Part shown: piece by piece, positions 1 to 64,000 of the stretch
How the letters are laid out: each line of letters opens with the position of its first letter
Numbering within the stretch: the first letter of the stretch is position 1
Source: a phage
Length of the DNA: 64,000 bases
Direction: 5' to 3' (one strand)
Sequence record: PX880103.1
Program-made: the position numbers and the translations under genes
The notes under the pieces: model-generated
Told to the model about the DNA's origin: nothing
The model's input: the letters and a program-made list of their open reading frames with translations, nothing else
Databases searched by the model: none

Positions 1-639
1 TAACACACCTTCTGGATGAATCTGGCGAGCTTCAGCAGTCATTTTGATTAATTCTTCCTTAAGAAGATCTAATCCTAGATATTCATTACCAGCTCGTGAT
101 AAAAGACGAACATCATCTAATTCATCACCTCTGACTTCAGCAAAGCACCGAGCCCCATCAGCTTTTAACTGGGCAAAGGCTGGAAATTTGATATTCTTAT
201 TAATGCCTTTTTCATCATAAGAACTTGCAAGCATTTGAGGTTGTTCAGGAATTAAACCTGGCCAAACTTTGTTTGCAATAGATACTGAAGCACCACATTC
301 AAGGTCTCGCATCATCACTCGACGCAAAACTTCAACATCATCTTTTTTACCATCGGTGATGTATCCAGTTAATTCCTCAATTGCCGCATTTCCAGTCAAT
401 TTCCGAGTAGCTAACGTGAATTCAATGAAGTCAAGCATATCGGTAAGAGTCAACATTCCAAAACTCTGGGTAGCAATACCAGGTTTAGGCCATTTCTTGA
501 TATAATACTGCAACCCACGAGAATAAGTCAGACGATATACTCGTTTAAGCAATTCATTATCTTTATTCTTTTCAAGAATTGCTTGCTTCTGCTTAGTTGA
601 ACCAATAGATGCTATTTCGTTCAGAATTTTAAGAATCAT
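1..639 (-). CDS. 30: DNA ligase gp30, N-terminal ~213 codons (remainder lies left of the window)
   Basis: Minus-strand ORF with ATG at 639 after AAGGA RBS, running off the left edge; hand translation MILKILNEIASIGST matches the T4 DNA ligase N-terminus as I recall it. Confidence 0.9.
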   Translation of the reverse strand, partial: MILKILNEIASIGSTKQKQAILEKNKDNELLKRVYRLTYSRGLQYYIKKWPKPGIATQSFGMLTLTDMLDFIEFTLATRKLTGNAAIEELTGYITDGKKDDVEVLRRVMMRDLECGASVSIANKVWPGLIPEQPQMLASSYDEKGINKNIKFPAFAQLKADGARCFAEVRGDELDDVRLLSRAGNEYLGLDLLKEELIKMTAEARQIHPEGVL

Positions 640-905
640 TGTTCATCCTTTAGAGTTTGGTTTACAGCTCTATTATAAATCAATTCATCATTAAGCTCAG
701 TCAAAGACCTATGGTACGTGGTTCTAACTTTATTTCCTTGCATCCAATGCTTGACGTAAATGAAACCTTGCTCTACACATTTTTTAAAAATTCGTTCGTC
801 TTTTTGAGCTCGGAATTCTGGATTGCATCTAAAAAATTGATTTACGTGACCATAATCACGTGTAGTATTACCTTCATTTTCATAAATAGTGTGAACGACA
901 AACAT
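636..905 (-). CDS. hypothetical protein (T4 30.1 position)
   Basis: 89-aa ORF; stop overlaps the gene 30 ATG (ATGA coupling). Confidence 0.55.
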   Translation of the reverse strand: MFVVHTIYENEGNTTRDYGHVNQFFRCNPEFRAQKDERIFKKCVEQGFIYVKHWMQGNKVRTTYHRSLTELNDELIYNRAVNQTLKDEQ

Positions 906-1768
906 TAGAATGCTCCTTGGAAAATATTATCACCACTAGTAATTCTATTAAAATACCCTGCGTCGCCAGGCTTAATATAACTCCACGTATGGAATGGATT
1001 CATATGATATAGATGTGTATAATATGGATTATATGGATGTGTATAATATGGATGATATGGATTTAATCCAGGAGTTCTCCATGTAGTATTTTGGCGAAAA
1101 GAATCGTTTTTAACCATCTTCTCAATTACATCTTTTATAGCTTTTTCACTATCAAAACTTTCTTTATTTTCCTTCGGCGAAAAAAGCTTATTTTCTACAT
1201 CATTCCATGTATAAACTCGCTGAGCAGTTTTTGGAATATTGTCACGCTCTCCTCGAGCCATCCAATAAACTGGAACATTTAATATTTCACTCGCATGATC
1301 GCAGTGGTGAGCGAGATCGTCAATATAACAAATTACGTTATATTTCTCTTTTGCCTTTTTGAACAACTCTTCTTTTGAAGAATCATGACCACACATCATT
1401 ACTTCTGAGAAGGCACCAGGAAAAAGAGCATTCAAATTAAATTGACGATTCAACAGAGCGTCAATAGAATCACCCAATGCTGTAACAGCTACAAAATTAT
1501 AATCTTCTTTTAATTTGTTAATTACACACAGGGCATCTTTATATGGAGACAAGTAACGAATAAAATCCGAACGATTGTATTTTTCAATTAACTTGACGCC
1601 AAGTTCTTCATCACAGTTAAAGAGTTTACCAGGAGAAATAAATTTCTCATCCTGGATCATTTTTAAAATATGTTCTAACGGAAGATTATATTTCTGAGCA
1701 AAATAAGGAAGGCCTGATTGCCAGCTTAAACATACTCCATCAATATCAGTTAAAATAGTAGGCTTCAT
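905..1768 (-). CDS. HAD-like hydrolase-family protein with C-terminal Tyr/His/Pro-rich repeat
   Basis: 287-aa ORF; N-terminal LTDIDGV resembles HAD motif I (DxDGx); C-terminus NPYHPYYTHPYNPYYTHLYHMNPFHTW is encoded by a DNA tandem repeat. Confidence 0.6.
   Translation of the reverse strand: MKPTILTDIDGVCLSWQSGLPYFAQKYNLPLEHILKMIQDEKFISPGKLFNCDEELGVKLIEKYNRSDFIRYLSPYKDALCVINKLKEDYNFVAVTALGDSIDALLNRQFNLNALFPGAFSEVMMCGHDSSKEELFKKAKEKYNVICYIDDLAHHCDHASEILNVPVYWMARGERDNIPKTAQRVYTWNDVENKLFSPKENKESFDSEKAIKDVIEKMVKNDSFRQNTTWRTPGLNPYHPYYTHPYNPYYTHLYHMNPFHTWSYIKPGDAGYFNRITSGDNIFQGAF
990..1075. repeat. in-frame tandem repeat (~18-21 nt unit, atgtgtataatatggatt-like) inside the 905..1768 ORF
   Basis: Read directly: repeated atatggat / atgtgtataatatgg units. 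Confidence 0.6.
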
Positions 1769-2229
1769 AAAGAGTCTCTTAATAGGTTTAACACATCAAT
1801 AAATTCAGCTTCGGTTAGTATTGTATCATCTTTTGTTAGACCACTAGCCATGCTGTGCTTCAAAACTTTTCCTTTCGAGGCTTGTAATGCATCACGAAAG
1901 CCCCTGTTTTGGAACGCTGCTTCAAAATATGCATTTGTGTATAATTCTTTCCACGCCGGGGAGTATCTTGAAAACGGAACTCCAAGCCAGAACAACGTGC
2001 CACGATCCTGAGCTCTAGCATAAGACCTTCCAGCTTGTTGGGCGGCAAGCCCGGATAACCCAAATATACGACGTTGCTGTTCAACATTTTTCACCTTACA
2101 CCCTTGGAGGAATCCTTCGAGACCTCCAAATTGAATGCCATCCATAACGAAAGGCCATTGGGCGAAATTACTTAATGCACATGATGGCCATTTAAAATTG
2201 CTTCTTATCTCTAGCTCAGACATTTTCAA
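1765..2229 (-). CDS. NADAR (YbiA-like) domain protein, putative ADP-ribose processing enzyme
   Basis: 154-aa ORF; motif ALSNFAQWPFVMDGIQF...EGFLQGCKV resembles the FSNF..WP..DG...EHYFQA.KF signature of E. coli YbiA as I recall it; size fits. Confidence 0.5.
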   Translation of the reverse strand: MKMSELEIRSNFKWPSCALSNFAQWPFVMDGIQFGGLEGFLQGCKVKNVEQQRRIFGLSGLAAQQAGRSYARAQDRGTLFWLGVPFSRYSPAWKELYTNAYFEAAFQNRGFRDALQASKGKVLKHSMASGLTKDDTILTEAEFIDVLNLLRDSL

Positions 2230-2422
2230 TACTTATAATTTCAACATCAGCCCAATGACCATAGCAAGGAAGACGAAATTCAACTGGCCAGTTAGGGTCC
2301 TTTTCTAATATAATAGACTGAACTTGTGGCTCTTCATATTCATCGGTATACGGACCTTTATACGTTACTTTATATGTGACCTTAATGTACTTAATTCCAA
2401 AAATCTTATTAATTATATTCAT
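2216..2422 (-). CDS. hypothetical protein
   Basis: 68-aa ORF, overlapping stop/start with neighbours. Confidence 0.5.
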   Translation of the reverse strand: MNIINKIFGIKYIKVTYKVTYKGPYTDEYEEPQVQSIILEKDPNWPVEFRLPCYGHWADVEIISIENV

Positions 2423-2616
2423 ACTAATTCCTTTAATCCGTAAATAGGAGATAATTCATCGCCCATACGAAGGTCTTCATTTCCATCTACCCAGGAAACA
2501 ATATAAGCCTCTTTTATTTGAATACCACTCCATTTAAATGGAGGTAGAACCTTAGAAATTAATCCAGGTATACCAACTCCCTTTAATTCAACAGTTTGAC
2601 CTAAAAAGAATTTCAT
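2419..2616 (-). CDS. hypothetical protein
   Basis: 65-aa ORF in translationally coupled chain. Confidence 0.5.
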   Translation of the reverse strand: MKFFLGQTVELKGVGIPGLISKVLPPFKWSGIQIKEAYIVSWVDGNEDLRMGDELSPIYGLKELV

Positions 2617-2903
2617 TAGAACCTCATCTGAAAGCCATGCGATTTAACATTACCGCCGCCAATATCAGAAATATTAATTTCACGCGCAATTGAAGGGTCA
2701 ATGTCAATTTCACGATTGAGTTTAGTGATAGCTAAAGTATCGCGCCCATTTACAGTACGGAACTCTAAAGGACATACTACATTAACGTAGTTTTTAATCG
2801 ATTCGCTGGTAGGTTGCAAATGAGCAGGAAGGTCTTTAGGCGCCTTAGAGAAAACCACTTCACAGAAATTTTTGCGGGTATCAAAATAAGTAGTCATAAA
2901 CAT
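2616..2903 (-). CDS. hypothetical protein
   Basis: 95-aa ORF. Confidence 0.55.
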   Translation of the reverse strand: MFMTTYFDTRKNFCEVVFSKAPKDLPAHLQPTSESIKNYVNVVCPLEFRTVNGRDTLAITKLNREIDIDPSIAREINISDIGGGNVKSHGFQMRF

Positions 2904-2944
2904 AGTATTTTCCTCAGTAAGGGGCCGAAGCCCCTCATTTTATT

Positions 2945-3310
2945 TTAAATATCAAATTCGTTAAGAACTACATCAAAGATTGCTTCAAGATGCTCAGGTT
3001 TAACTCTGTTACTCAGAATATGACGAATCCAAGTTTTAACCAGAAGCTTGCGATTAACGCCATTCCAGCAAGGATGAGTCCCTAAATCACGTTGACGAAA
3101 ATCATCATCCAAAGCGATTTTGAAGTTGGAACCTTTCATTGTGATTGAAACCGTGATGCCATTTTCAAATCGCATATAAACGTAGTTAGGAGTCATATAC
3201 TGTTCAATTTCGCATACTGATCCATTTTGATGTTTCCAAAGGCAAATAGTATCAATAGAACCTGCAATACCATTAGAAACATATTTACGTTCAAAGTTGA
3301 TGTAGTTCAT
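2945..3310 (-). CDS. hypothetical protein
   Basis: 121-aa ORF. Confidence 0.55.
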   Translation of the reverse strand: MNYINFERKYVSNGIAGSIDTICLWKHQNGSVCEIEQYMTPNYVYMRFENGITVSITMKGSNFKIALDDDFRQRDLGTHPCWNGVNRKLLVKTWIRHILSNRVKPEHLEAIFDVVLNEFDI

Positions 3311-3378
3311 TTTTATTCTCCGAGATGTTTAATTGCGGTACAGGTATATAATATCATATCCTGTACCAAAGTAAACAA

Positions 3379-3711
3379 TTATTTTACTACTTTCCAGTGC
3401 TGCATGTCAAGTTTACCAACTTTTTTCATCTTCTCAATTAAGCGTTCTGCGCGTTGGCGAGCTGTAACATAATGCCATTCACCTAATTCATTTTGTTCAA
3501 TTTTTCCAACGATTACTGTATTCAATTCATAAATCCAACCAGTAAAGAAATTATGAACTTGAATTGTAAAGGTGAAATCTGTTCCCATACCTTCTGTTGT
3601 TTCTACTTCAATAATATCACCTTCAACTGCCATTAAGAACCACATAGTTTCATCATATTTACCGTTGAAGCATTTAGTTTTAACTGCAGCGTTCAGATTA
3701 ATTGTTTTCAT
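3379..3711 (-). CDS. hypothetical protein
   Basis: 110-aa ORF preceded by AAGGAG RBS and an early promoter. Confidence 0.6.
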   Translation of the reverse strand: MKTINLNAAVKTKCFNGKYDETMWFLMAVEGDIIEVETTEGMGTDFTFTIQVHNFFTGWIYELNTVIVGKIEQNELGEWHYVTARQRAERLIEKMKKVGKLDMQHWKVVK

Positions 3712-3734
3712 TTTATTCTCCTTTGTTTGTGTAA

Positions 3735-3770
3735 GATAATACTATCACAAAGGAACTATACTGTAAACAA
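3735..3770 (-). promoter_or_regulatory. sigma70-type early promoter (GTTTAC -35, TAGTAT -10 on minus strand)
   Basis: Plus-strand gtaaac at 3763-3768 with a TAnnnT -10 about 17 bp downstream on the minus strand; same architecture recurs throughout the window. Confidence 0.5.
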
Positions 3771-3785
3771 CTTTGTGCAATCTTT

Positions 3786-3817
3786 GGAAAATAAAAAAGG
3801 ACTCCCGAAGGAGTCCT
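3786..3817 (-). terminator. rho-independent terminator (hairpin ggactccttcgggagtcc + T-run on minus strand)
   Basis: Perfect GC-rich stem with TTCG loop followed by TTTTTTATTTT on the minus strand, just downstream of the 3822..3998 ORF. Confidence 0.55.
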
Positions 3818-3821
3818 CAAC

Positions 3822-3998
3822 TTATGCTTTCTGCTTACCAAAACGAGAAGCATCATCTCGAAGAACCGCACGTGCTCGGCGCATGATCTTCTCAACAGTT
3901 TGATTGATACGAGAGTTCGACCCACGCTTGTAACCAGCGCGTTTAGAATCACCAACTTTCTTTTCAACTGCTTTCTTTGCTTTAGCTTGTTTTGCCAT
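3822..3998 (-). CDS. small lysine/arginine-rich protein (58 aa from internal ATG)
   Basis: Track ORF 3822..4040; internal start MAKQAKAKK preferred; terminator immediately downstream. Confidence 0.45.
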   Translation of the reverse strand: MAKQAKAKKAVEKKVGDSKRAGYKRGSNSRINQTVEKIMRRARAVLRDDASRFGKQKA

Positions 3999-4396
3999 TA
4001 TAAATTCTCTTTTAAATGAAAATGCAGGACTTATTGGCATTGCCTGCGCAAGCCCTCAAGGGGAACATAGGTTTTTGGATATTTAACGACCAGGATAACC
4101 ATAAACCCGTCATCATACCTTATAGCTCTTATCTGTTGCACACCGTTAGCTTAAAGGTTCCGGGTTCGATTTCTCGAGGATAAGATATATACTGATGGAT
4201 ATATAGGCCTTGAGGCGTACTCCCGATTGGCCATCACCTCGGGGTAGCATGCACTTGCCGCTATAAGAATAACATTCAAGAGGTACACCGTAAAACTGCC
4301 GGGGTCTTAAAACTATAATGATTCGCAAATCATTAATCAGACAGTTCGACGGCTCCTCGTTTTAACTTCACACTAAGGCAGTGACTCTCCAATAAA

Positions 4397-4645
4397 TTAC
4401 TTCAGTGTTACCACAAAGTGACGAACTGCTTTTCGTGCAGCAGAAGCCAGAGGCTTAGCATATTTAAGTTCATCTTTTTCCTGAAGCTCAGCAGCTAGTG
4501 CAGTTTGAGCAGGATTCAGATGTTTGAAATAACGCAGGATTTCAAGAGCTTCGGCTTCAACATCAATAGATGCGCCATAGTTTTCGTGACCATTATTCCA
4601 TGCGTTTCGTTGCAGTTCAAGAGCGTGTTGTAATTGTTTAATCAT
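4397..4645 (-). CDS. rIII: RIII lysis-inhibition accessory protein
   Basis: 82 aa, same length as T4 RIII; sequence MIKQLQHALELQRNAWNNGHENYG; position upstream of gene 31 as in T4. Confidence 0.85.
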   Translation of the reverse strand: MIKQLQHALELQRNAWNNGHENYGASIDVEAEALEILRYFKHLNPAQTALAAELQEKDELKYAKPLASAARKAVRHFVVTLK

Positions 4646-4792
4646 TTAAAAATTCTCATTAGAGATTAAAACTCAGTAGTCACGTTCTTCTGAATTTCAC
4701 TTCCTTTCGGCAAGTCTCTCAGTTGTAGACTACCACATAGAATTGTTCGGTTAACTTATTATTCCGACACCCAATTCATATTATTATTTATA

Positions 4793-5128
4793 TCACTTAT
4801 AAAGACACGGAATAGCTTTATAGTGACAGGTAACGAATTTTTGTTTAATTTCTTTTGGCTGCTTAAGACCCAGAGCTACAAAAGGATGCGGAACATTTCG
4901 AATTTGACCAACTGGAAGAGAAGTCAAATCGCCAACTTCGCAGAAACCTTTAGGAACATCAGGACCGACAGAGTGAACTACACACAGTTCAGGAACTTCA
5001 CCTTGGACACGTTTACCAATAATAAGTCCTGATTCTGTAACTTCTTCATCACCGGCTTGTGCAGGTTCAGAAACTAAAATAACATATTCACCGACAGCAC
5101 TAATTGGTAGCTGTTGTACTTCAGACAT
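4793..5128 (-). CDS. 31: gp31 co-chaperonin (GroES-like) for head assembly
   Basis: 111 aa, T4 gp31 length and position; flexible-loop-like region. Confidence 0.88.
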
Positions 5129-5184
5129 CGTTTTTCCTTTTTGTTAACAGATGAATTAATAATAACAAATAATTCTTAAAGCAT

Positions 5185-5493
5185 TTATTTACCAATAAAT
5201 TGGAGTAAATGCTCAACTTTCATACCATTAACGGAAATCAATTTGTCAATAGAAAAACCTCGCCATGCACCAAGCTCAACATCAAATACTGGAATCATGT
5301 CAGTAGATTCTTTCCGAGTAGATTCAGTCAATTTGCCAGTTTGCATGGTTGGCATAAAGTCTGCATCACGAGTACCTTTCATAGTACGAATAGTACCATC
5401 AGACTTTTCAAAAACTACGTTTGAAACACCCATGGACAATTTAGTTTTCAAAATTTCACGAATTGCTACTTTCTGCTCAGTTGTCAGTTTCAT
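5185..5493 (-). CDS. hypothetical protein (31.1 position)
   Basis: 102-aa ORF. Confidence 0.55.
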   Translation of the reverse strand: MKLTTEQKVAIREILKTKLSMGVSNVVFEKSDGTIRTMKGTRDADFMPTMQTGKLTESTRKESTDMIPVFDVELGAWRGFSIDKLISVNGMKVEHLLQFIGK

Positions 5494-5730
5494 TTATTTA
5501 CCTATTACAGTTTTAATATGAGTTGTTCCACGTTCTTTAAGGGTGGAAAGTAATTTTTGGCATTTTTCTAAATCAGATTTCCAACTATATGGTTTATCAA
5601 TACAAACCCAATTTGTCTTATAATACTGTTTCCATTTAGAGAAAAAATATTTCTTATACTCTACAGCAAATGAGATGTTCTCGTTAGAATAAGAACTAAT
5701 TGCTGTGAGCTTTACTAAACGAAATTTCAT
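5494..5730 (-). CDS. hypothetical protein (31.2 position)
   Basis: 78-aa ORF. Confidence 0.5.
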   Translation of the reverse strand: MKFRLVKLTAISSYSNENISFAVEYKKYFFSKWKQYYKTNWVCIDKPYSWKSDLEKCQKLLSTLKERGTTHIKTVIGK

Positions 5731-6311
5731 TATTCACCACAGAATTCGTTGATATTTTCCCAGTTTAACTTATTCAAGTTTTTCTTAGGAACATTAAACA
5801 CTTCAATACCTGCATTTCGCAGAATATCATCCCAGCCAGGTTTATTTTTATCGTATGTTTCGCAATAAACCAGCTTTTTAATACCAGATTGAGCTATCGC
5901 TTTTGCGCAATCTGGACAGGGAGAAAGTGTTACATACATAGTAGCACCTTCAATAGAAGAACCATTTCGTGCAGCAAACAAAATTGCATTTAGTTCAGCA
6001 TGAATTTCATTTTTAGATGACCATTCCGAGTGAGCACTACGATGTTCTTTCGCCAAAACAAAACGATCAGTTGAACCAAATGATACGCATTCAGGCTTAT
6101 GACCTTGAATGATAGTATGTTTAGGCTTATTCAACAACCAACCTTGCTCAGCAGCATAATCACAACAGTTCACACCCCCTGCGGGTGAACCGTTATATCC
6201 AGTAGAAATAATACGTCCATTCTTTTCAATTACTGCTCCTACCTTCCAGGAGCAACATTTTGATTCCTGCGATACTAAATATGCAATTTGAAGTACTGTA
6301 CTCGCTTTCAT
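5730..6311 (-). CDS. cd: dCMP deaminase
   Basis: 193 aa = T4 Cd length; cytidine/dCMP deaminase zinc motifs HAELNA and SPCPDCAKAI. Confidence 0.92.
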   Translation of the reverse strand: MKASTVLQIAYLVSQESKCCSWKVGAVIEKNGRIISTGYNGSPAGGVNCCDYAAEQGWLLNKPKHTIIQGHKPECVSFGSTDRFVLAKEHRSAHSEWSSKNEIHAELNAILFAARNGSSIEGATMYVTLSPCPDCAKAIAQSGIKKLVYCETYDKNKPGWDDILRNAGIEVFNVPKKNLNKLNWENINEFCGE

Positions 6312-6646
6312 TTCATAATCACCAGATAAGCAGATTTAGCAGTTTCAACACGATAAATTTCGTGACGAAGTTTAGTTATACTTTTAATAACAGAACTAAT
6401 TATATTCTGCCCATCTTTAAAGCGGTTTTTCTTATCAATAAAAACCGCGCCAGTCATCTTTTTGTGAAGCTCAACTGGATACTTCGTCACAATAATTGCA
6501 TCATACACAGAAGGATGAATACTATTCACCAGAATATCATTCATTAAAGTTATTCTAATGAACTGTGCTGTTTCAGAATCAAGCGCTCTATGATCGCCAG
6601 TATCATTTTCAAGACAATTATCAATTATATCAGTTAAATTCATCAT
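6308..6646 (-). CDS. hypothetical protein (cd.1 position)
   Basis: 112-aa ORF, ATGA overlap with cd. Confidence 0.55.
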   Translation of the reverse strand: MMNLTDIIDNCLENDTGDHRALDSETAQFIRITLMNDILVNSIHPSVYDAIIVTKYPVELHKKMTGAVFIDKKNRFKDGQNIISSVIKSITKLRHEIYRVETAKSAYLVIMK

Positions 6647-6882
6647 AGTACGCCATACACCCTTTGTGCTTCAACTAATCCATCAAAATCCAGTTTAAGA
6701 TGCGATATTTGATCGCCATCGCCTGGATTCACAATTACTAATACTGAACGAGGAGTTTCGGTAATAACACGAACCGATGTTTCAGGAAATCGTTCAGAAA
6801 CCTTATTTACTAATTCCTGTGCAAATAGTTTAACTTTTTCTTGAAATTCTTTAACAGTAATCGGTTTTTCACTTAGCAGCAT
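6643..6882 (-). CDS. hypothetical protein
   Basis: 79-aa ORF. Confidence 0.55.
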   Translation of the reverse strand: MLLSEKPITVKEFQEKVKLFAQELVNKVSERFPETSVRVITETPRSVLVIVNPGDGDQISHLKLDFDGLVEAQRVYGVL

Positions 6883-6907
6883 TTTGTTTTCCTCATTTGT
6901 TTGGTAG

Positions 6908-6943
6908 AGCTATAATATCACAACTCTACCGTAAAGTAAACTA
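6908..6943 (-). promoter_or_regulatory. sigma70-type early promoter
   Basis: Minus-strand GTTTAC at plus 6936-6941 and TATTAT -10 (plus 6912-6917). Confidence 0.5.
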
Positions 6944-7219
6944 TTAAATTGCTTTGAATTCTGCTGTCTGCGATTCAAAACGAATATCGCCTTTGATGAC
7001 TAGCTCAGCATCAAGACCGAATACAACAATGATATGCGCGGAACCTGGATACAACGTAATGGCAATAGAATCCACCTGGTCTGGAAGCAAAGTGTTCAAT
7101 ACATGAGTCACTTGAGCATGGATTCGAAGCTCAGCTGCGTTATCAAGTTTTTCAAACATATTATTAGCAATAATTTGGCTAAACACTACTTCTACGATTT
7201 TAGAATAAGTCGGAAACAT
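6944..7219 (-). CDS. hypothetical protein
   Basis: 91-aa ORF. Confidence 0.55.
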   Translation of the reverse strand: MFPTYSKIVEVVFSQIIANNMFEKLDNAAELRIHAQVTHVLNTLLPDQVDSIAITLYPGSAHIIVVFGLDAELVIKGDIRFESQTAEFKAI

Positions 7220-7283
7220 ATTTACCTCACATAATTTTCTTCAAGCCAATTAATAATATCCCAAGTTTCATGGTGCAAAGCCA

Positions 7284-8484
<1,201 letters not shown>

Positions 8485-8488
<4 letters not shown>

Positions 8489-8715
8489 TTATTTTTCTCA
8501 ACTAATGATTGAATATAATCATGTAGGTCTTTAGATGCTTTGCCCCACTTATTTTGGTATTCATTTTTAAGATTAGCACGTGATTGAGCTAATAAAACAT
8601 CATTAGTTGGAGGTAAAGATTCTAATCGCTGAATCTGGCGTCCATAAATCATTGCAGCCATCTCGGATTCATAAATCAATCCTTTGAGATGTTCAAATTG
8701 ATGCCATGAAATCAT
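8485..8715 (-). CDS. hypothetical protein
   Basis: 76-aa ORF. Confidence 0.5.
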
Positions 8716-9011
8716 TTACATTTATCCTCTTTTAACTCTTGACGATAATAGCATATCATAGTTTTCTGGTCGTGTACATATCGTTTTACATCATTAAGCC
8801 AAATACGAAATTCCTGGGAATCTTCAAATGGCATACCGACCCAAGCTTTACCATCAATAACTTTAACTTGCCAAGATAGTTTAGCTTCATCATATGACTT
8901 TATTTGCACAGGCCAATTAGGATGAACTGTTTCTTTCTTTACTTCTAGAGGCTTTGTCGAACAACCAACTAGAAGACCAATAGATAATATTACTGCTGAT
9001 AGTTTAATCAT
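8712..9011 (-). CDS. putative lipoprotein
   Basis: 99 aa; N-terminal signal peptide with lipobox LLVGC. Confidence 0.55.
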   Translation of the reverse strand: MIKLSAVILSIGLLVGCSTKPLEVKKETVHPNWPVQIKSYDEAKLSWQVKVIDGKAWVGMPFEDSQEFRIWLNDVKRYVHDQKTMICYYRQELKEDKCK

Positions 9012-9361
9012 TTAGAAAGGTCCTGGATGTCTTCTGCGAACTTGTTGAAGGAGTTGTTGATTTGTTTTTCAACCAATCCTGGCTTATGAGCCACCACATC
9101 CGCCTTCTTTGCGTCTTTGCGCAGTTTTTCATTTTCACGCTCAATAGCAGCAATTGCCTCACGATTTTTATTATTCATCGCATCAATATAATTATACTGA
9201 ATTCGTAAATTATTTAATGCTAAAGCGTTTTCATTGGCTGTTTTTGTAATTTCAGTAACTGATGTTTCTAATCTTTCTACCTTATGTTTTAAAATAATAG
9301 ATGTTCCGCCAAATGCTATTACGAGTAATAGCAAACCTGCTGTTGTATTACTTAATTGCAT
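9008..9361 (-). CDS. membrane-anchored coiled-coil protein
   Basis: 117 aa; N-terminal hydrophobic helix AGLLLLVIAFGG then charged helical region. Confidence 0.55.
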   Translation of the reverse strand: MQLSNTTAGLLLLVIAFGGTSIILKHKVERLETSVTEITKTANENALALNNLRIQYNYIDAMNNKNREAIAAIERENEKLRKDAKKADVVAHKPGLVEKQINNSFNKFAEDIQDLSK

Positions 9362-9855
9362 AAAGTTTTAATAACCTCTACAATATCGTCTTGAGAAAGA
9401 CCGTTAATTAAAATATGATGTTCAGCTGGAGATTTAGAAATTTTAAAGCATGCCTCAACATCTTCTGCCATATCCGATGCACTACGATTTGGATTACTAA
9501 TTCCAAGACGATGCTTTCCAGTCAAAGGATTAACGATGATATAGCATTTACAGCTATTGATATGAACATTAGGTTGAGTCTGATTAATGAACACTTCACA
9601 ATCATACTTAGCGAGTTGATTTTCTAAAAAGACTTTCATCTCTTCAACCGCATCAGGAAGCATATCACGGGCTTGCTCAAGACGACGATTTCGATATTCT
9701 TTAATGGTCGTTTTCCGCTTGACTTGCTTAGCTAAATCTTTCTTAAGATCGGTGATATATCCAACTCGACGATTTCCTTTAAATACAGAAATCCCATCTG
9801 TGGTATCACCATATGCTTCAACGACCATTTCAGTAGTAATAAGTTGTAAATCCAT
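9352..9855 (-). CDS. alc: Alc, inhibitor of host transcription on cytosine-containing DNA
   Basis: 167 aa from MDLQLITTEMVVEAYGD; length and position (pseT side of rnlA) match T4 Alc as recalled. Confidence 0.8.
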   Translation of the reverse strand: MDLQLITTEMVVEAYGDTTDGISVFKGNRRVGYITDLKKDLAKQVKRKTTIKEYRNRRLEQARDMLPDAVEEMKVFLENQLAKYDCEVFINQTQPNVHINSCKCYIIVNPLTGKHRLGISNPNRSASDMAEDVEACFKISKSPAEHHILINGLSQDDIVEVIKTLCN

Positions 9856-9919
9856 CATAAAGTCCTCATGTTATGTCAGTAAGACTACTATAACATAACA
9901 CGAGGGACTTGTAAACAGC

Positions 9920-11507
<1,588 letters not shown>

Positions 11508-11533
11508 AATAAATGGGCCTTGCGGCCCACTCC

Positions 11534-12712
11534 TTAAAAGTATTTTTTAAAACTCATCATAACTTTATCATCAACGTCATTATCAATCTGTGCTACAAGA
11601 TAAGATGACAGTTCTACTTCTTGCGGCGCGGATTGAACATTATCAGAATTAAGATATTCACGAATCCAAGGATATGGATGTTTAACCGGAGCATCGGTAA
11701 TTGGGCATGGAAGACCACACTGTTTCATACGAGATACAGTTAAGTAATCAATAAAGCTCCACATGCTATTTGTATTTAATCCAGGAACATCGCCATCTTT
11801 AAATAAATGAACTGCCCAATCTTTTTCTTGGCGGTTAACTTCCATGAAAATATCAACTGCTTCTTGTTCACACTCTTGAGCAATTTTAACCCATTCATCG
11901 CCATCAGTGCCAAGTTGAAGTTGACGAATAATATATTGAGTGCCTTTAAGGTGAAGCTGCTCATCACGTGCAATGAACTTCATAATCTTGGCATTACCTT
12001 CCATGATTTCCATATTCTTATGGAAGTTAAAAGTGCATGCGAAAGATACATAAAAACGAATAGCTTCTAAGGCATTAATAACGTGCAAACAGAGGTAAAG
12101 AGATTTCATTAAAGCACGTTTAGCTTCGACTTCATGTTTAATAGCTCGGTTTAAACGAAAGTCGGCATCAGGAGATTCTTTAGCTAGTTCTACAAATTCT
12201 TTAGCATTTTCCCATTCACGGGTTTTAATCAGAACATCATCATAATAGCGACCGATAGATTCAGCACGTTTCATAATAGCTTCATCTAATACAATCTCAT
12301 CAAATACCTTCGATGGATCAGTATAAAGATTTCGCATGATATGTGTATATGAACGACTGTGAATAGTTTCACTAAAAGTCCATGTAGCAACCCATGTATC
12401 AAGGCTTGGGTCTGAAATTAATGACATAAGTACAGCAGACGGCGCACGACCCTGAATGCTATCCAAAAGTGATTGATACTTCAAATTGTTAGTAAAAATA
12501 TTTTGCTGATACTGAGGAAGCTTATTAAACTGCGCAGCATCCATCATTAAGTTTACTTCTTCAGGCCGCCAGAAAAATGACAATTGCTTTTCGGTCAAAT
12601 CTTCAAAAACTTTATGGCGTTGAATATCATAACGCGCAATACCAAGACCTGAACCAAAAAACATGGGTTCTTTTAAAACATCAACTGGATTTGTATTAAA
12701 AACTGTGCTCAT
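11534..12712 (-). CDS. nrdB: ribonucleotide reductase small subunit, uninterrupted (no intron)
   Basis: 392-aa continuous ORF with class Ia R2 features; T4 nrdB carries a group I intron, none here. Confidence 0.92.
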   Translation of the reverse strand: MSTVFNTNPVDVLKEPMFFGSGLGIARYDIQRHKVFEDLTEKQLSFFWRPEEVNLMMDAAQFNKLPQYQQNIFTNNLKYQSLLDSIQGRAPSAVLMSLISDPSLDTWVATWTFSETIHSRSYTHIMRNLYTDPSKVFDEIVLDEAIMKRAESIGRYYDDVLIKTREWENAKEFVELAKESPDADFRLNRAIKHEVEAKRALMKSLYLCLHVINALEAIRFYVSFACTFNFHKNMEIMEGNAKIMKFIARDEQLHLKGTQYIIRQLQLGTDGDEWVKIAQECEQEAVDIFMEVNRQEKDWAVHLFKDGDVPGLNTNSMWSFIDYLTVSRMKQCGLPCPITDAPVKHPYPWIREYLNSDNVQSAPQEVELSSYLVAQIDNDVDDKVMMSFKKYF

Positions 12713-12763
12713 AAATTTTCCGCTTAGTTAATAGTTGGTGACTCGTCCATGAGTCAAATTATA

Positions 12764-15028
12764 TCATAATTTACAGGATGAACAATCTTCAGCTTTTGGA
12801 GTTTCTATTTCATAATCATCAGTACCAGAACCATCGCGGGTATTATGGTAATAGAAATTTTTTCCGCCAAAATACCAGAAATACAAAAGGTCATCAATCA
12901 TTATTGACATTGGAACCTTTCCTTTTGGAAAAATCTGCGGGTCATAGTATGTATTTGCTGAAGCTGATTGACATACCCATTTCAGCATAATAGCTACCTG
13001 CGTAAGATAAGGTTTATTACCTTTCTTAGCTAATTTCCACGTATAATCATAAAGGTCTATGTTATGCTCAATATTGGGCACGACTTGATTAAAGGAACCC
13101 TCTTTTGATTCTTTAACAGAGACTGGTCCACGTGGAGGCTCGATACCATTTGTACTGTTAGAAACTTGGGAAGATGACTCACACGGCATAAGTGCTGATA
13201 ATGTGCTATTACGGATGCCAAAAAGCTTAAGGTCTTCCCGCAGCGACGACCAGTCACAAACGTATTTTGGAGCTGCAATTTGGTCAATCTTTTTATTGTA
13301 CCAGTCGATAGGTAATTCGCCTCGAGACCAACGAGTGTCTGAATAATATTCGCAAGGTCCTTTTTCTTTGGCGAGCTTAATGGATGCTTTAATGAGTCCA
13401 TACTGTAATCTCTCAAATAGTTCATGTGTTAAATCGTTAGCATCTTCATAAGAAGCAAAGTTACTTGCCAGCCAAGCTGCATAGTTAGTAACACCTACAC
13501 CGAGGTTACGACGCTTTTTAGCTTTTTCTGCTTCAGGAACTGGATATCCTTGGTAATCCAAAAGATTATCAAGAGCACGAACTTGAACTTCTGCCAATTC
13601 ATTAATTTTATCTTGGTCTTGCCAATCGAAGTTATCCAACACAAATGCAGATAACGTGCACAAGCCAATTTCAGCATCAGGACTATTCACATCATTTGTT
13701 GGAATAGCAATTTCACAGCACAAGTTACTCTGACGGATAGGTGCCTTTTCACGAATAAACGGAGTATAGTTATTCGTATTATCAATGAACTGTACATAAA
13801 TCCTTGCTGTTCCTGAACGTTCAGTCATGAGCAATTCAAATAGTTCACGGGCTTTAATACGCTTTTTACGAATATTAGGGTCTTTTTCTGCTGCTTCGTA
13901 TAATTCACGGAAACGGTCTTGGTCTTTAAAATAAGAATAATAAAGCTCGCCACCCATTTCATGCGGACTGAATAAAGTAATGTAATCGTTCTTTCCAAAA
14001 CGTTCCATCATTAGGTCATTCAGTTGAACGCCATAATCCATATGACGAATACGGTTTTCTTCTACGCCTTTGTTATTTTTCAAAACGAGAAGATTTTCAA
14101 CTTCCAAATGCCAAATAGGATAATAAGCAGTAGCAGCGCCGCCACGAATTCCACCCTGTGAACATGATTTAACTGCAGTCTGAAAATGTTTCCAAAAAGG
14201 AATAACACCAGTATGGCGTACTTCACCCGTGCCAATCTTAGAACCTTCGGCACGAATCATACCAACGTTAATACCAATTCCAGCGCGTTTAGAGATATAT
14301 TCAACAATTGAAGCAGAAGCCTTATTGATAGACTTCAATGAATCTCCTGCCTCAATAACAACACATGAACTAAACTGTCGAGTCGGAGTACGACAACCAG
14401 CCATAATAGGAGTTGGCAGTGAAATTTGTCGAGTAGATACCGCTTCATAAAAACGGATAACATGTTTTAATCTATCAACAGGTTCATCTTGATGCAATGC
14501 CATTCCAATAGCCATAAATGCAAACTGTGGAGTTTCATAAATTTGACCTGTGGTTTTATCTTTAACTAGATATTTTTCTTTTAATTGCATCGCCCCGGAA
14601 TAAGTAAATTCCATATCCCGCTCGTGCTTAATTTTTGATTCTAAAAATGTAATTTCTTCTGCTGAATATTTTGACAATAATTCAGGGTCATATTTACCTT
14701 CATTTACACAGTAAGAAATATGGTCAATAAATGAACGTGGTTCATACTGCCCGTAAACATGCTTACGAAGAGCAAACATTAAACAGCGTGCAGCTACATA
14801 TTGATAATCAGGTTCTTCAACCGAAATAGAATTCGCAGCGGCCTTAATGACAATAGTCTGAATATCGTCAGTTGTCATTCCATCACGGAGATAAGATTTA
14901 ATATTTTCATATAATTCATAAGGATCTACTGATGTTCCTTCAGCTGCCCAAGATAAAACTTTAATAATTTTTTGTGGGTCAAAGCTCTGAGAAACACCAC
15001 TACTTTTGATAACATTAATTAATTGCAT
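12764..15028 (-). CDS. nrdA: ribonucleotide reductase large subunit
   Basis: 754 aa = T4 NrdA length; ATP-cone N-terminus, active-site NLCCEI motif, C-terminal CxxC tail. Confidence 0.95.
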   Translation of the reverse strand: MQLINVIKSSGVSQSFDPQKIIKVLSWAAEGTSVDPYELYENIKSYLRDGMTTDDIQTIVIKAAANSISVEEPDYQYVAARCLMFALRKHVYGQYEPRSFIDHISYCVNEGKYDPELLSKYSAEEITFLESKIKHERDMEFTYSGAMQLKEKYLVKDKTTGQIYETPQFAFMAIGMALHQDEPVDRLKHVIRFYEAVSTRQISLPTPIMAGCRTPTRQFSSCVVIEAGDSLKSINKASASIVEYISKRAGIGINVGMIRAEGSKIGTGEVRHTGVIPFWKHFQTAVKSCSQGGIRGGAATAYYPIWHLEVENLLVLKNNKGVEENRIRHMDYGVQLNDLMMERFGKNDYITLFSPHEMGGELYYSYFKDQDRFRELYEAAEKDPNIRKKRIKARELFELLMTERSGTARIYVQFIDNTNNYTPFIREKAPIRQSNLCCEIAIPTNDVNSPDAEIGLCTLSAFVLDNFDWQDQDKINELAEVQVRALDNLLDYQGYPVPEAEKAKKRRNLGVGVTNYAAWLASNFASYEDANDLTHELFERLQYGLIKASIKLAKEKGPCEYYSDTRWSRGELPIDWYNKKIDQIAAPKYVCDWSSLREDLKLFGIRNSTLSALMPCESSSQVSNSTNGIEPPRGPVSVKESKEGSFNQVVPNIEHNIDLYDYTWKLAKKGNKPYLTQVAIMLKWVCQSASANTYYDPQIFPKGKVPMSIMIDDLLYFWYFGGKNFYYHNTRDGSGTDDYEIETPKAEDCSSCKL

Positions 15029-15345
15029 AAGTCCTCAACTTGAAAATCGTCTTTAAACAATCGGTTAACTATATGAGCTATTATATCACCATGACACGGC
15101 TTTGGTTTACATGTGCATCCTAGCCTCATTCCACGTAAAGGCTCTAAATGTGCTTTAGTTATTTCTCCGGATTTAATTCGACGTATAAAATCTTTTTTGA
15201 ATAATTCAATGGCAGCCTCCCGGCTGCCAGCATCTTTACCGACGTAATTTCCCCAAAATGTACCGCGGTGAATATTAACATCAAAGTCGGATTTGTATTT
15301 ATTCACTACCCGGCATAGACGGCCCGGTTGGTAATAATTCTTCAT
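15019..15345 (-). CDS. hypothetical protein (nrdA.1 position)
   Basis: 108-aa ORF. Confidence 0.55.
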
Positions 15346-15562
15346 ATTGTTTTTCCGTTAAAACAGTAATATCGTAGTAACAGTCAGAAGAAGTTTTAAC
15401 TGTGGAAATTTTATTATCAAAATACTCACGAGTCATTTTATGAGTATAATATTTTTTACCATAAATGATAATAGGCTGTTCTGGTCCTGGAACTTCTAAC
15501 TCGCTTGGGTTAGGAAGTGTAAAAAGAACGGCACCAGAAGTATCTTTAAATCGTAAAATCAT
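15299..15562 (-). CDS. hypothetical protein (nrdA.2 position)
   Basis: 87-aa ORF. Confidence 0.5.
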
Positions 15563-16419
15563 ATTGCCATTTTCCCTTTAATTGCTGGATGCGATTCATA
15601 ATTTTCAAGGATAAAATCTTTCGGTTTCATGTATTCAGTTAACCAGTAAAGCTGTGTTTCGGTGTCACAATTTCCAAACTCTATAGGCCAATCAATTTTA
15701 AGTTCACACAGTTCTTTAGGCTCACGACGTAAAATTTCTTTACATTGCTCAGTATGATTCATATAGATGTGAGTATTACCACCAGAAAATATCAAATCTC
15801 CTGGGATAAGATTACACATCTTAGCCACAATATGCGTCAAGGCAGCATACGAGGCAATGTTGAATGGCAAGCCTAAGAAAACATCTACACTTCTTTGGTA
15901 CCATTGTAAATCAAGATAACCATTACGCACATTAAACTGATAGAACATATGACAGGGCGGTAATGCCATTTGATTGATTTCAGCTGGATTCCATGCTGAA
16001 ACGATTTGACGTCGATCAGTTGGTAATTTTTTAATACGATCAATAGTTTCAACTAATTGATCCACACCACCGAAATCACGCCATTGTTTACCGTATATAG
16101 GACCAAGTTCACCACTATGATATCCTAGGTCTTTAGCCTGGTTTTCATAGTTATCGTCCCAAATAGTTTTACCTTGAATAAGACTACCATGAGTGCGAAG
16201 ACGTAAATCATTAACATTGGTAGAACCGGAAATAAACCATAGAAGCTCAGCAATGCATGCATTCCAAGCGAGCTTCTTAGTTGTTACTGCAGGAAAACCT
16301 TTAGTTAAATCCCAGCGTAATTTAGTACCGAACAAAGCAATTGTTCCTGTGCCTGTTCGGTCATCGGTTTCATAACCATTTTCAAAAATGTCTTTAATTA
16401 AATCTTGGTATTGTTTCAT
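15559..16419 (-). CDS. td: thymidylate synthase, uninterrupted (no intron)
   Basis: 286 aa = T4 Td length; ThyA motifs incl. active-site PPCH; single continuous ORF. Confidence 0.95.
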
Positions 16420-16464
16420 TTAGTACCTTATATAAATTATAATACATTTTATGAAGCTAAATAA

Positions 16465-16812
16465 TCAATACGGTTTAGCATCAAATTTTCTCTCAATTTC
16501 AGGTGTGAAATATAATTCTTTACCACGTTTGGAAAAGCGACCAATAATATGATAATTATTCTCATCAAACGTGATATTACCAATATCCATAGCTTTCAAC
16601 CAAATATCGATATTTCTATCAAGCTTTATGTCAAAATTCCAATACAGAGAACTATTACCGAAAATACTACAAGCGGATTCAGTGAAACAACTGCTATAAA
16701 TCTTGTCTTTAGGAACTACTAATTGATAGACACCTTTAATAAACTGAGGACCCTGCCATTTTGGCTGTTTCACGTCTTTTTCTAATAGAATAGGGTAATA
16801 ATTAAAATTCAT
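16465..16812 (-). CDS. hypothetical protein inserted between frd and td
   Basis: 115-aa ORF with no recognisable motif; occupies an interval that I recall as a direct frd-td overlap in T4. Confidence 0.5.
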   Translation of the reverse strand: MNFNYYPILLEKDVKQPKWQGPQFIKGVYQLVVPKDKIYSSCFTESACSIFGNSSLYWNFDIKLDRNIDIWLKAMDIGNITFDENNYHIIGRFSKRGKELYFTPEIERKFDAKPY

Positions 16813-16831
16813 ATTTCCGCCACGCGTTATT

Positions 16832-17658
<827 letters not shown>

Positions 17659-17668
17659 ATTATTTTCC

Positions 17669-17911
17669 TTAAACAGACTTTTTCACAATTTTCCAATCAG
17701 CTTTAAACTGGTCGACGTCAGAATGGTAAATCCAGAATCCTGCGCTTTCTCCGTCTTCATAAAGAGGACATCCATCGCATTCATCTTCCCATCCCATATC
17801 ACGTAAAAGGTGTTCAGCTTTTTCAACAAGTTCAGAATCTTTACCGATGATATTAAAATACCATTTACCTCTAACTTCTGAATCTTTAATGCTCTGACGC
17901 TGTAATCTCAT
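17669..17911 (-). CDS. hypothetical protein (frd.2 position)
   Basis: 80-aa ORF. Confidence 0.55.
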   Translation of the reverse strand: MRLQRQSIKDSEVRGKWYFNIIGKDSELVEKAEHLLRDMGWEDECDGCPLYEDGESAGFWIYHSDVDQFKADWKIVKKSV

Positions 17912-17924
17912 TTTATTCTCCTCA

Positions 17925-17968
17925 AGTTGATAAGGCTATAGTATCATTACCATAGCCTGTTGTAAACA
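17925..17968 (-). promoter_or_regulatory. sigma70-type early promoter
   Basis: Minus-strand GTTTAC (plus 17962-17967) with TATAGT-like -10. Confidence 0.5.
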
Positions 17969-17969
17969 T

Positions 17970-18197
17970 TTATTTTTGGATTAATCCCATATAAAATTTA
18001 GCATCTTCAGGATACATGCCATCACAATACTCATTGGTCATAAAACTAATAAGGTCTTCAAGAGGACCTTGAACTTCAATTTGAATACTAAAGAATTGGG
18101 TATCTTTAATGTAAGCCATACTCAAAGAAGGATAACGATTGCGGATAACTTCGTAAGTGTATTCAAAATCAACAATATCAATATTAACCTTAGCCAT
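17970..18197 (-). CDS. small acidic protein, paralog A (starts [13 protein letters not shown])
   Basis: Internal ATG preferred over track start; clearly paralogous to 18663..18887. Confidence 0.55.
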
Positions 18198-18219
18198 TTT
18201 ATTTTCCTCATGTAGTTGA

Positions 18220-18258
18220 TAGGGCAATAGTATCACACTACTACCCTTCTGTAAACTA
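18220..18258 (-). promoter_or_regulatory. sigma70-type early promoter
   Basis: Minus-strand GTTTAC (plus 18251-18256) and TAnnnT -10 upstream of paralog A. Confidence 0.5.
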
Positions 18259-18615
18259 CTTTTTGAAAGTTTTTCGCAAAAGTTCAATGATTTCGTCTAC
18301 ATTGTTTTCATCTACAATGCAGTGAATTTTTGTTACGCCAGAAACTAGGTATTCGTCTTCTTCAGAAGTCGGTTCTTTATATTCACGAAAACAATGAAAT
18401 TCGTCTTCACAGACGTTAAAGTAAAAATGCTTTCCATTTGCGCATTCAATGTGTTTTATTACTCTAAATCCATCAACAAAGAAAGCTTCTTTAACTTCAA
18501 ACCATCCGCCATTTTCTTGAATAATTTTAACTATTGCTGAATTAGAACGTGGACGATAATTAATAAATGTATCAATAAGTCTTGGAACAAGTTCATACTT
18601 TTTACCGATATACAT
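18256..18615 (-). CDS. hypothetical protein
   Basis: 119-aa ORF. Confidence 0.5.
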
Positions 18616-18662
18616 TTTCTTTTCCTCATTTTAATAGGGGCTTGATAGCCCCTTGATAATTA

Positions 18663-18887
18663 CTATTCAATAAATCCTGTGTAAAATTCTACATCTTCAG
18701 CATCCATACCGTCGCAGTATTCATTAACCATAAACTGTTTAAGACGATTTAAAGGACCTTCAATAACAACTGAAACATTACAATTAGGATCATTTAGTGC
18801 GCTTATGATACTAAGTTCAGGATAACGATTACGAATAATTTCTTCAATATATTCAAAATCAACAACATCAATATCAATTTTAGCCAT
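18663..18887 (-). CDS. small acidic protein, paralog B (starts [13 protein letters not shown])
   Basis: Internal ATG preferred; shares RNRYP...EGPL...F..NEYCDGM with paralog A. Confidence 0.55.
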
Positions 18888-18917
18888 ATTATTTTCCTCT
18901 TTAATTATCAGCAGTAT

Positions 18918-18960
18918 TGCCGATAGTTGTATAGTACCATAAAGCTTTATGCTTGTAAAC
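18918..18960 (-). promoter_or_regulatory. sigma70-type early promoter
   Basis: Minus-strand GTTTAC (plus 18955-18960) plus -10. Confidence 0.5.
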
Positions 18961-18974
18961 AACTTTGTGAAAAA

Positions 18975-19008
18975 TTTTTAAAATAAAAAGGGGACCTCTA
19001 GGGTCCCC
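18975..19008 (-). terminator. rho-independent terminator downstream of gene 32
   Basis: Hairpin ggggaccctagaggtcccc followed by TTTTTATTTT on the minus strand. Confidence 0.55.
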
Positions 19009-19030
19009 AATTAATTAGTAATATAATCTG

Positions 19031-19939
19031 TTAAAGGTCATTCAAAAGGTCATCCAGGTCCGTGTCATCAGCACTAGATGAACTACCAGAGCTTGAGCTC
19101 ATAAAATCATCTTCAGTTTTTGTATTGAAGTCATCAACATTGAATGCATCCAAATCATCAGCAACTTTATCAGCTTTCTTAGCGGCAGTCGCTGCGGCAC
19201 CACCCATAGCAGCAGTTCCCATAACTTGACTGAACTTAGTGCTCAATTCTTCAAACGATTTGAATTTATCTTTAGAAGTCATTTCAGAAAGGTCAACCAT
19301 TTGTTCGAACAGTTCTTTCTGGAAAGATTCATCATCAATGTTTGGAATCGCAGATTGATTCAGGAATTTAGATTCGTCGTAGTTACTAAAACCAGAAACT
19401 TGTTTAACTTTCAGTACAAAGTTAGCACCTTCCCACGGACAAGTTACATCAACTGGAGTTTCACCCATTTCAACATCAACTGCAATCATTGCATTGATTT
19501 TATCCCAGATTTTCTTACCGAAACGGTATTTAAATACTTTACCTTCATTTTCTGGAGCAGCTGGGTCTTTTACTACAAGAATATTAGCCCAATAAGAAGT
19601 TTTACGTTTAACAAGGCTGTACTCTTTATTGTCAGTGTTGTACAGATCATTTTTACTGATGTATTGACATACTGGGCAAGAATCGTAATCACCGTGGGTA
19701 GATGAACAGTTTTCAATATACCATTTACCATTTTTCTTGAAACCGTGATTTACAAGAATTGCGAATGGTGCTTGTTCATCATTTTTAGACGGAAGAAAAC
19801 GAATTACTGCTTGACCATTACCCGCATTGTCGAGTTTCAGTTTCCACTCGCCTTTATCTTCAGAAGAAAAACCACCTTTGTTTCCAGCCAGTTTAGCCAT
19901 TTGTGCAGCGAGTTCAGCAGTAGATTTACGTTTAAACAT
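19031..19939 (-). CDS. 32: gp32 single-stranded DNA-binding protein
   Basis: 302 aa; [18 protein letters not shown]-terminus, zinc site, acidic Ser/Asp C-terminus as in T4 gp32. Confidence 0.95.
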
Positions 19940-20038
19940 TTTTATTTCCTTTTTAATTTAATTAACAGTTGGTGCTATGACGATGTATGACCTCATAGCT
20001 GGTCAGTGAGGTAATTATAATCTATTTATAATAAGCAA

Positions 20039-20692
20039 TTAATACTTACAAGATTTCACAGTTTCAATGAAAACATTTTTAGCTTTCTGTGAATCAATAT
20101 TTAAAATTTTTCTATAAGCCTTTAACTTTATAGAATAATTATTCCAGACTAAATTATCAGTCTGTTCATCATGTTTATCAATTATATTTAAAAATGAATC
20201 AAGCAAGATAAACGTCTCAAACGAAATTATGTTCGATTGCAGAAGTTTAAAAATATAACTTGACTGAACTTTTGGATTATACTCAAAGATTTCTTTAAAA
20301 GCAGAAACTTCAACTTTTTTACTAAAATAATAAATGTTGCGAATATCTTCTTCAAACTTAAACTTAATTTGCTTTAAGCGTCCGATATATTCACGATAAA
20401 ACACAAGTGCATCAGCGTCAGAGATGTCACCAATCCAAGCATCTTGGTTAGCAACCAAATTGCTTATAAAGATTAAAGCAAGTTCCTTTAATTTATATTT
20501 TTCTGATAACTTCTGGAAAAAATACTTATCCCTTCGCTTTTGATAAGCGGCATCAGACACCCGCATGCACCAATTATACTTAATTACATCATACTTTCCA
20601 TTCATATGTTGTTTTATCATTAAGTATAATTTATAAACTGATTTACCATCAATGTATCTTTCACCACCAGCAGGCATGCGGAGTTTAATCAT
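20039..20692 (-). CDS. 59: gp59 helicase loader
   Basis: 217 aa = T4 gp59 length; position downstream of gene 33. Confidence 0.9.
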   Translation of the reverse strand: MIKLRMPAGGERYIDGKSVYKLYLMIKQHMNGKYDVIKYNWCMRVSDAAYQKRRDKYFFQKLSEKYKLKELALIFISNLVANQDAWIGDISDADALVFYREYIGRLKQIKFKFEEDIRNIYYFSKKVEVSAFKEIFEYNPKVQSSYIFKLLQSNIISFETFILLDSFLNIIDKHDEQTDNLVWNNYSIKLKAYRKILNIDSQKAKNVFIETVKSCKY

Positions 20693-21027
20693 AGCAGAAA
20701 ATCTAATGTATTAGTTTTTTCACAACGAACAACAGAAGGACGTAAAAGATTTTCGTCAATAGCTTCTGACTGAATTTTTTCAATTATACCCGAAGGAATA
20801 AATTTAGCAAATTGAGTTTCAGGAATAGAGTTTTCTTCCAAGAATGCTGTCGTAGCTTCAAGATAACTCATTCCAAACTCTTCTACCATTTTTTCAATAA
20901 TAAATCCATTTTCTTGACGATCAAGAAGCTTTGCTATTTCATCCTTTTCTTTCTTAATTGAAAGTTCTTTTTCTGAAAGACCGGTCTCATCGACCGGACG
21001 AATATCATTTAGAGAAAACTGTGTCAT
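20689..21027 (-). CDS. 33: gp33 late-transcription co-activator
   Basis: 112 aa from MTQFSLNDIRPVD; position between dsbA and 59. Confidence 0.85.
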   Translation of the reverse strand: MTQFSLNDIRPVDETGLSEKELSIKKEKDEIAKLLDRQENGFIIEKMVEEFGMSYLEATTAFLEENSIPETQFAKFIPSGIIEKIQSEAIDENLLRPSVVRCEKTNTLDFLL

Positions 21028-21274
21028 AAAGTTCAACTACCTCTTCAGTTTCAGCTTCAAACACATCACGATTATCTTTATGATACAAAGCTAATAGACG
21101 ATTAAACATCTTACCATCAACGCCAAGTTCATCTTTAGCACGAATTCGAATATCTTTAATCAGTTCATTATAACCGGAAATTTTCAGTTTATGATCAGAT
21201 GCTTCTTTAATAAATTTAGCCAAATCTTCGCCATGGATAGCTTCATCAAATTCAACCATTTCTTTTTTAGCCAT
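21005..21274 (-). CDS. dsbA: DsbA double-stranded DNA-binding protein
   Basis: 89 aa = T4 DsbA length and position. Confidence 0.85.
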   Translation of the reverse strand: MAKKEMVEFDEAIHGEDLAKFIKEASDHKLKISGYNELIKDIRIRAKDELGVDGKMFNRLLALYHKDNRDVFEAETEEVVELYDTVFSK

Positions 21275-21282
21275 TATTCACC

Positions 21283-22200
21283 TCAAAATTCATTAATGCT
21301 ATTAGTTAATTTAGAAAGACCCGCTTTTACAAAATATGAATAAATTTTGCCACGCGGTGGTAATTTATATGAATTATAGTAATTCACAATGTTTGAAGCA
21401 ATATTATCAGGAATATAATCAAAATCAATTAGAACTAAATTTTCTTTATAACGATTATATTCAGATTCTGTGAGAAGCACCTTAGCTTGCTCACGGTCAT
21501 TAGCAATAGCTTCAACGATTGAAGTTTTCATTGAAGGAGTTCGTTCACCTTCAACTCTGGTAAACCAAAAGTCAGATCGTACTTTAACTGAAGCAACGTT
21601 ATCCTTTTTGTCGCCTTTAAGGATTTTAGTCATACAGTCAATTTCAGCAGAACCGCTTTTAATTTTAACCCATTTCTTGTGCATCGGTGACCATTGCTTA
21701 ACATTTGGATATTTGTGAAGTTGAGTAAAGTCACCATCCGACGAAATGATTAAAATCTTGTGTCCTTCTAAAGAGAACTTTTTAACAAGAACAGCAATAT
21801 GGTCATCTGCTTCATACTTATCAATATCCATAACAATGTATGGCATATAAGCTTTCAATTCATCTATAACTTTATGGCTGGATTCAAAATAACCTTCCCA
21901 GTCCCAAGTAGATTCTTCTCGTGCTTTTCCACGGTTTTTCTTATAATAATAAGCAAAATCACGACGCCAATATCCAGATTTCGCGTTATCAATACACAAC
22001 ACGATTTTAGTGTATCCAAGAGTTTTTGCTTTTTTGACATTAAACTTAATTGAGTTCAATATCAAATGACGAACCATTGATAAATTAATTTTTTCTTTAT
22101 CTGGGAAGTTTACCAAAGCAGTTGAAAGCGCAATTTGACTAAAGTCAATAAAGCAAATTCCTTCTTTGTAATCTTCATCCAGCATCATTTCTAAATCCAT
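21283..22200 (-). CDS. rnh: RNase H (5'-3' exonuclease / flap endonuclease)
   Basis: 305 aa from MDLEMMLDEDYKEG; FEN-family acidic residues; T4 Rnh position. Confidence 0.9.
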   Translation of the reverse strand: MDLEMMLDEDYKEGICFIDFSQIALSTALVNFPDKEKINLSMVRHLILNSIKFNVKKAKTLGYTKIVLCIDNAKSGYWRRDFAYYYKKNRGKAREESTWDWEGYFESSHKVIDELKAYMPYIVMDIDKYEADDHIAVLVKKFSLEGHKILIISSDGDFTQLHKYPNVKQWSPMHKKWVKIKSGSAEIDCMTKILKGDKKDNVASVKVRSDFWFTRVEGERTPSMKTSIVEAIANDREQAKVLLTESEYNRYKENLVLIDFDYIPDNIASNIVNYYNSYKLPPRGKIYSYFVKAGLSKLTNSINEF

Positions 22201-22224
22201 ATGAACCTCGTTCAATTAGTGAGA

Positions 22225-22260
22225 TTTCTATTATATACCATCCAAATCTTAAAGTAAACA
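22225..22260 (-). promoter_or_regulatory. sigma70-type early promoter for rnh
   Basis: Minus-strand GTTTAC (plus 22254-22259) and TATAAT-like -10. Confidence 0.45.
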
Positions 22261-22262
22261 AG

Positions 22263-22270
22263 TATAAATA
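22263..22270 (+). promoter_or_regulatory. late promoter TATAAATA for gene 34
   Basis: Exact TATAAATA ~35 nt upstream of the gene 34 ATG. Confidence 0.65.
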
Positions 22271-22304
22271 CTTATTATTGAAAACACAATAGGAGCCCGG
22301 GAGA

Positions 22305-25300
22305 ATGGCCGAGATTAAAAGAAAGTTCAGAGCAGAAGATGGTCTGGACGCAGGTGGTGATAAAATAATCAACGTAGCTTTAGCTGATCGTACCGTAGGA
22401 ACTGACGGTGTTAACGTTGATTACTTAATTCAAGAAAACACAGTTCAACAATATGATCCAACTCGTGGATATTTAAAAGATTTTGTAATCATTTATGATA
22501 ACCGTCTTTGGGCTGCTATAAATGATATTCCAAAACCAGCAGGAGCTTTTAATAGCGGACGCTGGAGAGCATTACGTACCGATGCTAACTGGATTACGGT
22601 TTCATCTGGTTCATATCAATTGAAATCCGGTGAAGCAATTTCGGTTAATACTGCAGCTGGAAATGACATCACGTTTACTTTACCGTCTTCTCCAATTGAT
22701 GGTGATACTATCGTTCTCCAAGATATTGGAGGAAAACCTGGAGTTAACCAAGTTTTAATTGTAGCTTCAGTGCAAAGTATTGTAAACTTTAGAGGTGAAC
22801 AAGTACGTTCAGTACTAATGACTCATCCAAAGTCACAGCTAGTTTTATTTTTTAGTAATCGTCTGTGGCAAATGTATGTTGCTGATTATAGTAGAGAAGC
22901 TATAGTTGTAACACCAGCGAATACCTATCAAGCACAATCCAACGATTTTATCGTACGTAGATTTACTTCCGCTGCACCAATTAATGTTAAACTTCCAAGA
23001 TTTGCTAATCATGGCGATATTATTAATTTCGTCGATTTAGATAAACTAAATCCGCTTTATCATACAATTGTTACTACATACGATGAAACGACTTCAGTAC
23101 AAGAAGTTGGAACTCATTCCATTGAAGGCCGTACAACAATTGACGGTTTCTTGATGTTTGATGATAATGAGAAATTGTGGAGATTGTTTGACGGGGATAG
23201 TAAAGCGCGTTTACGCATTATAACGACTAATTCTAATATTCGTCCAAATGAAGAAGTTATGGTATTTGGTGCGAATAACGGAACAGCTCAGACAATTGAA
23301 CTTCAGCTTCCAACTAATATTTCTGTTGGTGATACTGTTAAAATTTCCATGAATTACATGAGAAAAGGACAAACAGTTAAAATCAAAGCTGCCGGTGAAG
23401 ATAAAATTGCTTCTTCAGTTCAATTGCTGCAATTCCCAAAACGCTCAGAATATCCGCCTGAAGCTGAATGGGTTACAGTCCAAGAATTAGTTTTTAATGG
23501 TGAAACTAATTATGTTCCAGTTTTACAACTTGCTTATATAGAAGATTCTGACGGAAAATACTGGGTTGTACAGCAAAACGTTCCAACTGTAGAAAGAGTT
23601 GATTCTTTAAATGATTCTACCAGAGCAAGATTAGGCGTGATTGCTTTAGCTACACAAGCCCAAGCTAATGTCGATTTAGAAAATTCTCCACAAAAAGAAT
23701 TAGCAATTACTCCAGAAACGTTAGCTAATCGTACTGCTACAGAAACTCGCAGAGGTATTGCAAGAATAGCAACTACTGCTCAAGTGAATCAGAACACCAC
23801 ATTCTCTTTTGCTGATGATATTATCATCACTCCTAAAAAGCTGAATGAAAGAACTGCTACAGAAACTCGTAGAGGTGTCGCAGAAATTGCTACGCAACAG
23901 GAAACTAATGCAGGTACTGATGATACTACAATCATCACTCCTAAAAAGCTTCAAGCTCGTCAGGGTTCTGAATCATTATCTGGTATTGTAACTTTTGTAT
24001 CTACTGCAGGTGCTACTCCAGCTTCTAGCCGTGAATTAAATGGTACGAATGTTTATAATAAAAACACTAATAATTTAGTTGTTTCACCTAAAGCTTTAGA
24101 TCAGTATAAAGCTACTCCAACACAGCAAGGTGCAGTAATTTTAGCAGTTGAAAGTGAAGTAATTGCTGGACAAAGTCAGGAAGGATGGGCAAATGCTGTT
24201 GTAACGCCAGAAACGTTACATAAAAAGACATCAACTGATGGAAGAATTGGTTTAATTGAAATTGCTACGCAAAGTGAAGTTAATACAGGAACTGATTATA
24301 CTCGTGCAGTCACTCCTAAAACTTTAAATGGCCGTAAAGCAACTGAAAGTTTAAGTGGTATAGCTGAAATTGCTACGCAAGTTGAATTCGACGCAGGCGT
24401 CGACGATACTCGTATCTCTACACCATTAAAAATTAAAACTAGATTTAATAGTACTAATCGTACTTCTGTTGTTGCTCTATCTGGATTAGTTGAATCAGGA
24501 ACTCTCTGGGACCATTATACCCTCAATATTCTTGAAGCAAATGAGACACAACGTGGTACACTTCGTGTAGCCACGCAAGTTGAAGCTGCTGCAGGAACAT
24601 TAGATAATGTTTTAATAACTCCTAAAAAGCTTTTAGGTACTAAATCTACCGAATCGCAAGAAGGTGTTATTAAAGTTGCAACTCAGTCTGAAACTGTGAC
24701 TGGAACGTCAGCAAATACTGCTGTATCTCCAAAAAATTTAAAATGGATTGTGCAGAGTGAACCTACTTGGGCAGCTACTACTGCGATAAGAGGTTTTGTT
24801 AAAACTTCATCTGGTTCAATTACATTCGTTGGTAATGATACAGTCGGTTCTACCCAAGATTTAGAACTGTATGAGAAAAATAGCTATGCGGTATCACCAT
24901 ATGAATTAAACCGTGTATTATCAAATTATCTGCCGTTAAAAGCAAAGGCTGTAGATAGTAATTTATTGGATGGTTTAGATTCATCTCAGTTCATTCGTAG
25001 GGATATTGCACAGACGGTTAATGGTTCACTAACCTTAACCCAACAAACGAATCTGAGTGCCCCTCTTGTATCATCTAGTACTGCTACGTTTGGTGGTTCA
25101 GTTTCGGCAAATAGTACATTAACTATTTCTAATACTGGAACGGCAACTCGTTTGATTTTTGAGAAAGGACCTCAAACTGGAACTAACCCAGCACAGACGA
25201 TGACTATCAGAGTTTGGGGAAATCAGTTTGGCGGCGGTTCAGATACAACACGTTCTACTGTATTTGAAGTTGGTGATGAAACATCTAATCACTTTTATTC

Positions 25301-26174
25301 TCAACGTAATAAAGCTGGTAATATTACGTTTAGCATTAATGGTACTGTGATGCCAATAAATGTTAACGCTTCAGGCACGTTGAATGCGAATGGCGTTGCA
25401 ACATTCGGTCGTTCAGTTACAGCCAATGGTGAATTCATTAGCAAGTCTGCAAATGCTTTCAGAGCAATTAGTGGTGATTATGGATTCTTTATCAGGAATG
25501 ATGGCGGTAGCACATATTTTATGCTTACTGCATCTGGTGATCAGACTGGCGGATTTAATGGATTACGTCCTTTGGCTATTAATAATGCATCTGGCCAAGT
25601 AACGATTGGTGAAAGCTTAATCATTGCCAAAGGTGCTACTATAAATTCAGGCGGTTTGACTGTTAACTCGAGAATTCGTTCTCAGGGTACTAAAACATCT
25701 GATTTATATACCCGTGCGCCAACATCTGATACTGTAGGATTCTGGTCAATCGATATTAACGATTCAGCCACTTATAACCAGTTCCCGGGTTATTTTAAAA
25801 TGGTTGAAAAAACTAATGAAGTGACTGGGCTTCCATACTTAGAACGTGGCGAAGAAGTTAAATCTCCTGGTACATTGACTCAGTTTGGTAATACACTTGA
25901 TTCGCTTTACCAAGATTGGATTACTTATCCAACGACTCCAGAAGCACGTACCACTCGCTGGACACGTACATGGCAGAAAACCAAAAACTCTTGGTCAAGT
26001 TTTGTTCAGGTATTTGATGGAGGTAACCCTCCTCAACCATCTGATATCGGTGCTTTACCATCTGATAATGCTATAATGGGGAATCTTACTATTCGTGATT
26101 TCTTGCGAATTGGTAATGTTCGCATTGTTCCTGACCCAGTGAATAAATCTGTTAAATTTGAATGGGTTGAATAA
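22305..26174 (+). CDS. 34: gp34 long tail fibre proximal subunit
   Basis: 1289 aa = T4 gp34 length; first gene of the plus-strand LTF operon; internal ~40-aa repeats. Confidence 0.93.
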   Translation: MAEIKRKFRAEDGLDAGGDKIINVALADRTVGTDGVNVDYLIQENTVQQYDPTRGYLKDFVIIYDNRLWAAINDIPKPAGAFNSGRWRALRTDANWITVSSGSYQLKSGEAISVNTAAGNDITFTLPSSPIDGDTIVLQDIGGKPGVNQVLIVASVQSIVNFRGEQVRSVLMTHPKSQLVLFFSNRLWQMYVADYSREAIVVTPANTYQAQSNDFIVRRFTSAAPINVKLPRFANHGDIINFVDLDKLNPLYHTIVTTYDETTSVQEVGTHSIEGRTTIDGFLMFDDNEKLWRLFDGDSKARLRIITTNSNIRPNEEVMVFGANNGTAQTIELQLPTNISVGDTVKISMNYMRKGQTVKIKAAGEDKIASSVQLLQFPKRSEYPPEAEWVTVQELVFNGETNYVPVLQLAYIEDSDGKYWVVQQNVPTVERVDSLNDSTRARLGVIALATQAQANVDLENSPQKELAITPETLANRTATETRRGIARIATTAQVNQNTTFSFADDIIITPKKLNERTATETRRGVAEIATQQETNAGTDDTTIITPKKLQARQGSESLSGIVTFVSTAGATPASSRELNGTNVYNKNTNNLVVSPKALDQYKATPTQQGAVILAVESEVIAGQSQEGWANAVVTPETLHKKTSTDGRIGLIEIATQSEVNTGTDYTRAVTPKTLNGRKATESLSGIAEIATQVEFDAGVDDTRISTPLKIKTRFNSTNRTSVVALSGLVESGTLWDHYTLNILEANETQRGTLRVATQVEAAAGTLDNVLITPKKLLGTKSTESQEGVIKVATQSETVTGTSANTAVSPKNLKWIVQSEPTWAATTAIRGFVKTSSGSITFVGNDTVGSTQDLELYEKNSYAVSPYELNRVLSNYLPLKAKAVDSNLLDGLDSSQFIRRDIAQTVNGSLTLTQQTNLSAPLVSSSTATFGGSVSANSTLTISNTGTATRLIFEKGPQTGTNPAQTMTIRVWGNQFGGGSDTTRSTVFEVGDETSNHFYSQRNKAGNITFSINGTVMPINVNASGTLNANGVATFGRSVTANGEFISKSANAFRAISGDYGFFIRNDGGSTYFMLTASGDQTGGFNGLRPLAINNASGQVTIGESLIIAKGATINSGGLTVNSRIRSQGTKTSDLYTRAPTSDTVGFWSIDINDSATYNQFPGYFKMVEKTNEVTGLPYLERGEEVKSPGTLTQFGNTLDSLYQDWITYPTTPEARTTRWTRTWQKTKNSWSSFVQVFDGGNPPQPSDIGALPSDNAIMGNLTIRDFLRIGNVRIVPDPVNKSVKFEWVE
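23690..24740 (+). repeat. intragenic repeats in gp34 (ITPKKL/TPETL ... ATESxxG(I/V)xEIATQ units)
   Basis: At least five imperfect copies visible in the translation. Confidence 0.5.
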
Positions 26175-26182
26175 GAGGTATT

Positions 26183-27301
26183 ATGGAAAAATTTATGGCA
26201 GAGTTTGGACAAGGATATGTCCAAACGCCATTTTTATCGGAAAGTAATTCAGTAAGATATAAAATAAGTATAGCGGGTTCTTGCCCGCTTTCTACTGCAA
26301 AAGGACCATACGTTAAATTTCAGGATAATCCTGTCGGAAGTCAAACATTTAGCGCAGGACTTCATTTAAGAGTTTTTGATCCTTCCACCGGAGCATTAGT
26401 TGACAGTAAGTCATATGCTTTTTCGACTTCAAATGATACTACATCAGCTGCTTTTGTTAGTTTCATGAATTCTTTGACGAATAATAGACTTGTTGCTATA
26501 TTAACTAACGGAAAGGTTAATTTTCCTCCTGAAGTAGTATCTTGGCTAAGAGCTGCAGGAACGGCTGCTTTTCCATCTGATTCTATATTGTCAAGATTCG
26601 ACGTATCATATGCTGCTTTTTACACTTCTTCTAAAAGAGCTATTGCATTAGAGCATGTTAAACTAAGTAATAGAAAAAGCACAGATGATTATCAAACTAT
26701 TTTAGACGTTGTATTTGACAGTTTAGAAGATGTTGGAGCTACCGGGTTTCCAAGAAGAACGTATGAAAACGTTAAGCAATTTATGTCAGCTGTCGGTGGA
26801 ACTAATAACGAAATTGCACGTTTTCCAACTTCAGCTGCTATAAGCAAACTCTCTGATTATAATTTAGTTCCTGGTGATGTTCTTTATCTTAAAGCACAGT
26901 TATATGCTGATGCTGATTTACTTGCACTTGGAACTACAAATATATCCATCCGTTTTTATAATGCGTCGAATGGATATATTTCCTCGACACAAGCTGAGTT
27001 TACTGGACAAGCCGGGTCTTGGGAATTAAAAGAAGATTATGTAGTTGTTCCAGAAAACGCGGTGGGATTTACGATATACGCACAAAGAACTGCACAAGCT
27101 GGTCAAGGCGGAATGAGGAATTTAAGTTTTTCTGAAGTGTCAAGAAATGGTAGTATTTCGAAACCCGCTGAATTTGGCGTCAACGGTATTCGAGTTAATT
27201 ATGTCTGTGAATCCGCTTCACCTCCGGATATAATGGTACTTCCTACACAAGCATCGTCTAAAACTGGTAAAGTGTTTGGGCAAGAATTTAGAGAAGTATA
27301 A
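26183..27301 (+). CDS. 35: gp35 long tail fibre hinge connector
   Basis: 372 aa = T4 gp35 length; position. Confidence 0.9.
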   Translation: MEKFMAEFGQGYVQTPFLSESNSVRYKISIAGSCPLSTAKGPYVKFQDNPVGSQTFSAGLHLRVFDPSTGALVDSKSYAFSTSNDTTSAAFVSFMNSLTNNRLVAILTNGKVNFPPEVVSWLRAAGTAAFPSDSILSRFDVSYAAFYTSSKRAIALEHVKLSNRKSTDDYQTILDVVFDSLEDVGATGFPRRTYENVKQFMSAVGGTNNEIARFPTSAAISKLSDYNLVPGDVLYLKAQLYADADLLALGTTNISIRFYNASNGYISSTQAEFTGQAGSWELKEDYVVVPENAVGFTIYAQRTAQAGQGGMRNLSFSEVSRNGSISKPAEFGVNGIRVNYVCESASPPDIMVLPTQASSKTGKVFGQEFREV

Positions 27302-27306
27302 ATTGA

Positions 27307-27333
27307 GGGAGCCTTCGGGTTCCCTTTTTCTTT
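27307..27333 (+). terminator. rho-independent terminator after gene 35
   Basis: Hairpin gggagccttcgggttccc followed by TTTTTCTTT. Confidence 0.6.
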
Positions 27334-27340
27334 ATAAATA
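27333..27340 (+). promoter_or_regulatory. late promoter TATAAATA for gene 36
   Basis: Exact TATAAATA ~24 nt upstream of the gene 36 ATG. Confidence 0.6.
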
Positions 27341-27363
27341 CTATTAAAATAAAGGGGCATACA

Positions 27364-28029
27364 ATGGCTGATTTAAAAGTAGGTTCAACAACTGGAGGCT
27401 CTGTCATTTGGCATCAAGGAAATTTTCCATTGAATCCGGCCGGTGACGATGTACTCTATAAATCATATAAAATATATTCAGAATATAATAAACCGCAAGC
27501 AGCTGATAACGATTTCGTTTCTAAAGCTAATGGCGGTACTTATGCATCAAAAGTAACATTTAACGGCGGCGTCCAAGTCCCGTATGCTGCAAACATCATG
27601 AGCCCATGTGGTATTTATGGAGGTAACGGTGATGCAGCTACTTTTGATACAGCAAATATTGATATTGTTTCGTGGTATGGTATAGGATTTAAATCATCGT
27701 ACGGTTCAGTAGGCCGAACTGTTGTAATTAATACACGTAATGGTGATATTAATACAAAAGGTGTTGTGTCGGCAGTTGGCCAAGTAAGAAGTAATGCAGC
27801 TGCTCCTGTAGCAGTGAATGACCTTACTAGAAAGGACTACGTTGATGGAGCAATAAATACTGTTACAGCAAATGCAAACTCCAGGGTGCTACGGTCAGGT
27901 GATACCATGACAGGTAACTTAACAGCGCCAAACTTTTTCTCACAGAATCCTGCGTCTCAACCTTCACATGTTCCACGATTTGACCAAATCGTAATTAAGG
28001 ATTCTGTTCAAGATTTCGGCTATTATTAA
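27364..28029 (+). CDS. 36: gp36 long tail fibre distal connector
   Basis: 221 aa = T4 gp36 length; position. Confidence 0.9.
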   Translation: MADLKVGSTTGGSVIWHQGNFPLNPAGDDVLYKSYKIYSEYNKPQAADNDFVSKANGGTYASKVTFNGGVQVPYAANIMSPCGIYGGNGDAATFDTANIDIVSWYGIGFKSSYGSVGRTVVINTRNGDINTKGVVSAVGQVRSNAAAPVAVNDLTRKDYVDGAINTVTANANSRVLRSGDTMTGNLTAPNFFSQNPASQPSHVPRFDQIVIKDSVQDFGYY

Positions 28030-28037
28030 GAGGACTT

Positions 28038-31000
28038 ATGGCTACTTTAAAACAAATACAATTTAAAAGAAGCAAAACAGCAGGTGCACGTCCTGCTGCT
28101 TCAGTATTAGCCGAAGGTGAATTGGCTATAAACTTAAAAGATAGAACACTTTTTACTAAAAATGATACAGGTCAAATTATCGACCTTGGCTTCGCTAAAG
28201 GTGGACAAGTCGATGGTGATGTGACTATTAATGGTAAATTAACATTAAATGGTGCGTATGTTCAGACGCTGGCTGGTATTAATACCACGGGTGGTATTAA
28301 TGCTGGAGCCGCTATAAGTGCAACAACTTATTATGCTCGGTCTGGTTCTTATTATGCTCGTGCTCCAGATGCCGATACGAATACACATGTTTGGTTTGAA
28401 AATAGCAATGGTATAGAACGTGGCGTGATTTGGGCTATTCCGAACACTTCAGACCTTGGCCAGGTCAAAATTCGGGCGAAAACCACAGGTGGTGTTTTCG
28501 CCGGCGAGTACAGTTTCCGCTCTGATGGCCGATTTGATGTTCCTGTAGCAGTTAAAATCGGCGGAGCAGCGATGCTAACCAAAGACGGCAACATTACATC
28601 AGGTTCATTGTTTGGTGGTAACCTTAACAACTATTTGACTTCTATTAAAAATGACATTGTTGCTGGTGATAATAAGAAAGTAAGTAAAACCGGTGACACT
28701 ATGTCCGGTAACTTGACTATTAACGCTAACTTAAAAGTCGAAAACTCTAATGGAACGTATGTTGATTTAGGTTCAGAGAACTCTAGTAACTATAGCAGAT
28801 TAACTCTTGCTCGTAAAGTTGGAGATGGCGCTGGTGTAGCAATGCTTAAAGTTACTCCTGAAGGAAACGTGCAATTTGGTTATCAACCTACAGTTGCTAC
28901 TCCATCTCCTACCAAGTATATTCTAATTAAACCTAACGGTCTTGAAGTAGAAGGTGATTTAGTTTTTAAGCAAACTTATCGTGGTATTGAAGAAGCATTT
29001 GATATTACTGATCAGACTATTGACCTTAATAGCCTTATTATTAGAGGATCAGATTTAGGTACTCGTAAGCTGTATAAATGCAGATCATCTGGCGGTGGTT
29101 CTAATATATTGAACAAACCTACATCTGACGGCAACTTTACTCTTGAAGTTCTGTCTTTACGCAAGGTTTCTGATAGCGATTGGTCATGTAAGCAGACCTT
29201 TACTACAAAGAACAATAATGTTGTAGGCGTATATGTTCGCTACGGACAAGGCGGCTCATGGACCGCATGGCAAGAAGTTGTATCTGGTGTTCAGCCAATT
29301 AAATTAGGTGGTACTGGAGCAACTTCTGTAGCTGCTGCCCGTAATAACCTTGGTGTTGGTGAAGGCCAAACTGTAACATTCGGTAATTTAGTTACCAATG
29401 ATTTAACTGCAAACAAACAAGTTAAAATCGGCGGAGTCGGAATAGCTGATGCATTAAGAATTTGGAATGCCGAATACGGTGCTATTTTCCGTCGTTCAGA
29501 AACAGCATTACATATTATCCCGACTCCTAAAGATGCTGGTGAAAATGGTGGAATAAGTAATCTCCGCCCATTAAGTATTGCTCTTAATAATGGTATGGTA
29601 CAAATGCGCCATTCTGTTACGTTAGGCGATGACGGCAGAGGTGGCAATATGATTACCGTAGACAATGATAATAAACTTGTTGCTGTTACTAGTCATAGCC
29701 GCATTTCTCCTAATTACCGTATGCAGTTAGGTCAGGCTGCGTACATTGATGCAGAATGTACTGATGCTGTTCGCCCGGCTGGAGCTGGTTCTTTTGCTTC
29801 ACAGAATAATGAAAACGTCCGTGCTCCGTTCTATATGAATATTGATAGAGCTGATACTGGTACATATGTTCCGATTTTGAAACAACGTTATGTTCAAGGT
29901 AACGGCTGCTATTCATTAGGGACTTTAATTAATAATGGTAATTTCCGAGTTCATTACCATGGAGGCGGAGATAACGGTTCTACAGGTCCACAGACTGCTG
30001 ATTTTGGATGGGAATTTATTAAAAACGGTGATTTTATTTCACCTCGCGATTTAATAGCAGGTAAAGTCAGATTTGATAGAACTGGTAATATTACTGGAGG
30101 TTCAGGAAACTTTGCCAATTTAAATACCACGTTAAACCGTAAAGTTAATGTTGGCGGTTGGGCTGGTAGTTCTGATGGTGGATGGTACAAATTTGCTACG
30201 GTAACAATTCCTCAAGGTACTGGCACAGTAACTTTTAAAATTTCCGGTGGAGCTGGTTTTAATTTTAAAAGCTATAACCAAGCTTCTATTGCTGAGATAG
30301 TTCTTCGCACAGGTAATAATCCTAAAGGCATAAACGCTGTACTATGGAACAGGTCAGACCTGAGTTTTAATCAGATAGCTACTATGAATACATCTGGTGA
30401 TACTTATGATGTATACGTGTTCTGTGACGGTTATACAAATGCATTAGTGGTTGAATATTCTTGTAGTGAAAACTCTTCGGTAACCGTAGTCGGTCTTAAC
30501 GGAGGCATTCAGCCAGTTGTTGATGCATTGCCTGAGGGACATGTTGTAGGTAAAACAGTTCGTCTGTTAAATAATATTGGCGGAACTTTCGCAGCTGGCG
30601 AATCTGACGTTGTTACTCGTGGTGAATACGTTGCTGATAATCAAAAAGGCATGCGTATTAAATCTAACGGTAATAATATCGGTTCTAATGCTGCTATACT
30701 TCGAAATGACGGCGGAAGTTTTTATATTTTAGCTACAGATAAAAATACAGCAGAAAAAGCCGATGCGGCTAATGGTGATTGGAACTCATTGCGTCCTTTT
30801 ACAATAAGCATGACTACCGGTGAAGTATCAATGAATAACGGCATAACTGTTCGTAACTATGCCACATTCTATAATGATATTGTTCTCAAAGATAATGGTT
30901 ATATTCACTTTAATAAGTCTGGCGCTAATCCAAGAAGCATGAGTATATTCCATGCCGGAGATGCCACACGTGGTAACCGTATTGAAATTGCTGATGATTC

Positions 31001-31580
31001 AAGTTATTTGGTTTATTTCCAACGTTTACCGGGCGGCGCTAACCAGTGTACATTTAACTCTGCTGCTCTTTCGGGTATAACACAGACTAACTCTTTTGGT
31101 GTCAATACATCAAACGCACTTGGTGGAAATAGTATAACGTTTGGTGATAATGACACCGGTATTAAGCAAAATGGCGATGGATTATTAGACATATATGCGA
31201 ACAGCGCGCAAGTGTTCCGTTTCCAAAATGGTGATTTGTACTCATACAAAAATATAAATGCTCCAAACGTTTATATTCGTTCTGATATTCGTTTAAAATC
31301 CAACTTCAAACCTATCGAAAATGCACTTGATAAAGTTGAAAAACTTAACGGTGTCATTTACGATAAAGCTGAATACATCGGTGGAGAGGCAATTGAAACT
31401 GAAGCGGGTATTGTGGCTCAAACGTTACAAGACGTTTTACCAGAAGCTGTCCGTGAAACAGAAGACAGCAAGGGTAATAAAATACTCACTGTTTCTTCTC
31501 AAGCCCAGATTGCTCTTCTGGTTGAAGCTGTGAAAACACTTTCTTCTCGCGTAAAAGAACTCGAATCTAAACTTATGTAA
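28038..31580 (+). CDS. 37: gp37 long tail fibre distal subunit with C-terminal intramolecular-chaperone-like domain
   Basis: 1180 aa; conserved N-terminus MATLKQIQFKRSKTAGARP; C-terminal ~110 aa (SDIRLKSNF...coiled coil) resembles auto-processing chaperone domains of T2/S16-type fibres. Confidence 0.92.
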   Translation: MATLKQIQFKRSKTAGARPAASVLAEGELAINLKDRTLFTKNDTGQIIDLGFAKGGQVDGDVTINGKLTLNGAYVQTLAGINTTGGINAGAAISATTYYARSGSYYARAPDADTNTHVWFENSNGIERGVIWAIPNTSDLGQVKIRAKTTGGVFAGEYSFRSDGRFDVPVAVKIGGAAMLTKDGNITSGSLFGGNLNNYLTSIKNDIVAGDNKKVSKTGDTMSGNLTINANLKVENSNGTYVDLGSENSSNYSRLTLARKVGDGAGVAMLKVTPEGNVQFGYQPTVATPSPTKYILIKPNGLEVEGDLVFKQTYRGIEEAFDITDQTIDLNSLIIRGSDLGTRKLYKCRSSGGGSNILNKPTSDGNFTLEVLSLRKVSDSDWSCKQTFTTKNNNVVGVYVRYGQGGSWTAWQEVVSGVQPIKLGGTGATSVAAARNNLGVGEGQTVTFGNLVTNDLTANKQVKIGGVGIADALRIWNAEYGAIFRRSETALHIIPTPKDAGENGGISNLRPLSIALNNGMVQMRHSVTLGDDGRGGNMITVDNDNKLVAVTSHSRISPNYRMQLGQAAYIDAECTDAVRPAGAGSFASQNNENVRAPFYMNIDRADTGTYVPILKQRYVQGNGCYSLGTLINNGNFRVHYHGGGDNGSTGPQTADFGWEFIKNGDFISPRDLIAGKVRFDRTGNITGGSGNFANLNTTLNRKVNVGGWAGSSDGGWYKFATVTIPQGTGTVTFKISGGAGFNFKSYNQASIAEIVLRTGNNPKGINAVLWNRSDLSFNQIATMNTSGDTYDVYVFCDGYTNALVVEYSCSENSSVTVVGLNGGIQPVVDALPEGHVVGKTVRLLNNIGGTFAAGESDVVTRGEYVADNQKGMRIKSNGNNIGSNAAILRNDGGSFYILATDKNTAEKADAANGDWNSLRPFTISMTTGEVSMNNGITVRNYATFYNDIVLKDNGYIHFNKSGANPRSMSIFHAGDATRGNRIEIADDSSYLVYFQRLPGGANQCTFNSAALSGITQTNSFGVNTSNALGGNSITFGDNDTGIKQNGDGLLDIYANSAQVFRFQNGDLYSYKNINAPNVYIRSDIRLKSNFKPIENALDKVEKLNGVIYDKAEYIGGEAIETEAGIVAQTLQDVLPEAVRETEDSKGNKILTVSSQAQIALLVEAVKTLSSRVKELESKLM

Positions 31581-31581
31581 A

Positions 31582-31605
31582 AGAGGGCTTCGGCCCTCTA
31601 AGGAT
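31582..31605 (+). terminator. hairpin (agagggcttcggccctct) after gene 37; weak terminator or RNA stability element
   Basis: GC-rich stem with TTCG loop followed by a T-poor tail. Confidence 0.4.
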
Positions 31606-31610
31606 TTTTA

Positions 31611-32390
31611 ATGGCAATTGTAGGTGTTCCTGGCTGGATTGGTGAATCTGCCGTGAATGAAACTGGACAACGTTGGATGGATGCTGCGATGAGAGCAGTT
31701 CGTGTTTCAGTTCCTGGTTGGATGAGCTCAATGGCTGGACAATCTAAAGAAATTATTCACACGCTTGGAGCAGACCATAACTTCAATGGTCAATGGTTCC
31801 GAGATAGGTGTTTTGAGGCAGGTAGTACACCTATAGTGTTTAATATTACAGGTGATTTAGTATCATATTCTAAAGATGTTCCTTTATTTTTCATGTATGG
31901 AGATACACCGAATGAATATGTTCAGTTGAATATACACGGCGTAACGATGTATGGACGTGGCGGTAATGGCGGTAGCAATAGTCCTGGCTCAGCTGGAGGT
32001 CATTGTATTCAAAACGATATTGGTGGGAGACTAAGAATTAATAATGGTGGAGCTATTGCAGGCGGCGGTGGCGGCGGTGGCGGCGGTAACAGGGGTAGAC
32101 TATCATTTGGTGGTGGCGGTGGTCGCCCATTCGGTGCTGGCGGGTCTTCCTCTCATATGAGTTCCGGTGCAACTGCTGGCACCATTTCCGCTCCGGGTAA
32201 AGGATCTGTTGGTGAGGGGTCTCTTAGTGCATATACAGGCGGTGCTGGCGGTAACGTTGGTGCTGCTGGAGGAAGATGTAATACTCAAGGTACCGGTACA
32301 GAATATAACGGAGGAGCTGCTGGTTATGCCGTCATAGGGTCCGCTCCAACGTGGATAAATGTTGGAGCAATATATGGTCCAAGAGTATAA
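31611..32390 (+). CDS. 38: gp38 receptor-binding adhesin (T2/S16 type, glycine-rich motifs)
   Basis: 259 aa; conserved N-terminus then poly-Gly blocks ([23 protein letters not shown]) separated by variable segments. Confidence 0.85.
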
Positions 32391-32420
32391 TTTGAATAAA
32401 TATCCTTAAAAGGAGGGTCT

Positions 32421-33077
32421 ATGGCAGCACCTAGAATATCATTTTCGCCCTCTGATATTCTGTTTGGTGTTCTAGATCGCTTGTTCAAAGATAACGCTAC
32501 CGGGAAAGTTCTTGCTTCCCGGGTAGCTGTCGTAATTCTTTTGTTTATAATGGCGATTGTTTGGTATAGGGGAGATAGTTTCTTTGAGTACTATAAGCAA
32601 TCAAAGTATGAAACATACAGTGAAATTATTGAAAAGGAAAGAACTGCACGCTTTGAATCTGTCGCCCTGGAACAACTCCAGATAGTTCATATATCATCTG
32701 AGGCAGACTTTAGTGCGGTGTATTCTTTCCGCCCTAAAAACTTAAACTATTTTGTTGATATTATAGCATACGAAGGAAAATTACCTTCAACAATAAGTGA
32801 AAAATCACTTGGAGGATATCCTGTTGATAAAACTATGGATGAATATACAGTTCATTTAAATGGACGTCATTATTATTCCAACTCAAAATTTGCTTTTTTA
32901 CCAACTAAAAAGCCTACTCCCGAAATAAACTACATGTACAGTTGTCCATATTTTAATTTGGATAATATCTATGCTGGAACGATAACCATGTACTGGTATA
33001 GAAATGATCATATAAGTAATGACCGCCTTGAATCAATATGTGCTCAGGCGGCCAGAATATTAGGAAGGGCTAAATAA
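32421..33077 (+). CDS. t: holin T
   Basis: 218 aa = T4 T length; single N-proximal TM segment and large periplasmic domain; position after gene 38. Confidence 0.9.
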   Translation: MAAPRISFSPSDILFGVLDRLFKDNATGKVLASRVAVVILLFIMAIVWYRGDSFFEYYKQSKYETYSEIIEKERTARFESVALEQLQIVHISSEADFSAVYSFRPKNLNYFVDIIAYEGKLPSTISEKSLGGYPVDKTMDEYTVHLNGRHYYSNSKFAFLPTKKPTPEINYMYSCPYFNLDNIYAGTITMYWYRNDHISNDRLESICAQAARILGRAK

Positions 33078-33350
33078 TTATTTGTTCGTATACATCTCTA
33101 GATATCGATATACACCCTCAAAACCCTCGTTGAATTCGTCGATGAGGGTTTTCTTATCTTCTTGGGTTAATTCAGAAACAATTTTACGGAATGAATTCTG
33201 ATTCAACTTTCTACCTTCATGCATTACTCCAATCTCATTTAGAAATGCAATAAAATTAGCACGATTCTCAACAATATCTTCTCTGGAAAATTTAATCAAA
33301 ATAGACGCAACAGTAATAATTTCACGAACTGTATCAATGTTTTTATTCAT
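33078..33350 (-). CDS. asiA: AsiA anti-sigma70 factor
   Basis: 90 aa; MNKNIDTVREIITVASILIKFSREDIVENRANFIAFLNEIGV matches T4 AsiA nearly residue-for-residue as recalled. Confidence 0.95.
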   Translation of the reverse strand: MNKNIDTVREIITVASILIKFSREDIVENRANFIAFLNEIGVMHEGRKLNQNSFRKIVSELTQEDKKTLIDEFNEGFEGVYRYLEMYTNK

Positions 33351-33362
33351 TAACTATACCAC

Positions 33363-33515
33363 TCAATTAGCTGACTTTGTTATAATATCATCAGACGCTT
33401 GATTTGTAAACTGGTCTGTGTTATTTTCTTCAAAAATTTTTTCTACGAATTCCTTGAACGATTCACGTTCCTGAGCTACATTATGCTCGATTACTTTTTC
33501 AAGATTATGACTCAT
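33363..33515 (-). CDS. small ORF (~50 aa) translationally coupled to arn
   Basis: Hand-translated MSHNLEKVIEHNVAQERESFKEF...; ATGA overlap with the arn stop; below track size cut-off. Confidence 0.35.
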   Translation of the reverse strand: MSHNLEKVIEHNVAQERESFKEFVEKIFEENNTDQFTNQASDDIITKSAN

Positions 33516-33790
33516 TCGAAATAATCTTCAATTTCATAATCAAGGACATAAATCATTATAGTTTTTAATACATCATCAATACTTTTTCCTGGAGCTGGAA
33601 TTACGTAAAAATATCCTGCTTTTGAGAGGTCTTTATAAGTTCCAATCAAGAAATCATTATTCTCAAGATGTAGTTCTTCAACTAATTCATTGACAATTGA
33701 ATGGTATAAATTTGGTAGAAACTTATATAGCTTTTCTAGAATATCAATTTTGATTGTGTATTGAACCACGGACTGAGAATCAATAATCAT
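33512..33790 (-). CDS. arn: Arn anti-restriction nuclease (McrBC inhibitor)
   Basis: 92 aa; MIIDSQSVVQYTIKIDILEKLYKFLPNLYHSIVNELVEELHLENNDF matches T4 Arn as recalled. Confidence 0.9.
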   Translation of the reverse strand: MIIDSQSVVQYTIKIDILEKLYKFLPNLYHSIVNELVEELHLENNDFLIGTYKDLSKAGYFYVIPAPGKSIDDVLKTIMIYVLDYEIEDYFE

Positions 33791-33873
33791 AGACCTTCCC
33801 CTTATGTTTCTGTTTGCGATTAGATTCTTTAAACGCTTTCTTCTTATCCTTATGAACAGAAGCTTTATTAAAA

Positions 33874-34092
33874 TTATGTTTTGCGACTAAATTGTTCATA
33901 GTGCTGAATTACCTCTCTTAAACATTTGCATGTGAATGAAAACTTTTTAGCTACACCACATTCAAATATATGTTCTCTTAAATCACGTGTATCGGTATAT
34001 CCCATCTCAACAATAAAATGCCGTATTAGATTTTTATCTTTATCATTGAGAGAATTAAAATAATCAGATTTTGAATTAATTTCCCTGGCCAA
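33874..34092 (-). CDS. hypothetical protein
   Basis: 72-aa ORF with CxxC-like cysteines. Confidence 0.5.
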   Translation of the reverse strand: MAREINSKSDYFNSLNDKDKNLIRHFIVEMGYTDTRDLREHIFECGVAKKFSFTCKCLREVIQHYEQFSRKT

Positions 34093-34372
34093 ATTGAATC
34101 ACCTTCAGTTGACGTTTTAATTCTTTTATCATTTCTTCGTTCATCGCAATATAAAGATCGCGTAAAGCAGGTTTTAGCATTCCATTTACTGGAGAACTAA
34201 ATGGGCACACATAATCTTTTCCTACGAGCTTTTTAGTGAATTCCATATTACAGAACTGAAATGCCGGTTCATTGGCATAAATTCCCCATTTGGTTGACAT
34301 CATTTTATTAGCATATTCCAGCGCCTGGATTTGATTCATAATTCCATCAATTTGAAACTGTTTAATATTCAT
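34076..34372 (-). CDS. hypothetical protein
   Basis: 98-aa ORF. Confidence 0.5.
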   Translation of the reverse strand: MNIKQFQIDGIMNQIQALEYANKMMSTKWGIYANEPAFQFCNMEFTKKLVGKDYVCPFSSPVNGMLKPALRDLYIAMNEEMIKELKRQLKVIQFGQGN

Positions 34373-34833
34373 TAGTAAAGGTCCTCAGAGTAAAGTTCTT
34401 TTTCACTACCACCACGTTCAATACGTACTTGTCCAGCGTAAGTTGCAATAATCATTGCTTCTTCACGTGTCCAATAATTACTATATTGGTCAATAAACCC
34501 TTGGTCATCATCACAAACTTGCTGAGTAACTAATTGAGATTTAACTACATCTAAAACTTCTGCCATATCTTTAGAATAATGACGAGCACCTGGAATAATA
34601 AGAGTTCGTCCATCTTTTAATTTAAAACGGTTGGCTGCACAGACAATTCGTCGTTGATACTTTTGGTTTTCATCCCAGTACGCAGTCTGCCAACAAATTT
34701 CAGGAACTTCATCTAAAACATTTTGTTCTGTATATTCACCACCGTGAGAAGCTAATTTAGCAGCCAGACTTTCCGGAGTCTCACGCGACAAAGCTTTATC
34801 TAACAGAGCTAAACGTTCTTTAAAAGTTTTCAT
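34372..34833 (-). CDS. hypothetical protein
   Basis: 153-aa ORF. Confidence 0.55.
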
Positions 34834-35159
34834 TTAAACCATCCTTTAATACGTTGCCACAAAGTTTTCTGTTGAGCTTTGTTAACACCAATTGAGCGAA
34901 TAACTGGTTGAGATTCCTGGAATTCTTTATAATCAGCAAGGTAAATTTCGTAAGCTGCATCCGTAAAGGAACTTATCGCTGCCATAAAATTATTGCGAAT
35001 ACCTACTGGAGCATCTTTACTTTCACGAATAATCATGTATTTACCAGTCTTAATCTTTACAATAGTTCCAAGATAAGCTCCATGGTACCAAATATCCCAA
35101 CCCTCTTGAGTAGGTTCTGCGCAACGACGAAGTTCATTAACAATTTCTAACTTGTTCAT
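34830..35159 (-). CDS. hypothetical protein
   Basis: 109-aa ORF. Confidence 0.55.
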
Positions 35160-35169
35160 TATTTATTCC

Positions 35170-35805
35170 TCACAGTTCAGATGCTACAGTGATTACAGCT
35201 TCAATGTTTTCTGCCGAGCGTTTAATATCAAGATACACATTACCGTTTTTAGCGATTTTACATGACATTCCGATATCAGTAAATTTCTGAATATGATGTT
35301 CCATCATTTTGTATCCAAAAATTCGCATATTTCCATTATTGTTAATTTCAAAATTACGAATTCCGTGAGTGCGTTTTTCTAAAATAGCAAGATAGTTACT
35401 GCGATAAGTTTCAACCTTTTTAAGAACAAATCCATTTTCATCTAAAAGTTTTAACATGAGGTCTTTATCTTCTTCCATATCGGAAGTAATCTCACGAGCT
35501 TTACGAGTTGCTCGTTTTTTCAGCAGTTCCGGAGCATTTTCCTGTGCATATAAAGTTGCTGCATTTGAAATAATATCTTGAGCTTCACCAGTAATGATTA
35601 ATCCATCACCAGATTTCTCCACTAGGCCTTTTTTAATCAATACCCCAATATTACTATTAACTACCGCGTTACCTAAATCTGGATGCACCTCACGAACTTC
35701 TGCGGCTGTAATGAAATCTTTCTTAGCAATGGTAATTAAAATCGCAGCAGTTTTTTCATTCAGAACATCGTTAGAAGCTTTGATGATGTAAGTTACTTTA
35801 GACAT
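35170..35805 (-). CDS. motA: MotA middle-transcription activator
   Basis: 211 aa = T4 MotA length; MSKVTYIIKASNDVLNEKTAAILITIAKKDFITAAEVREVHPDLG matches T4 MotA as recalled. Confidence 0.92.
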   Translation of the reverse strand: MSKVTYIIKASNDVLNEKTAAILITIAKKDFITAAEVREVHPDLGNAVVNSNIGVLIKKGLVEKSGDGLIITGEAQDIISNAATLYAQENAPELLKKRATRKAREITSDMEEDKDLMLKLLDENGFVLKKVETYRSNYLAILEKRTHGIRNFEINNNGNMRIFGYKMMEHHIQKFTDIGMSCKIAKNGNVYLDIKRSAENIEAVITVASEL

Positions 35806-35837
35806 TTTCTAATCTCCGTAATTCTGTATCAGTAGTT

Positions 35838-35876
35838 GATAGTTGTATAGTACCACAGTATGCTTTGGTTGTAAAC
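35838..35876 (-). promoter_or_regulatory. sigma70-type early promoter for motA
   Basis: Minus-strand GTTTAC (plus 35871-35876) and TAnnnT -10. Confidence 0.5.
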
Positions 35877-35894
35877 CGTTTTGTGAAAAAAAAA

Positions 35895-35930
35895 ATTTTA
35901 AAATAAAAAAGGGAGAGCCTCGGCTCTCCC
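35895..35930 (-). terminator. rho-independent terminator
   Basis: Hairpin gggagagccgaggctctccc followed by TTTTTTATTTT on the minus strand. Confidence 0.55.
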
Positions 35931-35935
35931 TAAAA

Positions 35936-36085
35936 TTACTGCATGACTGTGATAACTGTCATGATAACACGTTGAATTCCAAACGCAAGAAGACCTCCTG
36001 CTACGGCTGGAACAACACCTAACCCTGCCAGTAAAATGCTACCAGATACTAATGCAGCGCTTGTAATACCAATGAATGGACTCAT
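35936..36085 (-). CDS. small hydrophobic membrane peptide (49 aa)
   Basis: Hand-translated MSPFIGITSAALVSGSILLAGLGVVPAVAGGLLAFGIQRVIMTVITVMQ; ATGA overlap with gene 52 stop. Confidence 0.4.
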   Translation of the reverse strand: MSPFIGITSAALVSGSILLAGLGVVPAVAGGLLAFGIQRVIMTVITVMQ

Positions 36086-37410
36086 TTGATTTCCTCTAAA
36101 TCTTTGGTGTATTCAGTAACTACATCAGTAGTTTTCCAATATTCGTTTTCTTCTTTTTTAGCTTTAGCTTCTTCAGCAAGTTTCTTTGCTTCATCGGAAG
36201 TCATATGAAAAATATTCATTCCAACTAGTTTATCAACATAAGAAGAATACATATCGATTTTCGAAAGTTCTTCGGTCAGTTCTTTACGAGTTTTACCCTG
36301 TACAACAATTTCACCTGAAATTACTTTCTTAATGAAATGTGCCTTGGCAAAGGCTAAACGAAAAGCTGACTCAGTTTCTTTAATTTTGTTATCAATTCGT
36401 TTTTGGACATAAGTTTTACGAACTTCAACAAAGTCTTTAATTAAATCAACTACGTTATCGTAAACTTGTAGTTTTCCTTTCTCATTAATAACCGTAATAT
36501 TCTGAGAACGACGCTCAATCAACCCGAAGTCTTTCATAATTTTTGCATGGCGTTCTTCTTCGTTATCGCTCAAAGAGTATTCTTTGCGGAATTTAACTTT
36601 GAAGCCAAAACCATGCTCACCACAAGCATCATCCCATGTAATGAAGCCTTTATCTTCAAGTGGGTCTAAGATTTTACTCACATAAGTTTCACGATCATAC
36701 TTGTACGGAATCTCAGTGATATGCATTTGAGTTCGTGAAGTAAACTTATATGTTCCACGAATTTCATATTGCCCATCAATTTCAACGACTTCACCGCGAA
36801 ATTCTGGGAATTCTACCTTCGGTTTAGTTACTTTCTTTCCTTGAAGAGCTTGCAGTACAGCTTTCTTGACAGAAGAAACACTATGAGGAAGAATGTAAGT
36901 TGCATAACCAGTTGCAATACCGGAAACGCCATTAAGAAGAACAGTAGGAATAATAGGCAAATAGAAAGCAGGCGGAATGTGTTCTTTATCTTGATGTACC
37001 GGAGCATATTCAGTATCTTTATATACGTTATAGAAATTTTTACTTACACGAGCAAAAATATAACGACTTGCTGCTGCTTTTTGAACGGTACGAGAACCAA
37101 AGTTTCCTTGACCATCTAACAGAGGAAAGTTATTATTCCAGGTGTTAGCCATCAAAGCGCCCGCATCTTGTGCAGAGTTTTCGCCATGGTGATATCCAAG
37201 GTCCGCTACACCACCTGCGATAGAAGCGAGTTTGTGAAACTTATCTTTATTTCCTCGCGCCAAATCAAGAGCTCGAGCAATAACAAATCGTTGAACTGGC
37301 TTAAATCCATCAATCATATTTGGAATAGCACGATTTTCAACCGTGTACATAGCATAAGCCAATGCTTCATTATCAATGATACTTTTTAAATCGCGATTAT
37401 TCAGTTGCAT
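36082..37410 (-). CDS. 52: gp52 DNA topoisomerase II medium subunit (GyrA-like)
   Basis: 442 aa = T4 gp52 length; topoisomerase breakage-reunion-type motifs; adjacent to motA. Confidence 0.93.
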   Translation of the reverse strand: MQLNNRDLKSIIDNEALAYAMYTVENRAIPNMIDGFKPVQRFVIARALDLARGNKDKFHKLASIAGGVADLGYHHGENSAQDAGALMANTWNNNFPLLDGQGNFGSRTVQKAAASRYIFARVSKNFYNVYKDTEYAPVHQDKEHIPPAFYLPIIPTVLLNGVSGIATGYATYILPHSVSSVKKAVLQALQGKKVTKPKVEFPEFRGEVVEIDGQYEIRGTYKFTSRTQMHITEIPYKYDRETYVSKILDPLEDKGFITWDDACGEHGFGFKVKFRKEYSLSDNEEERHAKIMKDFGLIERRSQNITVINEKGKLQVYDNVVDLIKDFVEVRKTYVQKRIDNKIKETESAFRLAFAKAHFIKKVISGEIVVQGKTRKELTEELSKIDMYSSYVDKLVGMNIFHMTSDEAKKLAEEAKAKKEENEYWKTTDVVTEYTKDLEEIK

Positions 37411-37414
37411 AAAT

Positions 37415-37555
37415 TTACCATACTAGTGAATGTAGTGCCATAATAACATCAGAAATGAAAAGCACGACTTGAATTAATCCGAACATTACTCCATAATATA
37501 GTGCTACCAATAAAGTAGCAAGGGCTAATGAATAGCCCAAGATTTTCTTAATCAT
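37415..37555 (-). CDS. small hydrophobic membrane peptide (46 aa)
   Basis: Hand-translated MIKKILGYSLALATLLVALYYGVMFGLIQVVLFISDVIMALHSLVW. Confidence 0.4.
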   Translation of the reverse strand: MIKKILGYSLALATLLVALYYGVMFGLIQVVLFISDVIMALHSLVW

Positions 37556-37706
37556 TAGTGGATAACAACACAAATGTTAAATATGCACACATACCCTGGG
37601 CTAAAGCTTGTGAAAACACACTGCTAGCATCGATACAGATAGTTAAAACACATGCTACTATCCAACAAATAAATGAAATAACTCCTAATAATTTTGCGAT
37701 ATTCAT
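37548..37706 (-). CDS. ac: small membrane protein (52 aa), candidate Ac (acridine sensitivity) equivalent
   Basis: Hand-translated MNIAKLLGVISFICWIVACVLTICIDASSVFSQALAQGMCAYLTFVLLSTND; size and position between 52 and stp fit T4 ac (from memory). Confidence 0.4.
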   Translation of the reverse strand: MNIAKLLGVISFICWIVACVLTICIDASSVFSQALAQGMCAYLTFVLLSTND

Positions 37707-37713
37707 ATTTTCC

Positions 37714-37794
37714 TCACTGACGTCCGAATACGCCTTTGGTTTTAAGATTGTTACGATAGAACTGCATCACATGTTCGTTATGGAAATTACTCAT
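37714..37794 (-). CDS. stp: Stp peptide (activator of host PrrC anticodon nuclease)
   Basis: 26-codon [29 protein letters not shown], identical to the T4 Stp peptide as I recall it; TAATG overlap with the ndd stop. Confidence 0.8.
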
Positions 37795-38249
37795 TAATAT
37801 GCCTGTAAAACAAATTTAAAGTTATCAGCCAACATACGATTCATTTCTTCAAGTGTTTGATACTCAGAATGATGATTACGAGTAAACGCCAAAGCTAACT
37901 GACCTTTTCCAAATCCCGTCGTTAGAGGTTTCATCTTAGAAGCAGGCAAATAAAACACTGTGTATGGAACATTGTTATTTGCAATAGTACGCGCAAGTTG
38001 AGACCGGCGTTGACGAATATGACTTAAAACCGCACTGAATCCTTGCTTAGAACGCTGATTACCTACATAAAATCGTGCAGATACGCATGGATTACTAAAT
38101 GGACCACCGAGTTTACTCACTAAAAAGTAAAATCCAGGTTTAGACAAAATGTCTTTGTGCGGAGTTCCCAAAAACCACTCACCACCCTTGATTGTACCAA
38201 TAACAGTAGCGCCTGCATTATTCAGATCAATAACAGTCATATATTTCAT
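37794..38249 (-). CDS. ndd: Ndd nucleoid disruption protein
   Basis: 151 aa from [26 protein letters not shown] (internal ATG; track start is further upstream); matches T4 Ndd as recalled. Confidence 0.88.
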
Positions 38250-38309
38250 ATTAATTTCCTCTAAATTATTTTCTACTCCAAGGCCGCATGAATACACACG
38301 GCCATTAAA

Positions 38310-38525
38310 TTAATCGTCGCAGTCGACGCTCAATTCCCAAAACTCTTCTACAGTATAAGTTTCAGTATCATTTTCAATACAGAAACGTTCATTACTATTG
38401 TTTGCTAAAGTAGCATTAACTGTCATTTTCTCGCTAGTGCTCTTAAGAGGTGAAATACGAATTAACTGATCACCGTTATCTAAACAGAAAATTTCACCAA
38501 CTTTTACATCTTTAAAGATTTTCAT
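38310..38525 (-). CDS. hypothetical protein (ndd.1 position)
   Basis: 71-aa ORF. Confidence 0.5.
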   Translation of the reverse strand: MKIFKDVKVGEIFCLDNGDQLIRISPLKSTSEKMTVNATLANNSNERFCIENDTETYTVEEFWELSVDCDD

Positions 38526-38640
38526 AATTCACCTCAAGGAGTATAAAATCCAAATGCAGTTGTTGACCATCCCATCCAATACGGAAAATTTGCACCGATG
38601 TAAAACACGAGAATATAAAACCAAATACCCAGTAAATTCA

Positions 38641-38838
38641 TCATTTTACACCATTCCAAATTGTTTCAACTACTGATTTTAAACCATTTTGATGAATATC
38701 CATTCCGACTACTGCCATCAAATAGATTCCAACTACAACTGAACCTAGCGCAAAAATCAGCATGAAAATGAATAAAGCCGGAAAAATATTATCGAAAAAC
38801 CATTCCATAAATGTAAAAGCACTGCGTTTACGCTTCAT
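38641..38838 (-). CDS. small membrane protein
   Basis: Track ORF begins with TTG; internal ATG MKRKRSAFTFMEWFF... preferred; hydrophobic core. Confidence 0.45.
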   Translation of the reverse strand: MKRKRSAFTFMEWFFDNIFPALFIFMLIFALGSVVVGIYLMAVVGMDIHQNGLKSVVETIWNGVK

Positions 38839-38845
38839 ATTTTCC

Positions 38846-38959
38846 TCACATAAATCCAAAGTAAACGTTTAACACATCAATCATTAAAACGATTGGGAAT
38901 ATACTCAAAACTATTAGTATTATAACTACATTCCATATAGCTTTAATAATCTTTTTCAT
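38846..38959 (-). CDS. small membrane peptide (37 aa)
   Basis: MKKIIKAIWNVVIILIVLSIFPIVLMIDVLNVYFGFM downstream of an early promoter at ~38965-39010. Confidence 0.4.
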   Translation of the reverse strand: MKKIIKAIWNVVIILIVLSIFPIVLMIDVLNVYFGFM

Positions 38960-38964
38960 TTTCT

Positions 38965-39010
38965 GTTCCTCCGTAGTTGATAGGGTAATAGTACCACGGA
39001 AGAACAGTCT
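38965..39010 (-). promoter_or_regulatory. sigma70-type early promoter
   Basis: Minus-strand GTTTAC and TAnnnT elements (plus: gtagttgatagggtaatagtaccac ... tgtaaacaac). Confidence 0.45.
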
Positions 39011-39308
39011 TGTAAACAACTTTTTTAAAAATATTCGTAATAAATGTGAATACCAACTACTACCGCTGAAACCTGTGCAACCCACCACGCACAAGCAATA
39101 AGTACAGAATTCATAATTTTCATAATAACCTCATTACAAAAGTAAATATTAAACAAATTACTGGAATACTAATTAACCAAACAAAACACCACCACAATGA
39201 ACTCATAGCTCAATCTCAGCGATTTTCATTTCATTCTCCAAATCCGTATCAGTTGATAGTTGTATAGTACCACGGTCCTTGTGGTATGTAAACTGTTTTG
39301 TGAATTTT

Positions 39309-39866
39309 TTAAATGAAAAGATACCATCCATTGTAGTTGCTTTTTCTTACAACCTTACGAAGGTCTTCTCTGTCACCGATGAACTTCGGAGTGTACTGGA
39401 TGACACCTGGATGAATTTCTTTAGTGTTGAATATAATTATACAGTCAGCGACTTGATGATTTAGAATGGGCCCTAGATTTATTCCAGAACCGTATGGATA
39501 CTCTCCGCTGCATCCTGTTGTTACAGAAATCCAACGTGAGTCAGTTTGGTGTGTCTTAACTTCTACACGAAGCCCGCAGTATTTTGGATGTGCTAAAACA
39601 TCCCATGCATATGTGTACGGATCATCGACATCTTCTTGGCCTTTATTGACATACCCGCTTAGCCAATCTGCTACAAAAAATTCTGCGTACACAGCGATAC
39701 GGCATCTTTCGATAACTTCTGCCTTATCCTGATTTGGGTTTTGTTTTAAAGAGTATCTTGCAGTATCAGCAATTTTGGCCTTCATTTCACTAGTCAAGTC
39801 ACTGTTCGATAGGGTAAATGACGGAATCTGAAATAGTCTCTGCAAACCCGGATTCGTTTTCTGCAT
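39309..39866 (-). CDS. denB: endonuclease IV
   Basis: 185 aa = T4 DenB length; position between ndd cluster and rIIB. Confidence 0.85.
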   Translation of the reverse strand: MQKTNPGLQRLFQIPSFTLSNSDLTSEMKAKIADTARYSLKQNPNQDKAEVIERCRIAVYAEFFVADWLSGYVNKGQEDVDDPYTYAWDVLAHPKYCGLRVEVKTHQTDSRWISVTTGCSGEYPYGSGINLGPILNHQVADCIIIFNTKEIHPGVIQYTPKFIGDREDLRKVVRKSNYNGWYLFI

Positions 39867-39953
39867 TTAAACTTTCCTTTTATGTCGGAATCACTGGTAT
39901 TCATATAATAAATCATAATTTCTCTTAAAACAAAAGGGCCGAAGCCCTTTATT

Positions 39954-40148
39954 TTACTTGAATTGTGCAATTCTTTTCTCTAGACATTCAGCATAAGATT
40001 TCATTGAGATAAACTGCGAAAGCAGCAGTTCTTGCTCAACTGCACTAACTGTTAGAAACTTTGCGCTTTCTAAAAATTTACTCAGTGCATTAATTTTGAG
40101 CATTAATTGATCGTATTCTTCTTTTACTCGTGCTTGATAACCTAACAT
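39954..40148 (-). CDS. hypothetical helical protein flanked by near-identical hairpins
   Basis: 64-aa ORF; hairpins aagggccgaagccctt at ~39934-39951 and ~40161-40176. Confidence 0.5.
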   Translation of the reverse strand: MLGYQARVKEEYDQLMLKINALSKFLESAKFLTVSAVEQELLLSQFISMKSYAECLEKRIAQFK

Positions 40149-40176
40149 AATTTTCCTTAGTTAAGGGCCGAAGCCC

Positions 40177-41115
40177 TTATTTAAATTGTTCAGTAACGTC
40201 TTCAACTACTTCATATTGGCAGGTACGCATTTTAGCATCGTTGTAATCAATCGGAATTGATACTACATCGCGAGGATGAACTTTAACTTTTACAACTCGG
40301 CTGGTTGAACTACCAAAGTGACGAATATAAGATTTAGAACACACATGCAGACCACGAGAACAAGTCTGTGTATCATCGTCATTCACACGAGTACGCGGCA
40401 TTTTAACTACTTTACCCGGACTGTTATCAAAGGTATTTGAGTGACAGTCAAAGTAATTGCTACGAACTACTTTCCAAGCATAGAAGTAACCATCTTCTGT
40501 AATTTCAATATCGTTTGCTACCAAGAAATCAAAGAGTCGAGATACCGCTTTTTGGCTTGGGTTTTCCAACAGATTTTCCAAGAACGGAAAATAAAATTCA
40601 AAGTTTTCGCCTTTTTCCATCGAGTCAAGAATACGATCAACCAAACCAGACCGCAATTCAATATTTTGATAGAACAAGCTTCCACCTTCAATTCGAACAT
40701 CGCCGGAAATATATTTTTCAACAGCACGACGAACATTAATTTTTTGTGCCGCTTCTTCCAACTTATCCGCTACAAGCAGATTAAGAATTTCCTGGAAGTT
40801 TGAATGAGTATTAGGAGTTGCGTTATAAGTTACGCCATCAACAGTAATTGAAATGAATTTTTTAGATGCATTCCAAATAATGTCAGATTTAGCAACTGGA
40901 GCAATAACTGCATCGCTATTAACTTTAACTGTAATATCACCGCTAATAGTAACTTTAGGGTGTTTAGCTTCTTCAGCATTTTTCAAAACACGGCGGATTG
41001 TGTCAACCGATACACCTTGCCAATCAGCCAATTCCTGTTGGGTATAATTACCACTTGAATACAGCTTAACAATTTCAGCTTGTTCGTTTTTGGTCAGGCA
41101 TTTAATATTGTACAT
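40177..41115 (-). CDS. rIIB: RIIB
   Basis: 312 aa = T4 RIIB length; directly downstream of rIIA. Confidence 0.92.
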   Translation of the reverse strand: MYNIKCLTKNEQAEIVKLYSSGNYTQQELADWQGVSVDTIRRVLKNAEEAKHPKVTISGDITVKVNSDAVIAPVAKSDIIWNASKKFISITVDGVTYNATPNTHSNFQEILNLLVADKLEEAAQKINVRRAVEKYISGDVRIEGGSLFYQNIELRSGLVDRILDSMEKGENFEFYFPFLENLLENPSQKAVSRLFDFLVANDIEITEDGYFYAWKVVRSNYFDCHSNTFDNSPGKVVKMPRTRVNDDDTQTCSRGLHVCSKSYIRHFGSSTSRVVKVKVHPRDVVSIPIDYNDAKMRTCQYEVVEDVTEQFK

Positions 41116-41126
41116 AATTTTCCTTA

Positions 41127-43304
41127 TTAGGCCGCAAGGGCCTTCATAGTTTTAGCGATTTGGGAAACTTCATCATCACTTAAAGAGTTGCGATAACCGA
41201 TGAAGTCGGAAACAATACGGAATTTCTTGGTAAACTCAGCAACCATTTTATCACTGTTTTTTGAAGCATTATTTGATAATACATCAAAAAGATTAGTTAC
41301 TGTCCAGATGTCATGACCGATGGTATCTTTTCCACCATTGAAATATACGCCACGTAATGAACTAACTATATTAGCGAGTCGTGTATATTCTTCAGAAACT
41401 TCATCTGTACTGAAGTACTTCATCATAAAATCTAGTTCAGGATACTTGATAATTTTATCAATATATCGTTGAGCTGAACTTGAATAACCTACATACTTAT
41501 CATAATCTACATCATCAAAAGCATCTACATATAAATCACGCAGAGTTTCAAAAATACATTGGCACTGACCGAGTTCTTTTACCTTTTTCTGTAAAAGCGG
41601 ACGAATAACATAAAATTCATTAATGCCAATAAGATTAGCCATACGAATCAAAATATTCATAGATGGATGACAAAGAGATGTAGTACCATCCATAGAGAAA
41701 ATATCAGAACGATGCATATACGCTACATAACCAGTAATTTCATCTGCTTCTGATGTGAGCGTAAATAATTCCTCTTTTTCCCAGCGCCCGTCTTTAATTT
41801 CAAACTTAAATGCTGTAGCAGCTTTAGGACGAGGAGCTTTACTTTTAACTACCTTTGGAATATAACTTTTTACTAAAGCTTCAATTTCTGACAAATAATG
41901 AATGTTAACTTCATCACTTTCAAACATCGCCATAATATCAGGAAGTAAATCAATCTGCGATTCTACTTCTGGATTAATAAACAGAAGGCGTTCGTTATGA
42001 TGAATATTCAAAGTGTTATTAAATTCACTATCATCTAACGCTCGTGCTAATCCACGAACAATATTAACACGATTTTTAATATTATCAATAACGATATTAA
42101 TTTTTGTTGTATTAATACCAAACAGACGATAACTTGATGCAACGGCTGAAGTTTCATGACTTTGCTTAATGCGCTTCAGTCGAGGGTCAAGATTTACTTC
42201 ATACACAACTCCTGCATTGCATAACTTACTGTCAGGTTCAAACATGCTCTGCATCTTTTTATATGACAGATTTTTAGTCGTGAATTTGACTGAATTACTA
42301 ATCATATAATCTCGAGCAGAATACCCCATCTTCATCAATTCACGATATGTGTGACGAGGAGATGTAGATTCTTTAAATCGTTTTACATCTTCATTAAATG
42401 CTTTCTCACTAAGTTCTTTAACTCGTTCAATAATATTTTTACGAGTACGATCATCCAGTGAAAGAGCCTCACGAGATGGAGCAATATCAAGTGAACCCAT
42501 TGGAAACTTAATGTAATTCACTTCATTGCGGATGCTTAACCAGTTACGATCTCTAATAACACCATCGATAGGATAAACAATACCGCCATAGATAGCATAT
42601 AATCCACCGCGATCAGGCCAGTATCTTTCTGGATTTACGCCGTAATAATCATCGAAATCCGGAAAATAATCAATTTCGCGGTCAAGACCATTAATGATAG
42701 CCAAATCTTTGAATGGTCGCATGATATAAGAAACTTCATAAGCAAAGTTTCTAAAGTCTTTTTCTTCAACTGGAACTACGATTTCAATACCAGTTTTATC
42801 ATCTGGACCCATTTCTTTTACGAATGTAGGTTTAATCTGTGGACCATCACCATCCATGTAAGCTACATAACCACGAATTTCACCTTTATGATACGAAGTA
42901 ATACTAAATGTATCAGTATAACTAAACGGAGATTTAGAACCTAAACCAAATCCGCCAATGAAATCGTTAGATTCAGCCTTAGATGAACTGAAGTATGAAT
43001 TATACAGTCCAGGAGAATTATCATCACCCTGAATATCAAAATCACTCATACCCGGACCAAAATCTCGACAAACAAATCGTGGATCTAAACGTCCAGGAAC
43101 TTGTATGATAAATTTTTCAGGATTTCCATTGAGAGCATGGGCATCAATCATGTTAGTAATCAATTCACGAACTACTGCGCGAATCTTGTTTGTATACAAA
43201 TCAGATGACAGAATTTTAAATACTTTAGGAGATGCTGTGATGCTAAATGCTTTTGATTTAGAACCATTACCAAGAATTGTTTCTTTTTCAGTGGTGATAA
43301 TCAT
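41127..43304 (-). CDS. rIIA: RIIA
   Basis: 725 aa = T4 RIIA length; GHKL-ATPase-like N-terminal region. Confidence 0.93.
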
Positions 43305-43314
43305 AATTTCCTCA

Positions 43315-43518
43315 TTAATTCATATTACGTTTAATAACTTCGGCAACTTCTAGTAGTTCATCTTTAGTTGCAGTGTCGGATTGAATTTTATCTCTAATAT
43401 CTTTAAAGCGGTTTTTAAATTCTTCGGCTTCTCCCATATCGAAAAAGCGTTGAATGATTCTATATTCTCGATGAACTGCTTTATCAAAAAGCTCTAAATT
43501 TACTTTATATGATTTCAT
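43315..43518 (-). CDS. hypothetical protein (rIIA.1 position)
   Basis: 67-aa ORF. Confidence 0.6.
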
Positions 43519-43534
43519 TTCAATATCCTCATTT

Positions 43535-43575
43535 GCCCAATTAATTATACCACATCCTTGTGGTAAAGTAAACTA
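43535..43575 (-). promoter_or_regulatory. sigma70-type early promoter upstream of rIIA.1/rIIA
   Basis: Minus-strand GTTTAC and TATAAT-like elements (plus: ttaattataccacatccttgtggtaaagtaaac). Confidence 0.45.
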
Positions 43576-45393
43576 CTGGCTCATCCATTCTTTACGAAGG
43601 TCAGCATTATCTCCCATGAGCATTTCAAAAAGCTCTTTCCAGTTCTCAGGAAGTTTAACAACATCATATACTGGGTTTTGAATCATCTCACGATATTCAG
43701 ATTTTTCCAAAGAGCCAAGTCCTTTAATATAACGGATGCTATGTTTAGGTAGAGCATCTTTGGCACTCTCATATTCAGCGACTGTATAAAACCATTCTTG
43801 TTTTTTACCGACCTGAGCGATGATTACAGGAGTTTTGACAAAGCGAATTCTTCCTTGTTCAAACAGTTCTGGCCAATTACTAAAAAATCCGAGCAGAGAA
43901 GGATAAATGCTTCCTAGACCATCATGGTCAGCATCAGTCATAATAGCAATATTATGATAATTCAAGTTTTCAGCTTTTTCACCGAGAACTAATCCAGTGA
44001 TTGCGCAAATATCAAATAGTTCTTTGTTTTTAAGCATATCGGCATATGACATACCCCAGCTATTAAGAACTTTACCGCGTAATGGATAACCACCGTGAAG
44101 TTCTTTATCACGAACATCAATAAGATATCCGATAGCAGAATCACCCTCGGTTAAGAACAATGTAGTGTCAGCATCTTTACCGCAAAGATTCGCTTTAATA
44201 TGTTTATGAACCTTAGCTTTAGAAGCCTTTTTAGCTGCTTTAGTTTCTGCTGCTTTTTCTGCTGCCAATTTACGAGCTAATGCTGCTTCAATAATTGGCA
44301 TTAGAATTGCTTCATTATTTAGAATAGCGCGTGAAATCTTTTTAGCATCAAGTTGAATATGACTACGAATTTCACCAAATGGAGAAGTCAAACGCTCTTT
44401 AGTTTGAGAGTCAAATCGCATGTTTTTCATATCGCGAACAAACATAACGATAGTCAAACATTCTTTAACACGTGCTTTAGTCACATCAATTTTGAACTTA
44501 CGTTTGATTTGTGGAATAAGGTCTTCACAAATATCATCCATAACACAGTCAATGTGATGGCCACCATTCTTAGTATGAATGTTATTGACGTATGTTAATT
44601 GACGAAAACCATCCGGTGAACGACCAACCGCAATAGAACAATTTTCTTGTTCTTGAACGATAGCATGTTCATCATATTGGCGTGCGTATTTCTTAAAATT
44701 ACCCTGAACCTTTTTACCATTAAAGGTAAATTGAATATCAGGATAAACAACAGCAAGTGTTTGGAGACGATCTAGTGTAATGTCAAGATAAACTTGGGAC
44801 AGCTCATTAGTTTCAAATGACATAAAATCAGGAATGAAAGTAACACGGGTTCCTTTCCATTTTCCAGGAATATCTTCCCATGATTTATTTTCCATGCCGT
44901 TTGAACAACGAACTACAATATTATTTTGACCATCGCCAGTTTCACCAACAAACATCACAGAAAAAATGTTTGTCAAACTAGAACCAACACCATTCATACC
45001 GCCAGTGACGCGTTCTTTATCATCACCAAAGTTACCACCTGCTTTTGGAATAGTCCATGCAGCAACAGGACCAGGAATTTCTTCACCGGTAGGTGTTTTA
45101 ACCATTGCCTGCGGAATACCACGACCGTTATCTTCAACTGTTACTTGATTGTTTTTAATAGTAACATTAATTTTATTTGCGAATTTAAACTTAGTACGAA
45201 TACCTTCATCTACTGAGTTATCGATAATTTCATCAATAAGCTTAACAAGACCAGGTACATACTGAACACTTTCCCATTTACCAAACAGAAAGCGCTCATG
45301 CATTTCATTAGCAGAAGAGCCAATGTACATGCCGCTACGCTTTTTGATATGTTCAATATCGCTCAGAATTTTAATTTCATTCTTAATCATCAC
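43573..45393 (-). CDS. 39: gp39 DNA topoisomerase II large subunit (GyrB-like), unsplit
   Basis: 606 aa continuous; GHKL ATPase and TOPRIM motifs; in T4 this protein is split into genes 39 and 60. Confidence 0.9.
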   Translation of the reverse strand: MMIKNEIKILSDIEHIKKRSGMYIGSSANEMHERFLFGKWESVQYVPGLVKLIDEIIDNSVDEGIRTKFKFANKINVTIKNNQVTVEDNGRGIPQAMVKTPTGEEIPGPVAAWTIPKAGGNFGDDKERVTGGMNGVGSSLTNIFSVMFVGETGDGQNNIVVRCSNGMENKSWEDIPGKWKGTRVTFIPDFMSFETNELSQVYLDITLDRLQTLAVVYPDIQFTFNGKKVQGNFKKYARQYDEHAIVQEQENCSIAVGRSPDGFRQLTYVNNIHTKNGGHHIDCVMDDICEDLIPQIKRKFKIDVTKARVKECLTIVMFVRDMKNMRFDSQTKERLTSPFGEIRSHIQLDAKKISRAILNNEAILMPIIEAALARKLAAEKAAETKAAKKASKAKVHKHIKANLCGKDADTTLFLTEGDSAIGYLIDVRDKELHGGYPLRGKVLNSWGMSYADMLKNKELFDICAITGLVLGEKAENLNYHNIAIMTDADHDGLGSIYPSLLGFFSNWPELFEQGRIRFVKTPVIIAQVGKKQEWFYTVAEYESAKDALPKHSIRYIKGLGSLEKSEYREMIQNPVYDVVKLPENWKELFEMLMGDNADLRKEWMSQ

Positions 45394-45459
45394 TTATCCT
45401 CGTTTGGTTTCGGGAATATTATACTCCAGTAATCATAAAGCTAAAGGCCCGAAGGCCTT

Positions 45460-45729
45460 TTATTTAAAACGAATAGTCGAATCCTTGAAGAATAGTCCAG
45501 AACATACTGTTCCTTCTACTTTCTGCCCGGTAGGTCCAATAGCACGAAATCCAGTATGTTGGAAATCATTTTCAGAGCAACCGAACCAGTTATATCCAGT
45601 GATTTCAATATTAGTAAAACCACTTGAAGACAAAACTTTGGTTGCATTATCAGCATCAGTACATCCTACTAAAGACACTACTAATACTAATGCTGCGATA
45701 GAACGATTAATATATTTCATAATTTTCAC
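45460..45729 (-). CDS. putative lipoprotein
   Basis: 89 aa; signal peptide with lipobox SLVGC. Confidence 0.55.
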   Translation of the reverse strand: MKIMKYINRSIAALVLVVSLVGCTDADNATKVLSSSGFTNIEITGYNWFGCSENDFQHTGFRAIGPTGQKVEGTVCSGLFFKDSTIRFK

Positions 45730-46103
45730 TTAAATTTAATGGCTTGAAGAAGACTAATAACTCTCAAGCGGCTTCTTTCATCTTTAACTGTAAAGGAAAG
45801 AGGGTCACCAGATTTCATAGTGATAGTGCATCCAAAATCAAAATTTTCGGGAACTTCTTCGAAGAAGTCAAATTCTTCAGCATAAATTAGAACATTACTC
45901 TGCATACTGTGAAGAATTTTTCCATTATTTCCAGACGCTGTACTAATCATCGTAACATTATGACCTTTCATATCTTCAACGATAAATTCGCTTGTAGATA
46001 TTACAGCATTAATAGAACCATTCCTATAAATAGCAGACATTAGATATTTCTTTTCTTCGCCTTCGCGAATACGATATTTCTTACCGATTTTAAACATAAT
46101 CAC
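45726..46103 (-). CDS. hypothetical protein
   Basis: 125-aa ORF (track start is GTG; ATG two codons in). Confidence 0.5.
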   Translation of the reverse strand: MIMFKIGKKYRIREGEEKKYLMSAIYRNGSINAVISTSEFIVEDMKGHNVTMISTASGNNGKILHSMQSNVLIYAEEFDFFEEVPENFDFGCTITMKSGDPLSFTVKDERSRLRVISLLQAIKFK

Positions 46104-46276
46104 CCTTTAAGTAAGTCGTAAAAACCACCATTCACATGCTTAGGAGCAGAAGGCCGACGAGTAGACAAACGATGACATTTAGGGCAAACATCATTTTCTC
46201 GTTCAGAAATCTTTTTAATTTTTTCATATTCATGCCCGCAATCTTCGGATTGGCATTTATAATCATACATTGGCAT
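46099..46276 (-). CDS. small zinc-ribbon protein (CxxC...CxxC, FmdB-like)
   Basis: Hand-translated MPMYDYKCQSEDCGHEYEKIKKISERENDVCPKCHRL...; ~58 aa, below track cut-off; coordinates +/-2 nt. Confidence 0.4.
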
Positions 46277-46278
46277 AA

Positions 46279-46698
46279 TTATTCCTTAAAGTGAGCTTTC
46301 AACATCTGATACAAGGACCATGCTTGTTCATTATTTTCAATAGTAACTTTCATTACCGGGAATTCTGTGAAATCTTCTATTTGTTCTTGCTCTTCCTGCT
46401 CTTGTTCTTCAGCAGCCTGATATGGATTTTCAACTTCATCAAAGAACCCAGCTTCGTTAGTAGAGAGCCAGATAAAGTTTTCGTCAAGGATATCACCGCC
46501 GGCACAGCGTTTGAGTACACCTATGGATGTCATAATTTTAGTAGGACGCCCAAGATAATCAGCATCTAAAATTTTAAAAGGCTCCATACCTAAACGTCGT
46601 GCATAGATTCCGTTATCAGTATGGTCTTTAATAAAATTTTCTTGAGCTTGTTTATTTTTAAATTGATACCATTTATTAACTTCAAATTTAATAGCCAT
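46279..46698 (-). CDS. hypothetical acidic protein
   Basis: 139-aa ORF with [10 protein letters not shown] acidic stretch. Confidence 0.5.
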
Positions 46699-46913
46699 TA
46701 ATAAATTTCCTTCCAGTAAGTTGTGCCGTCTTCAGTAATTTCACGAAATACACCGTAAATTGGCTGTTTATCACCGACTTTCTCATACACATAAACAGAA
46801 GTCAAGTGAGTAAACTTGCTAGTATGTTCCTTTTGAACTACTACCAAGTCTGGATCGAATAATACATCTTCAAATTCGTCATTAGTGCAGTTTTGAACAA
46901 TTTTACGTTTCAT
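46698..46913 (-). CDS. hypothetical protein
   Basis: 71-aa ORF. Confidence 0.5.
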
Positions 46914-47085
46914 TACAATTTCCTCATTAATTGAACATTGGAGCGATGCGTTTCAGAAGAGTATCAACACCTTTAGCGAATTTTCCATTTTATTCTCCGA
47001 GTTGTTTTCTGTATCAGTAGTTGATATTGATATAGTACCATAATCAACTACTGATGTATATAGTTTTATGAAAAAATTTTAAACT

Positions 47086-47574
47086 TTATGCATAGAGAGC
47101 ATTGCTATAGTGTTTAATCCAACTTTCAGGAATGACTTTGTATGTTCCTAAAAATACCACGTTGTACAACTTAACGCCATCTTCTACCCATTGATCGGTA
47201 ATGTATCCACACATAGCGCGAGTATAAGCAGCCTTTCCATCATCTTTGATAAATTTAAATTCGCAAGGAGCAATGAACTTAATAGCTTGACCGAGTTTCC
47301 ACTTAAAGTCTACACCTACATGCGAAGTATCAATCGTTTCAATTCCTTTAGCGGGAACAGCTTTCAAAAACGCAGATTCAAGAAATTTCGCGCGAACATA
47401 ACCAAACTGGGGTTTAGACTTTCCATCTTTAGGAATGATACGAACTTTTACTTCAGAATCTTCATCTTTAACGCCATGCTTAAGCTGAATGCTTACAATT
47501 TCGACCAATTTTCCTGCTGCTTTAGAACGGGATTTATCAGATACACGAGCAATTTCACCAATATTAATAATCAT
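47086..47574 (-). CDS. motB: MotB-like DNA-binding protein
   Basis: 162 aa = T4 MotB length; position between gene 39 region and dexA. Confidence 0.6.
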   Translation of the reverse strand: MIINIGEIARVSDKSRSKAAGKLVEIVSIQLKHGVKDEDSEVKVRIIPKDGKSKPQFGYVRAKFLESAFLKAVPAKGIETIDTSHVGVDFKWKLGQAIKFIAPCEFKFIKDDGKAAYTRAMCGYITDQWVEDGVKLYNVVFLGTYKVIPESWIKHYSNALYA

Positions 47575-47614
47575 AGTTATCTCTCACTTGTTAAAAAGAT
47601 TTTATACTCCACAG

Positions 47615-47650
47615 GACCATTATACTCTGGTCCCAAGAGTTTGTAAACTA
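47615..47650 (-). promoter_or_regulatory. sigma70-type early promoter for motB
   Basis: Minus-strand GTTTAC (plus 47643-47648) and TATAAT (plus attata 47619-47624). Confidence 0.5.
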
Positions 47651-48190
47651 TTAATTCAAAATAGCTACCACTGCACTACGAGGTACTACGCTAAAATCAC
47701 CCGCATGAACAACGTTCAGAAGTTCAACACCATCTTCAATCCATTGGTCTGTTACCCAACCACAGACCGAAATAAATGGAGTCTTGATAGCTACCGCATG
47801 AGTTAGAAGGTCAGTAGGATCAACTTCTTTGAAGAGGATAAGCTCTGCTTCAAAGACTATAGTTTTAATTACTTCATCATTATCTAAGCGATGTACTCGA
47901 ATCACGTAAGCTTTATTCTTATCATGCCAGTTACTTTTTGAAAAACTTTTAACCACAAACTCGCCTTCACCAAAAGCATTAGTCAATGCTTTATAACCCA
48001 AATTTAGTTCAGTAGTTTTAATTTCAGTTTCAACCAGTTTGTAGGTTTTGCCGATTTCAATAGCGGTAGCCATAGTAGGTTCCTTAATTTCCAGTGGTTT
48101 AACAGGGCATACATAAGTGCTTACAACATCAAAATCAATCAGTTTAGCTACCGGATTTGGTATGTATTCAGGATTATAATTAAATTTCAT
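47651..48190 (-). CDS. MotB paralog (shared C-terminal domain)
   Basis: 179-aa ORF; C-terminus GWVTDQWIEDGVELLNVVHAGDFSVVP parallels MotB GYITDQWVEDGVKLYNVVFLGTYKVIP. Confidence 0.55.
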   Translation of the reverse strand: MKFNYNPEYIPNPVAKLIDFDVVSTYVCPVKPLEIKEPTMATAIEIGKTYKLVETEIKTTELNLGYKALTNAFGEGEFVVKSFSKSNWHDKNKAYVIRVHRLDNDEVIKTIVFEAELILFKEVDPTDLLTHAVAIKTPFISVCGWVTDQWIEDGVELLNVVHAGDFSVVPRSAVVAILN

Positions 48191-48192
48191 AA

Positions 48193-48693
48193 TTATCTCA
48201 TTTCAATAAAATCTACGAGTTCAGCATGCGATTTGCGGAACATTACTTGATGCCCACCAATGATAACTTCATCTTCAGGAACTTCGTATACAGCGAGATA
48301 AAATCCTTTAGAAGATAATTCTTCCCGCTCTTCTCGTGTGAACCATCTCATCATATCATATTCGCTAGCGAAAGCAAAATGATAAAGAGCTATAAACCAT
48401 CCTGGAATATGATATTCTACTCCAACATAATCTTTCTTGAACTTAGTATTAATTACTATATTAGCGTTTTTAACTAATAGTTTATCTTCGTGTGGTAAAG
48501 GAATTCTTTTATTATTATCGCTATGATGCATAAAATTAGGTCTGTCATAACCTACGTGTAATAGCCACTCTTCGCTCCATGAATCTATTATACTCCTGTA
48601 TGGCGTTATTTGAACACAAAGATTTCGACGTATTGTTATAGCATCTTCACAATTAAGAATACTAAACGATGATTCAACACGATAAATTTTCAT
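48193..48693 (-). CDS. hypothetical protein
   Basis: Internal start MKIYRV preferred because an early promoter (48715-48760) overlaps the track start. Confidence 0.5.
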   Translation of the reverse strand: MKIYRVESSFSILNCEDAITIRRNLCVQITPYRSIIDSWSEEWLLHVGYDRPNFMHHSDNNKRIPLPHEDKLLVKNANIVINTKFKKDYVGVEYHIPGWFIALYHFAFASEYDMMRWFTREEREELSSKGFYLAVYEVPEDEVIIGGHQVMFRKSHAELVDFIEMR

Positions 48694-48756
48694 TTTATTA
48701 TCCTCAGTAGCTATGGTGTTATAATACCACAACTAACCGAGGAAGTAAACAACTTT

Positions 48757-49440
48757 TTATCGTTTTGTTGGAAGAGATAGAGGATCGCATTCTTCCTCTG
48801 ATGGAGCATCTTCGAGACCCATAGCATATCGCAAAGCATACTTCATCATCAGAATATCTTTCGCACAGTCATGAATAGAATCATGCGCAACAAATCCATC
48901 TAAGGTTCCTTTTGGAAGAGGGCACGTGGTCATATCACGAACAAGCAGAAGTGCTTCAATTCTGGTACGAATATCACGCTGATTCCAGAATTTACATGGT
49001 TCTAACTTAAATGTGTCAAGCTCATTCTCAGAAACGCCGTTAAGACGTTGAATATCGCGAATGAGATCGACTAAAATTGGAAAATCAAACGACATTCCAC
49101 GGCACCAACCTTGAGATTTCCAAGGATCGATATTATGCGCATTGATGTAATCATTAAATTTTGCAATACCATCGATAGTACTTACATCTTCATCGGATGG
49201 TGCAATATTTTTTCGAGCTTCAGGAGATTGATTTTTCCACCATTCGATAGTGCTTTTAGTAAAAAGACGATGTCCTTTTTGGCTTTTTAAATCAAATTTG
49301 ATTTTAATGCCACGTGAAACTAATTCATCGAATGTTTCAACGACTTCTGGATTAGGGTCAAAAGCAATTACAGCCAAATCAATAACAGCTGCTTTTTCAC
49401 CACTTCCCATTGTTTCAAAATCTATAATAAAATCAAACAT
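48757..49440 (-). CDS. dexA: exonuclease A (DEDDh 3'-5' exonuclease)
   Basis: 227 aa = T4 DexA length; DnaQ-like IIDFETMG motif. Confidence 0.85.
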   Translation of the reverse strand: MFDFIIDFETMGSGEKAAVIDLAVIAFDPNPEVVETFDELVSRGIKIKFDLKSQKGHRLFTKSTIEWWKNQSPEARKNIAPSDEDVSTIDGIAKFNDYINAHNIDPWKSQGWCRGMSFDFPILVDLIRDIQRLNGVSENELDTFKLEPCKFWNQRDIRTRIEALLLVRDMTTCPLPKGTLDGFVAHDSIHDCAKDILMMKYALRYAMGLEDAPSEEECDPLSLPTKR

Positions 49441-49715
49441 TAAACTTTCCTCGCTAAATCGCGAATTTGACCTACAGTATAGTCTTGAATATAAACTTTA
49501 TTAATAGGTTCATCAATAAATTTTGCCATAGATTCAATATCTTTTTGCATCTCTTCAAGACTGTATATTATCTTTAAAGCTTTTTCGCGAATAGTAATAT
49601 TTTCAGGACCAGAATTTTTCTCAATGACAGCTTTAACATTTGTCATAAGAGATTTAAACTGACACCAACTTAATTCAATCATTAATAACCGCCTTATAAA
49701 GATGGCTAATTTCAC
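49440..49715 (-). CDS. hypothetical protein
   Basis: 91-aa ORF. Confidence 0.5.
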   Translation of the reverse strand: MKLAIFIRRLLMIELSWCQFKSLMTNVKAVIEKNSGPENITIREKALKIIYSLEEMQKDIESMAKFIDEPINKVYIQDYTVGQIRDLARKV

Positions 49716-49935
49716 CTAAAACATAATCACTGATTGTAACAGTTTTTACTTCACCACAAAAGAATTCTAACGCAATTAAATCTCGTTCAATTTCTTCTAA
49801 TTGAAGCATTAACTTGCCTGATTCAGTTTTCACGTTTTTGCGATTTTTACTATAAGCTAATTCATAAATTTCATTTACTTTATCTTGAAGAAGATAAAAC
49901 TGATCTTTAGTTATTTCCACGAATAGCTTCCTCAA
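49675..49935 (-). CDS. hypothetical protein
   Basis: 86-aa ORF. Confidence 0.45.
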   Translation of the reverse strand: MRKLFVEITKDQFYLLQDKVNEIYELAYSKNRKNVKTESGKLMLQLEEIERDLIALEFFCGEVKTVTISDYVLGEISHLYKAVIND

Positions 49936-50167
49936 ATTTAATTAGTAATTTACAGACACTTTCATCTAGTGTAATTACCGTATCTGTATTACTGTGATAT
50001 GATTGTTTTTCAATTCGTTTAATTGCTAATATAGTATCACTTATAAGATAAAGCTTATGAAGGAGCTCAGCTCCTGTTACCATAACATCGAGATTATCTT
50101 GCTTATTAGTATGCTTCCTTATACCATCTATTAGACGATTTAAATATTTTGAATTGATGTTAATCAT
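49907..50167 (-). CDS. hypothetical protein
   Basis: 86-aa ORF. Confidence 0.45.
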   Translation of the reverse strand: MININSKYLNRLIDGIRKHTNKQDNLDVMVTGAELLHKLYLISDTILAIKRIEKQSYHSNTDTVITLDESVCKLLIKFEEAIRGNN

Positions 50168-50173
50168 ATAGCC

Positions 50174-51493
50174 TCACACATAAAACACATCATAACGACC
50201 ACGGGTAACACCAACATAAAGAAGTTGTTGAGCTAATTCAGCATCTGCATAATGAATACAAGGCGTATAAATGAAAGCACGGTCTACAGACATACCCTGA
50301 GCTTTATGGAATGTTGATGCAGGAAGTGCTTTCACTTTACTAAACTGTGATTTAGCATCCCAAAAATCACTCCACGGAGCTTTTCCGCCTTTGTTCCAAT
50401 TTTTATAAGTTTCTGCCGTTTTACCTAAAAATAAGTTAAACTTATACAGCTCTTCATCAGATGAAATTATTTTAATCTTTTCACGATAATATTCATCATC
50501 GCCGTAAGTTTCTACTGTTAAATCCCAATGACGAATTAAGTATTCTCCAGAAACACCACGAGCTTTAACAAAGGTTGATGTATACTCTGCTTCTATAATA
50601 CGAACTAATTGTCCGTTATTAAAAATAATTTCTGACACAGGCTTTCCATCAATTTTATATGTTTTAATTAATGGTTCCTGCATTACAATAATTTCACCGA
50701 CAATAAAATCTTTATCAGTTTCAAAAATCTTTTTACGAATAATGCTATTTAACTTATCAACAGATTTATTCGTAAATGCCATTACACGATTTTCAAACAA
50801 ATCATCTAGTGATTTTACGATTGAAAAATAATTTACCATAAAATCACGTAAAGCGGTATCACCAGTAAATCCACGTACTCCATGCCCGTCAACAACTTTA
50901 TCATAAATCCACTTACCGTTGCGAACATCAGTAGCTACATCAATAATAGGAGCATTACTGCGTTTAACTTCAGTGAGTTCACACTGATAAAAATCTTTAT
51001 GTGTAAAGAATGGACTGATATAAGCAGTGTTTTCTCCTGGGTCAACAGGTCTGATTTGCTTATTATCACCTATTCCAATTATAGTACACCACGGCGGGAT
51101 AGTTGAAAGCAGAATTTTAAATAGCTTTCTATCATACATTGACACTTCATCGCAGATTAATACCCTGCATTTAGCTAAATCTGGTACTTCCTTCTGCTCA
51201 AAGAGGACATTTTCTTCATATGTTACCGGGTTAATTTTAAGAATACTATGAATAGTACTTGCTTCTTTCCCTGATAGTTTTGAAAGAATCTTTTTAGCCG
51301 CATGAGTAGGAGCTGCTAAAATAATACCAGTTTCACCCGTAGATATTAAAGCTTCAATGATGAACTTAGTAAGAGTAGTCTTACCAGTACCAGCAGGTCC
51401 ATTAATAGTTACATGATGTTTCTTTTCTTTAATAGCCTTCATAACAATGTTAAAGGCATTTTTCTGGCCTTCGGTCAAATCATCAAATGTCAT
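50174..51493 (-). CDS. dda: Dda DNA helicase (SF1B)
   Basis: 439 aa = T4 Dda length; Walker A GPAGTGKT, DEVSM motif. Confidence 0.93.
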   Translation of the reverse strand: MTFDDLTEGQKNAFNIVMKAIKEKKHHVTINGPAGTGKTTLTKFIIEALISTGETGIILAAPTHAAKKILSKLSGKEASTIHSILKINPVTYEENVLFEQKEVPDLAKCRVLICDEVSMYDRKLFKILLSTIPPWCTIIGIGDNKQIRPVDPGENTAYISPFFTHKDFYQCELTEVKRSNAPIIDVATDVRNGKWIYDKVVDGHGVRGFTGDTALRDFMVNYFSIVKSLDDLFENRVMAFTNKSVDKLNSIIRKKIFETDKDFIVGEIIVMQEPLIKTYKIDGKPVSEIIFNNGQLVRIIEAEYTSTFVKARGVSGEYLIRHWDLTVETYGDDEYYREKIKIISSDEELYKFNLFLGKTAETYKNWNKGGKAPWSDFWDAKSQFSKVKALPASTFHKAQGMSVDRAFIYTPCIHYADAELAQQLLYVGVTRGRYDVFYV

Positions 51494-51801
51494 CGTAAAT
51501 TCCCTGCAATTGGTATACTAACAATACGCCCAGTATCTAAAATTCGCTGATATAATCTTTGTGTGTCTACGTCAGGCTTAACATGTTTAACTTCTATTTT
51601 ATTAAACCAAAACTTGCGTGGAGTCTCAACTAATCTTGGAATTCCCTTACCTAAAGCTAATTGATACTGCTCTTTAAGAGTGGTAAATACTTTATCAGCA
51701 ATCTTCCATTCAAAAAATACAGCAGGACGATGTTCATCAAGCGGAACTGGCGCTGTAAATCCGTCTTTGTCTCGGTAAACTATCGCATATACATAAACCA
51801 T
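51490..51801 (-). CDS. hypothetical protein (dda.1 position)
   Basis: 103-aa ORF. Confidence 0.55.
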   Translation of the reverse strand: MVYVYAIVYRDKDGFTAPVPLDEHRPAVFFEWKIADKVFTTLKEQYQLALGKGIPRLVETPRKFWFNKIEVKHVKPDVDTQRLYQRILDTGRIVSIPIAGNLR

Positions 51802-51802
51802 A

Positions 51803-52549
51803 TTATCCTCGGATAAGTTTAAAAATTGAACAATTTAGCGGGTATCCTCTTTTCAGTTTAAGTTTATCAATAAAAGACAAATTTTGATACCGCTCTACAC
51901 CTTGAATAATTTTATCACACATATCATATTGCATTTCTGCTTCTGACAACTTTTTCACAATTTTCCAATCCGAGCCTTTAAGAAGAACGTTCAATTTAAC
52001 AACTTCAGCACCTTCAGCTATGCGAGAACCATCAATACGTGCTTTAAGTGCTATAATTCTTAGCTTAATGTCAGAGGTCTGTTTTGATTTAGAAAGCTGA
52101 GAAATGTGCTCAATTCGGTTTTCACGTTTTTTCTGTATAGCTTTAATTTGATTATAAGTCTTTTTGATTTTAGCCCATTTCTTTTCATCTAAATTTAGTT
52201 TATGAACTTTTTTCGCAGATGAACGACCAATTCGCAAAGCAAACAAATCACGCTTTTCGATCAACTCTTCTAAAGTATAATCAGAACGAAATGTATTATA
52301 CTTTTTCTTTACTGCAATAACATTCCCTTTAATGTATCCAACGTTATTATCAAAACGTTCTAATGATAATTTCTCTCCTTCAATACGATTATCAAAAGGT
52401 TCTCCTGAATAGGCACAAACTTTTTGATCTAAAATGTTCTTAATGTAATTGAAGTCTAAGTTAAAATCTTTAGAACGTCTTTTTGCAGATGCCTGAGTAT
52501 GCTCTAAACGACGTTTAATTTTACGAATTTGATTATTAGACAGCTTCAT
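51803..52549 (-). CDS. srd: Srd-like protein (similarity-to-rpoD family), tentative
   Basis: 248-aa basic ORF in the dda-modA interval where T4 srd lies; assignment by position and size only. Confidence 0.45.
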   Translation of the reverse strand: MKLSNNQIRKIKRRLEHTQASAKRRSKDFNLDFNYIKNILDQKVCAYSGEPFDNRIEGEKLSLERFDNNVGYIKGNVIAVKKKYNTFRSDYTLEELIEKRDLFALRIGRSSAKKVHKLNLDEKKWAKIKKTYNQIKAIQKKRENRIEHISQLSKSKQTSDIKLRIIALKARIDGSRIAEGAEVVKLNVLLKGSDWKIVKKLSEAEMQYDMCDKIIQGVERYQNLSFIDKLKLKRGYPLNCSIFKLIRG

Positions 52550-52579
52550 ATTTTTCTCACATCTTACGGACGGTTAACT

Positions 52580-52616
52580 ACTTATACTATAACATTTTTA
52601 CTTTAACTTGTAAACA
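52580..52616 (-). promoter_or_regulatory. sigma70-type early promoter
   Basis: Minus-strand GTTTAC (plus 52610-52615) and TATAGTAT -10. Confidence 0.5.
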
Positions 52617-52671
52617 ACTTTATGAAAAATGCTTTAAAACTTTCATGGTATAATGAATCTAAGTCCTTCCA

Positions 52672-53274
52672 TTATAGATTAAATCCTTCAAAATCAAGAG
52701 TATAGATAGTGTATGTTGAATACTTTTTGTACTCATATCTGTCTGCAATTCTAAATACACTTCCAGCTGGTATCATTACTTCTTGTTCATCTGAAACTAA
52801 TTCCATATTACGATAACGATGGCTATCCGGAAACTTAAAGTTTGGATTGTATTCTTTACAGCGTAGAGCTTTTATAGCATACTCCTGGAAATTGAATACC
52901 ATAGGAGCTTTGAATTCAAAAATAACTTGTGTGTTATACTCTAAACCGGAAGCAAAATGTAGAGCTATATTTTTATCATATGAAGCTGATACTACTTTAT
53001 CAAATGTAATAATATCAATTCCTTGATTTAATACTTGTTTAGTCTCAGCTGGAACACCTCTCCAAAGAGGTTTATCGTTTGGAACCAAACGAGATTTGAT
53101 TATTTCATTTAACCAAGAATGATCGTCTGGTTTATTAGTAATACAATGAATTAAAAGTTCAATTTCAGATAAATTAAACCCTTCAGAAAGTAATTCTTCA
53201 CGAATAGAAGCACGCACCGATGCATCCATTGATTTTATTTTAAAATCTTTTAGTTGCATTACTGAGTATTTCAT
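52672..53274 (-). CDS. modA: ModA ADP-ribosyltransferase
   Basis: 200 aa = T4 ModA length; R-S-E ART motifs (LWRG, SAS, EQEVMIP). Confidence 0.85.
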   Translation of the reverse strand: MKYSVMQLKDFKIKSMDASVRASIREELLSEGFNLSEIELLIHCITNKPDDHSWLNEIIKSRLVPNDKPLWRGVPAETKQVLNQGIDIITFDKVVSASYDKNIALHFASGLEYNTQVIFEFKAPMVFNFQEYAIKALRCKEYNPNFKFPDSHRYRNMELVSDEQEVMIPAGSVFRIADRYEYKKYSTYTIYTLDFEGFNL

Positions 53275-53894
53275 TCAACTACCTCAATATCATAAACTTT
53301 AAATGTTCCAAATGAATCGTGTAATTTTTCTTTTGAAATAGAAGTTATTCTATACTTTCCAATTGGAATCATCCATTCTTGTTCACGCACAATCATCATT
53401 AAGTTATCAGTACGCTCTGAATCTAGCCCATCAGTATCTTCATATGTGTACTTAAACTCAGTATTAGGAGAAGAAAGTATAATATCGCTGATATGGTCAG
53501 AATAATTAAAAGCTTTATTAGTTTTTAAGCGAAGTATTATTTTAGTAAAATATTCAGCATAAGAAAAAGAACATGCTGTGAGCAAACTAGTAGTAAATGA
53601 ATCTACTCTATTCGTTGAAAACACTTCTCCAACTTGTAAATCTTTAATAAGTTCTTCTGTTGATTTTGATATACCACGATATAACTGATAAGGCGATTTA
53701 GTTAAATGCTTTTTAATGATTTTATTCAACTGCCTATGAAGAGCTTCATTCTTTTTGGCTTCCATACATTGCCAAAGAATGGATTGTTCAAAGTCGGTAA
53801 ATTTTTCACAGACCTTTTTATACATATCATATTGAAAATCGACGCTTTCAGCTTTTATAGATAACTGTTCAACATCTGTAAGATTAATAATCAT
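53271..53894 (-). CDS. modB: ModB ADP-ribosyltransferase
   Basis: 207 aa = T4 ModB length; R-S-E motifs (LYRG, STN, EQEWMIP); ATGA-coupled to modA. Confidence 0.85.
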   Translation of the reverse strand: MIINLTDVEQLSIKAESVDFQYDMYKKVCEKFTDFEQSILWQCMEAKKNEALHRQLNKIIKKHLTKSPYQLYRGISKSTEELIKDLQVGEVFSTNRVDSFTTSLLTACSFSYAEYFTKIILRLKTNKAFNYSDHISDIILSSPNTEFKYTYEDTDGLDSERTDNLMMIVREQEWMIPIGKYRITSISKEKLHDSFGTFKVYDIEVVE

Positions 53895-53961
53895 GATAGC
53901 CTCCGTATACTTCAGAAGCTATCATATCATCGTTAGAAAGGAAAGTAAACAACTTTTTGAA

Positions 53962-54144
53962 TTATTTTGCCCAGGGAGCCCAGGGCGGAGGGTCAAGATG
54001 GTATGAAGCTAGTTCTTCTAGAAGAGCATCTGGGGCTTCAATTCCATAATTCTGTAATACTATACGGTACTCTTTCTTATAATCACTAGAATCATTCTGG
54101 ATATTCGTAGTATGATTATCTTCTAACATCTCAAATAAATCCAT
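53962..54144 (-). CDS. hypothetical protein
   Basis: 60-aa ORF. Confidence 0.4.
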   Translation of the reverse strand: MDLFEMLEDNHTTNIQNDSSDYKKEYRIVLQNYGIEAPDALLEELASYHLDPPPWAPWAK

Positions 54145-54152
54145 ATTAATTC

Positions 54153-54623
54153 CTAGCGATAAAAACCAAAATGACGATTAGCTTCAATAATCTTTCTTTC
54201 TTCTTCGGACATTCTCCAGCGTAGTCCAACATCAAAATGAGCCCAGACCATCTTAACAAATGCGTGTATGTCTTTAATATCTTCAATAATGAATGTTTTA
54301 CTTTTCGAAGGTTGACTCGCTAATTTAACTTTATCATCTTCAAACAGGTCAAAAAGACCATATTCATGAGCTCTTTTATAGCCTTTAATAATTAAAGCTT
54401 CAGAAGAAGAAAACGGTGAATCAGTATTCTGCAAAATATCTTCAGTATGCTTTATAATTAGAATAACATTTTCTGGATATTTTCTTTCTTTTATATCTTT
54501 AATTAAAATATCCGGATTTTCTGCTAAAGGAATAATTAATGAACAATTTTTATCAAGCGTATTTACTGATTTACCTTCTTTAGACATAAATTCTATTGAA
54601 TAATGTTTTGCTACTTCAATCAT
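54153..54623 (-). CDS. hypothetical protein
   Basis: 156-aa ORF. Confidence 0.55.
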
Positions 54624-54776
54624 GTGATTTCCTTTTGCCTACTAATGGACCGTCAGGAATTTTGTTTTCCTGGATATATTTCTCATTTTCTTCCATCATT
54701 TTACTGCCAATTTTAAGAAGCAAATCCATTGCTTCATTTGCTTTAGCTTTAGCCTCTTCTAACGTCATATCTCTGT

Positions 54777-54980
54777 TCACGATTTATCCCCATAGATGTC
54801 TCTCATTAATTTAAGCGCTGAGCGTTCTAATTTCTTTTCTTTCTCAGCACTAATCATTGATTTCATCCATTCTTCTGATTCGTTCTGCATTTCTTTATTT
54901 GCTTGTTCAATCCAACCATCATCAATATACATTGAGTTTGGTCTATTGAACCATTCAAGAATCTTCTTGAGAGCTTTCAT
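54777..54980 (-). CDS. hypothetical protein
   Basis: 67-aa ORF. Confidence 0.45.
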
Positions 54981-55473
54981 TTGTTTTACCTAAAACGATA
55001 GTATGGACACCGTCAAATTCATGAATTTTTAGCAAATTTGGATTTAAATTATTCCATAAAGAGGTAATAAAATATGATAGCGCACTTTCGTCCGTAATTA
55101 TAAATTTATTTCCTTTATCTATTTTCCAATCATATATTGAATCGTATGAATAGAAGGATAACGGTTTATTATTATAGTATGCTTCAGCAACATCAATATA
55201 GTTAGATTTAGTAAATGCTTGAATTGCCATAAATGGAGAATTTTGTACAGTTTCAATAATTCCGATCTTTTTAAGTTTTATTTCAACATCTTCTGGAACT
55301 GGCATTGAAATAAAATCTTCTACTAGATACATGTCATTGTCATATCTTTTATCAATCATTACTGCTACTGTAATTGGAACATCCTTGACAAACGCCATAC
55401 TAATACTATTGATAGACATTTCAAACAAAATCGCTTCCATAATTTTCCTCAATCGCAAGATGTAGATGAACAA
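54955..55473 (-). CDS. hypothetical protein
   Basis: 172-aa ORF. Confidence 0.55.
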
Positions 55474-55787
55474 CTAGAATCACAAGAACTTCCACATGAA
55501 TCGCCCGTCCATACATGAACAGGAACATTAGTATCATATGAATCAGAACTAGACTGTGTATTCTGCGTATTAGATGATGTAGGTGTTGACCAGCGCCAAG
55601 GATTTTTATAATATTCTTGGGCTTCTTCATAAGTCATAGTAACTGCTTCTACTGTTCCATCTCCCATATAAACATATTCAACTACAGTTAAAGGAAGATA
55701 GTCATTTGAAATAGGAACTACACCTTCCCCAGGAGTCGTAGAGAAAAAATCCGTAAAGAAACTTTTAAACCAATTAAAGATAAACAT
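55449..55787 (-). CDS. hypothetical protein with Ser/Cys-rich C-terminal tail
   Basis: 112 aa; C-terminus [19 protein letters not shown]. Confidence 0.5.
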
Positions 55788-55993
55788 TACAAAAAGCCTC
55801 TTTTGAATTCGACTTGCTTCTCACCATAATCATACCGAATCTCTGCATTAAACTCAACAGAACCATCTGCGTACATCATAAATGAATGCACGACAACTTC
55901 TGTAGACCATGGTTGCAATTCATATTTCTTCATTACATGCCGTGAAATGATAATATCTAAATCTTCATTTGGTTTAATCCAACGATTTAACAT
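55787..55993 (-). CDS. hypothetical protein
   Basis: 68-aa ORF. Confidence 0.5.
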   Translation of the reverse strand: MLNRWIKPNEDLDIIISRHVMKKYELQPWSTEVVVHSFMMYADGSVEFNAEIRYDYGEKQVEFKRGFL

Positions 55994-56054
55994 AGTGCTC
56001 TCCTCTATAAGATAATTCTATTATACCATACTCATTTTGGAAAGTAAACCAGTA

Positions 56055-56084
56055 AAATGAAAAAAGGACTCCCGAAGGAGTCCT
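56055..56084 (-). terminator. rho-independent terminator downstream of soc (same hairpin as at 3798-3817)
   Basis: ggactccttcgggagtcc + TTTTTTCATTTT on the minus strand. Confidence 0.55.
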
Positions 56085-56091
56085 TAAATTA

Positions 56092-56328
56092 TTAACCACC
56101 TATTTCTGTAGGGGTAAACATTGCAGCATTCTTAGTTTTCCAATCAGCTGCATCAGAAACTACGGTAGAATATGCTGCCTTTTCAGAAGGAAAGATCTGA
56201 TAATGAGAATCTGCGATACGATGCTCGTTAGAATAAATTTCAAACGGAACAGAAACTTCCATACCTTTAACTTCTTTGCCTTCACCTGCTGGATGAGTAA
56301 AGGTCTTGATGTTAACGAAACCACCCAT
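56092..56328 (-). CDS. soc: Soc small outer capsid protein
   Basis: 78 aa; GFVNIKTF...HYQIFPSEKAAYSTV resembles T4 Soc as recalled; late promoter upstream. Confidence 0.8.
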   Translation of the reverse strand: MGGFVNIKTFTHPAGEGKEVKGMEVSVPFEIYSNEHRIADSHYQIFPSEKAAYSTVVSDAADWKTKNAAMFTPTEIGG

Positions 56329-56361
56329 AATAAACTCCTTTATTGTTTAATTACAGGTGTA

Positions 56362-56369
56362 TTTATATC
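56362..56369 (-). promoter_or_regulatory. late promoter TATAAATA for soc
   Basis: Plus-strand tatttata = minus-strand TATAAATA ~35 nt upstream of the soc ATG. Confidence 0.5.
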
Positions 56370-56370
56370 A

Positions 56371-56889
56371 TCAATAACCTCGGTCTTGACGAGCGAAGTT
56401 TTCAGCATTTTTCAGATAATAAAGTTTAAAGATTTCTTCAGCCGTAAGACCGAGACCTTGGAACATGTTCAGAACGAAATGAAGAATATCAATCATTTCG
56501 AATTTAATTTCCAACTGGTCTTGTGGAGATAAGTCAGTAATCAGAGTTTCACGACGTTCACCGTGTTGCGACTTCCAAGGCTTCCATACAGCAGATGCAT
56601 CTTTTTCGCCATTGCTCATACCACCAAGAGAAGTCAGAAGTTCGCGGAATTCATCATCAATATAATCTTTCTGATTACGCAGCCAATCAACAACTTCACC
56701 TGCAGTAGCCAAATCATCAGGATGACGGTTATATTCAGGTTTATCTTTAGCTAAACGAACCTGCAGAGATTTCTGCATATCAAGCATAACTTGCAACGGA
56801 TCTTTTTCATCACCGAGAATATCCCAGTATTCATTTTGAGCTTTATCAGCGCCTTCGATCAGTTGACTACATTCGTTGAAATGTGGCAT
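56371..56889 (-). CDS. 56: gp56 dCTPase/dUTPase (MazG-like)
   Basis: 172 aa ~ T4 gp56; MazG-like EMIDILHFVLNMF helix; adjacent to soc. Confidence 0.85.
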   Translation of the reverse strand: MPHFNECSQLIEGADKAQNEYWDILGDEKDPLQVMLDMQKSLQVRLAKDKPEYNRHPDDLATAGEVVDWLRNQKDYIDDEFRELLTSLGGMSNGEKDASAVWKPWKSQHGERRETLITDLSPQDQLEIKFEMIDILHFVLNMFQGLGLTAEEIFKLYYLKNAENFARQDRGY

Positions 56890-56890
56890 G

Positions 56891-57541
56891 TTATTTTTCC
56901 TTTCTTATGAAGTTTTCTATCATATGTCTATAGCAGATATTAGGATAACCTGCCTTGACAGCTATTTTATTAAATTTTGTGCGCTTAGGTCTATTATTAT
57001 AAACCCATAATTCATAAAGCGCATCATAACTATTCCATATTTCTCCTCGCCTAGGATTTGGTAAACCATATCGAGGTGAATTTTTACCGCTAAATCTTCC
57101 TTTTCGGGCTTTACTCATATTAGCCTTGGCTTCATCGGATATAATTTTACCTTTATGAGCTAGACGCATTTTGGCTTTAGTTTCTTCTGGGGTCTTTTTG
57201 CCTTTAATCCATGACGGCTTGCCATATCTAGGATTATTTTCACCCGAGAAAAGAACAGAGTTTTGGATTTTAAGGGTTTCTATTAATCTACTTGTTAATT
57301 TAACACCTTTATTATATCGCATTAAATTTACAGCATAATGCAATCCTCTCACATCTGGATATATTTTAGTTAATAATCTATGAGCTATAAAATGCTCACG
57401 CGCAGTTAACTCAACAAGATTGTTTTTGTCATCTGCTCCTCCTATACATCTAGGAATTATATGATGGCGTTCTTTATATCCGCCAAGATGCCGGCATTTA
57501 GCTTTTGTAATTAAAGCCGAGTAAATTTTTTGGTAATTCAC
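56891..57541 (-). CDS. HNH homing endonuclease with NUMOD3-like DNA-binding repeats
   Basis: 216 aa; HNH core ERHHIIPRCIGGADDKNNLVELTAREHFIAH; repeats TPEETKAKMRLAHKGK and SDEAKANMSKARKGR; starts with GTG. Confidence 0.75.
   Translation of the reverse strand: MNYQKIYSALITKAKCRHLGGYKERHHIIPRCIGGADDKNNLVELTAREHFIAHRLLTKIYPDVRGLHYAVNLMRYNKGVKLTSRLIETLKIQNSVLFSGENNPRYGKPSWIKGKKTPEETKAKMRLAHKGKIISDEAKANMSKARKGRFSGKNSPRYGLPNPRRGEIWNSYDALYELWVYNNRPKRTKFNKIAVKAGYPNICYRHMIENFIRKEK
56891..57541 (-). mobile_element. freestanding homing-endonuclease gene inserted between genes 56 and 61
   Basis: HNH/NUMOD3 architecture typical of T-even mob/seg elements; intergenic position between conserved core genes. 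Confidence 0.5.
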
Positions 57542-57611
57542 ATATATCCTTTCAATTCATGGGTTAGTAGATTAATTATACAATAAATATATAAAGCAAT
57601 AAGGAGGACAT

Positions 57612-57812
57612 ATGGTACAAAAATTAATGGCACTTGTTAATGCCATCAAAGGTAATAAGAAACGTATAGCTTTTACTATTTCTGCTATGGTAGGAATTTT
57701 ACTCTGGAATTTTGTTTTATCGCCAATTGCTATTGCTCATGGCGTTAATATTCCAGTAATTACTCTTGATACATTCGTAGATTTAGCATTTGCTTTAGTT
57801 GGGTTAATTTAA
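57612..57812 (+). CDS. small membrane protein, opposite strand to all neighbours
   Basis: 66 aa with two hydrophobic segments; strong AAGGAGG RBS 4 nt before the ATG; 3' end overlaps the gene 61 stop. Confidence 0.5.
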   Translation: MVQKLMALVNAIKGNKKRIAFTISAMVGILLWNFVLSPIAIAHGVNIPVITLDTFVDLAFALVGLI

Positions 57813-58837
57813 ATCTTAGCATATTTAGATAGCCGCATTTTAGCCATCAACCCTTGAGCAATATTATTTTTCATATATTCCATAATTTGTTCAGGGGTTG
57901 CACCTTCCTTTCTAATCATATCATTAACATCTTTTGATTTCCAGGGAGATTTGTCCCAAAACATAACCCTTTCTCCTGCATCAACTAATTTAGTCATTCG
58001 TTTAATAGTGTCAGGGTGACGAGGTTCATTATCTAAAACCCATACACGTCTATCTTTAAATGGAACAATTTCTAGGTCTAATTGACCACCCGTAATAGCT
58101 ATACCATTTTCAATAAAAAGTGAATCTATAGGTCCTTCTAGAACATATACATCACCATCTTTAACTCGTTCGACTCCATATATTTTTGTTGCCTCAGGAT
58201 AAGCTTTAATGGTGATATATTTTTGGGGAGCATCTTTCTTTAATGCACGTCCTTGAAAAGACTCAGCTTTTCCATTAGCATTATAAATTGGAATAACAAG
58301 ACGAGGCTCAGAAATTTCCTTTTTATATGTTCCCGGTGCTATGCTATTAACCAATTTAGGCCATTCGGTTGTAAACCAAAGATATTTCCATTTATCCTTT
58401 GGAATACAACGAGCTTTTACATATTTTATAATTGGATGGTCTTCCGTCAGTTTATCTAATCTAACACATGACGGAAGAGATTTAATTATTTTCTTCTCAG
58501 GTTGTTTAGGAAGTTCTTTAGGTTTTTCTACTGGACGACTTTTACCTTTTTCTTTTCTTATTTCAAAGATATACTCACGATATAAATCAGGTTCAAACTC
58601 CTTTAAATATATTCCGATTGGTGCATGATAGTTGCAGTTATAACAATGAATATTTCCTTCATTATTATCACCATAATACCATCCACGAGCTTTATTCTGG
58701 TCGGTTTTTGAATCTCCACAAACAGGGCATCTAAACCGTAATTTAAAAGTTGAACTATTATTTACTTGTGTGAATTTAGGTAAATGAGCTAATGCACGAT
58801 ACGCAAACTCATTATCAATCCAAGGTATTGATGACAT
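57809..58837 (-). CDS. 61: gp61 DNA primase
   Basis: 342 aa = T4 gp61 length; zinc ribbon CPVCGD...CYNC and TOPRIM domain. Confidence 0.93.
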   Translation of the reverse strand: MSSIPWIDNEFAYRALAHLPKFTQVNNSSTFKLRFRCPVCGDSKTDQNKARGWYYGDNNEGNIHCYNCNYHAPIGIYLKEFEPDLYREYIFEIRKEKGKSRPVEKPKELPKQPEKKIIKSLPSCVRLDKLTEDHPIIKYVKARCIPKDKWKYLWFTTEWPKLVNSIAPGTYKKEISEPRLVIPIYNANGKAESFQGRALKKDAPQKYITIKAYPEATKIYGVERVKDGDVYVLEGPIDSLFIENGIAITGGQLDLEIVPFKDRRVWVLDNEPRHPDTIKRMTKLVDAGERVMFWDKSPWKSKDVNDMIRKEGATPEQIMEYMKNNIAQGLMAKMRLSKYAKI

Positions 58838-58839
58838 TT

Positions 58840-59004
58840 TTACTCTTCTTTTTCTTTAGATTCCTCTTTTTTCTTTTTAGGAATCTGTTCAGGACCTTTA
58901 TTTACTACAGCGCCTGATGTTGTTCCAGTAGAGATATTTTCAGGATTACCACCTGAATCTCCAGCGACCATATCTTCTTTGATAAATTCTTTATATGTTT
59001 TCAT
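58840..59004 (-). CDS. small lysine-rich ORF (61.1 position)
   Basis: Hand-translated 54 aa MKTYKEFIKEDMVAGDSGG...; below track cut-off. Confidence 0.35.
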   Translation of the reverse strand: MKTYKEFIKEDMVAGDSGGNPENISTGTTSGAVVNKGPEQIPKKKKEESKEKEE

Positions 59005-59005
59005 A

Positions 59006-59632
59006 TTAACCTCTATTCATAAAAGCATTAAAAATTTGGTCATCAATAGAAACATTTACTTTAGACTGTTTTTCTGATGGTAATTCATATCCACATATTA
59101 CAATTTTGTGATCAATATCAAAATACACAGAAGCAATATGATTAATGATGTTTTCAGTAAAGTCTAAATCAACATCAATATCTTTTTGACCACAGCCCAA
59201 AGGATAAATAATGCGAGTAATTCGATTATCTTTAACAAAGATTCCACCGACATACTCTGTGCTGCGTTTAAAGTCTACACGCCGACGAAATGAAAAATAT
59301 TCAGGCTCTTTATGAGCTCGGCTCATAGGGCACAACGAATAACTAGAATAAGAGATGTCAAATCCTACGCCTTCAATATGAACTAAATTGTCATGATTAA
59401 ACCAATTATAATCATATGCCAAGTCCATTAGATTGTCATATGTGAAAGGCACCGGATTAACATCATTGGTCACAAGCATATAATTAGCAACTGCTATAAT
59501 TTCATTATTTTTAACGAATACAAACCGTGATTGATGCGAATGACCTGGACCTGCGTTTTCACGATTAATGATATAACACTGGGCACCTTTATATTTGTAC
59601 GTGTCTTTACACTTGTGCATTTGATAAAGCAT
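59006..59632 (-). CDS. 61.2-position protein, possible AdfA (anti-DarT factor) homolog
   Basis: 208-aa ORF between 61.1 and sp; T4 gene 61.2 at this position is, as I recall, the locus where DarTG escape (adfA) maps. Confidence 0.5.
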   Translation of the reverse strand: MLYQMHKCKDTYKYKGAQCYIINRENAGPGHSHQSRFVFVKNNEIIAVANYMLVTNDVNPVPFTYDNLMDLAYDYNWFNHDNLVHIEGVGFDISYSSYSLCPMSRAHKEPEYFSFRRRVDFKRSTEYVGGIFVKDNRITRIIYPLGCGQKDIDVDLDFTENIINHIASVYFDIDHKIVICGYELPSEKQSKVNVSIDDQIFNAFMNRG

Positions 59633-59925
59633 TATTCACCTACCACTTCAGCGATGATATTTTTATTATTAAAGTTTTTATCGCAATACAGAACATAATT
59701 ATACTGCATTACACCACCAGACTTAAGCTGTTTTTGCACTTCAGCTTTCATTTCAGGACGATCGCGCTCAACGATATTCATAATATCTGCTTCAATTTGG
59801 GTTTCAACTTCAATCTGATCTGCAGACATAGACCATTCACACAAATCTTTATCATAACCTGCCATAGCAGGCTGAGCAGCACAAGAAGCTAAAGCAAAAA
59901 TTGTAGCAAAGATAAATTTTTTCAT
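59632..59925 (-). CDS. sp: Spackle (periplasmic inhibitor of gp5 lysozyme; superinfection exclusion)
   Basis: 97 aa with cleavable signal peptide MKKFIFATIFALASCAAQPAMA; T4 61.3 position and length. Confidence 0.6.
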   Translation of the reverse strand: MKKFIFATIFALASCAAQPAMAGYDKDLCEWSMSADQIEVETQIEADIMNIVERDRPEMKAEVQKQLKSGGVMQYNYVLYCDKNFNNKNIIAEVVGE

Positions 59926-59944
59926 GATAATCTCCTCAGTAGTT

Positions 59945-59985
59945 TATGTTTATATAGTATCTCAATTTCCAACAAAAGTAAACAG
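59945..59985 (-). promoter_or_regulatory. sigma70-type early promoter upstream of sp
   Basis: Minus-strand GTTTAC (plus: caaaagtaaacag) and TATAtAaaC-like -10. Confidence 0.4.
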
Positions 59986-60243
59986 TTATTTTAAAACTTC
60001 TGCGTAATCACATGTTACAAACTGTTTCTCTAGCTTGACGATTTTACGAAAGTATCTTTTGCATTGACGAATCTGTCGCTTCGTAGGGCGAACAGCAAAC
60101 TTAATAAATTCCACTCGACCAAATGGAGGACTTTCTTCTGCTGGAATATCTAGCACCAATTCCCACGTATCTGCAATAAGTGCTTTGAATTGCGTATTTT
60201 TCCTGACGTTATACGGAGTAGGTTTAAATAAAACAATATGCAT
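59986..60243 (-). CDS. basic protein at 61.4 position (possible ToxN-inhibitor TifA equivalent)
   Basis: 86 aa from internal ATG MHIVLFKPTPYNVRK; Lys/Arg-rich; adjacent to dmd. Confidence 0.45.
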   Translation of the reverse strand: MHIVLFKPTPYNVRKNTQFKALIADTWELVLDIPAEESPPFGRVEFIKFAVRPTKRQIRQCKRYFRKIVKLEKQFVTCDYAEVLK

Positions 60244-60244
60244 A

Positions 60245-60427
60245 TTATCCTCGGCAATCCACTTCACACACTTTCTTGTCATCAATGAAAGCTTTAACTA
60301 ATGCTTTATTAACTTCAGCATATTGAGTAGTAGCCCATTGAACGTCATCTTTCATCATTGTGGTTTCTTTAGTAAACATACTTTCATTCTTAAACCACCC
60401 CATAAAAACTACCTTTACCAATTCCAT
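60245..60427 (-). CDS. dmd: Dmd (antitoxin against host RnlA/LsoA)
   Basis: 60 aa MELVKVVFMGWFKNESMFTKETTMMKDDVQWATTQYAEVNKALVKAFIDDKKVCEVDCRG, matching T4 Dmd (61.5) as recalled. Confidence 0.88.
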   Translation of the reverse strand: MELVKVVFMGWFKNESMFTKETTMMKDDVQWATTQYAEVNKALVKAFIDDKKVCEVDCRG

Positions 60428-60485
60428 AACAATCTCCTCATTTAACCAACAAGACTACTATACCATAGTCTTGTCAGCTTGTAAA

Positions 60486-61913
60486 CTAAAATTTTAATTC
60501 ATTTGCCAAAGCATCTAACTGAGCTCGAGCTGATTCGTTTCTTTGATAGCGATTCTGCTCAGCCTGAATCTGCTGTGAACCTGCTACCTCACTCACTTCA
60601 GTTGGAGTAGAATCTTGTTCAATTTCTACCCATTTCTGATTTCCTTTTTGAACACCCATCAAAAACTTATTCCATTTGTTCTTATCGCCATATCGTGATT
60701 TGATTTGCTTAATGAGTTGTTGCTCAGCAGCTGCCAACTCCTCGGTTTCAATGACCGCAAGCATAAAATCGGCTGTTGCTGGAAGACCGGCAGATTCTGC
60801 AATATCGCTCATGTTAACATCAGAAGAGTCCCAAGCTTGCTTACCAACCTGTGCTGCAGTCCAAAGAACAGTTTCGGTTTCAACAGCAAGAGCACGCAAT
60901 TCCTCTGCAATAGCTTTAACAGTTGTGTAACTATTTTCTGAATAAACTCTGATGCGGCAAGATTTACAAATACCTAGATAGTCGACAATAATGATTGTTG
61001 GAACAAAATTCTTTTTGAGCTTCAATTCGTTTAAAAGTGATCGAAATGTATTAGCATCTGCTCCGCCAGTAGGATACTGTTTAACGATTAAACGACCGAG
61101 AGTAGATTTCTCACGCCATTTTTCCATTTTTCCTTTATACTCAGCGTAAGAAATATGCCCATCATCAATGTCATCAAGAGAAACATCAAGCATATTAGCA
61201 TCAATACGTTTAGCACAGACTTCTTCTGCCATTTCCATGGAAATGTAAAGAACATTATGTCCGAGCTGCAAATAATCTGCTGCCAATGAACACAGACCTA
61301 ATGACTTACCAACGTTAACGCCAGCCATTAAAACGTTCAGTGTTCCAGTCTCAGCTCCGCCTTTAGTAATTTTGTTTAGAATTCTGAGTTTAAATGGAAC
61401 CTTACGAGCTTTATTCATATAAGATAGCCAACGTGCTTCGTAGTCATCCATCCAATCATGACCAACGTAGCTATCAAATGAAATAGATAATGCTTGGCGC
61501 ATGATGTCAGGAATAGCACCAACGTCCGGCATTTTCTTATTTCGTTTTTCCGGAGGAAGCTCAGCATTAGTTTGAATTTCGATTATTTTAGACGTAGCAT
61601 TAAACATCGCCCTTTGCTGAACATATTTTTCTGTTTCTTTTATTAACCAGCTGTGGTCTTCCGGAGAATCAGCTAGTTTTGAAATAAGTGTTTTTACACC
61701 AGAATATTCTGTTTCAGTAAATGAACTATTTTCTAATGCAACATTTAACGCATTAATAGATGGAACGCTATGATACTCATTGACATGAGATTTAATTAAT
61801 TTGAATGTATTTTTAGCTGGACCACTTTCAAAATATTCTGAATCCATATATGGCCAAACTTTTGAAAAATAAGCTTGATCAAATATGAGATGAGAAAGAA
61901 TAATTTCTACCAC
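60486..61913 (-). CDS. 41: gp41 replicative DNA helicase (DnaB-like)
   Basis: 475 aa = T4 gp41 length; Walker A GVNVGKS, helicase motifs. Confidence 0.95.
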   Translation of the reverse strand: MVEIILSHLIFDQAYFSKVWPYMDSEYFESGPAKNTFKLIKSHVNEYHSVPSINALNVALENSSFTETEYSGVKTLISKLADSPEDHSWLIKETEKYVQQRAMFNATSKIIEIQTNAELPPEKRNKKMPDVGAIPDIMRQALSISFDSYVGHDWMDDYEARWLSYMNKARKVPFKLRILNKITKGGAETGTLNVLMAGVNVGKSLGLCSLAADYLQLGHNVLYISMEMAEEVCAKRIDANMLDVSLDDIDDGHISYAEYKGKMEKWREKSTLGRLIVKQYPTGGADANTFRSLLNELKLKKNFVPTIIIVDYLGICKSCRIRVYSENSYTTVKAIAEELRALAVETETVLWTAAQVGKQAWDSSDVNMSDIAESAGLPATADFMLAVIETEELAAAEQQLIKQIKSRYGDKNKWNKFLMGVQKGNQKWVEIEQDSTPTEVSEVAGSQQIQAEQNRYQRNESARAQLDALANELKF

Positions 61914-61922
61914 ACTTACTCC

Positions 61923-62285
61923 TTAAAAGAATTTAAATTTTTTCTTTGACCTTTTATTAAATGCATCTTGCAGTTGCATTGTAATACATTTTTCTACATG
62001 AGGAGCTAACTCAGCTTTTCTTTCTTGGTCAAGAACAGCAAAGTCCATTACAACCTTTCCATCAACCCAATCCAGTTTAGTTACATACACTATATGTGTA
62101 GAACCATCTTCTAGTTTAATGACAATCTCCTGGATAACATTTTCCATAGCGGATTTAATTATCTTAAGAGACTCATTAAAAAGACGTTCTTTTCTTTCTT
62201 CTTCCCCCTCCGAAGAGGGGGATTCATCGATAATTTCTAGATCTAAATCTAAATCATCTTTATTCATTAAATTCTTCCATATCAC
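61923..62285 (-). CDS. 40: gp40 head vertex assembly chaperone
   Basis: 120-aa ORF between 41 and uvsX as in T4. Confidence 0.65.
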   Translation of the reverse strand: MIWKNLMNKDDLDLDLEIIDESPSSEGEEERKERLFNESLKIIKSAMENVIQEIVIKLEDGSTHIVYVTKLDWVDGKVVMDFAVLDQERKAELAPHVEKCITMQLQDAFNKRSKKKFKFF

Positions 62286-63441
62286 TTAACTGTTCGAGGT
62301 CAGTTTCTAAATCAGCTGCTGATTTACTTTTACTTTCTGGAGATTTAAATTTTTCAACCTTTGAGTTAATCAATTCATCAACTTCAGCTTCAACAATTTC
62401 ATTACTATCAATAGCACCTAACTGATAAGCACGTTTAATAGCATCTCGGAATGGTTGATGTTTAAATAAAGGACCCCAGAATGTAGTGCAGTTGGTATCT
62501 TTTGCACGCCAAGATTTTTCTTCACGAATCATCTCGCCGGTTTCTTCATCAAGAAATTCACGAGCATACCAACCGTTCTTAGGTTTTACCACAAATCCTA
62601 ATTCTAGAGCCATATCTAACAATCCAGAATAAGGATCGATACCACCGTCAAATTTAACATCAATAAAGAATTTACTTTTTTCTTTAACGGTACGAGATTT
62701 TTCTACATTTAGAACAAATTGATACCCTTGAAGATCGGAACCATCTTTAATCTGGCGCTTACCGATAATGAATACAGTATCAGCCGAATACATTACGCCT
62801 GTACCACCTGTCATCACGGTTTTACTAAACATTTCAATTGTTTCAATTGTATGGTTAACCGCAACACATGGAATATTTTTAATGCTAAAATAAGGAGTAA
62901 CAATACGGAATAATGACTTCAGTGATTTAGCACGAGTCATATCTGCCACAGATTTTTCATTCAAGGCATCTTCCGTTTCTTTCTTAGAAGCCATATTACC
63001 GATTGAGTCGATGAATACAATAACCTTTTCACCACGCTCAATAGCTTCAAGCTGGTTCACCATATCAATTTTCAGCTGTTCAACTGACTGGATTGGCGTA
63101 TGAATTACTCGTTCCGGGTCAACTCCCATGGATCGCAAATAAGCTGGAGTAATACCAAATTCGCTATCATAGAATAGACAAACCGCGTCAGGATATTTGT
63201 TCAAATATGCCGCAACCATAGTCAAAGACATATTTGATTTAAAGTGTTTAGAAGGTCCTGCGAAAATAGTTAAACCAGACTGCATACCGCCATCAATCGC
63301 GCCAGAAATAGCGATATTAAGCATTGGGATTTTTGTACGGATTACATCCTTTTCATTAAAGAATTTAGACGTAGTCAGTTCAGCAGTCATTTTAGAAGTG
63401 GAAGCTTTAATCAAACGGGATTTTAAATCTGCAATAGACAT
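62260..63441 (-). CDS. uvsX: UvsX recombinase (RecA-like)
   Basis: 393 aa; N-terminus SIADLKSRLIKASTSK, Walker A GPSKHFKSN, acidic C-terminus as in T4 UvsX. Confidence 0.93.
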   Translation of the reverse strand: MSIADLKSRLIKASTSKMTAELTTSKFFNEKDVIRTKIPMLNIAISGAIDGGMQSGLTIFAGPSKHFKSNMSLTMVAAYLNKYPDAVCLFYDSEFGITPAYLRSMGVDPERVIHTPIQSVEQLKIDMVNQLEAIERGEKVIVFIDSIGNMASKKETEDALNEKSVADMTRAKSLKSLFRIVTPYFSIKNIPCVAVNHTIETIEMFSKTVMTGGTGVMYSADTVFIIGKRQIKDGSDLQGYQFVLNVEKSRTVKEKSKFFIDVKFDGGIDPYSGLLDMALELGFVVKPKNGWYAREFLDEETGEMIREEKSWRAKDTNCTTFWGPLFKHQPFRDAIKRAYQLGAIDSNEIVEAEVDELINSKVEKFKSPESKSKSAADLETDLEQLSDMEEFNE

Positions 63442-63518
63442 TCATTTTTTCCATAGGCATCATTATATTTTCCTCACTGGTTAAAGATAGAGTAATTATA
63501 ACACAATAAATTTAGGCA

Positions 63519-64000
63519 TTAATCAACTGCTATTGGATGAATAGCATTAAACTTATGAAATGCTTCTGATTTTTCTTTACGCGAAACACACATGCGAAGA
63601 ACCTTTAGTGGTTCATCTTCTTCACCCAACGATTTTCGTTTTTCAATATTCGATGTTTTCCAACGAGCTTGCTCTGGAAACTCTCTATTGATTTGCTCAA
63701 GCGCTCTATTATGTTTAGAATTACTACGAATTGAACTGCACCCGCCAGGAGCTTGTGCTTTTCCAGATACAACCAGATATTTGAACAAGGCCAAATGCGG
63801 ATAACCTTGATTAATTAAATTGAGAAATGCATACATATCTTCGCATAAATCAATTTTTCCATACCCAATTTGTTCTGTCGTAAGTTTTCCGAGGTCATAC
63901 CATGTATTCGTGAATCCATATGAATTTTCACGATAATTACCCCAAGATGAAGTAATTTTAAAAATTGGTAAACGAGCATGACCATGATAATACCCGCAAT
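63519..64000 (-). CDS. C-terminal part of an ORF continuing beyond the right edge (T4 beta-gt locus equivalent), unassigned
   Basis: Minus-strand frame open from 63998 to stop at 63519 (track shows only the last 105 aa); does not match T4 beta-gt or gp42 as I recall them. Confidence 0.55.
   Translation of the reverse strand, partial: CGYYHGHARLPIFKITSSWGNYRENSYGFTNTWYDLGKLTTEQIGYGKIDLCEDMYAFLNLINQGYPHLALFKYLVVSGKAQAPGGCSSIRSNSKHNRALEQINREFPEQARWKTSNIEKRKSLGEEDEPLKVLRMCVSRKEKSEAFHKFNAIHPIAVD

Follow-up and report, generated by a model that had tools for sequence, protein, structure and literature searches.

Does gene 38 in the 64-kb stretch of phage DNA analysed here (the window) encode a tail-fibre assembly chaperone, as it does in T4, where gp38 is not a virion component (PMC6851490), or a receptor-recognising adhesin of the T2/S16 type? 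According to the first reading, gp38 would serve the folding of gp37 and be absent from the virion, and the receptor would be bound by the tip of gp37. What speaks for this is the name of the gene and its place on the map, between genes 37 and t, nothing else, in a window of which the remainder is 94-98% identical to T4 at the nucleotide level nearly throughout. The second reading had been put forward in an earlier note on this DNA, which described gp38 as a T2/S16-type adhesin and expressly not as the T4-type chaperone. Gene 38 directly follows gene 37 and precedes the holin gene t (order 34-35-36-37-38-t-asiA-arn-motA), with a short intergenic element ahead of it:

31611..32390, + strand: gene 38, receptor-recognising long tail fibre adhesin of 259 aa (stop codon included; from the ORF and from Pfam, PDB sequence and PHROG matches)
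31582..31604, + strand: intergenic 7-bp stem with UUCG loop (31582-31599), then the AAGGA ribosome-binding site of gene 38 (from the sequence)

Gene 38 is present in a single copy within the window and extends from an ATG at 31611 to a TAA at 32388-32390 (ORF list and sequence), with the Shine-Dalgarno sequence AAGGA (31600-31604) six bases 5' of it. The UUCG hairpin between genes 37 and 38 has a fold energy of -13.4 kcal/mol, a value that does not set it apart from shuffles of the 56-nt context (z = -1.08), and we make no functional claim for it. In the window, the late-promoter motif TATAAATA occurs no more often than expected (7 copies vs 9.7 expected); no copy lies between genes 37 and 38, and those at 22263 and 27333 are immediately upstream of genes 34 and 36, a distribution from which we only infer that gene 38 is co-transcribed with genes 36-37. 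Glycine accounts for 63 of the 259 residues, 51 of them within the C-terminal 145 and 12 within the first 114, and forms runs of nine (residues 151-159) and five (167-171). Because of the glycine codons, local GC rises to 0.55 over a background of about 0.35-0.40, and three small ORFs that overlap the gene (32103-32288 on the - strand, 32167-32337 on the + strand and 32324-32488 on the - strand) were treated as by-products of these GC-rich codons.

Both Pfam models of adhesin-type gp38 are matched over their full length, namely PF05268 (Phage tail fibre adhesin Gp38; 3.9e-71, 239.8 bits with a cut-off of 25, model positions 1-218 of 218) and PF21721 (Gp38 N-terminal domain, Gp38_N; 2.5e-18, 66.2 bits, model positions 1-40 of 40, residues 1-42 of the protein). 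The protein also matches phrog_2056 ('tail fiber protein; host specificity', 3.7e-108). In a sequence search of the PDB only two entries were matched: 9v85 (8e-77), the GFP-fused receptor-binding domain of gp38 from phage PP01 (PMC12892980), and 6f45_D (1e-51), from the gp38-gp37 complex of phage S16 (Dunne et al. 2018). No NCBIfam model matches gp38 of the window, nor T4 gp38. Alignment with known adhesins, which the earlier note had proposed as a check, runs end to end for gp38 of T2, T6 and S16 as well as of M1 and PP01, and W9, W22 and W37 align with the three tryptophans of S16 (in place of K3 and Ox2 gp38, the other OmpA binders used for comparison were M1, FL08 and AV119).

With T4 gp38, by contrast, it has no more in common than name and map position. 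The 183-aa T4 protein (from NC_000866) is unrelated in sequence (BLASTP E = 0.96) and belongs to phrog_105 ('tail fiber assembly'), which gp38 of the window does not match, and tblastn with T4 gp38 against the whole 64-kb window returned noise only (E > 5). A T4-chaperone identity was rejected on these grounds. All the features defining the T2/S16-type adhesin family that can be examined in silico are present, and the one defining the T4 chaperone family is absent.

The genomic surroundings also argue against a T4-type chaperone. Homology to T4 ends at 28267 (about codon 77 of gene 37) and returns at 32396, six bases past the gene 38 stop, with a single 404-nt island as the T4-like exception inside this gap, which implies that the whole distal-fibre cassette is non-T4. 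Residues 803-1026 of T4 gp37, its receptor-binding tip, have no homologue in gp37 of the window or anywhere in the 64 kb (tblastn), and gp37 of the window has a chaperone of its own. The parts of gene 37 that concern us here are as follows:

28038..31580, + strand: gene 37, distal half-fibre subunit of 1180 aa, predicted to carry the adhesin (ORF; Peptidase_S74 and Gp34_trimer matches)
31077..31280, + strand: predicted mature end of gp37, last ~68 residues (1014-1081), T2-type; putative seat of gp38, judged from the S16 complex
31281..31577, + strand: gp37 intramolecular chaperone, residues 1082-1180, starting from SDIRLK (Peptidase_S74; cleavage after trimerisation predicted)

The Peptidase_S74 match ('chaperone of endosialidase', 3.4e-15) covers gp37 residues 1082-1139, while T4 gp37 has Collar and Phage_fiber domains and no Peptidase_S74. 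Overall, gp37 of the window is 91.8% identical to gp37 of phage FL12, and its residues 1014-1180 (167 aa) are 95.2% identical to T2 gp37 1175-1341. In the processing of T2 gp37, and in endosialidase-type intramolecular chaperones, the C-terminal part is cleaved off after trimerisation. By analogy, the last 99 residues of gp37 would be removed once the trimer has formed, exposing the end to which gp38 binds. In view of the sequence and family data, the foreign cassette, the missing T4 tip and the resident chaperone, it is extremely unlikely that gp38 is a chaperone of the T4 type, and we favour the adhesin.

The assignment as an adhesin extends to the predicted fold. An AlphaFold2 model of gp38 (alignment of 45 homologues, three rows from GenBank loci left out) reached a pLDDT of 86.8 and a pTM of 0.79, and a Foldseek search of the PDB with this model returned 9v85 as best match (E 5e-25, target TM 0.89, rmsd 2.1 A, 65% identity), followed by 6f45_D (E 3e-20); beyond these two, all matches had E > 2. 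The body of the protein (residues 49-114) is modelled as strands at a pLDDT of 93-95. The N-terminal module is modelled at 37-65 only, as is expected because its partner gp37 is absent from the model. The Gly-rich region is confidently modelled, yet by DSSP it is nearly devoid of helix and strand, which is the expectation for polyglycine-II helices; a polyglycine-II sandwich geometry is also what the fold match to 9v85 and 6f45_D suggests.

The earlier note had described a conserved N-terminal attachment region followed by poly-Gly blocks that separate short variable segments, and this was analysed by column entropy in an alignment of 119 gp38 homologues, with invariance called from 45 sequences. 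Over residues 115-259, mean entropy was 0.52 at positions that are glycine in the query and 1.41 elsewhere, and variability peaks at residues 121-129, 160-166, 179-209 and 222-233 (HVS1 to HVS4), each flanked by near-invariant Gly-rich motifs. As this pattern holds throughout the 119 homologues, it is a family-wide property and not a matter of chance. The proposed alternation of glycine blocks and variable segments is thus borne out, but HVS3, with 31 residues, is not short. Nor is the attachment region the most conserved part of the protein: its mean entropy is 1.05 vs 0.79 for residues 46-114, and it occurs as discrete allelic types around the invariant residues W9, G11, S13, W22, M23 and A26. 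The resulting layout of gene 38 is:

31611..31754, + strand: attachment module, residues 1-48, T2 allele, with Trp9, Trp22 and Trp37; would dock on the gp37 trimer (Gp38_N at residues 1-42)
31755..31952, + strand: conserved beta-helix body, residues 49-114, of T6/M1/PP01/FL type, not T2 type (identity and model)
31953..31970, + strand: Gly-rich motif 1, YGRGGN, residues 115-120; G115, R116, G117, G118 and G120 invariant, entropy ~0
31971..31997, + strand: HVS1, residues 121-129, GSNSPGSAG (entropy peak)
31998..32060, + strand: residues 130-150, conserved strands of the beta-helix that separate the two sandwich extensions (low entropy)
32061..32087, + strand: Gly-rich motif 2, nine consecutive Gly, residues 151-159 (G-run)
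32088..32108, + strand: HVS2, residues 160-166, NRGRLSF (entropy peak); short allele typical of the OmpA type-2 / RB49-like group
32109..32144, + strand: Gly-rich motif 3, residues 167-178; G167-G171, R172, P173, G175 and G178 invariant
32145..32237, + strand: HVS3, residues 179-209, the longest putative receptor-contact region (entropy peak)
32238..32273, + strand: Gly-rich motif 4, residues 210-221; conserved Gly columns G211, G213, G214, G217 and G220
32274..32309, + strand: HVS4, residues 222-233 (entropy peak)
32310..32387, + strand: Gly-rich motif 5 and conserved C-terminal strands returning into the beta-helix, residues 234-259 (low entropy; T2-like DNA resumes at 32310)

The attachment module is identical to that of T2 gp38 at 47 of 49 positions and to that of FL12 at all 49; W9 and W22 are invariant among the 45 sequences, and the role of the three tryptophans is known from the S16 structure (PMC6851490). 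The beta-helix body matches FL12, FL20, M1 and EV240 at 64-65 of 65 positions vs 26 of 66 for T2, and residues 130-150 are identical (21/21) to the FL12 group and T6. Motif 2 corresponds to helix 3 of S16, '151-GGGGGGGG-158' (PMC6851490).

These data would be accounted for by the following arrangement. In this T4-like phage (Tequatrovirus), gp38 would be a monomeric adhesin, one capping each long tail fibre, presumably at the tip. Once the 99-residue C-terminal self-chaperone has been cleaved off, the freed end of the gp37 trimer would accept the N-terminal module (residues 1-48), three helices with Trp9, Trp22 and Trp37, as a plug. Residues 49-150 and 234-259 would together form a small beta-helix from which two extensions project, with the Gly-rich motifs packed as a polyglycine-II 'sandwich'. 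The loops joining the polyglycine-II helices would be the four variable segments, and these would form the distal surface that contacts an E. coli outer-membrane protein, most likely OmpA, at its extracellular loops. Such binding would be the first, reversible step of adsorption, and would set the host range.

That specificity resides in gp38 and not in the gp37 tip was a further claim of the earlier note, and homology lends it indirect support: gp37 carries the Peptidase_S74 domain and is without the T4 tip, and among close relatives a swap of gp38 from HVS2 onward switches the receptor. In that experiment, transfer of the EV240 sequence into phage CM8 changed the receptor from Tsx to OmpA (preprint 10.64898/2026.04.02.716166). 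By analogy with these relatives, gp38 would be the seat of receptor specificity in the present phage also.

The four variable segments taken together are closest to those of OmpA-dependent phages: identity is 56/59 to FL18, 53/59 each to FL12 and EV240, 50/59 to FL20 and 53/60 (0.88) to JSE. The corresponding values are 35/64 for T6 (Tsx), 22/67 for M1 (OmpA), 12/67 for T2 (FadL/OmpF) and 10/73 for FL08 and AV119, which use OmpA in the mode termed 'type 1'. Over all homologues, loop identity is bimodal, and gp38 of the window falls within the high mode. Segment by segment, HVS1 is common to T6, M1 and the FL12 group, with another sequence in T2 and in FL08/AV119. HVS2 matches FL12, FL18, FL20 and EV240 at 5-7 of 7 positions vs 0-3 of 12-15 for T6, M1, T2 and FL08. 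HVS3 is identical to that of FL18 and JSE (31/31), with 28/31 for FL12 and 27/31 for EV240, and HVS4 has 10-11 of 12 residues in common with the FL12/FL18/FL20/EV240 group vs 0-2 with T2, M1 and FL08. An ompA deletion mutant is resistant to FL12, FL18 and FL20 (Lutz et al. 2025, PMC12032242), and the receptor of EV240 was determined as OmpA/HepI by RB-TnSeq (preprint 10.64898/2026.04.02.716166).

As its loops are 85-95% identical to those of these four phages, all of them OmpA-dependent by experiment, we consider OmpA the likely receptor. FL12, FL18 and FL20 represent a narrow-host-range 'type 2' that infects only OmpA variants 1, 3 and 4 (PMC12032242), and the loop sequences suggest that the present phage probably recognises OmpA in this mode. 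R172, A189 and A253, which were identified in silico as type-2 contacts with OmpA loop 1 (PMC12032242), are present in gp38 of the window, provided that the paper numbers residues as in the 259-aa proteins.

A few loop substitutions might nevertheless have redirected the adhesin to another primary receptor (Tsx, OmpF, OmpC, FadL or OmpW). Switches by a single residue are known in this family, as the HVS3 substitution Q206L moves RB51/RB68 between OmpF and OmpW (preprint 10.64898/2026.04.02.716166), and the variable segments of the window carry 3 to 9 differences from each of its receptor-typed relatives (for example R163K, S165I and T228N with respect to FL18). Its HVS1 is shared with the Tsx user T6, and for vB_EcoM_SP1, the gp38 of which is 88.8% identical, the K-12 mutants tested gave no identification of the receptor (preprint 10.1101/2022.07.04.498734). 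Against such a redirection stand the bimodal distribution and the contrast between the identity to four independently typed OmpA phages and that to Tsx binders (at most 55%) or FadL/OmpF binders (10-20%). Furthermore, all substitutions relative to FL12 except S165V and K197A correspond to the residue found in OmpA-dependent FL18. We therefore think it quite improbable that the primary receptor is a protein other than OmpA.

A different proposal is that gp38 has two ligands, binding OmpA on rough strains and, on smooth ones, LPS core or certain O antigens. RB49-like phages are OmpA-dependent on K-12 and also use O antigens through gp38 (PMC9569957), the RB49-like phage JSE has the same HVS3 as the window, and RB32 needs OmpA and responds to LPS composition (PMC3157838). 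However, FL12, FL18 and FL20 were scored as plainly OmpA-dependent, with a narrow host range on the ECOR collection (PMC12032242), and the beta-helix body of the window is only ~51% identical to the RB49/JSE type. A second ligand would extend the explanation by OmpA rather than exclude it, and sequence cannot separate the two; we regard it as unlikely.

The combination of loops present in the window is absent from the named phages: an HVS3 of FL18/JSE type with K197, its own HVS2 (NRGRLSF), T228 and a T2-type attachment module occur together. Because single-residue loop changes are known to switch receptors, there is a small chance that this combination recognises other OmpA loop variants, an extra ligand such as O antigen, or a different porin from those of the typed relatives.

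Returning to OmpA as the likely receptor, the closest named relative is gp38 of FL12 (PP400786; OmpA, 'type 2'), which also has 259 aa and is 95.8% identical. The two phages agree in the attachment module, in the beta-helix body (65/65), in the type of gp37 and in the order 36-37-38-t. They differ in gp36 (221 aa in the window vs 229 aa in FL12) and by 11 substitutions in gp38 (S165V, S185A, S193Y, K197A, A212S, N215E, A218S, Q226H, T228A, A245T and I249Q), all within or beside the loop region. In FL18 (Mosigvirus), EV240 (Tequatrovirus) and RB49/JSE (Krischvirus), which are OmpA-dependent and have loop sets near-identical to that of the window, the attachment modules are unlike it (12-34 of 49 identical). 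The JSE body is also different (27/66), and Krischvirus genomes have genes 37 and 38 far apart (preprint 10.64898/2026.04.02.716166; PMC3157838).

PP01 gp38, the best structural match, nearly agrees with the window in its beta-helix body and Gly motifs; its loops differ, and its receptor is OmpC of E. coli O157 (PMC12892980). S16 shares the three-domain plan, the three tryptophans, the Gly motifs and the long poly-Gly helix, but its gp38 is only 43% identical and differs in host, receptor (Salmonella OmpC) and loops. T2 is like the window in the attachment module and in the adjoining gp37 C-terminus (95%), but has other alleles of the beta-helix body and the loops.

These comparisons lead to the origin of the gene. 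A T2-like nucleotide block (31095-31754, 96.1%) extends from the end of gp37 through the gp38 attachment module, and T2-like homology begins again at precisely 32310, with the first codon of Gly-rich motif 5; in between, the body is of T6/M1/PP01/FL type and the loops are of FL18/JSE type. Attachment, body and loop modules occur in differing combinations among database homologues. By its sequence relationships, gene 38 is a recombinant mosaic of three separately inherited modules: the attachment module is of T2 type, the beta-helix of T6/PP01 type and the loops of FL18/RB49 type. Module shuffling of this kind was described by Trojet et al. 2011 (PMC3157838), and the locus adds a further clean case, with junctions at the boundary of the attachment module and at the last Gly-rich motif. 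PP01 gp38 functions on T2 gp37 only if provided with a T2 N-terminus (PMC12892980), a result with which the window agrees, its attachment module and its gp37 end both being of T2 type. EV240 diverges from the window at both sites, the N-terminus of gp38 (34/49) and the end of gp37 (only 43% identical); the sample is small, at four phages.

Taken as a whole, the explanation by a fibre-capping gp38 adhesin with OmpA as its most likely receptor and a three-module mosaic origin is, in our judgement, very likely correct. It describes an already known kind of system, as gp38 is an ordinary member of the thoroughly studied T2-type adhesin family, which has two solved crystal structures, a genetic literature going back decades and, recently, receptor typing on a large scale. 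The locus advances no open question, and the result matters chiefly for annotation: the label of gene 38 should read 'long tail fibre adhesin / receptor-recognising protein gp38' instead of 'tail fibre assembly chaperone', and the annotation of gp37 should carry the C-terminal intramolecular chaperone. What is added is limited to the OmpA prediction, the exact coordinates of motifs and loops, and the recombination junctions. The prediction of 'type 2' OmpA recognition is testable, and aids the choice of phages for host-range work or cocktails.

An identical gp38 (P0001) is already found in public assemblies, on metagenome scaffolds of 164-165 kb. In the fibre locus these scaffolds and the window are 96.5% identical, but on the scaffolds gp36 has 229 aa and gp37 has 1181 aa.

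Over the window, nucleotide identity to T4 is 94-98%, with the exception of the distal part of gene 37 together with gene 38, and the T4 counterparts of the compared sequence are T4 126571..168903 and 1..23555. The match to T4 breaks off at position 28267 and picks up again at 32396, and what lies between is a precise replacement relative to T4, in which the only T4-like island is one of 404 nt (29721-30124).

28268-32395, non-T4 stretch comprising distal gene 37 and gene 38

The gp38 protein encoded on this replacement recurs unchanged in three metagenome-assembled T-even genomes:

1727-5970, loci with identical gp38: L006 and L007 (ENA ERZ28630360, ERZ28630732) and L008 (Logan ERR10900839)

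These three loci encode a gp36 of 229 aa, resembling that of Escherichia phage FL12, and a gp37 of 1181 aa, whereas the gp36 of the window is T4-like (221 aa) and its gp37 has 1180 aa. As gp36 and gp37 differ in this way, one adhesin allele travels on slightly different fibre backgrounds. Among the gp38 homologues, one adhesin cluster of 155 member sequences (P0018) is listed by NCBI as "receptor-recognizing protein [Bacillus cereus]", a label that almost certainly goes back to coliphage sequence contaminating a bacterial assembly, or to mislabelling there.

A hairpin with a UUCG loop is located after the stop codon of gene 37 and before the ribosome-binding site of gene 38; within a 56-nt context, its stability showed no significant gain over shuffled sequence.

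31582-31599, 7-bp stem with UUCG loop (AGAGGGC-UUCG-GCCCUCU), -13.4 kcal/mol

Several mobile elements of T4 are missing from the window, namely the nrdB intron with I-TevIII, mobE, the td intron with I-TevI, segG and segF, as judged from gaps in T4 coordinates in a blastn map of the window against T4.

12034-12039, 12712-12768, 15867-15872, 20002-20038 and 56372-56408, sites linked to the missing elements

Four small ORFs (86-125 aa) lie in stretches that do not align at the nucleotide level with T4 DNA from the equivalent place, and none of them has a Pfam match; they are probably lineage-specific early genes.

8186-8488, (-), small ORF
16465-16812, (-), small ORF
45726-46103, (-), small ORF
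49907-50167, (-), small ORF

Where T4 has its dam methyltransferase gene (T4 16846-17625), the window has a different ORF, and no dam homologue was seen at that position. The ORF has the appearance of an insertion or replacement of the homing-endonuclease type.

56891-57541, (-), 216-aa ORF; NUMOD3 motif at 8e-07, HNH match weak at 0.0019 and below the cut-off

A further difference concerns the large subunit of topoisomerase II, which is encoded in one piece where T4 has the split genes 39 and 60.

43573-45393, (-), single 606-aa ORF with GyrB, HATPase, Toprim and TOPRIM_C domains

The T4 sequence 2793-3911, which is without counterpart in the window, contains T4's gene 60 translational-bypass region, 60.1 and mobA.

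Follow-up and report, generated by a model that had tools for sequence, protein, structure and literature searches.

T4-type stp, ac and 52.1 in the ndd-52 interval of a T-even phage

The interval between ndd and gene 52 in the phage DNA analysed here (a single stretch of 64,000 nucleotides, referred to below as the window) most probably carries the orthologues of T4 stp, ac and 52.1, lying in the tail of an ndd-stp-ac-52.1-52 unit, and the published Stp/PrrC mechanism is expected to apply to it; we put the probability of this reading at about 0.95, and no feature of the sequence speaks against it. The identity and position of the three genes, their intact reading frames, the purifying selection acting on them and the presence of the tRNA repair enzymes are matters of direct observation. 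A first-pass annotation had described the interval as an 'stp-ac-like' cluster. The genes are there, but '-like' is too weak a word for them, since they are orthologues rather than look-alikes.

That stp, ac and 52.1 occupy their usual T4 place is already known, and the interval corresponds to the textbook locus of T4, found here in one of its relatives. Knowledge of the stp gene, of its sequence and of its effect on PrrC dates from the 1980s and 1990s, and the T4 reference annotation already lists all three genes. What the present analysis offers in practice concerns annotation. A 601-bp region matches 566 phage records, most of them at 95-99% identity; among the best 40 of these 566 records, approximately six name stp under the match. 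Gene callers that work with a length threshold routinely omit stp, a functionally characterised gene of 26 codons, and scans with a 60-aa threshold display a spurious antisense ORF at stp-ac instead of the genes. The features discussed in the text are collected in Table 1.

Table 1. Features of the window, with their coordinates, strands and assignments
Feature	Coordinates	Strand	Length and assignment
pseT (Pnk, polynucleotide 5'-kinase/3'-phosphatase)	7284-8189	minus	PF25109, E = 3.1e-60, and AAA_33 kinase domain
rnlA (gene 63; Rnl1, RNA ligase 1)	9920-11044	minus	374 aa; PF09511 and PF20819
nrdB	11534-12712	minus	392 aa
nrdA	12764-15028	minus	
td	15559-16419	minus	286 aa
ORF at gene 37 position	28038-31580	plus	C-terminal Peptidase_S74 chaperone domain
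gp38	31611-32390	plus	259 aa; Gp38 adhesin (PF05268)
gene 52 (topoisomerase II medium subunit)	36082-37410	minus	442 aa; PF00521 (DNA_topoisoIV), E = 9.1e-77; 99.8% identical to T4 gp52
52.1	37415-37555	minus	46 codons from ATG, MIKKILGYS...HSLVW; predicted membrane peptide
ac	37548-37706	minus	52 codons, MNIAKLLGV...LLSTND; hydrophobic; acridine sensitivity/resistance locus
Antisense ORF	37558-37797	plus	79 codons; spurious
stp	37714-37794	minus	26 codons, 26 aa; predicted type Ic restriction inhibitor and PrrC activator
ndd (nucleoid disruption protein)	37794-38249	minus	151 aa; PF06591, E = 2.9e-91; 98.7% identical to T4 Ndd
ORF taken to be rIIA	41127-43304		725 aa
gene 39 (topoisomerase large subunit)	43573-45393	minus	606 aa; GyrB ATPase, DNA_gyraseB and TOPRIM_C

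Gene order and expression of the cluster

The placing of the cluster between ndd and gene 52 was part of the first-pass annotation, and both flanks agree with it, having the Pfam matches given in Table 1 and lying in T4 order. The Ndd match covers residues 17-167 of a 167-aa ORF that begins with GTG. On one strand the T4 reference NC_000866 lists 52, 52.1 (46 aa), ac (51 aa), stp (26 aa) and ndd, and the order, spacing and overlaps are the same here. At the ndd/stp junction, TAATG, the TAA stop of ndd and the ATG of stp share one base (A). At the stp/ac junction (TGAGGAAAATATG) the TGA of stp lies inside a GAGGA Shine-Dalgarno motif, from which 4 nt lead to the ATG of ac. The last 8 nt of ac are also the first 8 of 52.1, ATG included (ATGATTAA), and the 52.1 stop is followed by 4 nt and then by the ATG of gene 52. 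The genes ndd-stp-ac-52.1-52 thus form a compact minus-strand unit; as the start and stop codons of neighbouring genes abut or overlap, coupled translation from read-through early transcripts is probable.

No MotA-box middle promoter was found near the cluster, the nearest minus-strand match (41245-41268) falling inside the 725-aa ORF that we take to be rIIA. Sigma-70-like sites numbered 18, against 14.7 ± 4.0 in shuffled sequence, which is no excess, and no promoter is claimed. In view of these two results the transcription units are ones that we infer. Stp, Pnk and Rnl1 have been described as delayed-early (review, PMC3014915), a class that would fit read-through from upstream early promoters.

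Stp and the PrrC circuit

It had been claimed from the letters alone that a 26-codon ORF in the interval encodes a peptide identical to T4 Stp. Comparison with NP_049878 (the translation of NC_000866 165505-165585) bears this out, with 26 of 26 residues identical. T4 stp, whose product belongs to PF08133 ('Anticodon nuclease activator family'), also has the same place after ndd and the same one-base stop/start overlap; the two genes differ at four nucleotides, all synonymous, and the protein is unchanged. The peptide matches PF08133 over positions 1-26 of 26 (E = 2e-21; 75.3 bits, cut-off 25) and PHROG 6763 (E = 4.4e-21). A peptide at least 99% identical to it is encoded in 423 phage records, and a sequence search of the PDB found no entry for Stp among solved structures.

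Selection on the peptide can be read from its alleles. The present stp differs from seven T4-type alleles that encode the same peptide by 2-6 synonymous and no non-synonymous substitutions, and one further T4-type allele has a single amino-acid change. With approximately 13 synonymous and 65 non-synonymous sites in the gene, these 0-1 non-synonymous differences give a pN of at most 0.015, against a pS of up to 0.45.

Stp relieves type Ic restriction (EcoprrI, EcoR124I), though not type Ia, and the anticodon nuclease PrrC, kept latent through its association with EcoprrI, is unmasked by Stp together with GTP hydrolysis, dTTP and unmodified target DNA; the cut tRNA is then healed and sealed by Pnk and Rnl1 (PMC3014915, PMC1484252). 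The activation of PrrC has been interpreted as the host's answer to the inhibition of type Ic enzymes by Stp (PMC3014915, PMC12707154). A 2025 review still lists the way in which Stp inhibits EcoprrI as unknown (PMC12707154).

Because the Stp peptide is identical, the published T4 mechanism should apply to the present phage. Stp, which is hydrophilic and basic (GRAVY -1.03), would act as a soluble basic 26-mer that binds to the type Ic restriction-modification complex of the host (EcoprrI, and also EcoR124I) and so blocks restriction. In prr+ hosts this action would unmask the associated PrrC nuclease, which would cut tRNA-Lys 5' to the wobble base; Pnk would heal the cut tRNA-Lys and Rnl1 would reseal it, allowing infection to go on. 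On such a scheme the most fitting description of Stp is that of a type Ic anti-restriction peptide sensed by PrrC. We infer the functional steps of the scheme, for Stp, PrrC, Pnk and Rnl1 as well as for Ac (below), from the literature.

The repair enzymes were said at first reading to be encoded in the same window, and domain and structure matches place both of them there. Pnk, which has the phosphatase and kinase domains of PNKP, aligns over its full length with the T4 Pnk structure 1LTQ (300 residues, E = 2.9e-189), and Rnl1 aligns end to end with the T4 Rnl1 structure 2C5U (374 residues, E = 1.6e-251); both are thus complete and almost identical to the T4 enzymes of these crystal structures. 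Compared with 1LTQ, the Pnk ORF begins with one additional methionine (MMKKII...) and lacks one residue, and its substitutions are concentrated at residues 60-105, flanked by conserved kinase segments. Translation of Pnk probably starts at the second methionine.

Ac, gp52.1 and the coding strand

Two overlapping membrane peptides of 52 and 46 aa had been reported to follow stp, one of them probably Ac. Both ORFs were found there, with their 8-nt overlap, and their hydropathy supports a membrane location. The 52-aa peptide (MNIAKLLGVISFICWIVACVLTICIDASSVFSQALAQGMCAYLTFVLLSTND) proves on alignment with T4 ac to be Ac, and the 46-aa peptide (MIKKILGYSLALATLLVALYYGVMFGLIQVVLFISDVIMALHSLVW) to be T4 gp52.1.

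Ac consists of T4 Ac (NP_049877, acridine resistance protein; 51 aa) with one additional threonine (codon ACT) and no substitutions. The T4 peptide ends ...LLSND and the present one ...LLSTND, the extra residue being close to the C-terminus; place, hydrophobic character and the Shine-Dalgarno motif over the stp stop are shared. The 52-aa peptide is the usual form among relatives (L002-L007 and L028, in the numbering used here for the loci compared). Ac matches PHROG 2501 (E = 3.7e-25) and no Pfam family at E up to 1. Its GRAVY is 1.42 and its 19-aa windows reach 2.74, values compatible with membrane insertion. Deletion of T4 ac leads to acriflavine resistance, and expression of Ac sensitises E. 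coli (bioRxiv 10.1101/2025.06.30.662393; PMC13250531); a single 2025 preprint has proposed that Ac blocks AcrAB-TolC efflux (bioRxiv 10.1101/2025.06.30.662393). In the present phage Ac may likewise be a small inner-membrane peptide, and its presence would make infected cells accumulate acridines.

The gp52.1 peptide is identical to T4 NP_049876 at 45 of 46 positions, the sole change being A14T; both have 46 aa and the 8-nt overlap with ac. It matches the Pfam family PF24129 (DUF7396) over model positions 1-46 of 46 (E = 5.4e-23; 81.3 bits, cut-off 27) and PHROG 3595 (E = 1.2e-25). With a GRAVY of 1.68, which supports membrane insertion, it is predicted to be a conserved membrane peptide.

In ac, as in stp, the differences from relatives are few and mostly silent (1-6 synonymous, 0-1 non-synonymous), and between the present 52.1 and that of the diverged group pS is 0.36-0.45 and pN approximately 0.05 (pN/pS approximately 0.13). 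As differences from relatives are almost all synonymous, stp, ac and 52.1 are all judged to be under purifying selection.

Such comparisons are needed, since 35 ORFs with a length of 20 aa or more fall wholly or partly within the 2.3 kb around the cluster, so that short ORFs alone prove nothing and the evidence has to be comparative. The same abundance of chance ORFs might be taken to mean that the minus-strand micro-ORFs are fortuitous and that the true gene is the 79-codon ORF on the plus strand, the only one of at least 60 aa in the interval; stp, ac and 52.1, all shorter than 60 aa, are indeed absent from the 60-aa-threshold ORF track, as the first-pass annotation had pointed out. The comparative evidence, however, makes a plus-strand gene extremely improbable. 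Substitutions are synonymous in the minus-strand frames of stp, ac and 52.1, the minus-strand peptides match curated families with E-values of 1e-21 to 1e-25, and the flanking ndd and gene 52 are on the minus strand, as are nearly all ORFs of that part of the window. The longest antisense open stretch over stp-ac, moreover, shrinks from approximately 81 to 65 codons in the close relatives L006, L007 and L028, in which the span has the same length; it is also 65 codons in L003, whose span has an extra cassette. The antisense ORF was consequently rejected as broken in relatives and as lying opposite to frames in which changes are synonymous. On the minus strand itself, a mechanical ORF list starts 52.1 at a TTG (37573) rather than at the ATG (37555), which would give a 52-aa product and a 26-nt overlap with ac. 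It is very unlikely that this is the real start: the DUF7396 model spans only residues 7-52 of the TTG form, which is exactly the 46-aa form, T4 52.1 is annotated as 46 aa, and homologues in diverged genera have 44-46 aa and start at the aligned methionine. These three grounds led us to reject the TTG form and to keep the ATG, with a product of 46 aa; the extension arises because the ORF lister takes the first start.

Variation of the ndd-52 interval among relatives

To place the cluster among its relatives, 36 IMG/VR loci encoding relatives of Ndd (46-98% identity) were surveyed; ndd and gene 52 could both be located in 34 of them, and the ORFs between the two were listed. Over these 34 loci from T4-like genera the interval is a variable array of cassettes. 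The 52.1 cassette was detected in almost every one of the 34 loci extending to gene 52. The stp cassette is present in the T4-like group and, as two alleles, in ten of the 13 loci in which Ndd is approximately 62% identical and 52.1 most resembles that of T4, and in none of the other loci. In the group with approximately 62% Ndd identity, the T4-type Stp allele is identical at 25 of 25 residues and gp52 is approximately 81-83% identical. Ac-like peptides, recognised by the motif W...TGE[TS]SV.SQ, sometimes occur in two copies, and an unrelated family of 53 aa is scattered among the intervals. A membrane ORF of 57-61 aa directly follows ndd in most diverged loci. Some close relatives (ECp13, 101117BS1) have it too; T4 and the present phage lack it. 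Across loci L008-L039 the membrane-peptide cassettes (Ac-like, 53-aa, 57-aa and 52.1) range from 44 to 61 aa, and their content varies by lineage.

The best 25-kb match to the present phage is 94.5% identical, and the best local match is 99% identical but has a 166-bp insertion. The 57-61-aa ORF after ndd accounts for this 'insertion', which is seen in many of the best matches. In many close relatives the extra membrane ORF between ndd and stp has 57 aa (MKALFVMGYLLVLAL...CGVYE) and shares its last 8 nt with the start of stp, ATG included; in ndd-forward orientation it lies at 1607-1780 in both L002 and L003, and the corresponding junction is at position 37794 of the window. Since the ORF is present in most diverged T4-like loci, its absence from T4 and the present phage looks like a deletion. 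Several unrelated cassettes upstream of 52.1 end in ...ND* and overlap the 52.1 start (AATGATTAA), and these shared ends over the 52.1 ATG suggest that short conserved junctions mediate the exchange of cassettes.

Stp-like peptides in siphophages and the role of Stp

A tblastn search with Stp also matches siphophages of 45-50 kb, over residues 1-19. Stp-like ORFs of 26-27 aa with good ribosome-binding sites occur in several of these phages, namely Tunavirus SA30RD, Tlsvirus Stevie, Henuseptimavirus AS5, Klebsiella phage YX3973 and Skatevirus Skate. The 26-mers of these T1-like phages (e.g. that of Citrobacter phage Stevie, YP_009148772) have the length of T4 Stp and share with it the core MS.[FW]HNEH[VI]MQ[FW][YH]R..[LI]K; they differ in their genomic context, and most are unannotated. 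In an alignment of the T-even and siphophage variants ten columns are invariant (M1, S2, H5, N6, E7, H8, M10, Q11, R14 and K18), all of which are present in the peptide studied here, while the last eight residues are unrelated. Suppressor mutations that abolish Stp function have been found to cluster at residues 4-14, and deletion of the eight C-terminal codons is tolerated (PMC3014915). The invariant columns and the unrelated last eight residues agree with this published mutational map, and the N-terminal core (residues 4-14) is intact in the present phage.

Among the five siphophage records, that of Stevie (L042) is the only one that annotates the peptide, as Stp; the other four do not. The unannotated ORFs lie at 1501-1581 in L040 and in L041, at 601-681 in L043 and at 601-684 in L044, and belong to Drexlerviridae and Skatevirus siphophages of Escherichia, Klebsiella, Enterobacter and Salmonella. 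The idea that the siphophage peptides are a new extension of the family was rejected, as the Stevie copy is already annotated as Stp.

The strict conservation of Stp raises the question of what the peptide is retained for. T-even DNA is hypermodified, containing glucosylated hydroxymethylcytosine, and should need no protection from type I enzymes; nevertheless Stp is near-invariant across several hundred T-even phages, with a pN close to zero where pS reaches 0.45, and a second target is therefore conceivable. It could be that T-even phages keep Stp for a role other than type Ic anti-restriction, such as action on another host target, and that PrrC activation is a side effect confined to rare prr+ hosts. 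The number of records with a virtually identical peptide and its full identity where Ndd is only approximately 62% identical would be in keeping with this, as would the fact that prr is an optional locus (PMC1484252). Against it, no other target of Stp is reported in the literature cited here, and stp is missing from many T4-like genera, which marks it as an accessory gene. The Stp-like peptides of T1-like siphophages, with the same N-terminal core, also speak for anti-restriction: the DNA of these phages is unmodified, so that anti-restriction is useful to them, and the activity of the shared core is therefore probably anti-restriction. Retention for another role is accordingly regarded as unlikely. 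The wider proposal that Stp has a second host target in T-even phages and that, given the swappable Ac-like, 53-aa, 57-aa and 52.1 cassettes, the ndd-52 interval is a hotspot for counter-defence or host takeover rather than a collection of leftovers is similarly doubtful. Type Ic anti-restriction, sensed by PrrC, is the preferred account of the peptide.

The phage as a whole

Taken over the window, the sequence assigns the phage to the genus Tequatrovirus as a mosaic T-even. From pseT to rIIB and gene 39 the gene order is that of T4. Gene 39 is a single ORF here. In T4 the large subunit of the topoisomerase is divided between genes 39 and 60 and its synthesis involves a translational bypass; T2 and T6 have it fused, as here.

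T4 carries group I introns in td and nrdB as well as the homing-endonuclease gene mobE. In the present phage nrdB and td are uninterrupted and the gap between nrdA and nrdB is only 51 bp, for which reasons it appears to lack both introns and mobE. No tRNA gene was detected in the 64-kb window by ARAGORN and no Rfam family, including the intron RNA families, at gathering score.

Downstream of the ORF at the gene 37 position, gp38 matches the Gp38 adhesin family, and the tip of the tail fibre looks to be of T2 type rather than T4 type. According to the remark in the T4 record itself, T4 gp38 is an assembly factor and has no relation to the adhesin of T2 type.

Follow-up and report, generated by a model that had tools for sequence, protein, structure and literature searches.

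Six conserved micro-protein genes behind two consensus early promoters in the ndd–denB interval of a Tequatrovirus

The interval between ndd and denB of the phage studied here holds a string of very small open reading frames (ORFs), and the question which this locus raises is whether these ORFs are genes at all and, if so, what such short and mostly hydrophobic products would do for an infecting phage. The question was addressed for positions 38310–39300 (minus strand) of a stretch of phage DNA of 64,000 nucleotides (PX880103.1), the whole of which is referred to as the window. An earlier note on this DNA had described tiny ORFs packed between the two genes, a description which holds, as six minus-strand ORFs of 28–71 aa are present. 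The window shares ~95–97% identity with T4, and as the best record over 20 kb is only ~95% identical to it, the window was taken as a distinct Tequatrovirus. Megablast against 50,697 phage records returned 568 records matching the query 37700–39900, which as a whole aligns to T4 at 96.5% with the same gene order. From 37400 to 41100 every gene lies on the minus strand, the flanking ORFs being those of gp52 (442-aa topoisomerase subunit), Ac (52 aa), the Stp peptide (26 aa), Ndd (151 aa), DenB (185 aa), DenB.1 and RIIB. At exactly the same ndd–denB position the T4 reference AF158101.6 carries ndd.1, ndd.2, ndd.2a, ndd.3, ndd.4, ndd.5 and ndd.6, and tblastn against the T4 products revealed all six ORFs to be 89–100% identical over their full length, with order, strand and both promoters being the same as well. 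Each ORF furthermore matches a PHROG family (1e-16 to 1e-38), all of these families being without assigned function. By sequence and position the six ORFs are thus identified as the orthologues of T4 ndd.1, ndd.2, ndd.2a+ndd.3, ndd.4, ndd.5 and ndd.6, and no paralogue of any ndd.x family was found elsewhere in the 64-kb window. The cluster is therefore already known, as the annotation of T4 has included both its genes and its early promoters for about 30 years, and it represents no novel type of element; what is gained is the support for six frames as real genes and a corrected gene model. For comparison, 44 loci were used, comprising the window and 43 relatives (T4 records, other Tequatrovirus genomes and Ndd-anchored IMG/VR contigs), and the gene order was colinear in 43 of them.

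The first step towards an answer concerns transcription. Two early promoters had been proposed for the interval, and both exist with 0 mismatches to the consensus; the extent given for one of them (39250–39295) is right, but that given for the other (38965–39010) is displaced by a few bases and leaves the -35 box incompletely covered. The T4 early consensus used, GTTTAC-N14-gtggTAttaT, is quoted in the annotation of a relative and has the class form GTTTAC-N14-GTGGTAnnAT; allowing for up to two mismatches it identified 15 sites across the window, every one of them on the minus strand, as compared to 0.51 expected from shuffles. The promoter at 39264..39293 (minus strand), which is also picked up by a generic sigma-70 scan, lies upstream of ndd.6 and ndd.5, and that at 38988..39017 (minus strand) lies upstream of ndd.4, starting 7 nt past the ndd.5 stop; both consist of the -35 box GTTTAC and the extended -10 box GTGGTACTAT. 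In the T4 record X75802.1 from the 1990s a promoter with its -35 and -10 boxes is annotated at both equivalent positions, and the equivalent of the second one is also annotated in phage SA20RB. By consensus, both sites belong to the T4 early (sigma-70, Alt-enhanced) promoter class, and from the identity of the promoters with those of T4 we infer early transcription in the present phage. The suggestion that each gene group possesses an early promoter of its own is borne out by the consensus sites at 39293–39264 and 39017–38988, and two transcription units would result. Unit 1 would lead from promoter 39293–39264 through an 8-codon leader ORF, ndd.6 and ndd.5, which are joined by ATGA overlaps; unit 2 would lead from promoter 39017–38988 through ndd.4, a 65-aa DUF7248 gene, ndd.2 and ndd.1, and its transcript is assumed probably to extend into ndd. 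Between ndd.1 and ndd an RNA hairpin with a 9-bp stem (38282..38303, minus strand; stem_loop in X75802.1) was identified, which has a folding energy of -16.8 kcal/mol (z = -3.7) and is followed by GGAG, not by a U-run. The terminator scan returned no terminator-like hairpin beside either promoter, the nearest hairpins being those at 38282–38303 and 39933–39950, and both promoters were consequently regarded as bare and not as complete PeSLs. The locus hence resembles the PeSL cassettes (PMC2839356, PMC4122927) in that its small accessory genes lie between repeated cassettes with an early promoter, but differs from them in that the stem-loop adjacent to the promoter is absent. GGAG motifs of the RegB type were considered likewise; three are found on the coding strand (in the Shine-Dalgarno (SD) sequence of the leader ORF, in that of ndd.4 and downstream of the hairpin), and as ~3 are expected by chance from composition, no claim is made for them.

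Within unit 1, sequence and junctions delineate the leader ORF MKIAEIEL (39203..39229, minus strand), which is preceded by the SD sequence GGAG and which sequence comparison identifies as the remnant of an 87-aa gene (phrog_2390) found in most relatives. Of this gene it retains the SD sequence, the start and the six 3'-terminal codons, the in-frame deletion being common to T4 and the window; the 87-aa ORF, ending ...NSNEMKIAEIEL, is present in teqhad, SA20RB and several contigs. Other relatives possess a 68-aa ORF at this site, or both the 68-aa and the 87-aa ORF, and at least four states of the denB–ndd.6 junction occur among the relatives. A 42-aa ORF at 39203–39331, which spans the promoter and overlaps the denB 3' end, was rejected as a gene, as it has no SD sequence and is merely an upstream extension of the 87-aa frame in relatives. 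The start of the ndd.6 orthologue (39120..39206, minus strand; phrog_8851, 4.6e-16) overlaps the stop of the leader ORF (ATGA). Its product of 28 aa (MSSLWWCFVWLISIPVICLIFTFVMRLL), with one predicted hydrophobic helix, is 96% identical to T4 Ndd.6; the frame is intact in 20/22 Tequatrovirus loci, and the motif SKxWCxxW..IP persists in distant genera. The start of the ndd.5 orthologue (39025..39123, minus strand; phrog_5011, 9.4e-26) in turn overlaps the ndd.6 stop (ATGA) and its SD sequence GAGG is located within ndd.6; the product of 32 aa, likewise with one predicted hydrophobic helix, is 97% identical to T4 Ndd.5.

Unit 2 begins with the ndd.4 orthologue (38846..38959, minus strand; SD sequence GGAGGA; phrog_3098, 5.2e-21), the product of which (37 aa, MKKIIKAIWN...MID...) shows 100% identity with its T4 counterpart over 37 aa. 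Its start is assigned by sequence to the MKK codons and not to that of the 42-aa T4 model, which is doubted because its upstream ATG reads ACG in the window and lacks an SD sequence. Ndd.4 is the most widely retained family, and across genera the motif MKK-x2-KAIWN ... ID is found, with the Asp being invariant and located at the end of the predicted helix. The next gene is a 65-aa ORF (38641..38838, minus strand; SD sequence GAGGA; PF23906, phrog_2401), which corresponds to ndd.3 plus ndd.2a of the T4 reference, where it is split in two. The encoded protein possesses a basic N-terminus, one predicted transmembrane helix and a C-terminal GLKSVVETIWNG motif, and residues 5–63, hence nearly the whole protein, match Pfam DUF7248 (PF23906; 73.4 bits versus a gathering cut-off of 27, E = 1.4e-20), a family without known function. 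Across genera the motif GLKSVVE-x-IWNG is recognisable, of which GLK...G is invariant. The T4 reference lacks one G in codon 2 of this gene (ATGAA-CGT versus ATGAAGCGT), the intact 198-nt ORF was found in two independently sequenced T4 stocks, and in the HIDEN-SEQ annotation 'ndd.3' measures 82 nt, which is not divisible by three (bioRxiv 10.1101/2025.11.20.689424). Given the intact ORF of the re-sequenced stocks and the length of 'ndd.3', the split of the T4 reference most likely results from a sequencing error of the 1990s. The ndd.2 orthologue (38534..38644, minus strand; phrog_4135, 9e-23) encodes an aromatic-rich, uncharged product of 36 aa, 89–92% identical to T4 and relatives, with the motif GxNxPYWxG being kept in distant genera. 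The stop of the 65-aa ORF and the start of ndd.2 overlap; a second ATG at 38641 yields 35 aa, the first ATG reads ATA in 6 loci, and the product is probably that of 35 aa. Last in the unit is the ndd.1 orthologue (38310..38525, minus strand; SD sequence GAGGTGA; phrog_2183, 2.7e-38), which encodes an acidic and, as judged from its hydropathy, soluble protein of 71 aa with 97–100% identity to T4 and relatives. An AlphaFold2 model of Ndd.1, derived from 10 near-identical sequences, reached a mean pLDDT of 42 and was too poor for a fold search. The corrected gene model consequently comprises one 65-aa DUF7248 gene in place of ndd.2a/ndd.3, an ndd.4 of 37 aa and an ndd.2 of probably 35 aa.

Hydrophobic ORFs of this size may arise without being genes, and the idea that those of the cluster are chance ORFs in a T-rich strand between promoter cassettes had to be considered. 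The coding strand consists of 36% T and 31% A, a composition which favours Phe, Leu and Ile codons, gene callers skip several of the ORFs in relatives, and the hydrophobic products are absent from T4 mass spectrometry (PMC9697503). Selection on the frames speaks against this idea. When in-frame pN/pS was pooled over the 22 Tequatrovirus loci, it amounted to 0.06 for the 65-aa ORF (variable sites by codon position 1/2/3: 4/2/26), 0.11 for ndd.5 (3/0/9), 0.11 for ndd.6 (2/1/5), 0.17 for ndd.2 (6/4/15), 0.30 for ndd.1 (35/35/49), for which close pairs gave 0.09, and 0.43 for ndd.4 (6/1/4), for which the values obtained overall were 0.43–0.5; the reference genes ndd and denB gave 0.15 and 0.09, respectively. 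Variable sites thus show a third-position bias and in-frame values are low, as is not the case for the other frames, where pN/pS, as far as computable, was mostly ~0.8–3.6 (overall ~0.4–3.6), except for one ndd.4 off-frame with 0.44, as low as the in-frame 0.43. For ndd.4 the selection signal in close relatives is weak (0.43) and variable sites are few. The frames are intact in 16–22 of 22 loci, whereby six ndd.2 'problems' just shift the start by one codon; in genera with Ndd being only 50–63% identical, and with saturated synonymous sites, the peptides are recognisable and retain their short motifs; and SD sequences and coupled start/stop overlaps are found at the junctions. Frame conservation across related phages, on the lack of which the earlier note would have given up its proposal, was hence found both as in-frame pN/pS of 0.06–0.43 and as motifs shared across genera. 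The reading frames are under purifying selection, all six are real genes, and the chance-ORF reading is essentially excluded, being close to refuted. Broken alleles occur sporadically, which fits non-essential genes: the 65-aa gene carries a stop in a T2 escape mutant, ndd.5 is frameshifted in Pu-Krd-SF5, and sb4 has a stop within ndd.6.

What kind of products these genes encode was approached by hydropathy, taken as the maximum Kyte-Doolittle value of a 17-residue window. Maximum values were 2.65 for ndd.6, 2.18 for ndd.5, 3.38 for ndd.4, 2.82 for ndd.2a/3, 1.85 for ndd.2 and 0.41 for ndd.1. The statement that most of the peptides possess a single transmembrane helix therefore applies to five ORFs (1.85–3.38), each of which encodes one hydrophobic segment of bilayer-spanning length, but not to the 71-aa ORF; Ndd.1, acidic and with a maximum of 0.41, was rejected as a membrane peptide. 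We infer that the five hydrophobic products are single-pass micro-proteins which insert into the inner membrane of the host, and the basic N-termini of Ndd.4 and the DUF7248 protein suggest that their topology is probably N-in, as predicted from hydropathy and the positive-inside rule. Bacteria possess single-helix regulators of ~30–65 aa, such as AcrZ, MgrB, MgtS and KdpF, which bind a larger membrane protein. The Ndd.x peptides are alike to these in size and architecture only, homology being absent, and a shared mode of action may be suggested by analogy. The explanation which we favour, with moderate confidence, is that of an ndd–denB accessory cluster of two immediate-early units encoding independent inner-membrane micro-proteins that tune host envelope physiology. 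Each hydrophobic peptide would act separately, and would either bind to a protein of the host membrane or change the physiology of the envelope or of lipids; its action would be timed to the first minutes of infection and its benefit would be limited to some hosts or conditions.

Homology searches were in line with families that lack a functional assignment. Besides DUF7248, no Pfam match was found for any peptide at E up to 1, NCBIfam and PADLOC gave no significant matches for the peptides, and word-indexed protein searches returned close relatives only. An exhaustive HMMER search of 1.84 billion representatives with the 65-aa protein as query gave 5 matches (2 real phage relatives, 1 fragment and 2 long proteins matching by a hydrophobic/low-complexity stretch only), so that no bacterial homologue and no functional lead was obtained among these representatives. 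A DUF7248-anchored scan of viral contigs, which was of limited sensitivity, recovered only contigs already found via Ndd, the module hence not being seen outside the ndd context.

Published work on T4 provides further data on these genes. The products of ndd.1 to ndd.6 were called unknown by Kutter et al. 2018 (PMC6071114), where the saΔ9 deletion, which spans 52.1 through denB, was reported to reduce the burst to ~50% of wild-type and to abolish the stimulation of phospholipid synthesis that normally follows infection (PMC6071114). In the T4 multi-omics data the RNAs of all ndd.x genes were classed as early, and by mass spectrometry only Ndd.1 was detected (early), with the hydrophobic products being listed as 'NA' (PMC9697503 supplement), a non-detection which is expected for such hydrophobic peptides in T4. 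Knock-down by CRISPRi-ART had no effect on fitness for any ndd.x gene (rating 'Not Fit'; PMC11879866 supplement), and transposon sequencing by HIDEN-SEQ found all ndd.x genes to be non-essential (bioRxiv 10.1101/2025.11.20.689424 supplement). Considering deletion, CRISPRi and transposon sequencing together, T4 can do without the ndd.x genes, singly or as a group, on laboratory E. coli. The role in host takeover or superinfection exclusion which the earlier note had put forward is thus not supported, as three T4 genetic screens gave no phenotype on laboratory hosts and no match to a named family, defence-related ones included, was obtained. What the genes do exemplify is conserved phage 'dark matter', that is, early genes of 28–65 codons which are under purifying selection and which standard proteomics misses when their products are hydrophobic.

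The saΔ9 phenotype allows for a more specific suggestion, according to which one or several of the peptides, with Ndd.4 as best candidate, represent the T4 early factor behind the stimulation of phospholipid/phosphatidylglycerol synthesis after infection. Ndd.4 is favoured for this role on the grounds of its presence in 38/44 T4-like loci and of the invariant Asp at its helix end; it could cooperate with the DUF7248 protein, and the factor would bind to a host inner-membrane enzyme of lipid synthesis or quality control. This suggestion is regarded as rather unlikely; if true, a 50-year-old observation would gain its gene and phage micro-proteins would be seen to retune the membrane composition of the host. 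The same deletion interval includes the T4 genes for Ac and 52.1, and with Ac, gp52.1, Imm and Sp the ndd.x products have in common that they are early, small, predicted to reside in the inner membrane and dispensable in the laboratory. They differ in that phenotypes are known for Imm, Sp and Ac and for none of the ndd.x products, and sequence similarity to Imm, Sp, Ac or gp52.1 was not detected.

This likeness invites the assumption that one or more of the peptides are superinfection-exclusion factors which, as Imm and Sp do, would take up position in the inner membrane soon after infection and keep later phages from delivering their DNA or from using their lysozyme. Early expression and small, predicted membrane-embedded products are consistent with it, and a loss which costs nothing in single-infection laboratory assays is as expected for such factors. 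However, exclusion in T4 is largely explained by imm and sp, and the lack of any Pfam match besides DUF7248 (E up to 1), with NCBIfam and PADLOC likewise yielding none, means that no known exclusion family is represented, which leaves a role in exclusion improbable. Even less probable is that the peptides are membrane-damaging toxins of the type I toxin or holin-like kind, which would depolarise the host to stop its metabolism. In size and hydrophobicity they are akin to small pore-forming peptides, but they match no toxin or holin family, knock-down or disruption neither aids nor hurts T4, and early depolarisation would be expected to starve the phage's own development.

The presence of the genes varies among the loci. 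Among the 44 loci, Ndd.4 was found in 38, Ndd.6 in 28, the DUF7248 protein in 25, Ndd.1 in 22, Ndd.2 in 21 and Ndd.5 in 12, the latter being restricted to Tequatrovirus loci among those compared, and 12 presence/absence patterns were observed. Some lineages carry Ndd.4 alone, and in others DUF7248 or Ndd.2 is absent independently. An obligate complex of Ndd.4, DUF7248 and Ndd.2 was therefore rejected, as Ndd.4 was found in 15 loci that lack DUF7248 and in 17 that lack Ndd.2, and DUF7248 in 10 that lack Ndd.2. Among the examples of promoter-cassette shuffling given by Comeau et al. 2014 is 'ndd.4/.5 in T4 versus ORF268/269 in PST' (PMC4122927, Fig. 6A), and the mosaic gain and loss seen here matches independent accessory modules in a region which recombines at repeated promoter cassettes. 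A mosaic distribution among lineages is also typical of arms-race genes, and together with the variable accessory region in which the cluster neighbours rIIB/rIIA, and with genes dispensable on laboratory strains, it gives some room to the idea that the peptides counteract membrane-acting abortive-infection systems of the host or of prophages, in the manner of rIIA/rIIB versus RexAB. On the other hand, the sequences are conserved and not diversifying within Tequatrovirus (pN/pS 0.06–0.17), a link by PADLOC or to any other family was not obtained, and in one conditional comparison of the HIDEN-SEQ data no ndd.x gene changed (q = 1.0; bioRxiv 10.1101/2025.11.20.689424). Counter-defence is thus considered unlikely, and separate micro-proteins acting on the host envelope are retained as the preferred explanation, with Ndd.4 and the DUF7248 protein being most worth testing due to their persistence across T4-like genera.

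The gene model also touches on annotation. That the genes are under-annotated, as had been stated, is not the case for T4, where all of them are annotated, carry Swiss-Prot-style names ('uncharacterized 8.1 / 4.4 / 4.3 / 5.0 kDa proteins in ndd-denB intergenic region'; AF158101.6, 166101–166996) and belong to PHROG families, but it does apply to relatives, as annotation pipelines usually overlook ndd.6. In ten relatives inspected, ndd.6, although intact in nearly all Tequatrovirus loci, was annotated once, ndd.2 was missed twice, and ndd.4 was overlooked in one and given too long a frame in two. Labels have been carried along as well: the designation of phrog_2401 as 'periplasmic protein' goes back to a localisation prediction of the 2003 era for which the truncated T4 Ndd.2a had been used, and the records of several relatives contain a propagated 'naphthalene 1,2-dioxygenase' label.

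Within the ndd–denB cluster, the 65-aa DUF7248 ORF (38641–38838, minus strand) corresponds to what has been annotated in T4 as two genes, ndd.3 and ndd.2a. Codon 2 of this ORF (window 38836-38838) contains one G that is absent from both the T4 reference AF158101.6 and the 1990s T4 record X75802.1, and the existence of separate ndd.3 and ndd.2a models in T4 is explained by the lack of this G in the reference. A single unbroken 65-aa DUF7248 ORF was identified in the window, in all other relatives and in the re-sequenced T4 stocks MT984581 and OZ209023. Among the compared loci, inactivating changes were found to be sporadic, each hitting single members of the ndd cluster: in the T2 escape mutant PV648364.1 the 65-aa gene carries a stop at codon 45, in phage Pu-Krd-SF5 ndd.5 is frameshifted, and ndd.6 has a stop in phage sb4 and a frameshift at its end in one IMG/VR contig.

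For two further members of the cluster the start codon was reconsidered. The T4 reference gives Ndd.4 as a 42-aa protein (MEEQKMKK...) starting from an upstream ATG, whereas in the window (38960-38974, minus strand) the respective codon is ACG and the Shine-Dalgarno (SD) sequence GGAGGA is positioned for the MKK start; hence, the conserved Ndd.4 product is 37 aa long. The first ATG of ndd.2 (window 38641-38644, minus strand) is replaced by ATA in 6 of 22 relatives, so that the real start is probably the second ATG, yielding a 35-aa product; the overlap or abutment of this start with the stop codon of the 65-aa gene is retained. In ten relatives' genomes the GenBank annotation of the ndd.1–ndd.6 cluster was found to vary: ndd.6 is called in only one, ndd.2 is overlooked in two, and ndd.4 is overlooked in one (RB10) and stretched to 243 nt in two. 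Several GenBank records label Ndd, Ndd.1, Ndd.2 or Ndd.4 as 'naphthalene 1,2-dioxygenase', and the labels 'outer membrane' and 'periplasmic' on cluster products are old localisation guesses.

Upstream of ndd.6 resides an 8-codon ORF, MKIAEIEL (39203-39229, minus strand), which possesses its own SD and is coupled to ndd.6 by an ATGA overlap. This ORF is what an in-frame deletion has left of an 87-aa gene (phrog_2390), which most relatives in Tequatrovirus and Dhakavirus possess in full. The denB–ndd.6 junction occurs in at least four states, i.e., empty, with the 87-aa ORF, with a 68-aa ORF or with both ORFs. In some distant relatives (compared loci L027-L029, L039 at about 2575-2907, and L035) a 41–45-aa zinc-ribbon-like ORF with the pattern CxxC...HxxC is inserted among the membrane peptides (example: MTIKRIFTCYECGKQINRLL...NYAHAECLMKKK).

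The T4 early-promoter consensus was matched 15 times in the 64-kb window as compared to ~0.5 expected matches, and all 15 (e.g., 3739, 6912, 18227, 35847, 43544 and 48721) locate to the minus strand, so that the whole window is an early, leftward-transcribed region. Similar leaders following early promoters of unrelated genes are documented by the CRISPRi-ART guide tables, with imm.1/ndd.6 and nrdC.8/ndd.4 as like pairs (PMC11879866).

Between ndd.1 and ndd, a stable RNA hairpin (38282-38303, minus strand) with a 9-bp stem (-16.8 kcal/mol, z = -3.7) was identified, for which X75802.1 has a stem_loop annotation. Downstream of this hairpin comes GGAG instead of a U-run; processing, stability or weak termination are its candidate roles. 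Further upstream, denB.1 is flanked by two near-identical GC-rich hairpins (39933-39950 and 40162-40179, core GGGCCGAAGCCC), the former of which looks like a terminator whichever strand is read.

Follow-up and report, generated by a model that had tools for sequence, protein, structure and literature searches.

The small gene that separates rIIB from denB in this phage, a 64-aa helical ORF, is the T4 gene denB.1 (Y16O, 'Sequestin'), and the two near-identical hairpins on either side of it, referred to here as HP1 and HP2, are copies of the standard intercistronic C(UUCG)G tetraloop hairpin of T4, which is reused at many gene boundaries. The window, by which we mean the whole 64,000-nt stretch of PX880103.1 that was analysed, comes from a close relative of T4. 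Since the hairpins are of the standard T4 UUCG type and the ORF is the known denB.1, the feature is real yet ordinary for a T4-type phage, and already known. Overall, we favour, with a probability of roughly 65%, a reading in which both structures are T4 UUCG hairpins that owe their identity to reuse, HP2 would serve as a terminator, and HP1 would act at the RNA level as a 3'-end element.

The rIIB-denB junction and its hairpins

In the ORF list all genes at the junction lie on the minus strand, and mRNA sense is the minus strand. Read in that sense, the order is rIIA, rIIB, HP1, denB.1, HP2, the scar of a DUF7418 gene and denB, with rIIB upstream and denB downstream of denB.1. The rIIB gene (40177..41115, minus strand; 312 aa) was taken from the ORF list and matches the PHROG RIIB lysis inhibitor (E 8e-111); it is 97-99% identical to rIIB of T4 and RB14. 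HP1 (40162..40179, minus strand; UAAGGGC-UUCG-GCCCUUA, from sequence and fold) overlaps the rIIB TAA stop codon (40177-40179), which forms the outermost stem pairs, and it lies 5 nt 5' of the denB.1 Shine-Dalgarno (SD) sequence, its end being 13 nt 5' of the denB.1 AUG. The denB.1 translation initiation region (40145..40159, minus strand; UAAGGAAAAUUAUGU), delimited by repeat search and sequence, consists of the SD AAGGA and the AUG, and denB.1 itself, with an ATG start, occupies 39954..40148 on the minus strand (ORF list; Pfam PF21825). HP2 (39933..39950, minus strand; AAAGGGC-UUCG-GCCCUUU, from sequence, fold and terminator scan) begins 3 nt 3' of the denB.1 stop codon and runs into a U-tract (39927..39932, minus strand; sequence and terminator scan) that, together with the last stem bases, reads UUUUGUUUU. 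There follow a 40-aa remnant ORF (39794..39916, minus strand), recognised in alignments with RB14 and G3F8 as the scar of the DUF7418-gene deletion, and denB, encoding endonuclease IV (39309..39866, minus strand; 185 aa; PHROG DenB, E 5e-97).

The sequence-only reading had drawn attention to near-identical hairpins bracketing the ORF at 39954..40148, and the pair is real: an exact 16-nt direct repeat, AAGGGCCGAAGCCCTT, stands at 39934-39949 and again at 40163-40178, a spacing of 229 nt, and the hairpins each pair a stem of 7 bp with a loop of 4 nt. The site it gave was right, with positions off by 1-3 nt and HP1 reaching into the rIIB stop codon, but its parse of the hairpins as GGGCC-GAAG-GGCCC was mistaken. 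The plus strand parses as a GGGC/GCCC stem lengthened by A-U pairs around a CGAA loop, and on the minus strand, in mRNA sense, both sites read GGGC-UUCG-GCCC with a C-G closing pair, that is, C(UUCG)G. Folded as 41-nt RNAs, HP1 and HP2 reach -10.9 kcal/mol (z-score -2.8) and -13.1 kcal/mol (z-score -3.3), and the stem of HP2 can be extended by pairing of its A-tract with its U-tract. Both hairpins are also present in the minimum free energy and centroid structures of 141-nt context folds, which show no unusual stability (z -0.6 and -1.1).

A chance origin of the repeat is ruled out by the 12-mer GGGCTTCGGCCC, which occurs four times in the window against an expectation of 0.06, a count reached in none of 100 shuffles. 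The other two exact copies (2922-2933, minus strand; 31585-31596, plus strand) are both followed directly by an SD and an ATG. Strong C(UUCG)G hairpins number nine in the window; one (62203-62222) is inside an ORF, and the eight that are intergenic are all in sense orientation, with UUCG on the mRNA strand, just 3' of a stop codon. Their sense-strand placement agrees with the published bias of T4 CTTCGG hairpins to the sense strand (PMC7165471), and T4 intergenic stem-loops often bear UUCG (PMC1702504). An Rfam search covering 39000-41500 (E<=1) returned nothing beyond two chance matches, and the hairpins belong to no family there. Extra-stable C(UUCG)G tetraloop hairpins were reportedly described in the intercistronic regions of phage T4 by Tuerk et al. 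in 1988. HP1 and HP2 have in common with the T4 hairpins the UUCG loop, the C-G closing pair, the short GC stem, the sense-strand intercistronic position and the multiple copies, and there is no essential difference between them. We believe that the near-identity of HP1 and HP2 would mainly reflect reuse of the stem preferred by T4, GGGC-UUCG-GCCC, and would not mark the ends of a recently inserted element. At the same time, the flanks of the two hairpins are alike as well, with AAAUAA upstream and, in RB14-type phages, UAAGGAAAA(A)UUAUG downstream; the pair may therefore have originated by duplication.

Identity and distribution of denB.1

The 64-aa protein scores 68.7 bits with Pfam PF21825, whose gathering threshold is 24.8 bits (E 4.1e-19; residues 4-61 on profile positions 3-60 of 61), and shares a 90% cluster with UniProt P39251 (Y16O; 'protein in denB-rIIB intergenic region'); a PDB sequence search and NCBIfam returned no meaningful match. 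The T4 annotation of this ORF is denB.1 or T4p277, and it is ORF64 in D16359. Protein identity is 98.4% to the T4 reference denB.1 (AF158101/NP_049888), from which the present protein is one residue apart (MLGYQ here, MLAYQ in NC_000866), and 100% to the T4-labelled D16359 and OZ035787. The published primers for cloning T4 Y16O are the first 28 and last 32 nt of the ORF, and the denB.1 protein has been detected in T4 proteomics. PF21825 is the Sequestin family, of which T4 Y16O and other members have been shown to act as 3'cADPR sponges and thereby to block type I Thoeris (bioRxiv 10.1101/2025.07.12.664507). With PF21825, a length of 64 aa and the same locus in common with T4 Y16O, the present allele is predicted from orthology to bind 3'cADPR and to have anti-Thoeris activity.

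About 497 of about 500 Tequatrovirus-type records contain denB.1, and HP2 was found in 11 of the 11 Tequatrovirus loci read. The gene is missing in Mosigvirus (RB69 and relatives in IMG/VR) and in Jiaodavirus, where rIIB is followed by a single UUCG hairpin with a U-tract and then by the DUF7418 gene. Other clades have a hairpin only 3' of denB.1, or the order rIIB-hairpin-denB with nothing between; most other genera have no hairpin 3' of denB.1, and in Winklervirus-like phages the two flanking hairpins differ in stem. On a rough rIIB tree the lineages without denB.1 are sisters of lineages that contain it, a placement that implies at least two losses, and denB.1 appears to be ancestral at the rIIB-denB locus. 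No breakpoints could be mapped between loci that differ in denB.1 content, because genomes with and without the gene are only 65-75% identical in DNA. The single hairpin of the denB.1-less genera fits the loss of a hairpin-bounded module, without proving it.

The sole recent indel at the junction is the loss of the DUF7418 gene in the present phage and in T4. In RB14-type phages, and in most others that are T4-like, this gene (RB32ORF268c / RB69ORF272c) has its place between HP2 and denB, and alignments with RB14 and G3F8 place the deletion junction near 39870-39880, with endpoints at imperfect repeats inside the DUF7418 ORF and not at the hairpins. A tblastn search found 346 records with a full-length gene and about 250 further matching records, of which most, among the matches listed, keep only a C-terminal remnant; the remnant family is Pfam DUF7418. 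The earlier suggestion that the hairpins delimit an inserted cassette is partly supported on the deep scale, where the denB.1-less Mosigvirus (RB69) and Jiaodavirus have one UUCG hairpin, but not on the recent scale, where denB.1 is apparently ancestral and almost always retained, the indel is off the hairpins, and no promoter is present. Over long times, such hairpins would nonetheless mark the joints at which small accessory genes, denB.1 included, have been lost or exchanged.

Roles of the two hairpins in expression

HP2 and its U-tract (GCCCUUUUGUUUU) were scored terminator-like on the minus strand by the terminator scan, with 5 T within the 8-base scoring window after the stem. In common with intrinsic terminators, HP2 is a GC-rich stem-loop with its UUUUGUUUU tail directly after a stop codon, and we propose that it would act as an intrinsic terminator or attenuator closing the rIIB-denB.1 unit. 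Transcription would reach denB by read-through past HP2, since no promoter is visible for denB itself. HP1, unlike an intrinsic terminator, has no U-tract and leads into a ribosome-binding site: it is followed by UUAACUAAGGAAAAUUAUG, which is that of denB.1. The sequence after HP1, ACUAAGGAAA, has one T in 9-10 nt, and the terminator scan did not call HP1 on the minus strand. The proposal of paired terminators is therefore supported for HP2, with its U-tract, and not for HP1, which runs into the denB.1 ribosome site. When the junction is compared across T4-like genomes, the arrangement is universal within Tequatrovirus, but the two hairpins do not both look like ordinary terminators.

Of the 53 T4-like loci surveyed, 47 keep a hairpin just 3' of rIIB, which was seen in Tequatro-, Mosig-, Dhaka-, Gapriver-, Kanagawa-, Marfa-, Jiaoda- and Winklervirus and in further IMG/VR clades. 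Its closing C-G pair is invariant across 21 distinct homologous hairpins, and its 4-nt loop, usually UUCG and rarely UUUG, UCCG or UCAG, stays UNCG-type while the stems covary. Compensatory changes occur in four of the six stem pairs across the surveyed loci; in an alignment that was anchored on the hairpins detected in each locus, and is biased towards pairing for that reason, paired cells make up 97.6%, and changes on both sides of a pair occur in 27 cells, where shuffles give 7.3. The hairpin at the HP1 position has only 1-3 T in the next 9 nt in all Tequatro-, Dhaka- and Gaprivervirus loci, and a U-tract (5-8 T) in several other genera, represented by RB69, Jiaodavirus, Marfavirus and Winklervirus. 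The ancestral role may therefore simply be termination, and HP1 in the present phage could be a weakened relic of an ancestral terminator.

We regard HP1 as what is probably the ancient rIIB 3'-end hairpin. Because it has no U-tract in Tequatrovirus, termination there is probably inefficient, and HP1 more likely works at the RNA level, as a stable block to 3'-5' exonucleases or as a pause point. It would then give the rIIB mRNA a protected 3' end, and might also be a fixed structural spacer that keeps the denB.1 ribosome site single-stranded, thereby uncoupling early rIIB expression from the later expression of denB.1 and denB. Published T4 omics class the rIIA and rIIB transcripts as 'early' and those of denB.1 and denB as 'middle' (PMC9697503), and the split between rIIB and denB.1 therefore puts the kinetic break at HP1 and not at HP2, with the caution that these classes are coarse time-course clusters which differential decay or an unrecognised promoter could also yield. 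MotA-like sites are present upstream of rIIB; from the rIIB start to denB, a sigma70 scan and MotA-box patterns found no sigma70-like or MotA-type promoter. At the junction the T4 GenBank/RefSeq records hold CDS features only, with no terminators, promoters or regulatory features, and no T4 transcript-end or 3'-end map was found in the literature covered.

A repeat search showed that the 15 nt of the denB.1 initiation region (UAAGGAAAAUUAUGU) recur exactly in the rIIB initiation region at 41112-41126. RegA translational operators are unstructured, rich in A+U and inclusive of the AUG. That of rIIB is AAAAUUAUGUAC (PMC3014915), and the corresponding 10-mer is found four times in the window, where 1.05 would be expected. 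The denB.1 ribosome site, which copies a site repressed by RegA in rIIB, is a candidate RegA-type site. Processing by RegB was rejected, because the junction has no GGAG. The arms of a perfect 14-nt inverted repeat lie in rIIB (40627-40640) and denB.1 (40107-40120). Considered as a long-range RNA pairing, this repeat is probably fortuitous, because outside Tequatrovirus only 7-11 of the 14 pairs persist and compensatory changes are lacking.

Related systems and alternative readings

Like the HP1 and HP2 units, the promoter-early stem-loop (PeSL) cassettes of T4-type phages (Arbiol et al. 2010, PMC2839356; Comeau et al. 2014, PMC4122927) border small accessory ORFs of a plastic region with a stem-loop that is followed by an SD and a start codon. 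An apparent further likeness is that an ORF flanked by two elements in one phage corresponds, in a relative, to one element without the ORF. An SD and start codon of the PeSL type follow each hairpin, with HP1 leading into AAGGAAAAUUAUG (denB.1) and HP2 into AAGGAAAAAUUAUG (the DUF7418 gene in RB14, the scar in the window). The consensus PeSL promoter of the T4/PST pair is sigma70-like and early, TTTACW-N17-TAYWAT (PMC4122927). Unlike PeSLs, the units here have no such early promoter on the minus strand between 40180 and 39866, where no MotA-box promoter was found either, and they share 16 nt and about 15 nt of initiation region, not about 100 bp. The PeSL-like pattern of element and ORF loss is seen between genera (Mosigvirus, Jiaodavirus) and not within Tequatrovirus. 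Elsewhere in the window, true PeSL-like units, with a hairpin, a U-tract and GTTTAC-N17-TATAAT, occur at 3797-3818 and 56064-56085, both on the minus strand. Lambdoid morons are like denB.1 in being small accessory host-interaction genes bordered by regulatory hairpins, but denB.1 has no promoter of its own, shows no sign of recent acquisition and is syntenic across many genera; the novel ORFs of T4-like phages are not moron-like (Nolan et al. 2006, PMC1524935). Because no denB.1 promoter was found between the rIIB start and denB, both the 'moron' and the PeSL readings of denB.1 were rejected.

A looser relation to PeSLs might still be entertained, in which the hairpins bound a mobile module and homologous recombination between the HP1 and HP2 direct repeats, with their similar SD/AUG flanks, excises or inserts denB.1 in PeSL or mini-circle style. 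The single-hairpin junction of Mosigvirus and Jiaodavirus is the expected product of such an exchange, the rough rIIB tree with its two or more implied losses and the clades with a hairpin only after denB.1 or with rIIB-hairpin-denB point the same way, the PeSL model is a published one for T4-type phages, and anti-defence genes such as denB.1 are a typically accessory class. We nonetheless consider this unlikely, given an exact repeat of 16 nt against the roughly 100 bp conserved in PeSLs, with no promoter included, the near-complete retention of denB.1 in Tequatrovirus-type records, and a sole recent indel that used imperfect repeats within the DUF7418 ORF; the unlike stems of the Winklervirus-like hairpins also count against it, as does a divergence between genomes with and without denB.1 that is too great for breakpoint mapping. 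Somewhat more doubtful is a processing-defined mRNA, raised already in the sequence-only reading, whereby cleavage just upstream of HP1 and termination or trimming at HP2 produce a short denB.1 message with a hairpin at each end, an arrangement that would keep the sponge protein, which has to be abundant, strongly and lastingly expressed. Its appeal lies in the closeness of the hairpins to the AUG (13 nt) and the stop codon (3 nt), the AU-rich single-stranded stretches on both sides of HP1, and denB.1 transcript kinetics that are unlike those of rIIB; 5'-terminal stem-loops and 3' hairpins are, in addition, established mRNA stabilisers in E. coli. However, the junction offers no GGAG for RegB, the shared transcript class of denB.1 and denB suggests co-transcription through HP2, and the two-cap design is no conserved requirement of the gene, given that a hairpin after denB.1 is missing from most other genera.

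That both hairpins are simply ordinary paired intrinsic terminators seems to us very improbable. Their GC-rich stems, stable tetraloops and positions just after stop codons would suit the idea, as would the U-tract on the rIIB-proximal hairpin of RB69, Jiaodavirus, Marfavirus and Winklervirus and the shift of transcript class across HP1. Against it stand the 1-3 T in the 9 nt after HP1 in Tequatro-, Dhaka- and Gaprivervirus and the terminator scan, which left HP1 uncalled on the minus strand; and efficient termination at HP1 would shut off denB.1, which lacks its own promoter, yet the protein is detected. An element acting in the DNA, whether a cruciform, replication origin, packaging signal or nuclease target, is barely credible: the palindrome can form in DNA and is terminator-like on the plus strand too, but all eight intergenic strong hairpins have UUCG and not CGAA on the mRNA strand, T4 has the same published sense-strand bias (PMC7165471), and the loop is kept UNCG-type while the stems covary. 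We regard as improbable, too, the broader proposition that the hairpin pair makes denB.1 a functional unit, whether by serving as promoter-less 'mini-PeSL' joints for recombination, by capping a very stable monocistronic sponge mRNA at its 5' and 3' ends, or by both. If true, it would represent a general T-even way to package and tune small counter-defence genes, with 'mini-PeSL' joints allowing the Sequestin (denB.1) module to be lost or regained by T4-like phages.

Regardless of these alternatives, the reading we prefer, one of reused T4 UUCG hairpins, makes the locus a textbook case of T4 punctuating its early operons with one extra-stable RNA hairpin, and no discovery. What the present analysis adds is that the copy of the hairpin behind rIIB keeps its position while its stems covary, and that it is without a U-tract in Tequatrovirus. 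The anti-Thoeris sponge gene denB.1 is now set in a regulatory context: it has no promoter of its own and a terminator-like hairpin after it, and it sits behind a conserved rIIB 3' hairpin with an rIIB-like, putatively RegA-type, ribosome site. The comparative result, that the hairpin after rIIB persists (47/53 loci) while the small genes behind it vary, may be of modest use, and bears on the gain, loss and expression of counter-defence genes in T-even phages and on the role of UUCG hairpins that have no U-tract tail.

Identity of denB.1 and its flanking hairpins

On the - strand at ~39300-41200, rIIA (41127-43304), rIIB (40177-41115), a 64-aa ORF (39954-40148) and denB (39309-39866) follow one another; all were taken from the ORF list, rIIB and denB with PHROG matches. 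Hundreds of Tequatrovirus genomes match the region, which shares 97.6% identity with a T4 assembly, and the T4 reference counterpart of the 64-aa ORF is denB.1 (T4p277, 167743-167937), between denB and rIIB. It was labelled ORF64 in the 1990s entry D16359, and UniProt P39251, 'Uncharacterized 7.5 kDa protein in denB-rIIB intergenic region', falls in the same 90%-identity cluster. The product scores 68.7 bits with Pfam PF21825 (crAss001_48-related; threshold 24.8) and also matches phrog_774. PF21825 proteins ('Sequestin') bind and sequester 3'cADPR, inhibiting type I Thoeris, and the 64-aa T4 protein Y16O renders phage SBSphiJ Thoeris-resistant (bioRxiv 10.1101/2025.07.12.664507). Because the published T4-Y16O primers exactly match our ORF over its first 28 nt and last 32 nt, Y16O is denB.1, and the denB.1 protein has been detected in T4 proteomics (PMC9697503). 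By that identity and that detection, denB.1 is a real, expressed counter-defence gene whose function, now assigned, is carried over from T4 Y16O.

The hairpin pair that the sequence-only reading placed around this ORF is confirmed. HP1, between rIIB and denB.1, and HP2, between denB.1 and denB, share the exact 16-nt repeat AAGGGCCGAAGCCCTT (+ strand; 40163-40178 and 39934-39949, spacing 229 nt), and the core 12-mer GGGCTTCGGCCC has four copies in the 64-kb window, against 0.06 expected from shuffling. As 41-nt RNAs they fold at -10.9 and -13.1 kcal/mol, respectively (z about -3), and both are present in the MFE and centroid structures of 141-nt context folds, the overall stability of which is not unusual (z -0.6 and -1.1). 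The parse first proposed, GGGCC-GAAG-GGCCC, and its coordinates need small corrections, however: the mRNA sense is GGGC-UUCG-GCCC, within UAAGGGC-UUCG-GCCCUUA for HP1 (40162-40179, -) and AAAGGGC-UUCG-GCCCUUU for HP2 (39933-39950, -). In the T4 reference NC_000866/AF158101 (L004, 3155-3485) one G is missing from HP1 and one C from HP2, and in D16359 (L011) only the HP1 G; the missing bases weaken both predicted stems, HP1 in NC_000866 folding at only -4.4 kcal/mol. Both stems are complete in the window, the recent T4 assembly OZ035787 (L012), RB68 and all other relatives, and the gaps probably go back to gel compression of GC hairpins, a legacy sequencing error.

UUCG hairpins across the window

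A census of UUCG-loop hairpins over the 64-kb window returned nine strong examples with stems of 7-9 bp, eight of them intergenic, and in all eight the UUCG lies on the sense strand of the adjacent genes and the hairpin starts no more than 7 nt from a stop codon or overlaps it. These intergenic hairpins, HP1 and HP2 included, are the C(UUCG)G class of T4 reportedly described by Tuerk et al. in 1988. In T4, CTTCGG is flanked by self-complementary sequence on the sense strand only (PMC7165471), and the UUCG tetraloop is frequent in intergenic stem-loops (PMC1702504). The sole non-intergenic strong hairpin, 8-bp UCCCCCUC-UUCG-GAGGGGGA at 62203-62222(-), lies within a 114-aa ORF (61923-62267), ~45 nt past its start and just downstream of a 393-aa uvsX-sized ORF.

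Two designs recur. One, a hairpin with a U-tract and then an early promoter, is found at 3797-3818(-) and 56064-56085(-), with GTTTAC-N17-TATAAT-like boxes behind each; judged by sequence, these units look like the promoter-early stem-loop (PeSL) elements of the Krisch laboratory. The two hairpins are near-identical 9-bp UUCG structures ~52 kb apart (arms GAGGACUCC or AAGGACUCC, the loop, then GGAGUCCUU, with a U-tract on each), and with the T4 early-promoter-like GTTTAC...TATAAT/TAGTAT behind them they resemble genuine PeSL-type terminator-promoter units. In the other design, seen in HP1, 2918-2937(-) and 31582-31599(+), the hairpin has no tail, and SD and AUG come next, within 11-14 nt. The last two, which repeat the hairpin-then-ribosome-site design of HP1, are further exact GGGCTTCGGCCC copies starting just past a stop codon, and 31582-31599(+) sits between a 1180-aa gp37-like ORF and a 259-aa gp38-like ORF. 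HP2 stands between the designs, having a U-tract, UUUUGUUUU, and a terminator-like score on the - strand, with no promoter after it but the SD and AUG of a small ORF. A further hairpin, AGGCC-CUUGC-GGCCU at 41129-41143(-), occupies the last rIIA codons (...KALAA*) and ends at the stop codon, directly before the rIIB SD and AUG; it adds a third to the successive junctions (rIIA/rIIB, rIIB/denB.1 and denB.1/next) laid out as a hairpin followed by UAAGGAAAAUUAUG. T4 reuse of one favoured stem, present in four exact copies in the window, best accounts for the near-identity of HP1 and HP2; local duplication is another possible source.

The rIIB-denB junction across T4-like phages

We surveyed the junction in 53 loci, comprising 13 GenBank records from nine genera and 40 IMG/VR loci retrieved by rIIB alignment. 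The arrangement is near-universal in Tequatrovirus but varies among genera, in six types. Type A (Dhaka-, Gapriver-, Kanagawa- and Marfavirus) is rIIB-hairpin-denB.1-DUF7418-denB, with no hairpin after denB.1; type B (Tequatrovirus, and Winklervirus-like phages, in which the two stems differ) has a hairpin on each side of denB.1, and type C (the window, T4) is B with DUF7418 deleted. Type D (Mosigvirus/RB69, Jiaodavirus) is rIIB-hairpin(+U-tract)-DUF7418-denB, without denB.1; in type E (L044, L046, L047) a divergent denB.1-like ORF, its start overlapping the rIIB stop codon, precedes the sole hairpin; and type F (L048, L049, L053) is rIIB-hairpin-denB directly. L051 joins rIIB to denB directly across a 47-nt gap, where a hairpin was not confirmed. 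In the type E loci (IMG/VR T4-like contigs, ~900-1140), the overlap UAAUG starts the denB.1-like ORF (MLPHQHRVVQERDDL...), which the blastp screen missed, and the only UUCG hairpin, AAAGCCC-UUCG-GGGCUUU with a U-tract, lies 3' of it; from this layout, the Sequestin gene can have a hairpin upstream, downstream or at both ends.

Downstream of rIIB, 47 of the 53 loci (all but L044-L047, L051 and L054) have a stable hairpin with a 4-nt loop, which is almost always UUCG and in rare cases UUUG, UCCG or UCAG. Across 21 distinct versions, in an alignment anchored on the hairpins themselves, which qualifies both figures, 97.6% of cells are paired and 27 are doubly changed, against 7.3 in shuffles; four of the six stem pairs have compensatory changes (G-C, A-U, C-G), and register sliding destroys the signal. 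This conservation and covariation argue that HP1 is an ancient 3'-end RNA element of rIIB. D, F and some A genomes have the rIIB-proximal U-tract, which is absent (1-3 T in 9 nt) from Tequatro-, Dhaka- and Gaprivervirus.

Between HP2 and denB, RB14, G3F8 and about half of the Tequatrovirus matches listed carry a 109-aa gene (RB32ORF268c, RB69ORF272c homologue, Pfam DUF7418). By tblastn it is full-length in 346 phage records, while the remaining ~250 matching records mostly hold, among the matches listed, the C-terminal remnant alone; about half of Tequatrovirus genomes and most other T4-like genera have kept it intact. An internal deletion of ~213 bp in the window, T4 and RB68 has spared its SD, first ~13 codons and 3' end, leaving in the window a 40-aa ORF (39794-39916, -), the T4 version of which is annotated 'ORF37' in D16359. 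Imperfect direct repeats, UAAAAG-AGAUUAAACUGCA and UAAAAAGGAAAGUCUAAAUGCA, rather than a hairpin, flank the deletion junction.

A small inserted cassette had been proposed here, and a hairpin-bounded mobile module around denB.1 does fit the presence and absence of the gene between genera. In a rough NJ tree of the rIIB C-terminus, Mosigvirus is sister to Tequatrovirus and Jiaodavirus to Marfavirus, the first of each pair lacking denB.1, and the simplest history is an ancestral denB.1 lost repeatedly. Each inferred loss leaves rIIB, one hairpin and the next gene, which is, circumstantially, the product expected if two flanking hairpins had recombined, in line with the PeSL model of stem-loop recombination (PMC2839356, PMC4122927); genomes differing in denB.1 content are too diverged for breakpoint mapping. 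Against such a module, the shared repeat is a short homology of just 16 nt and holds no promoter, the flanking stems are unlike each other in Winklervirus-like phages, and the sole recent indel at the junction, the DUF7418 deletion, did not use the hairpins. Nor does denB.1 come and go within Tequatrovirus, where it is essentially universal (at least 89% protein identity in ~497 records, versus ~500 with a T4-type rIIB region; HP2 in 11 of 11 loci read). We consider a mobile module rather unlikely.

Transcription through the hairpins and their proposed roles

Sigma70-type and MotA-box scans found no sigma70-like or MotA-type promoter from the rIIB start to denB, and MotA-like sites lie upstream of rIIB (41245-41268, 41499-41523). 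Transcripts of denB.1 and denB must thus start at the rII promoters and run through HP1 and HP2. In T4 time-resolved omics, rIIA and rIIB transcripts are 'early' and those of denB.1 and denB 'middle' (PMC9697503); since the early class extends up to rIIB and the middle class begins at denB.1, the kinetic break is at HP1, not HP2. The denB.1 translation initiation region, UAAGGAAAAUUAUGU (40145-40159, -), is an exact 15-nt copy of that of rIIB (41112-41126, -), which contains the published RegA operator AAAAUUAUGUAC (PMC3014915), so denB.1 may also be RegA-repressed. The RB14-type DUF7418 gene has UAAGGAAAAAUUAUGA in its initiation region. A 14-nt perfect inverted repeat between denB.1 (40107-40120, EEYDQ) and rIIB (40627-40640, VDRIL), 506 nt apart, is probably fortuitous; it is perfect in Tequatrovirus only, with 7-11 of 14 pairs and no compensatory changes elsewhere.

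Overall, we favour, at a probability of about 0.65, a picture in which a known gene, denB.1, is flanked by reused T4 hairpins, HP2 serving as a terminator and HP1 acting at the RNA level. We are very confident of the identities of gene and hairpin class, moderately so of HP2 as a putative terminator, and less so of exactly what HP1 does. Most rIIB-denB.1 transcripts would end at HP2, working as an intrinsic terminator or attenuator, and denB would be supplied by read-through. HP1, with no U-tract, would act mainly at the RNA level: it would give the abundant early rII message a 3' end resistant to exonucleases, or a pause or barrier, and would serve as a rigid spacer holding the denB.1 ribosome site unpaired, so delaying and lowering expression of the genes behind it.

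The sequence-only reading had suggested paired terminators, which suits HP2, with its U-tract and terminator-like score, but not HP1, which lacks the tract; that both are ordinary terminators is very unlikely, since termination at HP1 would silence denB.1, whose protein is detected. Its third suggestion, a processing-defined transcript, here a hairpin-capped monocistronic denB.1 mRNA, we judge unlikely, as the hairpin 3' of denB.1 is missing in most genera. An element working at the DNA level is contradicted by the strict sense-strand orientation and is extremely unlikely.

Already known, then, are the gene (denB.1, ORF64, Y16O) and its Sequestin function, the C(UUCG)G hairpin class, and the stem-loop-bounded modular shuffling of T4-type hyperplastic regions (PeSL). 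What is new is minor: the T4 reference probably has compression errors in both HP1 and HP2, a covarying hairpin at the rIIB 3' end is conserved in 47 of the 53 T4-like loci of the survey, and denB.1, behind that hairpin, is variably present.

Follow-up and report, generated by a model that had tools for sequence, protein, structure and literature searches.

Here we describe a freestanding HNH endonuclease gene that sits between genes 61 and 56 of a T4-like phage and probably homes to the translation-initiation region of gene 56. On the alignment and profile evidence given below, the open reading frame is a real and intact gene of the Mob-family freestanding homing endonuclease type. The window, by which we mean the whole 64,000-nucleotide stretch of DNA that was analysed (sequence record PX880103.1), comes from a Tequatrovirus genome; it is about 96-98% identical to the Yersinia phages fPS-2 and PYPS2T and to several E. 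coli phages, and identical to no record. The gene and its two neighbours are arranged as follows.

56891..57541, minus strand: open reading frame of the freestanding Mob-family HNH homing endonuclease, 216 aa, with a GTG start and a TAA stop (ORF list).
56371..56889, minus strand: gene 56 (dCTPase/dUTPase), which lies next to it on the downstream side and is the likely target (Pfam dUTPase_2; 73% identical to T4 gp56).
57809..58837, minus strand: gene 61, encoding the primase (ORF list, Pfam and annotation of relatives).

On the minus strand the genes run 41, dmd, 61.4, sp, 61.2, 61.1, 61, HNH, 56 and soc. The HNH gene lies between 61 and 56 and leaves gene 56 uninterrupted, so that it is freestanding, and an Rfam search of positions 55500-59000 detected no group I intron or other Rfam family. 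The insert shows no compositional anomaly, with a GC content of 0.32-0.37, similar to that of its flanks.

A previous reading of this DNA, made from the sequence alone, had proposed a freestanding homing endonuclease of the mob/seg type with an HNH core, two NUMOD3-like repeats and a GTG start. This architecture is borne out by the invariant catalytic residues, the Pfam NUMOD3 match, the match to PHROG 655 and the identity to MobE. The protein can be divided into three parts.

57242..57541, minus strand: N-terminal HNH (His-Me finger) nuclease domain, residues 1 to ~100.
57092..57235, minus strand: two NUMOD3 repeats forming a linker/DNA-binding region, residues ~103-150.
56894..57055, minus strand: C-terminal three-helix domain, a putative helix-turn-helix DNA-binding module, residues 163-216.

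We take the GTG as the true start of the gene because the N-terminus reads MNYQKIY, exactly as the family consensus does in the homologue alignment, and because the homologue in phage VR5 has an ATG at the same codon. The catalytic HH...N...H(xxx)H motif of HNH endonucleases is present in the 216-aa protein, and once it is properly aligned H26, H27, N41, H50 and H54 prove to be invariant in 40/40 homologues. The Pfam HNH model (PF01844) reaches 18.8 bits against a gathering cut-off of 21.4 (E 0.0019), just under threshold, with a match that covers just the central 21 residues of the model; judged against the conserved motif, this shortfall is marginal and is outweighed. The NUMOD3 model (PF07460) matches two stretches with E 8e-7, at 29.3 bits against a cut-off of 20.4.

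Comparison with proteins of known structure gave a mixed outcome. A profile search of the PDB matched the HNH motif of McrA (6ghc) at E 0.0055 and the DNA-binding domain of I-TevI (1i3j) at E 0.01; structure comparison, on the other hand, returned no significant match to I-HmuI or to other solved homing endonucleases. The AF2 model of the protein has a mean pLDDT of 83 and places strands at residues 24-27 and 42-45, followed by a helix at 47-60, all with pLDDT >90, which would make up a beta-beta-alpha unit spanning residues 24-60. The NUMOD3 region is poorly ordered in this model and the C-terminal three-helix bundle is confident.

Among phage proteins the relationship to known homing endonucleases is close. 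PHROG 655, annotated 'homing endonuclease', matches at 1.3e-59, no family in NCBIfam matches, and 2682 homologues are found at E <= 1e-5. Over the HNH domain (residues 1-82) the protein is 63% identical to T4 MobE (E 9e-34), and its identity to T6 MobE is 45% over 165 aa. GenBank records label the gene 'homing endonuclease', 'MobE' or, in one record, 'putative mobile endonuclease D'.

The insertion itself can be read to the nucleotide. Following a proposal of the sequence-only reading, the junction was compared with phages that lack the insert: the window was aligned with ESh36 (no HNH gene, no dam), T4 (dam only), IME537 (both) and fPS-2 (HNH gene only). The exact insertion point lies between the Shine-Dalgarno sequence of gene 56 and its ATG, where a clean 649-nt indel separates the window, fPS-2 and IME537, which carry the insert, from ESh36 and T4, which do not; the sequence-only reading had overlooked this precise placement. 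On the coding strand the naive allele reads ...TTGAAAGGA AAAATA ATG GCT (T/C)AC TTT AAT..., and the window reads ...TTGAAAGGA TATAT GTG, then the HNH gene, then ...AGAAAGGA AAAATAAC ATG CCA CAT TTC AAC.... From this reading of the two junctions it follows that the cassette measures 649 nt and is bounded by a 7-nt direct repeat, GAAAGGA. The signals in and around the insert are the following.

57547..57553, minus strand: upstream GAAAGGA, the Shine-Dalgarno sequence of the HNH gene and the native ribosome-binding site of gene 56 (sequence; alignment with ESh36 and T4).
56898..56904, minus strand: second GAAAGGA, within the last codons of the HNH gene (R K E K stop), now the ribosome-binding site of gene 56 (sequence, alignment).
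57575..57599, minus strand: predicted MotA-type middle promoter, with a MotA box TTGCTTTA (57599..57592), an 11-nt spacer and a -10 element TATAAT (57580..57575).
57624..57649, minus strand: terminator-like hairpin that follows gene 61 and precedes the middle promoter (consensus scan; a terminator stands at the same place in fPS-2).
56857..56889, minus strand: first 33 nt of gene 56, recoded (ATG CCA CAT TTC AAC ... ATC), a co-transferred tract and candidate immunity/target region (comparison with phage Mexia; 56/56 junctions).

The upstream GAAAGGA stands 5 nt ahead of the GTG. The fPS-2 record carries a 'predicted middle promoter' at the same region as the promoter predicted here. In the T4 record the corresponding region lies upstream of gene 56, the origin oriA is annotated 22 nt inside that gene, and the transcript of gene 56 is given there as the primer RNA for oriA. 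The middle promoter probably drives an HNH-56-soc transcript. Since the insert adjoins a promoter and a native ribosome-binding site that were there before it, the HNH gene would be a cassette that brought no promoter with it and now heads the transcript made from the middle promoter of gene 56. [quoted passage not shown] Just 3' of soc, a strong terminator-like hairpin (56064-56085, minus strand; 9 pairs, 5 GC, then a T-run) closes the predicted HNH-56-soc transcription unit, and a terminator is annotated at the corresponding place in fPS-2.

In T4 the gene dam is found between 56 and 61. The sequence-only reading had remarked on its absence from this interval, correctly, as the 64-kb window holds no dam homologue, and had added that the element may have displaced dam. 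This second suggestion does not survive the comparison. That the HNH insertion deleted or replaced dam would agree with the window, which has the HNH gene without dam, and with T4, which shows the opposite; however, IME537 and ELT1 carry both genes and ESh36 carries neither, so that with fPS-2 all four combinations of presence and absence are represented. The HNH insertion and the boundary of the dam cassette (AAGCAAT on one side, AAGGAGG on the other) are also ~45 nt apart, the latter being further upstream and separated from the former by the middle promoter, which makes the two indels separate events with boundaries of their own. We regard displacement of dam as refuted on these grounds and give it practically no credence. 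As a side observation, phages with a full dam cassette, such as IME537 (L002 4256-4816) and EC128 (L055 1144-1704), have a 186-aa ORF preceding dam. It resembles the DpnII (GATC) restriction endonuclease weakly (E 0.0045, under the Pfam cut-off), and T4 lacks most of it. The 186-aa ORF may be the remnant of a GATC restriction-modification pair.

The HNH gene occurs sporadically among related phages and, wherever the locus was read, at the same site. Its DNA was found in 59 phage records, one copy in each, against ~794 records that match the 3-kb locus (~7%). Both counts include duplicate RefSeq/GenBank entries and a lab-derived series of Klebsiella phages, so that the number of independent events is below 59. 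With a 121-nt probe made of the 3' end of the HNH gene and the first 50 nt of gene 56, the junction proved to be in the identical position in 56/56 window-type carriers, each with a full-length match at 95.9-100%. The gene is directly upstream of gene 56 in every locus read, in three genera: in Tequatrovirus, in Klebsiella phages such as Mexia, and in Dhakavirus VR5, where it is a 79%-identical variant. More distant variants from metagenomes, at only 80% and 56% identity, likewise have a gene 56 homologue immediately downstream of them. The gene is missing from T4, T6 and most relatives, and the nearest gene in T4 and T6 is mobE; the ORF is accordingly not a conserved resident of the T-even 56-61 interval. 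Sporadic presence at a fixed site among close relatives is what is expected of a homing gene. Endonucleases of other families were sought at the same junction upstream of gene 56 in distant T4-like phages, and none of the upstream ORFs tested has a nuclease domain. One IMG/VR contig (2974741249; L037/L048), in which the HNH gene is accompanied by two tandem copies of gene 56, was considered as a recombination footprint and rejected: it is probably a chimeric assembly of mixed phages, because pieces of gene 61 are duplicated and the HNH gene is truncated at its 5' end.

Comparison of the window with Mexia reveals how the gene has travelled. The ends of the HNH gene are 94-100% identical between the two phages, whereas most 50-nt windows of genes 56 and 61 show an identity of 45-75%. 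Likewise dS is lower in the HNH gene (0.42) than in gene 56 (1.67), and gene 61 is saturated. The first 33 nt of gene 56 are 100% identical, after which the two sequences diverge to 48-86% identity in 50-nt windows; judging from this abrupt change, the 33-nt tract travelled with the HNH gene. On the upstream side the shared sequence ends within ~20 nt of the gene, and the gene is found in both dam-plus and dam-minus promoter haplotypes. The identity profile, the contrast in dS and the 33-nt tract are those of horizontal spread with co-conversion of the flanks, as in homing genes, and suggest that the gene has recently crossed from one phage genus to another. All the copies examined are full-length, and dN/dS is 0.10 between the window and Mexia and 0.10-0.19 over all comparisons, with dS up to 0.75. 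By this measure the gene is under purifying selection. The suggestion that the element may be actively mobile fits well with its sporadic occurrence, its single insertion point in three genera, its far higher conservation than that of its flanks and these dN/dS values.

The HNH gene is itself a mosaic. At 56971-57220, the NUMOD3 segment of the window is 74-80% identical to that of Mexia and 94-100% to that of VR5, and the N- and C-terminal parts of the VR5 gene are only 64-78% identical to the window, a pattern that implies recombination between endonuclease variants.

Two other readings of an intact gene with this history have to be weighed. The gene could be an intact but currently inactive passenger, which once homed but no longer cuts at a specific site, and which now persists and moves only by the general homologous recombination that is very frequent when T4-like phages infect the same cell. 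Mosaicism is pronounced in T4-like genomes and is seen in gene 56 when the window is compared with VR5, the mosaic segments of the HNH gene indicate that ordinary recombination acts at the locus, and several Mob genes of T4 have no demonstrated activity (Table 1 of PMC2988022). We nevertheless consider a passenger unlikely, since an inactive gene should decay, and here the constraint on the protein extends over the whole range of dS, the examined copies are full-length and the catalytic residues are invariant. The short tracts transferred with the gene in several backgrounds, 33 nt within gene 56 and <20 nt upstream, also fit conversion initiated by a break better than random crossovers.

Purifying selection agrees, too, with a domesticated nuclease that is useful to the phage, either as a weapon against competing phages or satellites or as a nickase at the gene 56/oriA region. 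Such a role is compatible with the location of the gene, next to the promoter and the start of gene 56 in a region to which oriA is assigned in T4, and HEG-derived defence genes have been described in other phages, for example odn of ICP1 (PMC10448857). Yet a gene that is carried by ~7% of related phages, and that close relatives do without, is dispensable; HNH-less alleles with the recoding of carriers, described below, are consistent with repeated loss of the gene; and the sequence bears no mark that would set it apart from ordinary Mob genes. Domestication appears to us quite improbable.

The reading that we prefer, a Mob-type endonuclease gene that probably homes to the start of gene 56 and for whose homing nature the comparative evidence is strong, draws attention to the first codons of that gene. 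All window-type carriers have AAC ATG CCA CAT TTC AAC in common, and most HNH-less phages have A(TA) ATG GCN (C/T)AY TTT AAY. Among the loci read, this signature is present in 5/5 window-type carriers and in 3/40 non-carriers, counts in which kinship is not taken into account. The minority of HNH-less phages with the signature includes L008, L023 and L024; in the phage collection EC128, PD112, CE1, TB004, Sf23, CHD94UKE2, G3F7 and others also have the signature without the gene. Such scar alleles read ...TTGAAAGGAAAAATAAC ATG CCA..., which matches the sequence expected from a deletion between the two copies of GAAAGGA or from a conversion resolved inside the 13-nt homology. The scar alleles would be products of loss after invasion or of HEG-less conversion, and may be resistant.

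Close relatives of the ESh36 type differ from the window, over the ~190 nt of gene 56 compared, only in the first 33 nt and the junction; because they differ only there, any discrimination between self and non-self must reside in these first 33 nt or in the junction. In the VR5-type and 80% variants, the 5' codons of gene 56 are largely naive, and recoding is therefore not the sole or universal route to self-protection. The target may lie elsewhere, or the variants may recognise somewhat different sites.

Homing of this gene would proceed along the following lines. A promoterless cassette of 649 nt, lodged between the native Shine-Dalgarno sequence and the ATG of gene 56, would owe its transcription to the MotA-dependent middle promoter that gene 56 already possessed. 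Its translation would begin at a weak GTG start served by the native ribosome-binding site, while its 3' end would provide gene 56 with a second such site. When phages with and without the insert infect the same cell, the NUMOD3 repeats and the C-terminal helix-turn-helix domain would bind the enzyme to the insert-less allele, and by analogy with MobE it would nick or cut one or both strands at or near the ribosome-binding site or the first, MAHFNEC-coding codons of insert-less gene 56. Recombinational repair from HNH-bearing genomes would then copy in the gene with a short flanking tract, and two features would shield the carrier genome, namely the insertion as such and the recoding of the first codons in gene 56. 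In this scheme we infer the enzymatic activity, the choice between a nick and a double-strand break, the exact target and the timing of expression.

A more specific version, which we put forward tentatively and think rather less likely to be right than wrong, is that this Mob lineage is a nicking homing endonuclease that recognises the ribosome-binding site and first codons of essential gene 56, the same spot as the oriA-priming middle transcript of T4. If so, the naive, HNH-bearing and HNH-less recoded alleles would record a full cycle of invasion, loss and resistance, and exchange of the NUMOD3 segment between variants would give the enzyme new targets in different phage genera. With an endonuclease often present on the other side of gene 56, the locus would also act as a 'HEG island' that drives whole gene 56 alleles through T4-like populations.

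The closest characterised relative is T4 MobE. The mobE gene is promoterless and lies upstream of nrdB; its product nicks T2 nrdB at nt 122-126, in the 5' part of the gene, in a reaction that is strand-specific and HNH-dependent, after which repair copies mobE together with its flanks (PMC2790892). Besides the similarity of their HNH domains, mobE and the window gene are both freestanding and sporadic, each immediately precedes a conserved essential gene that is read in the same direction, and the window gene, like mobE, would rely on the promoter of a host gene. The differences are nonetheless clear. The locus is nrdA/nrdB for mobE and 61/56 for the window gene; MobE has 141 aa and lacks the extra C-terminal three-helix domain of the 216-aa protein; two clear NUMOD3 repeats and a GTG start distinguish the latter; and no counterpart was found in the window gene of the hairpin sequestering the ribosome-binding site and the internal terminator that were described for mobE. 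T4 MobD resembles the window protein over its full length at ~35% identity (mobD of RB7 and VR26), far below the identity of MobE in the catalytic domain, and it sits between nrdC.11 and mobD.1 with no known target (PMC2988022).

Another T4 endonuclease, SegF, has gene 56 as its documented target (Table 1 of PMC2988022). Like the HNH gene, segF flanks gene 56; unlike it, segF encodes a catalytic domain of the GIY-YIG type and lies on the opposite (3') side, between 56 and soc. It is absent from the 64-kb window. The gap between soc and 56 in the window (56329-56370) contains no endonuclease gene. In fPS-2 (278 aa; L003 1864-2700) and Mexia (229 aa; L052 1802-2491), an endonuclease gene other than segF occupies this position, so that in these phages gene 56 is enclosed by endonuclease genes. 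Over its last 49 aa the 278-aa protein of fPS-2 is 47% identical to residues 164-211 of the window protein, which suggests that a C-terminal DNA-binding module is common to the two genes flanking gene 56.

The layout of the window protein is also that of intron-encoded enzymes. I-HmuI is built from a nuclease domain, a NUMOD linker and a helix-turn-helix. In I-HmuI and I-TevI, as in the window protein, a catalytic domain is followed by NUMOD3-type repeats and a small helical DNA-binding domain; unlike theirs, the window gene is not intron-encoded.

A review of the mobile elements of T4 lists 15 endonuclease genes, none of them at the 61/56 or dam/56 junction (PMC2988022), and the papers searched contain no description of an endonuclease at either junction. 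The HNH gene is a not yet characterised member of the Mob family, which is itself well known, and nothing fundamental is changed in the knowledge of homing endonucleases. It adds to the family a member with an unusually well-defined natural history, in which the exact insertion point, the 7-nt bounding repeat and the 33-nt tract are all visible. Naive, occupied and scar alleles are all available among sequenced phages, which makes the locus well suited to studying how homing without an intron is driven by HNH nickases, by what means carriers protect themselves and how such genes pass from one phage genus to another. Moreover, unrelated endonucleases would appear to target gene 56 from either side.

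Between gene 61 and the HNH gene lies a convergent 66-aa hydrophobic ORF (57612..57812, plus strand), which has a strong AAGGAGG Shine-Dalgarno sequence and overlaps the stop codon region of gene 61 by 4 nt. The minus-strand terminator-like hairpin after gene 61 falls within its 5' end. The ORF matches PHROG 2024, a function-unknown family, and is conserved in T4 with differences that are mostly synonymous; the T4 RefSeq record leaves that dam-61 gap unannotated.
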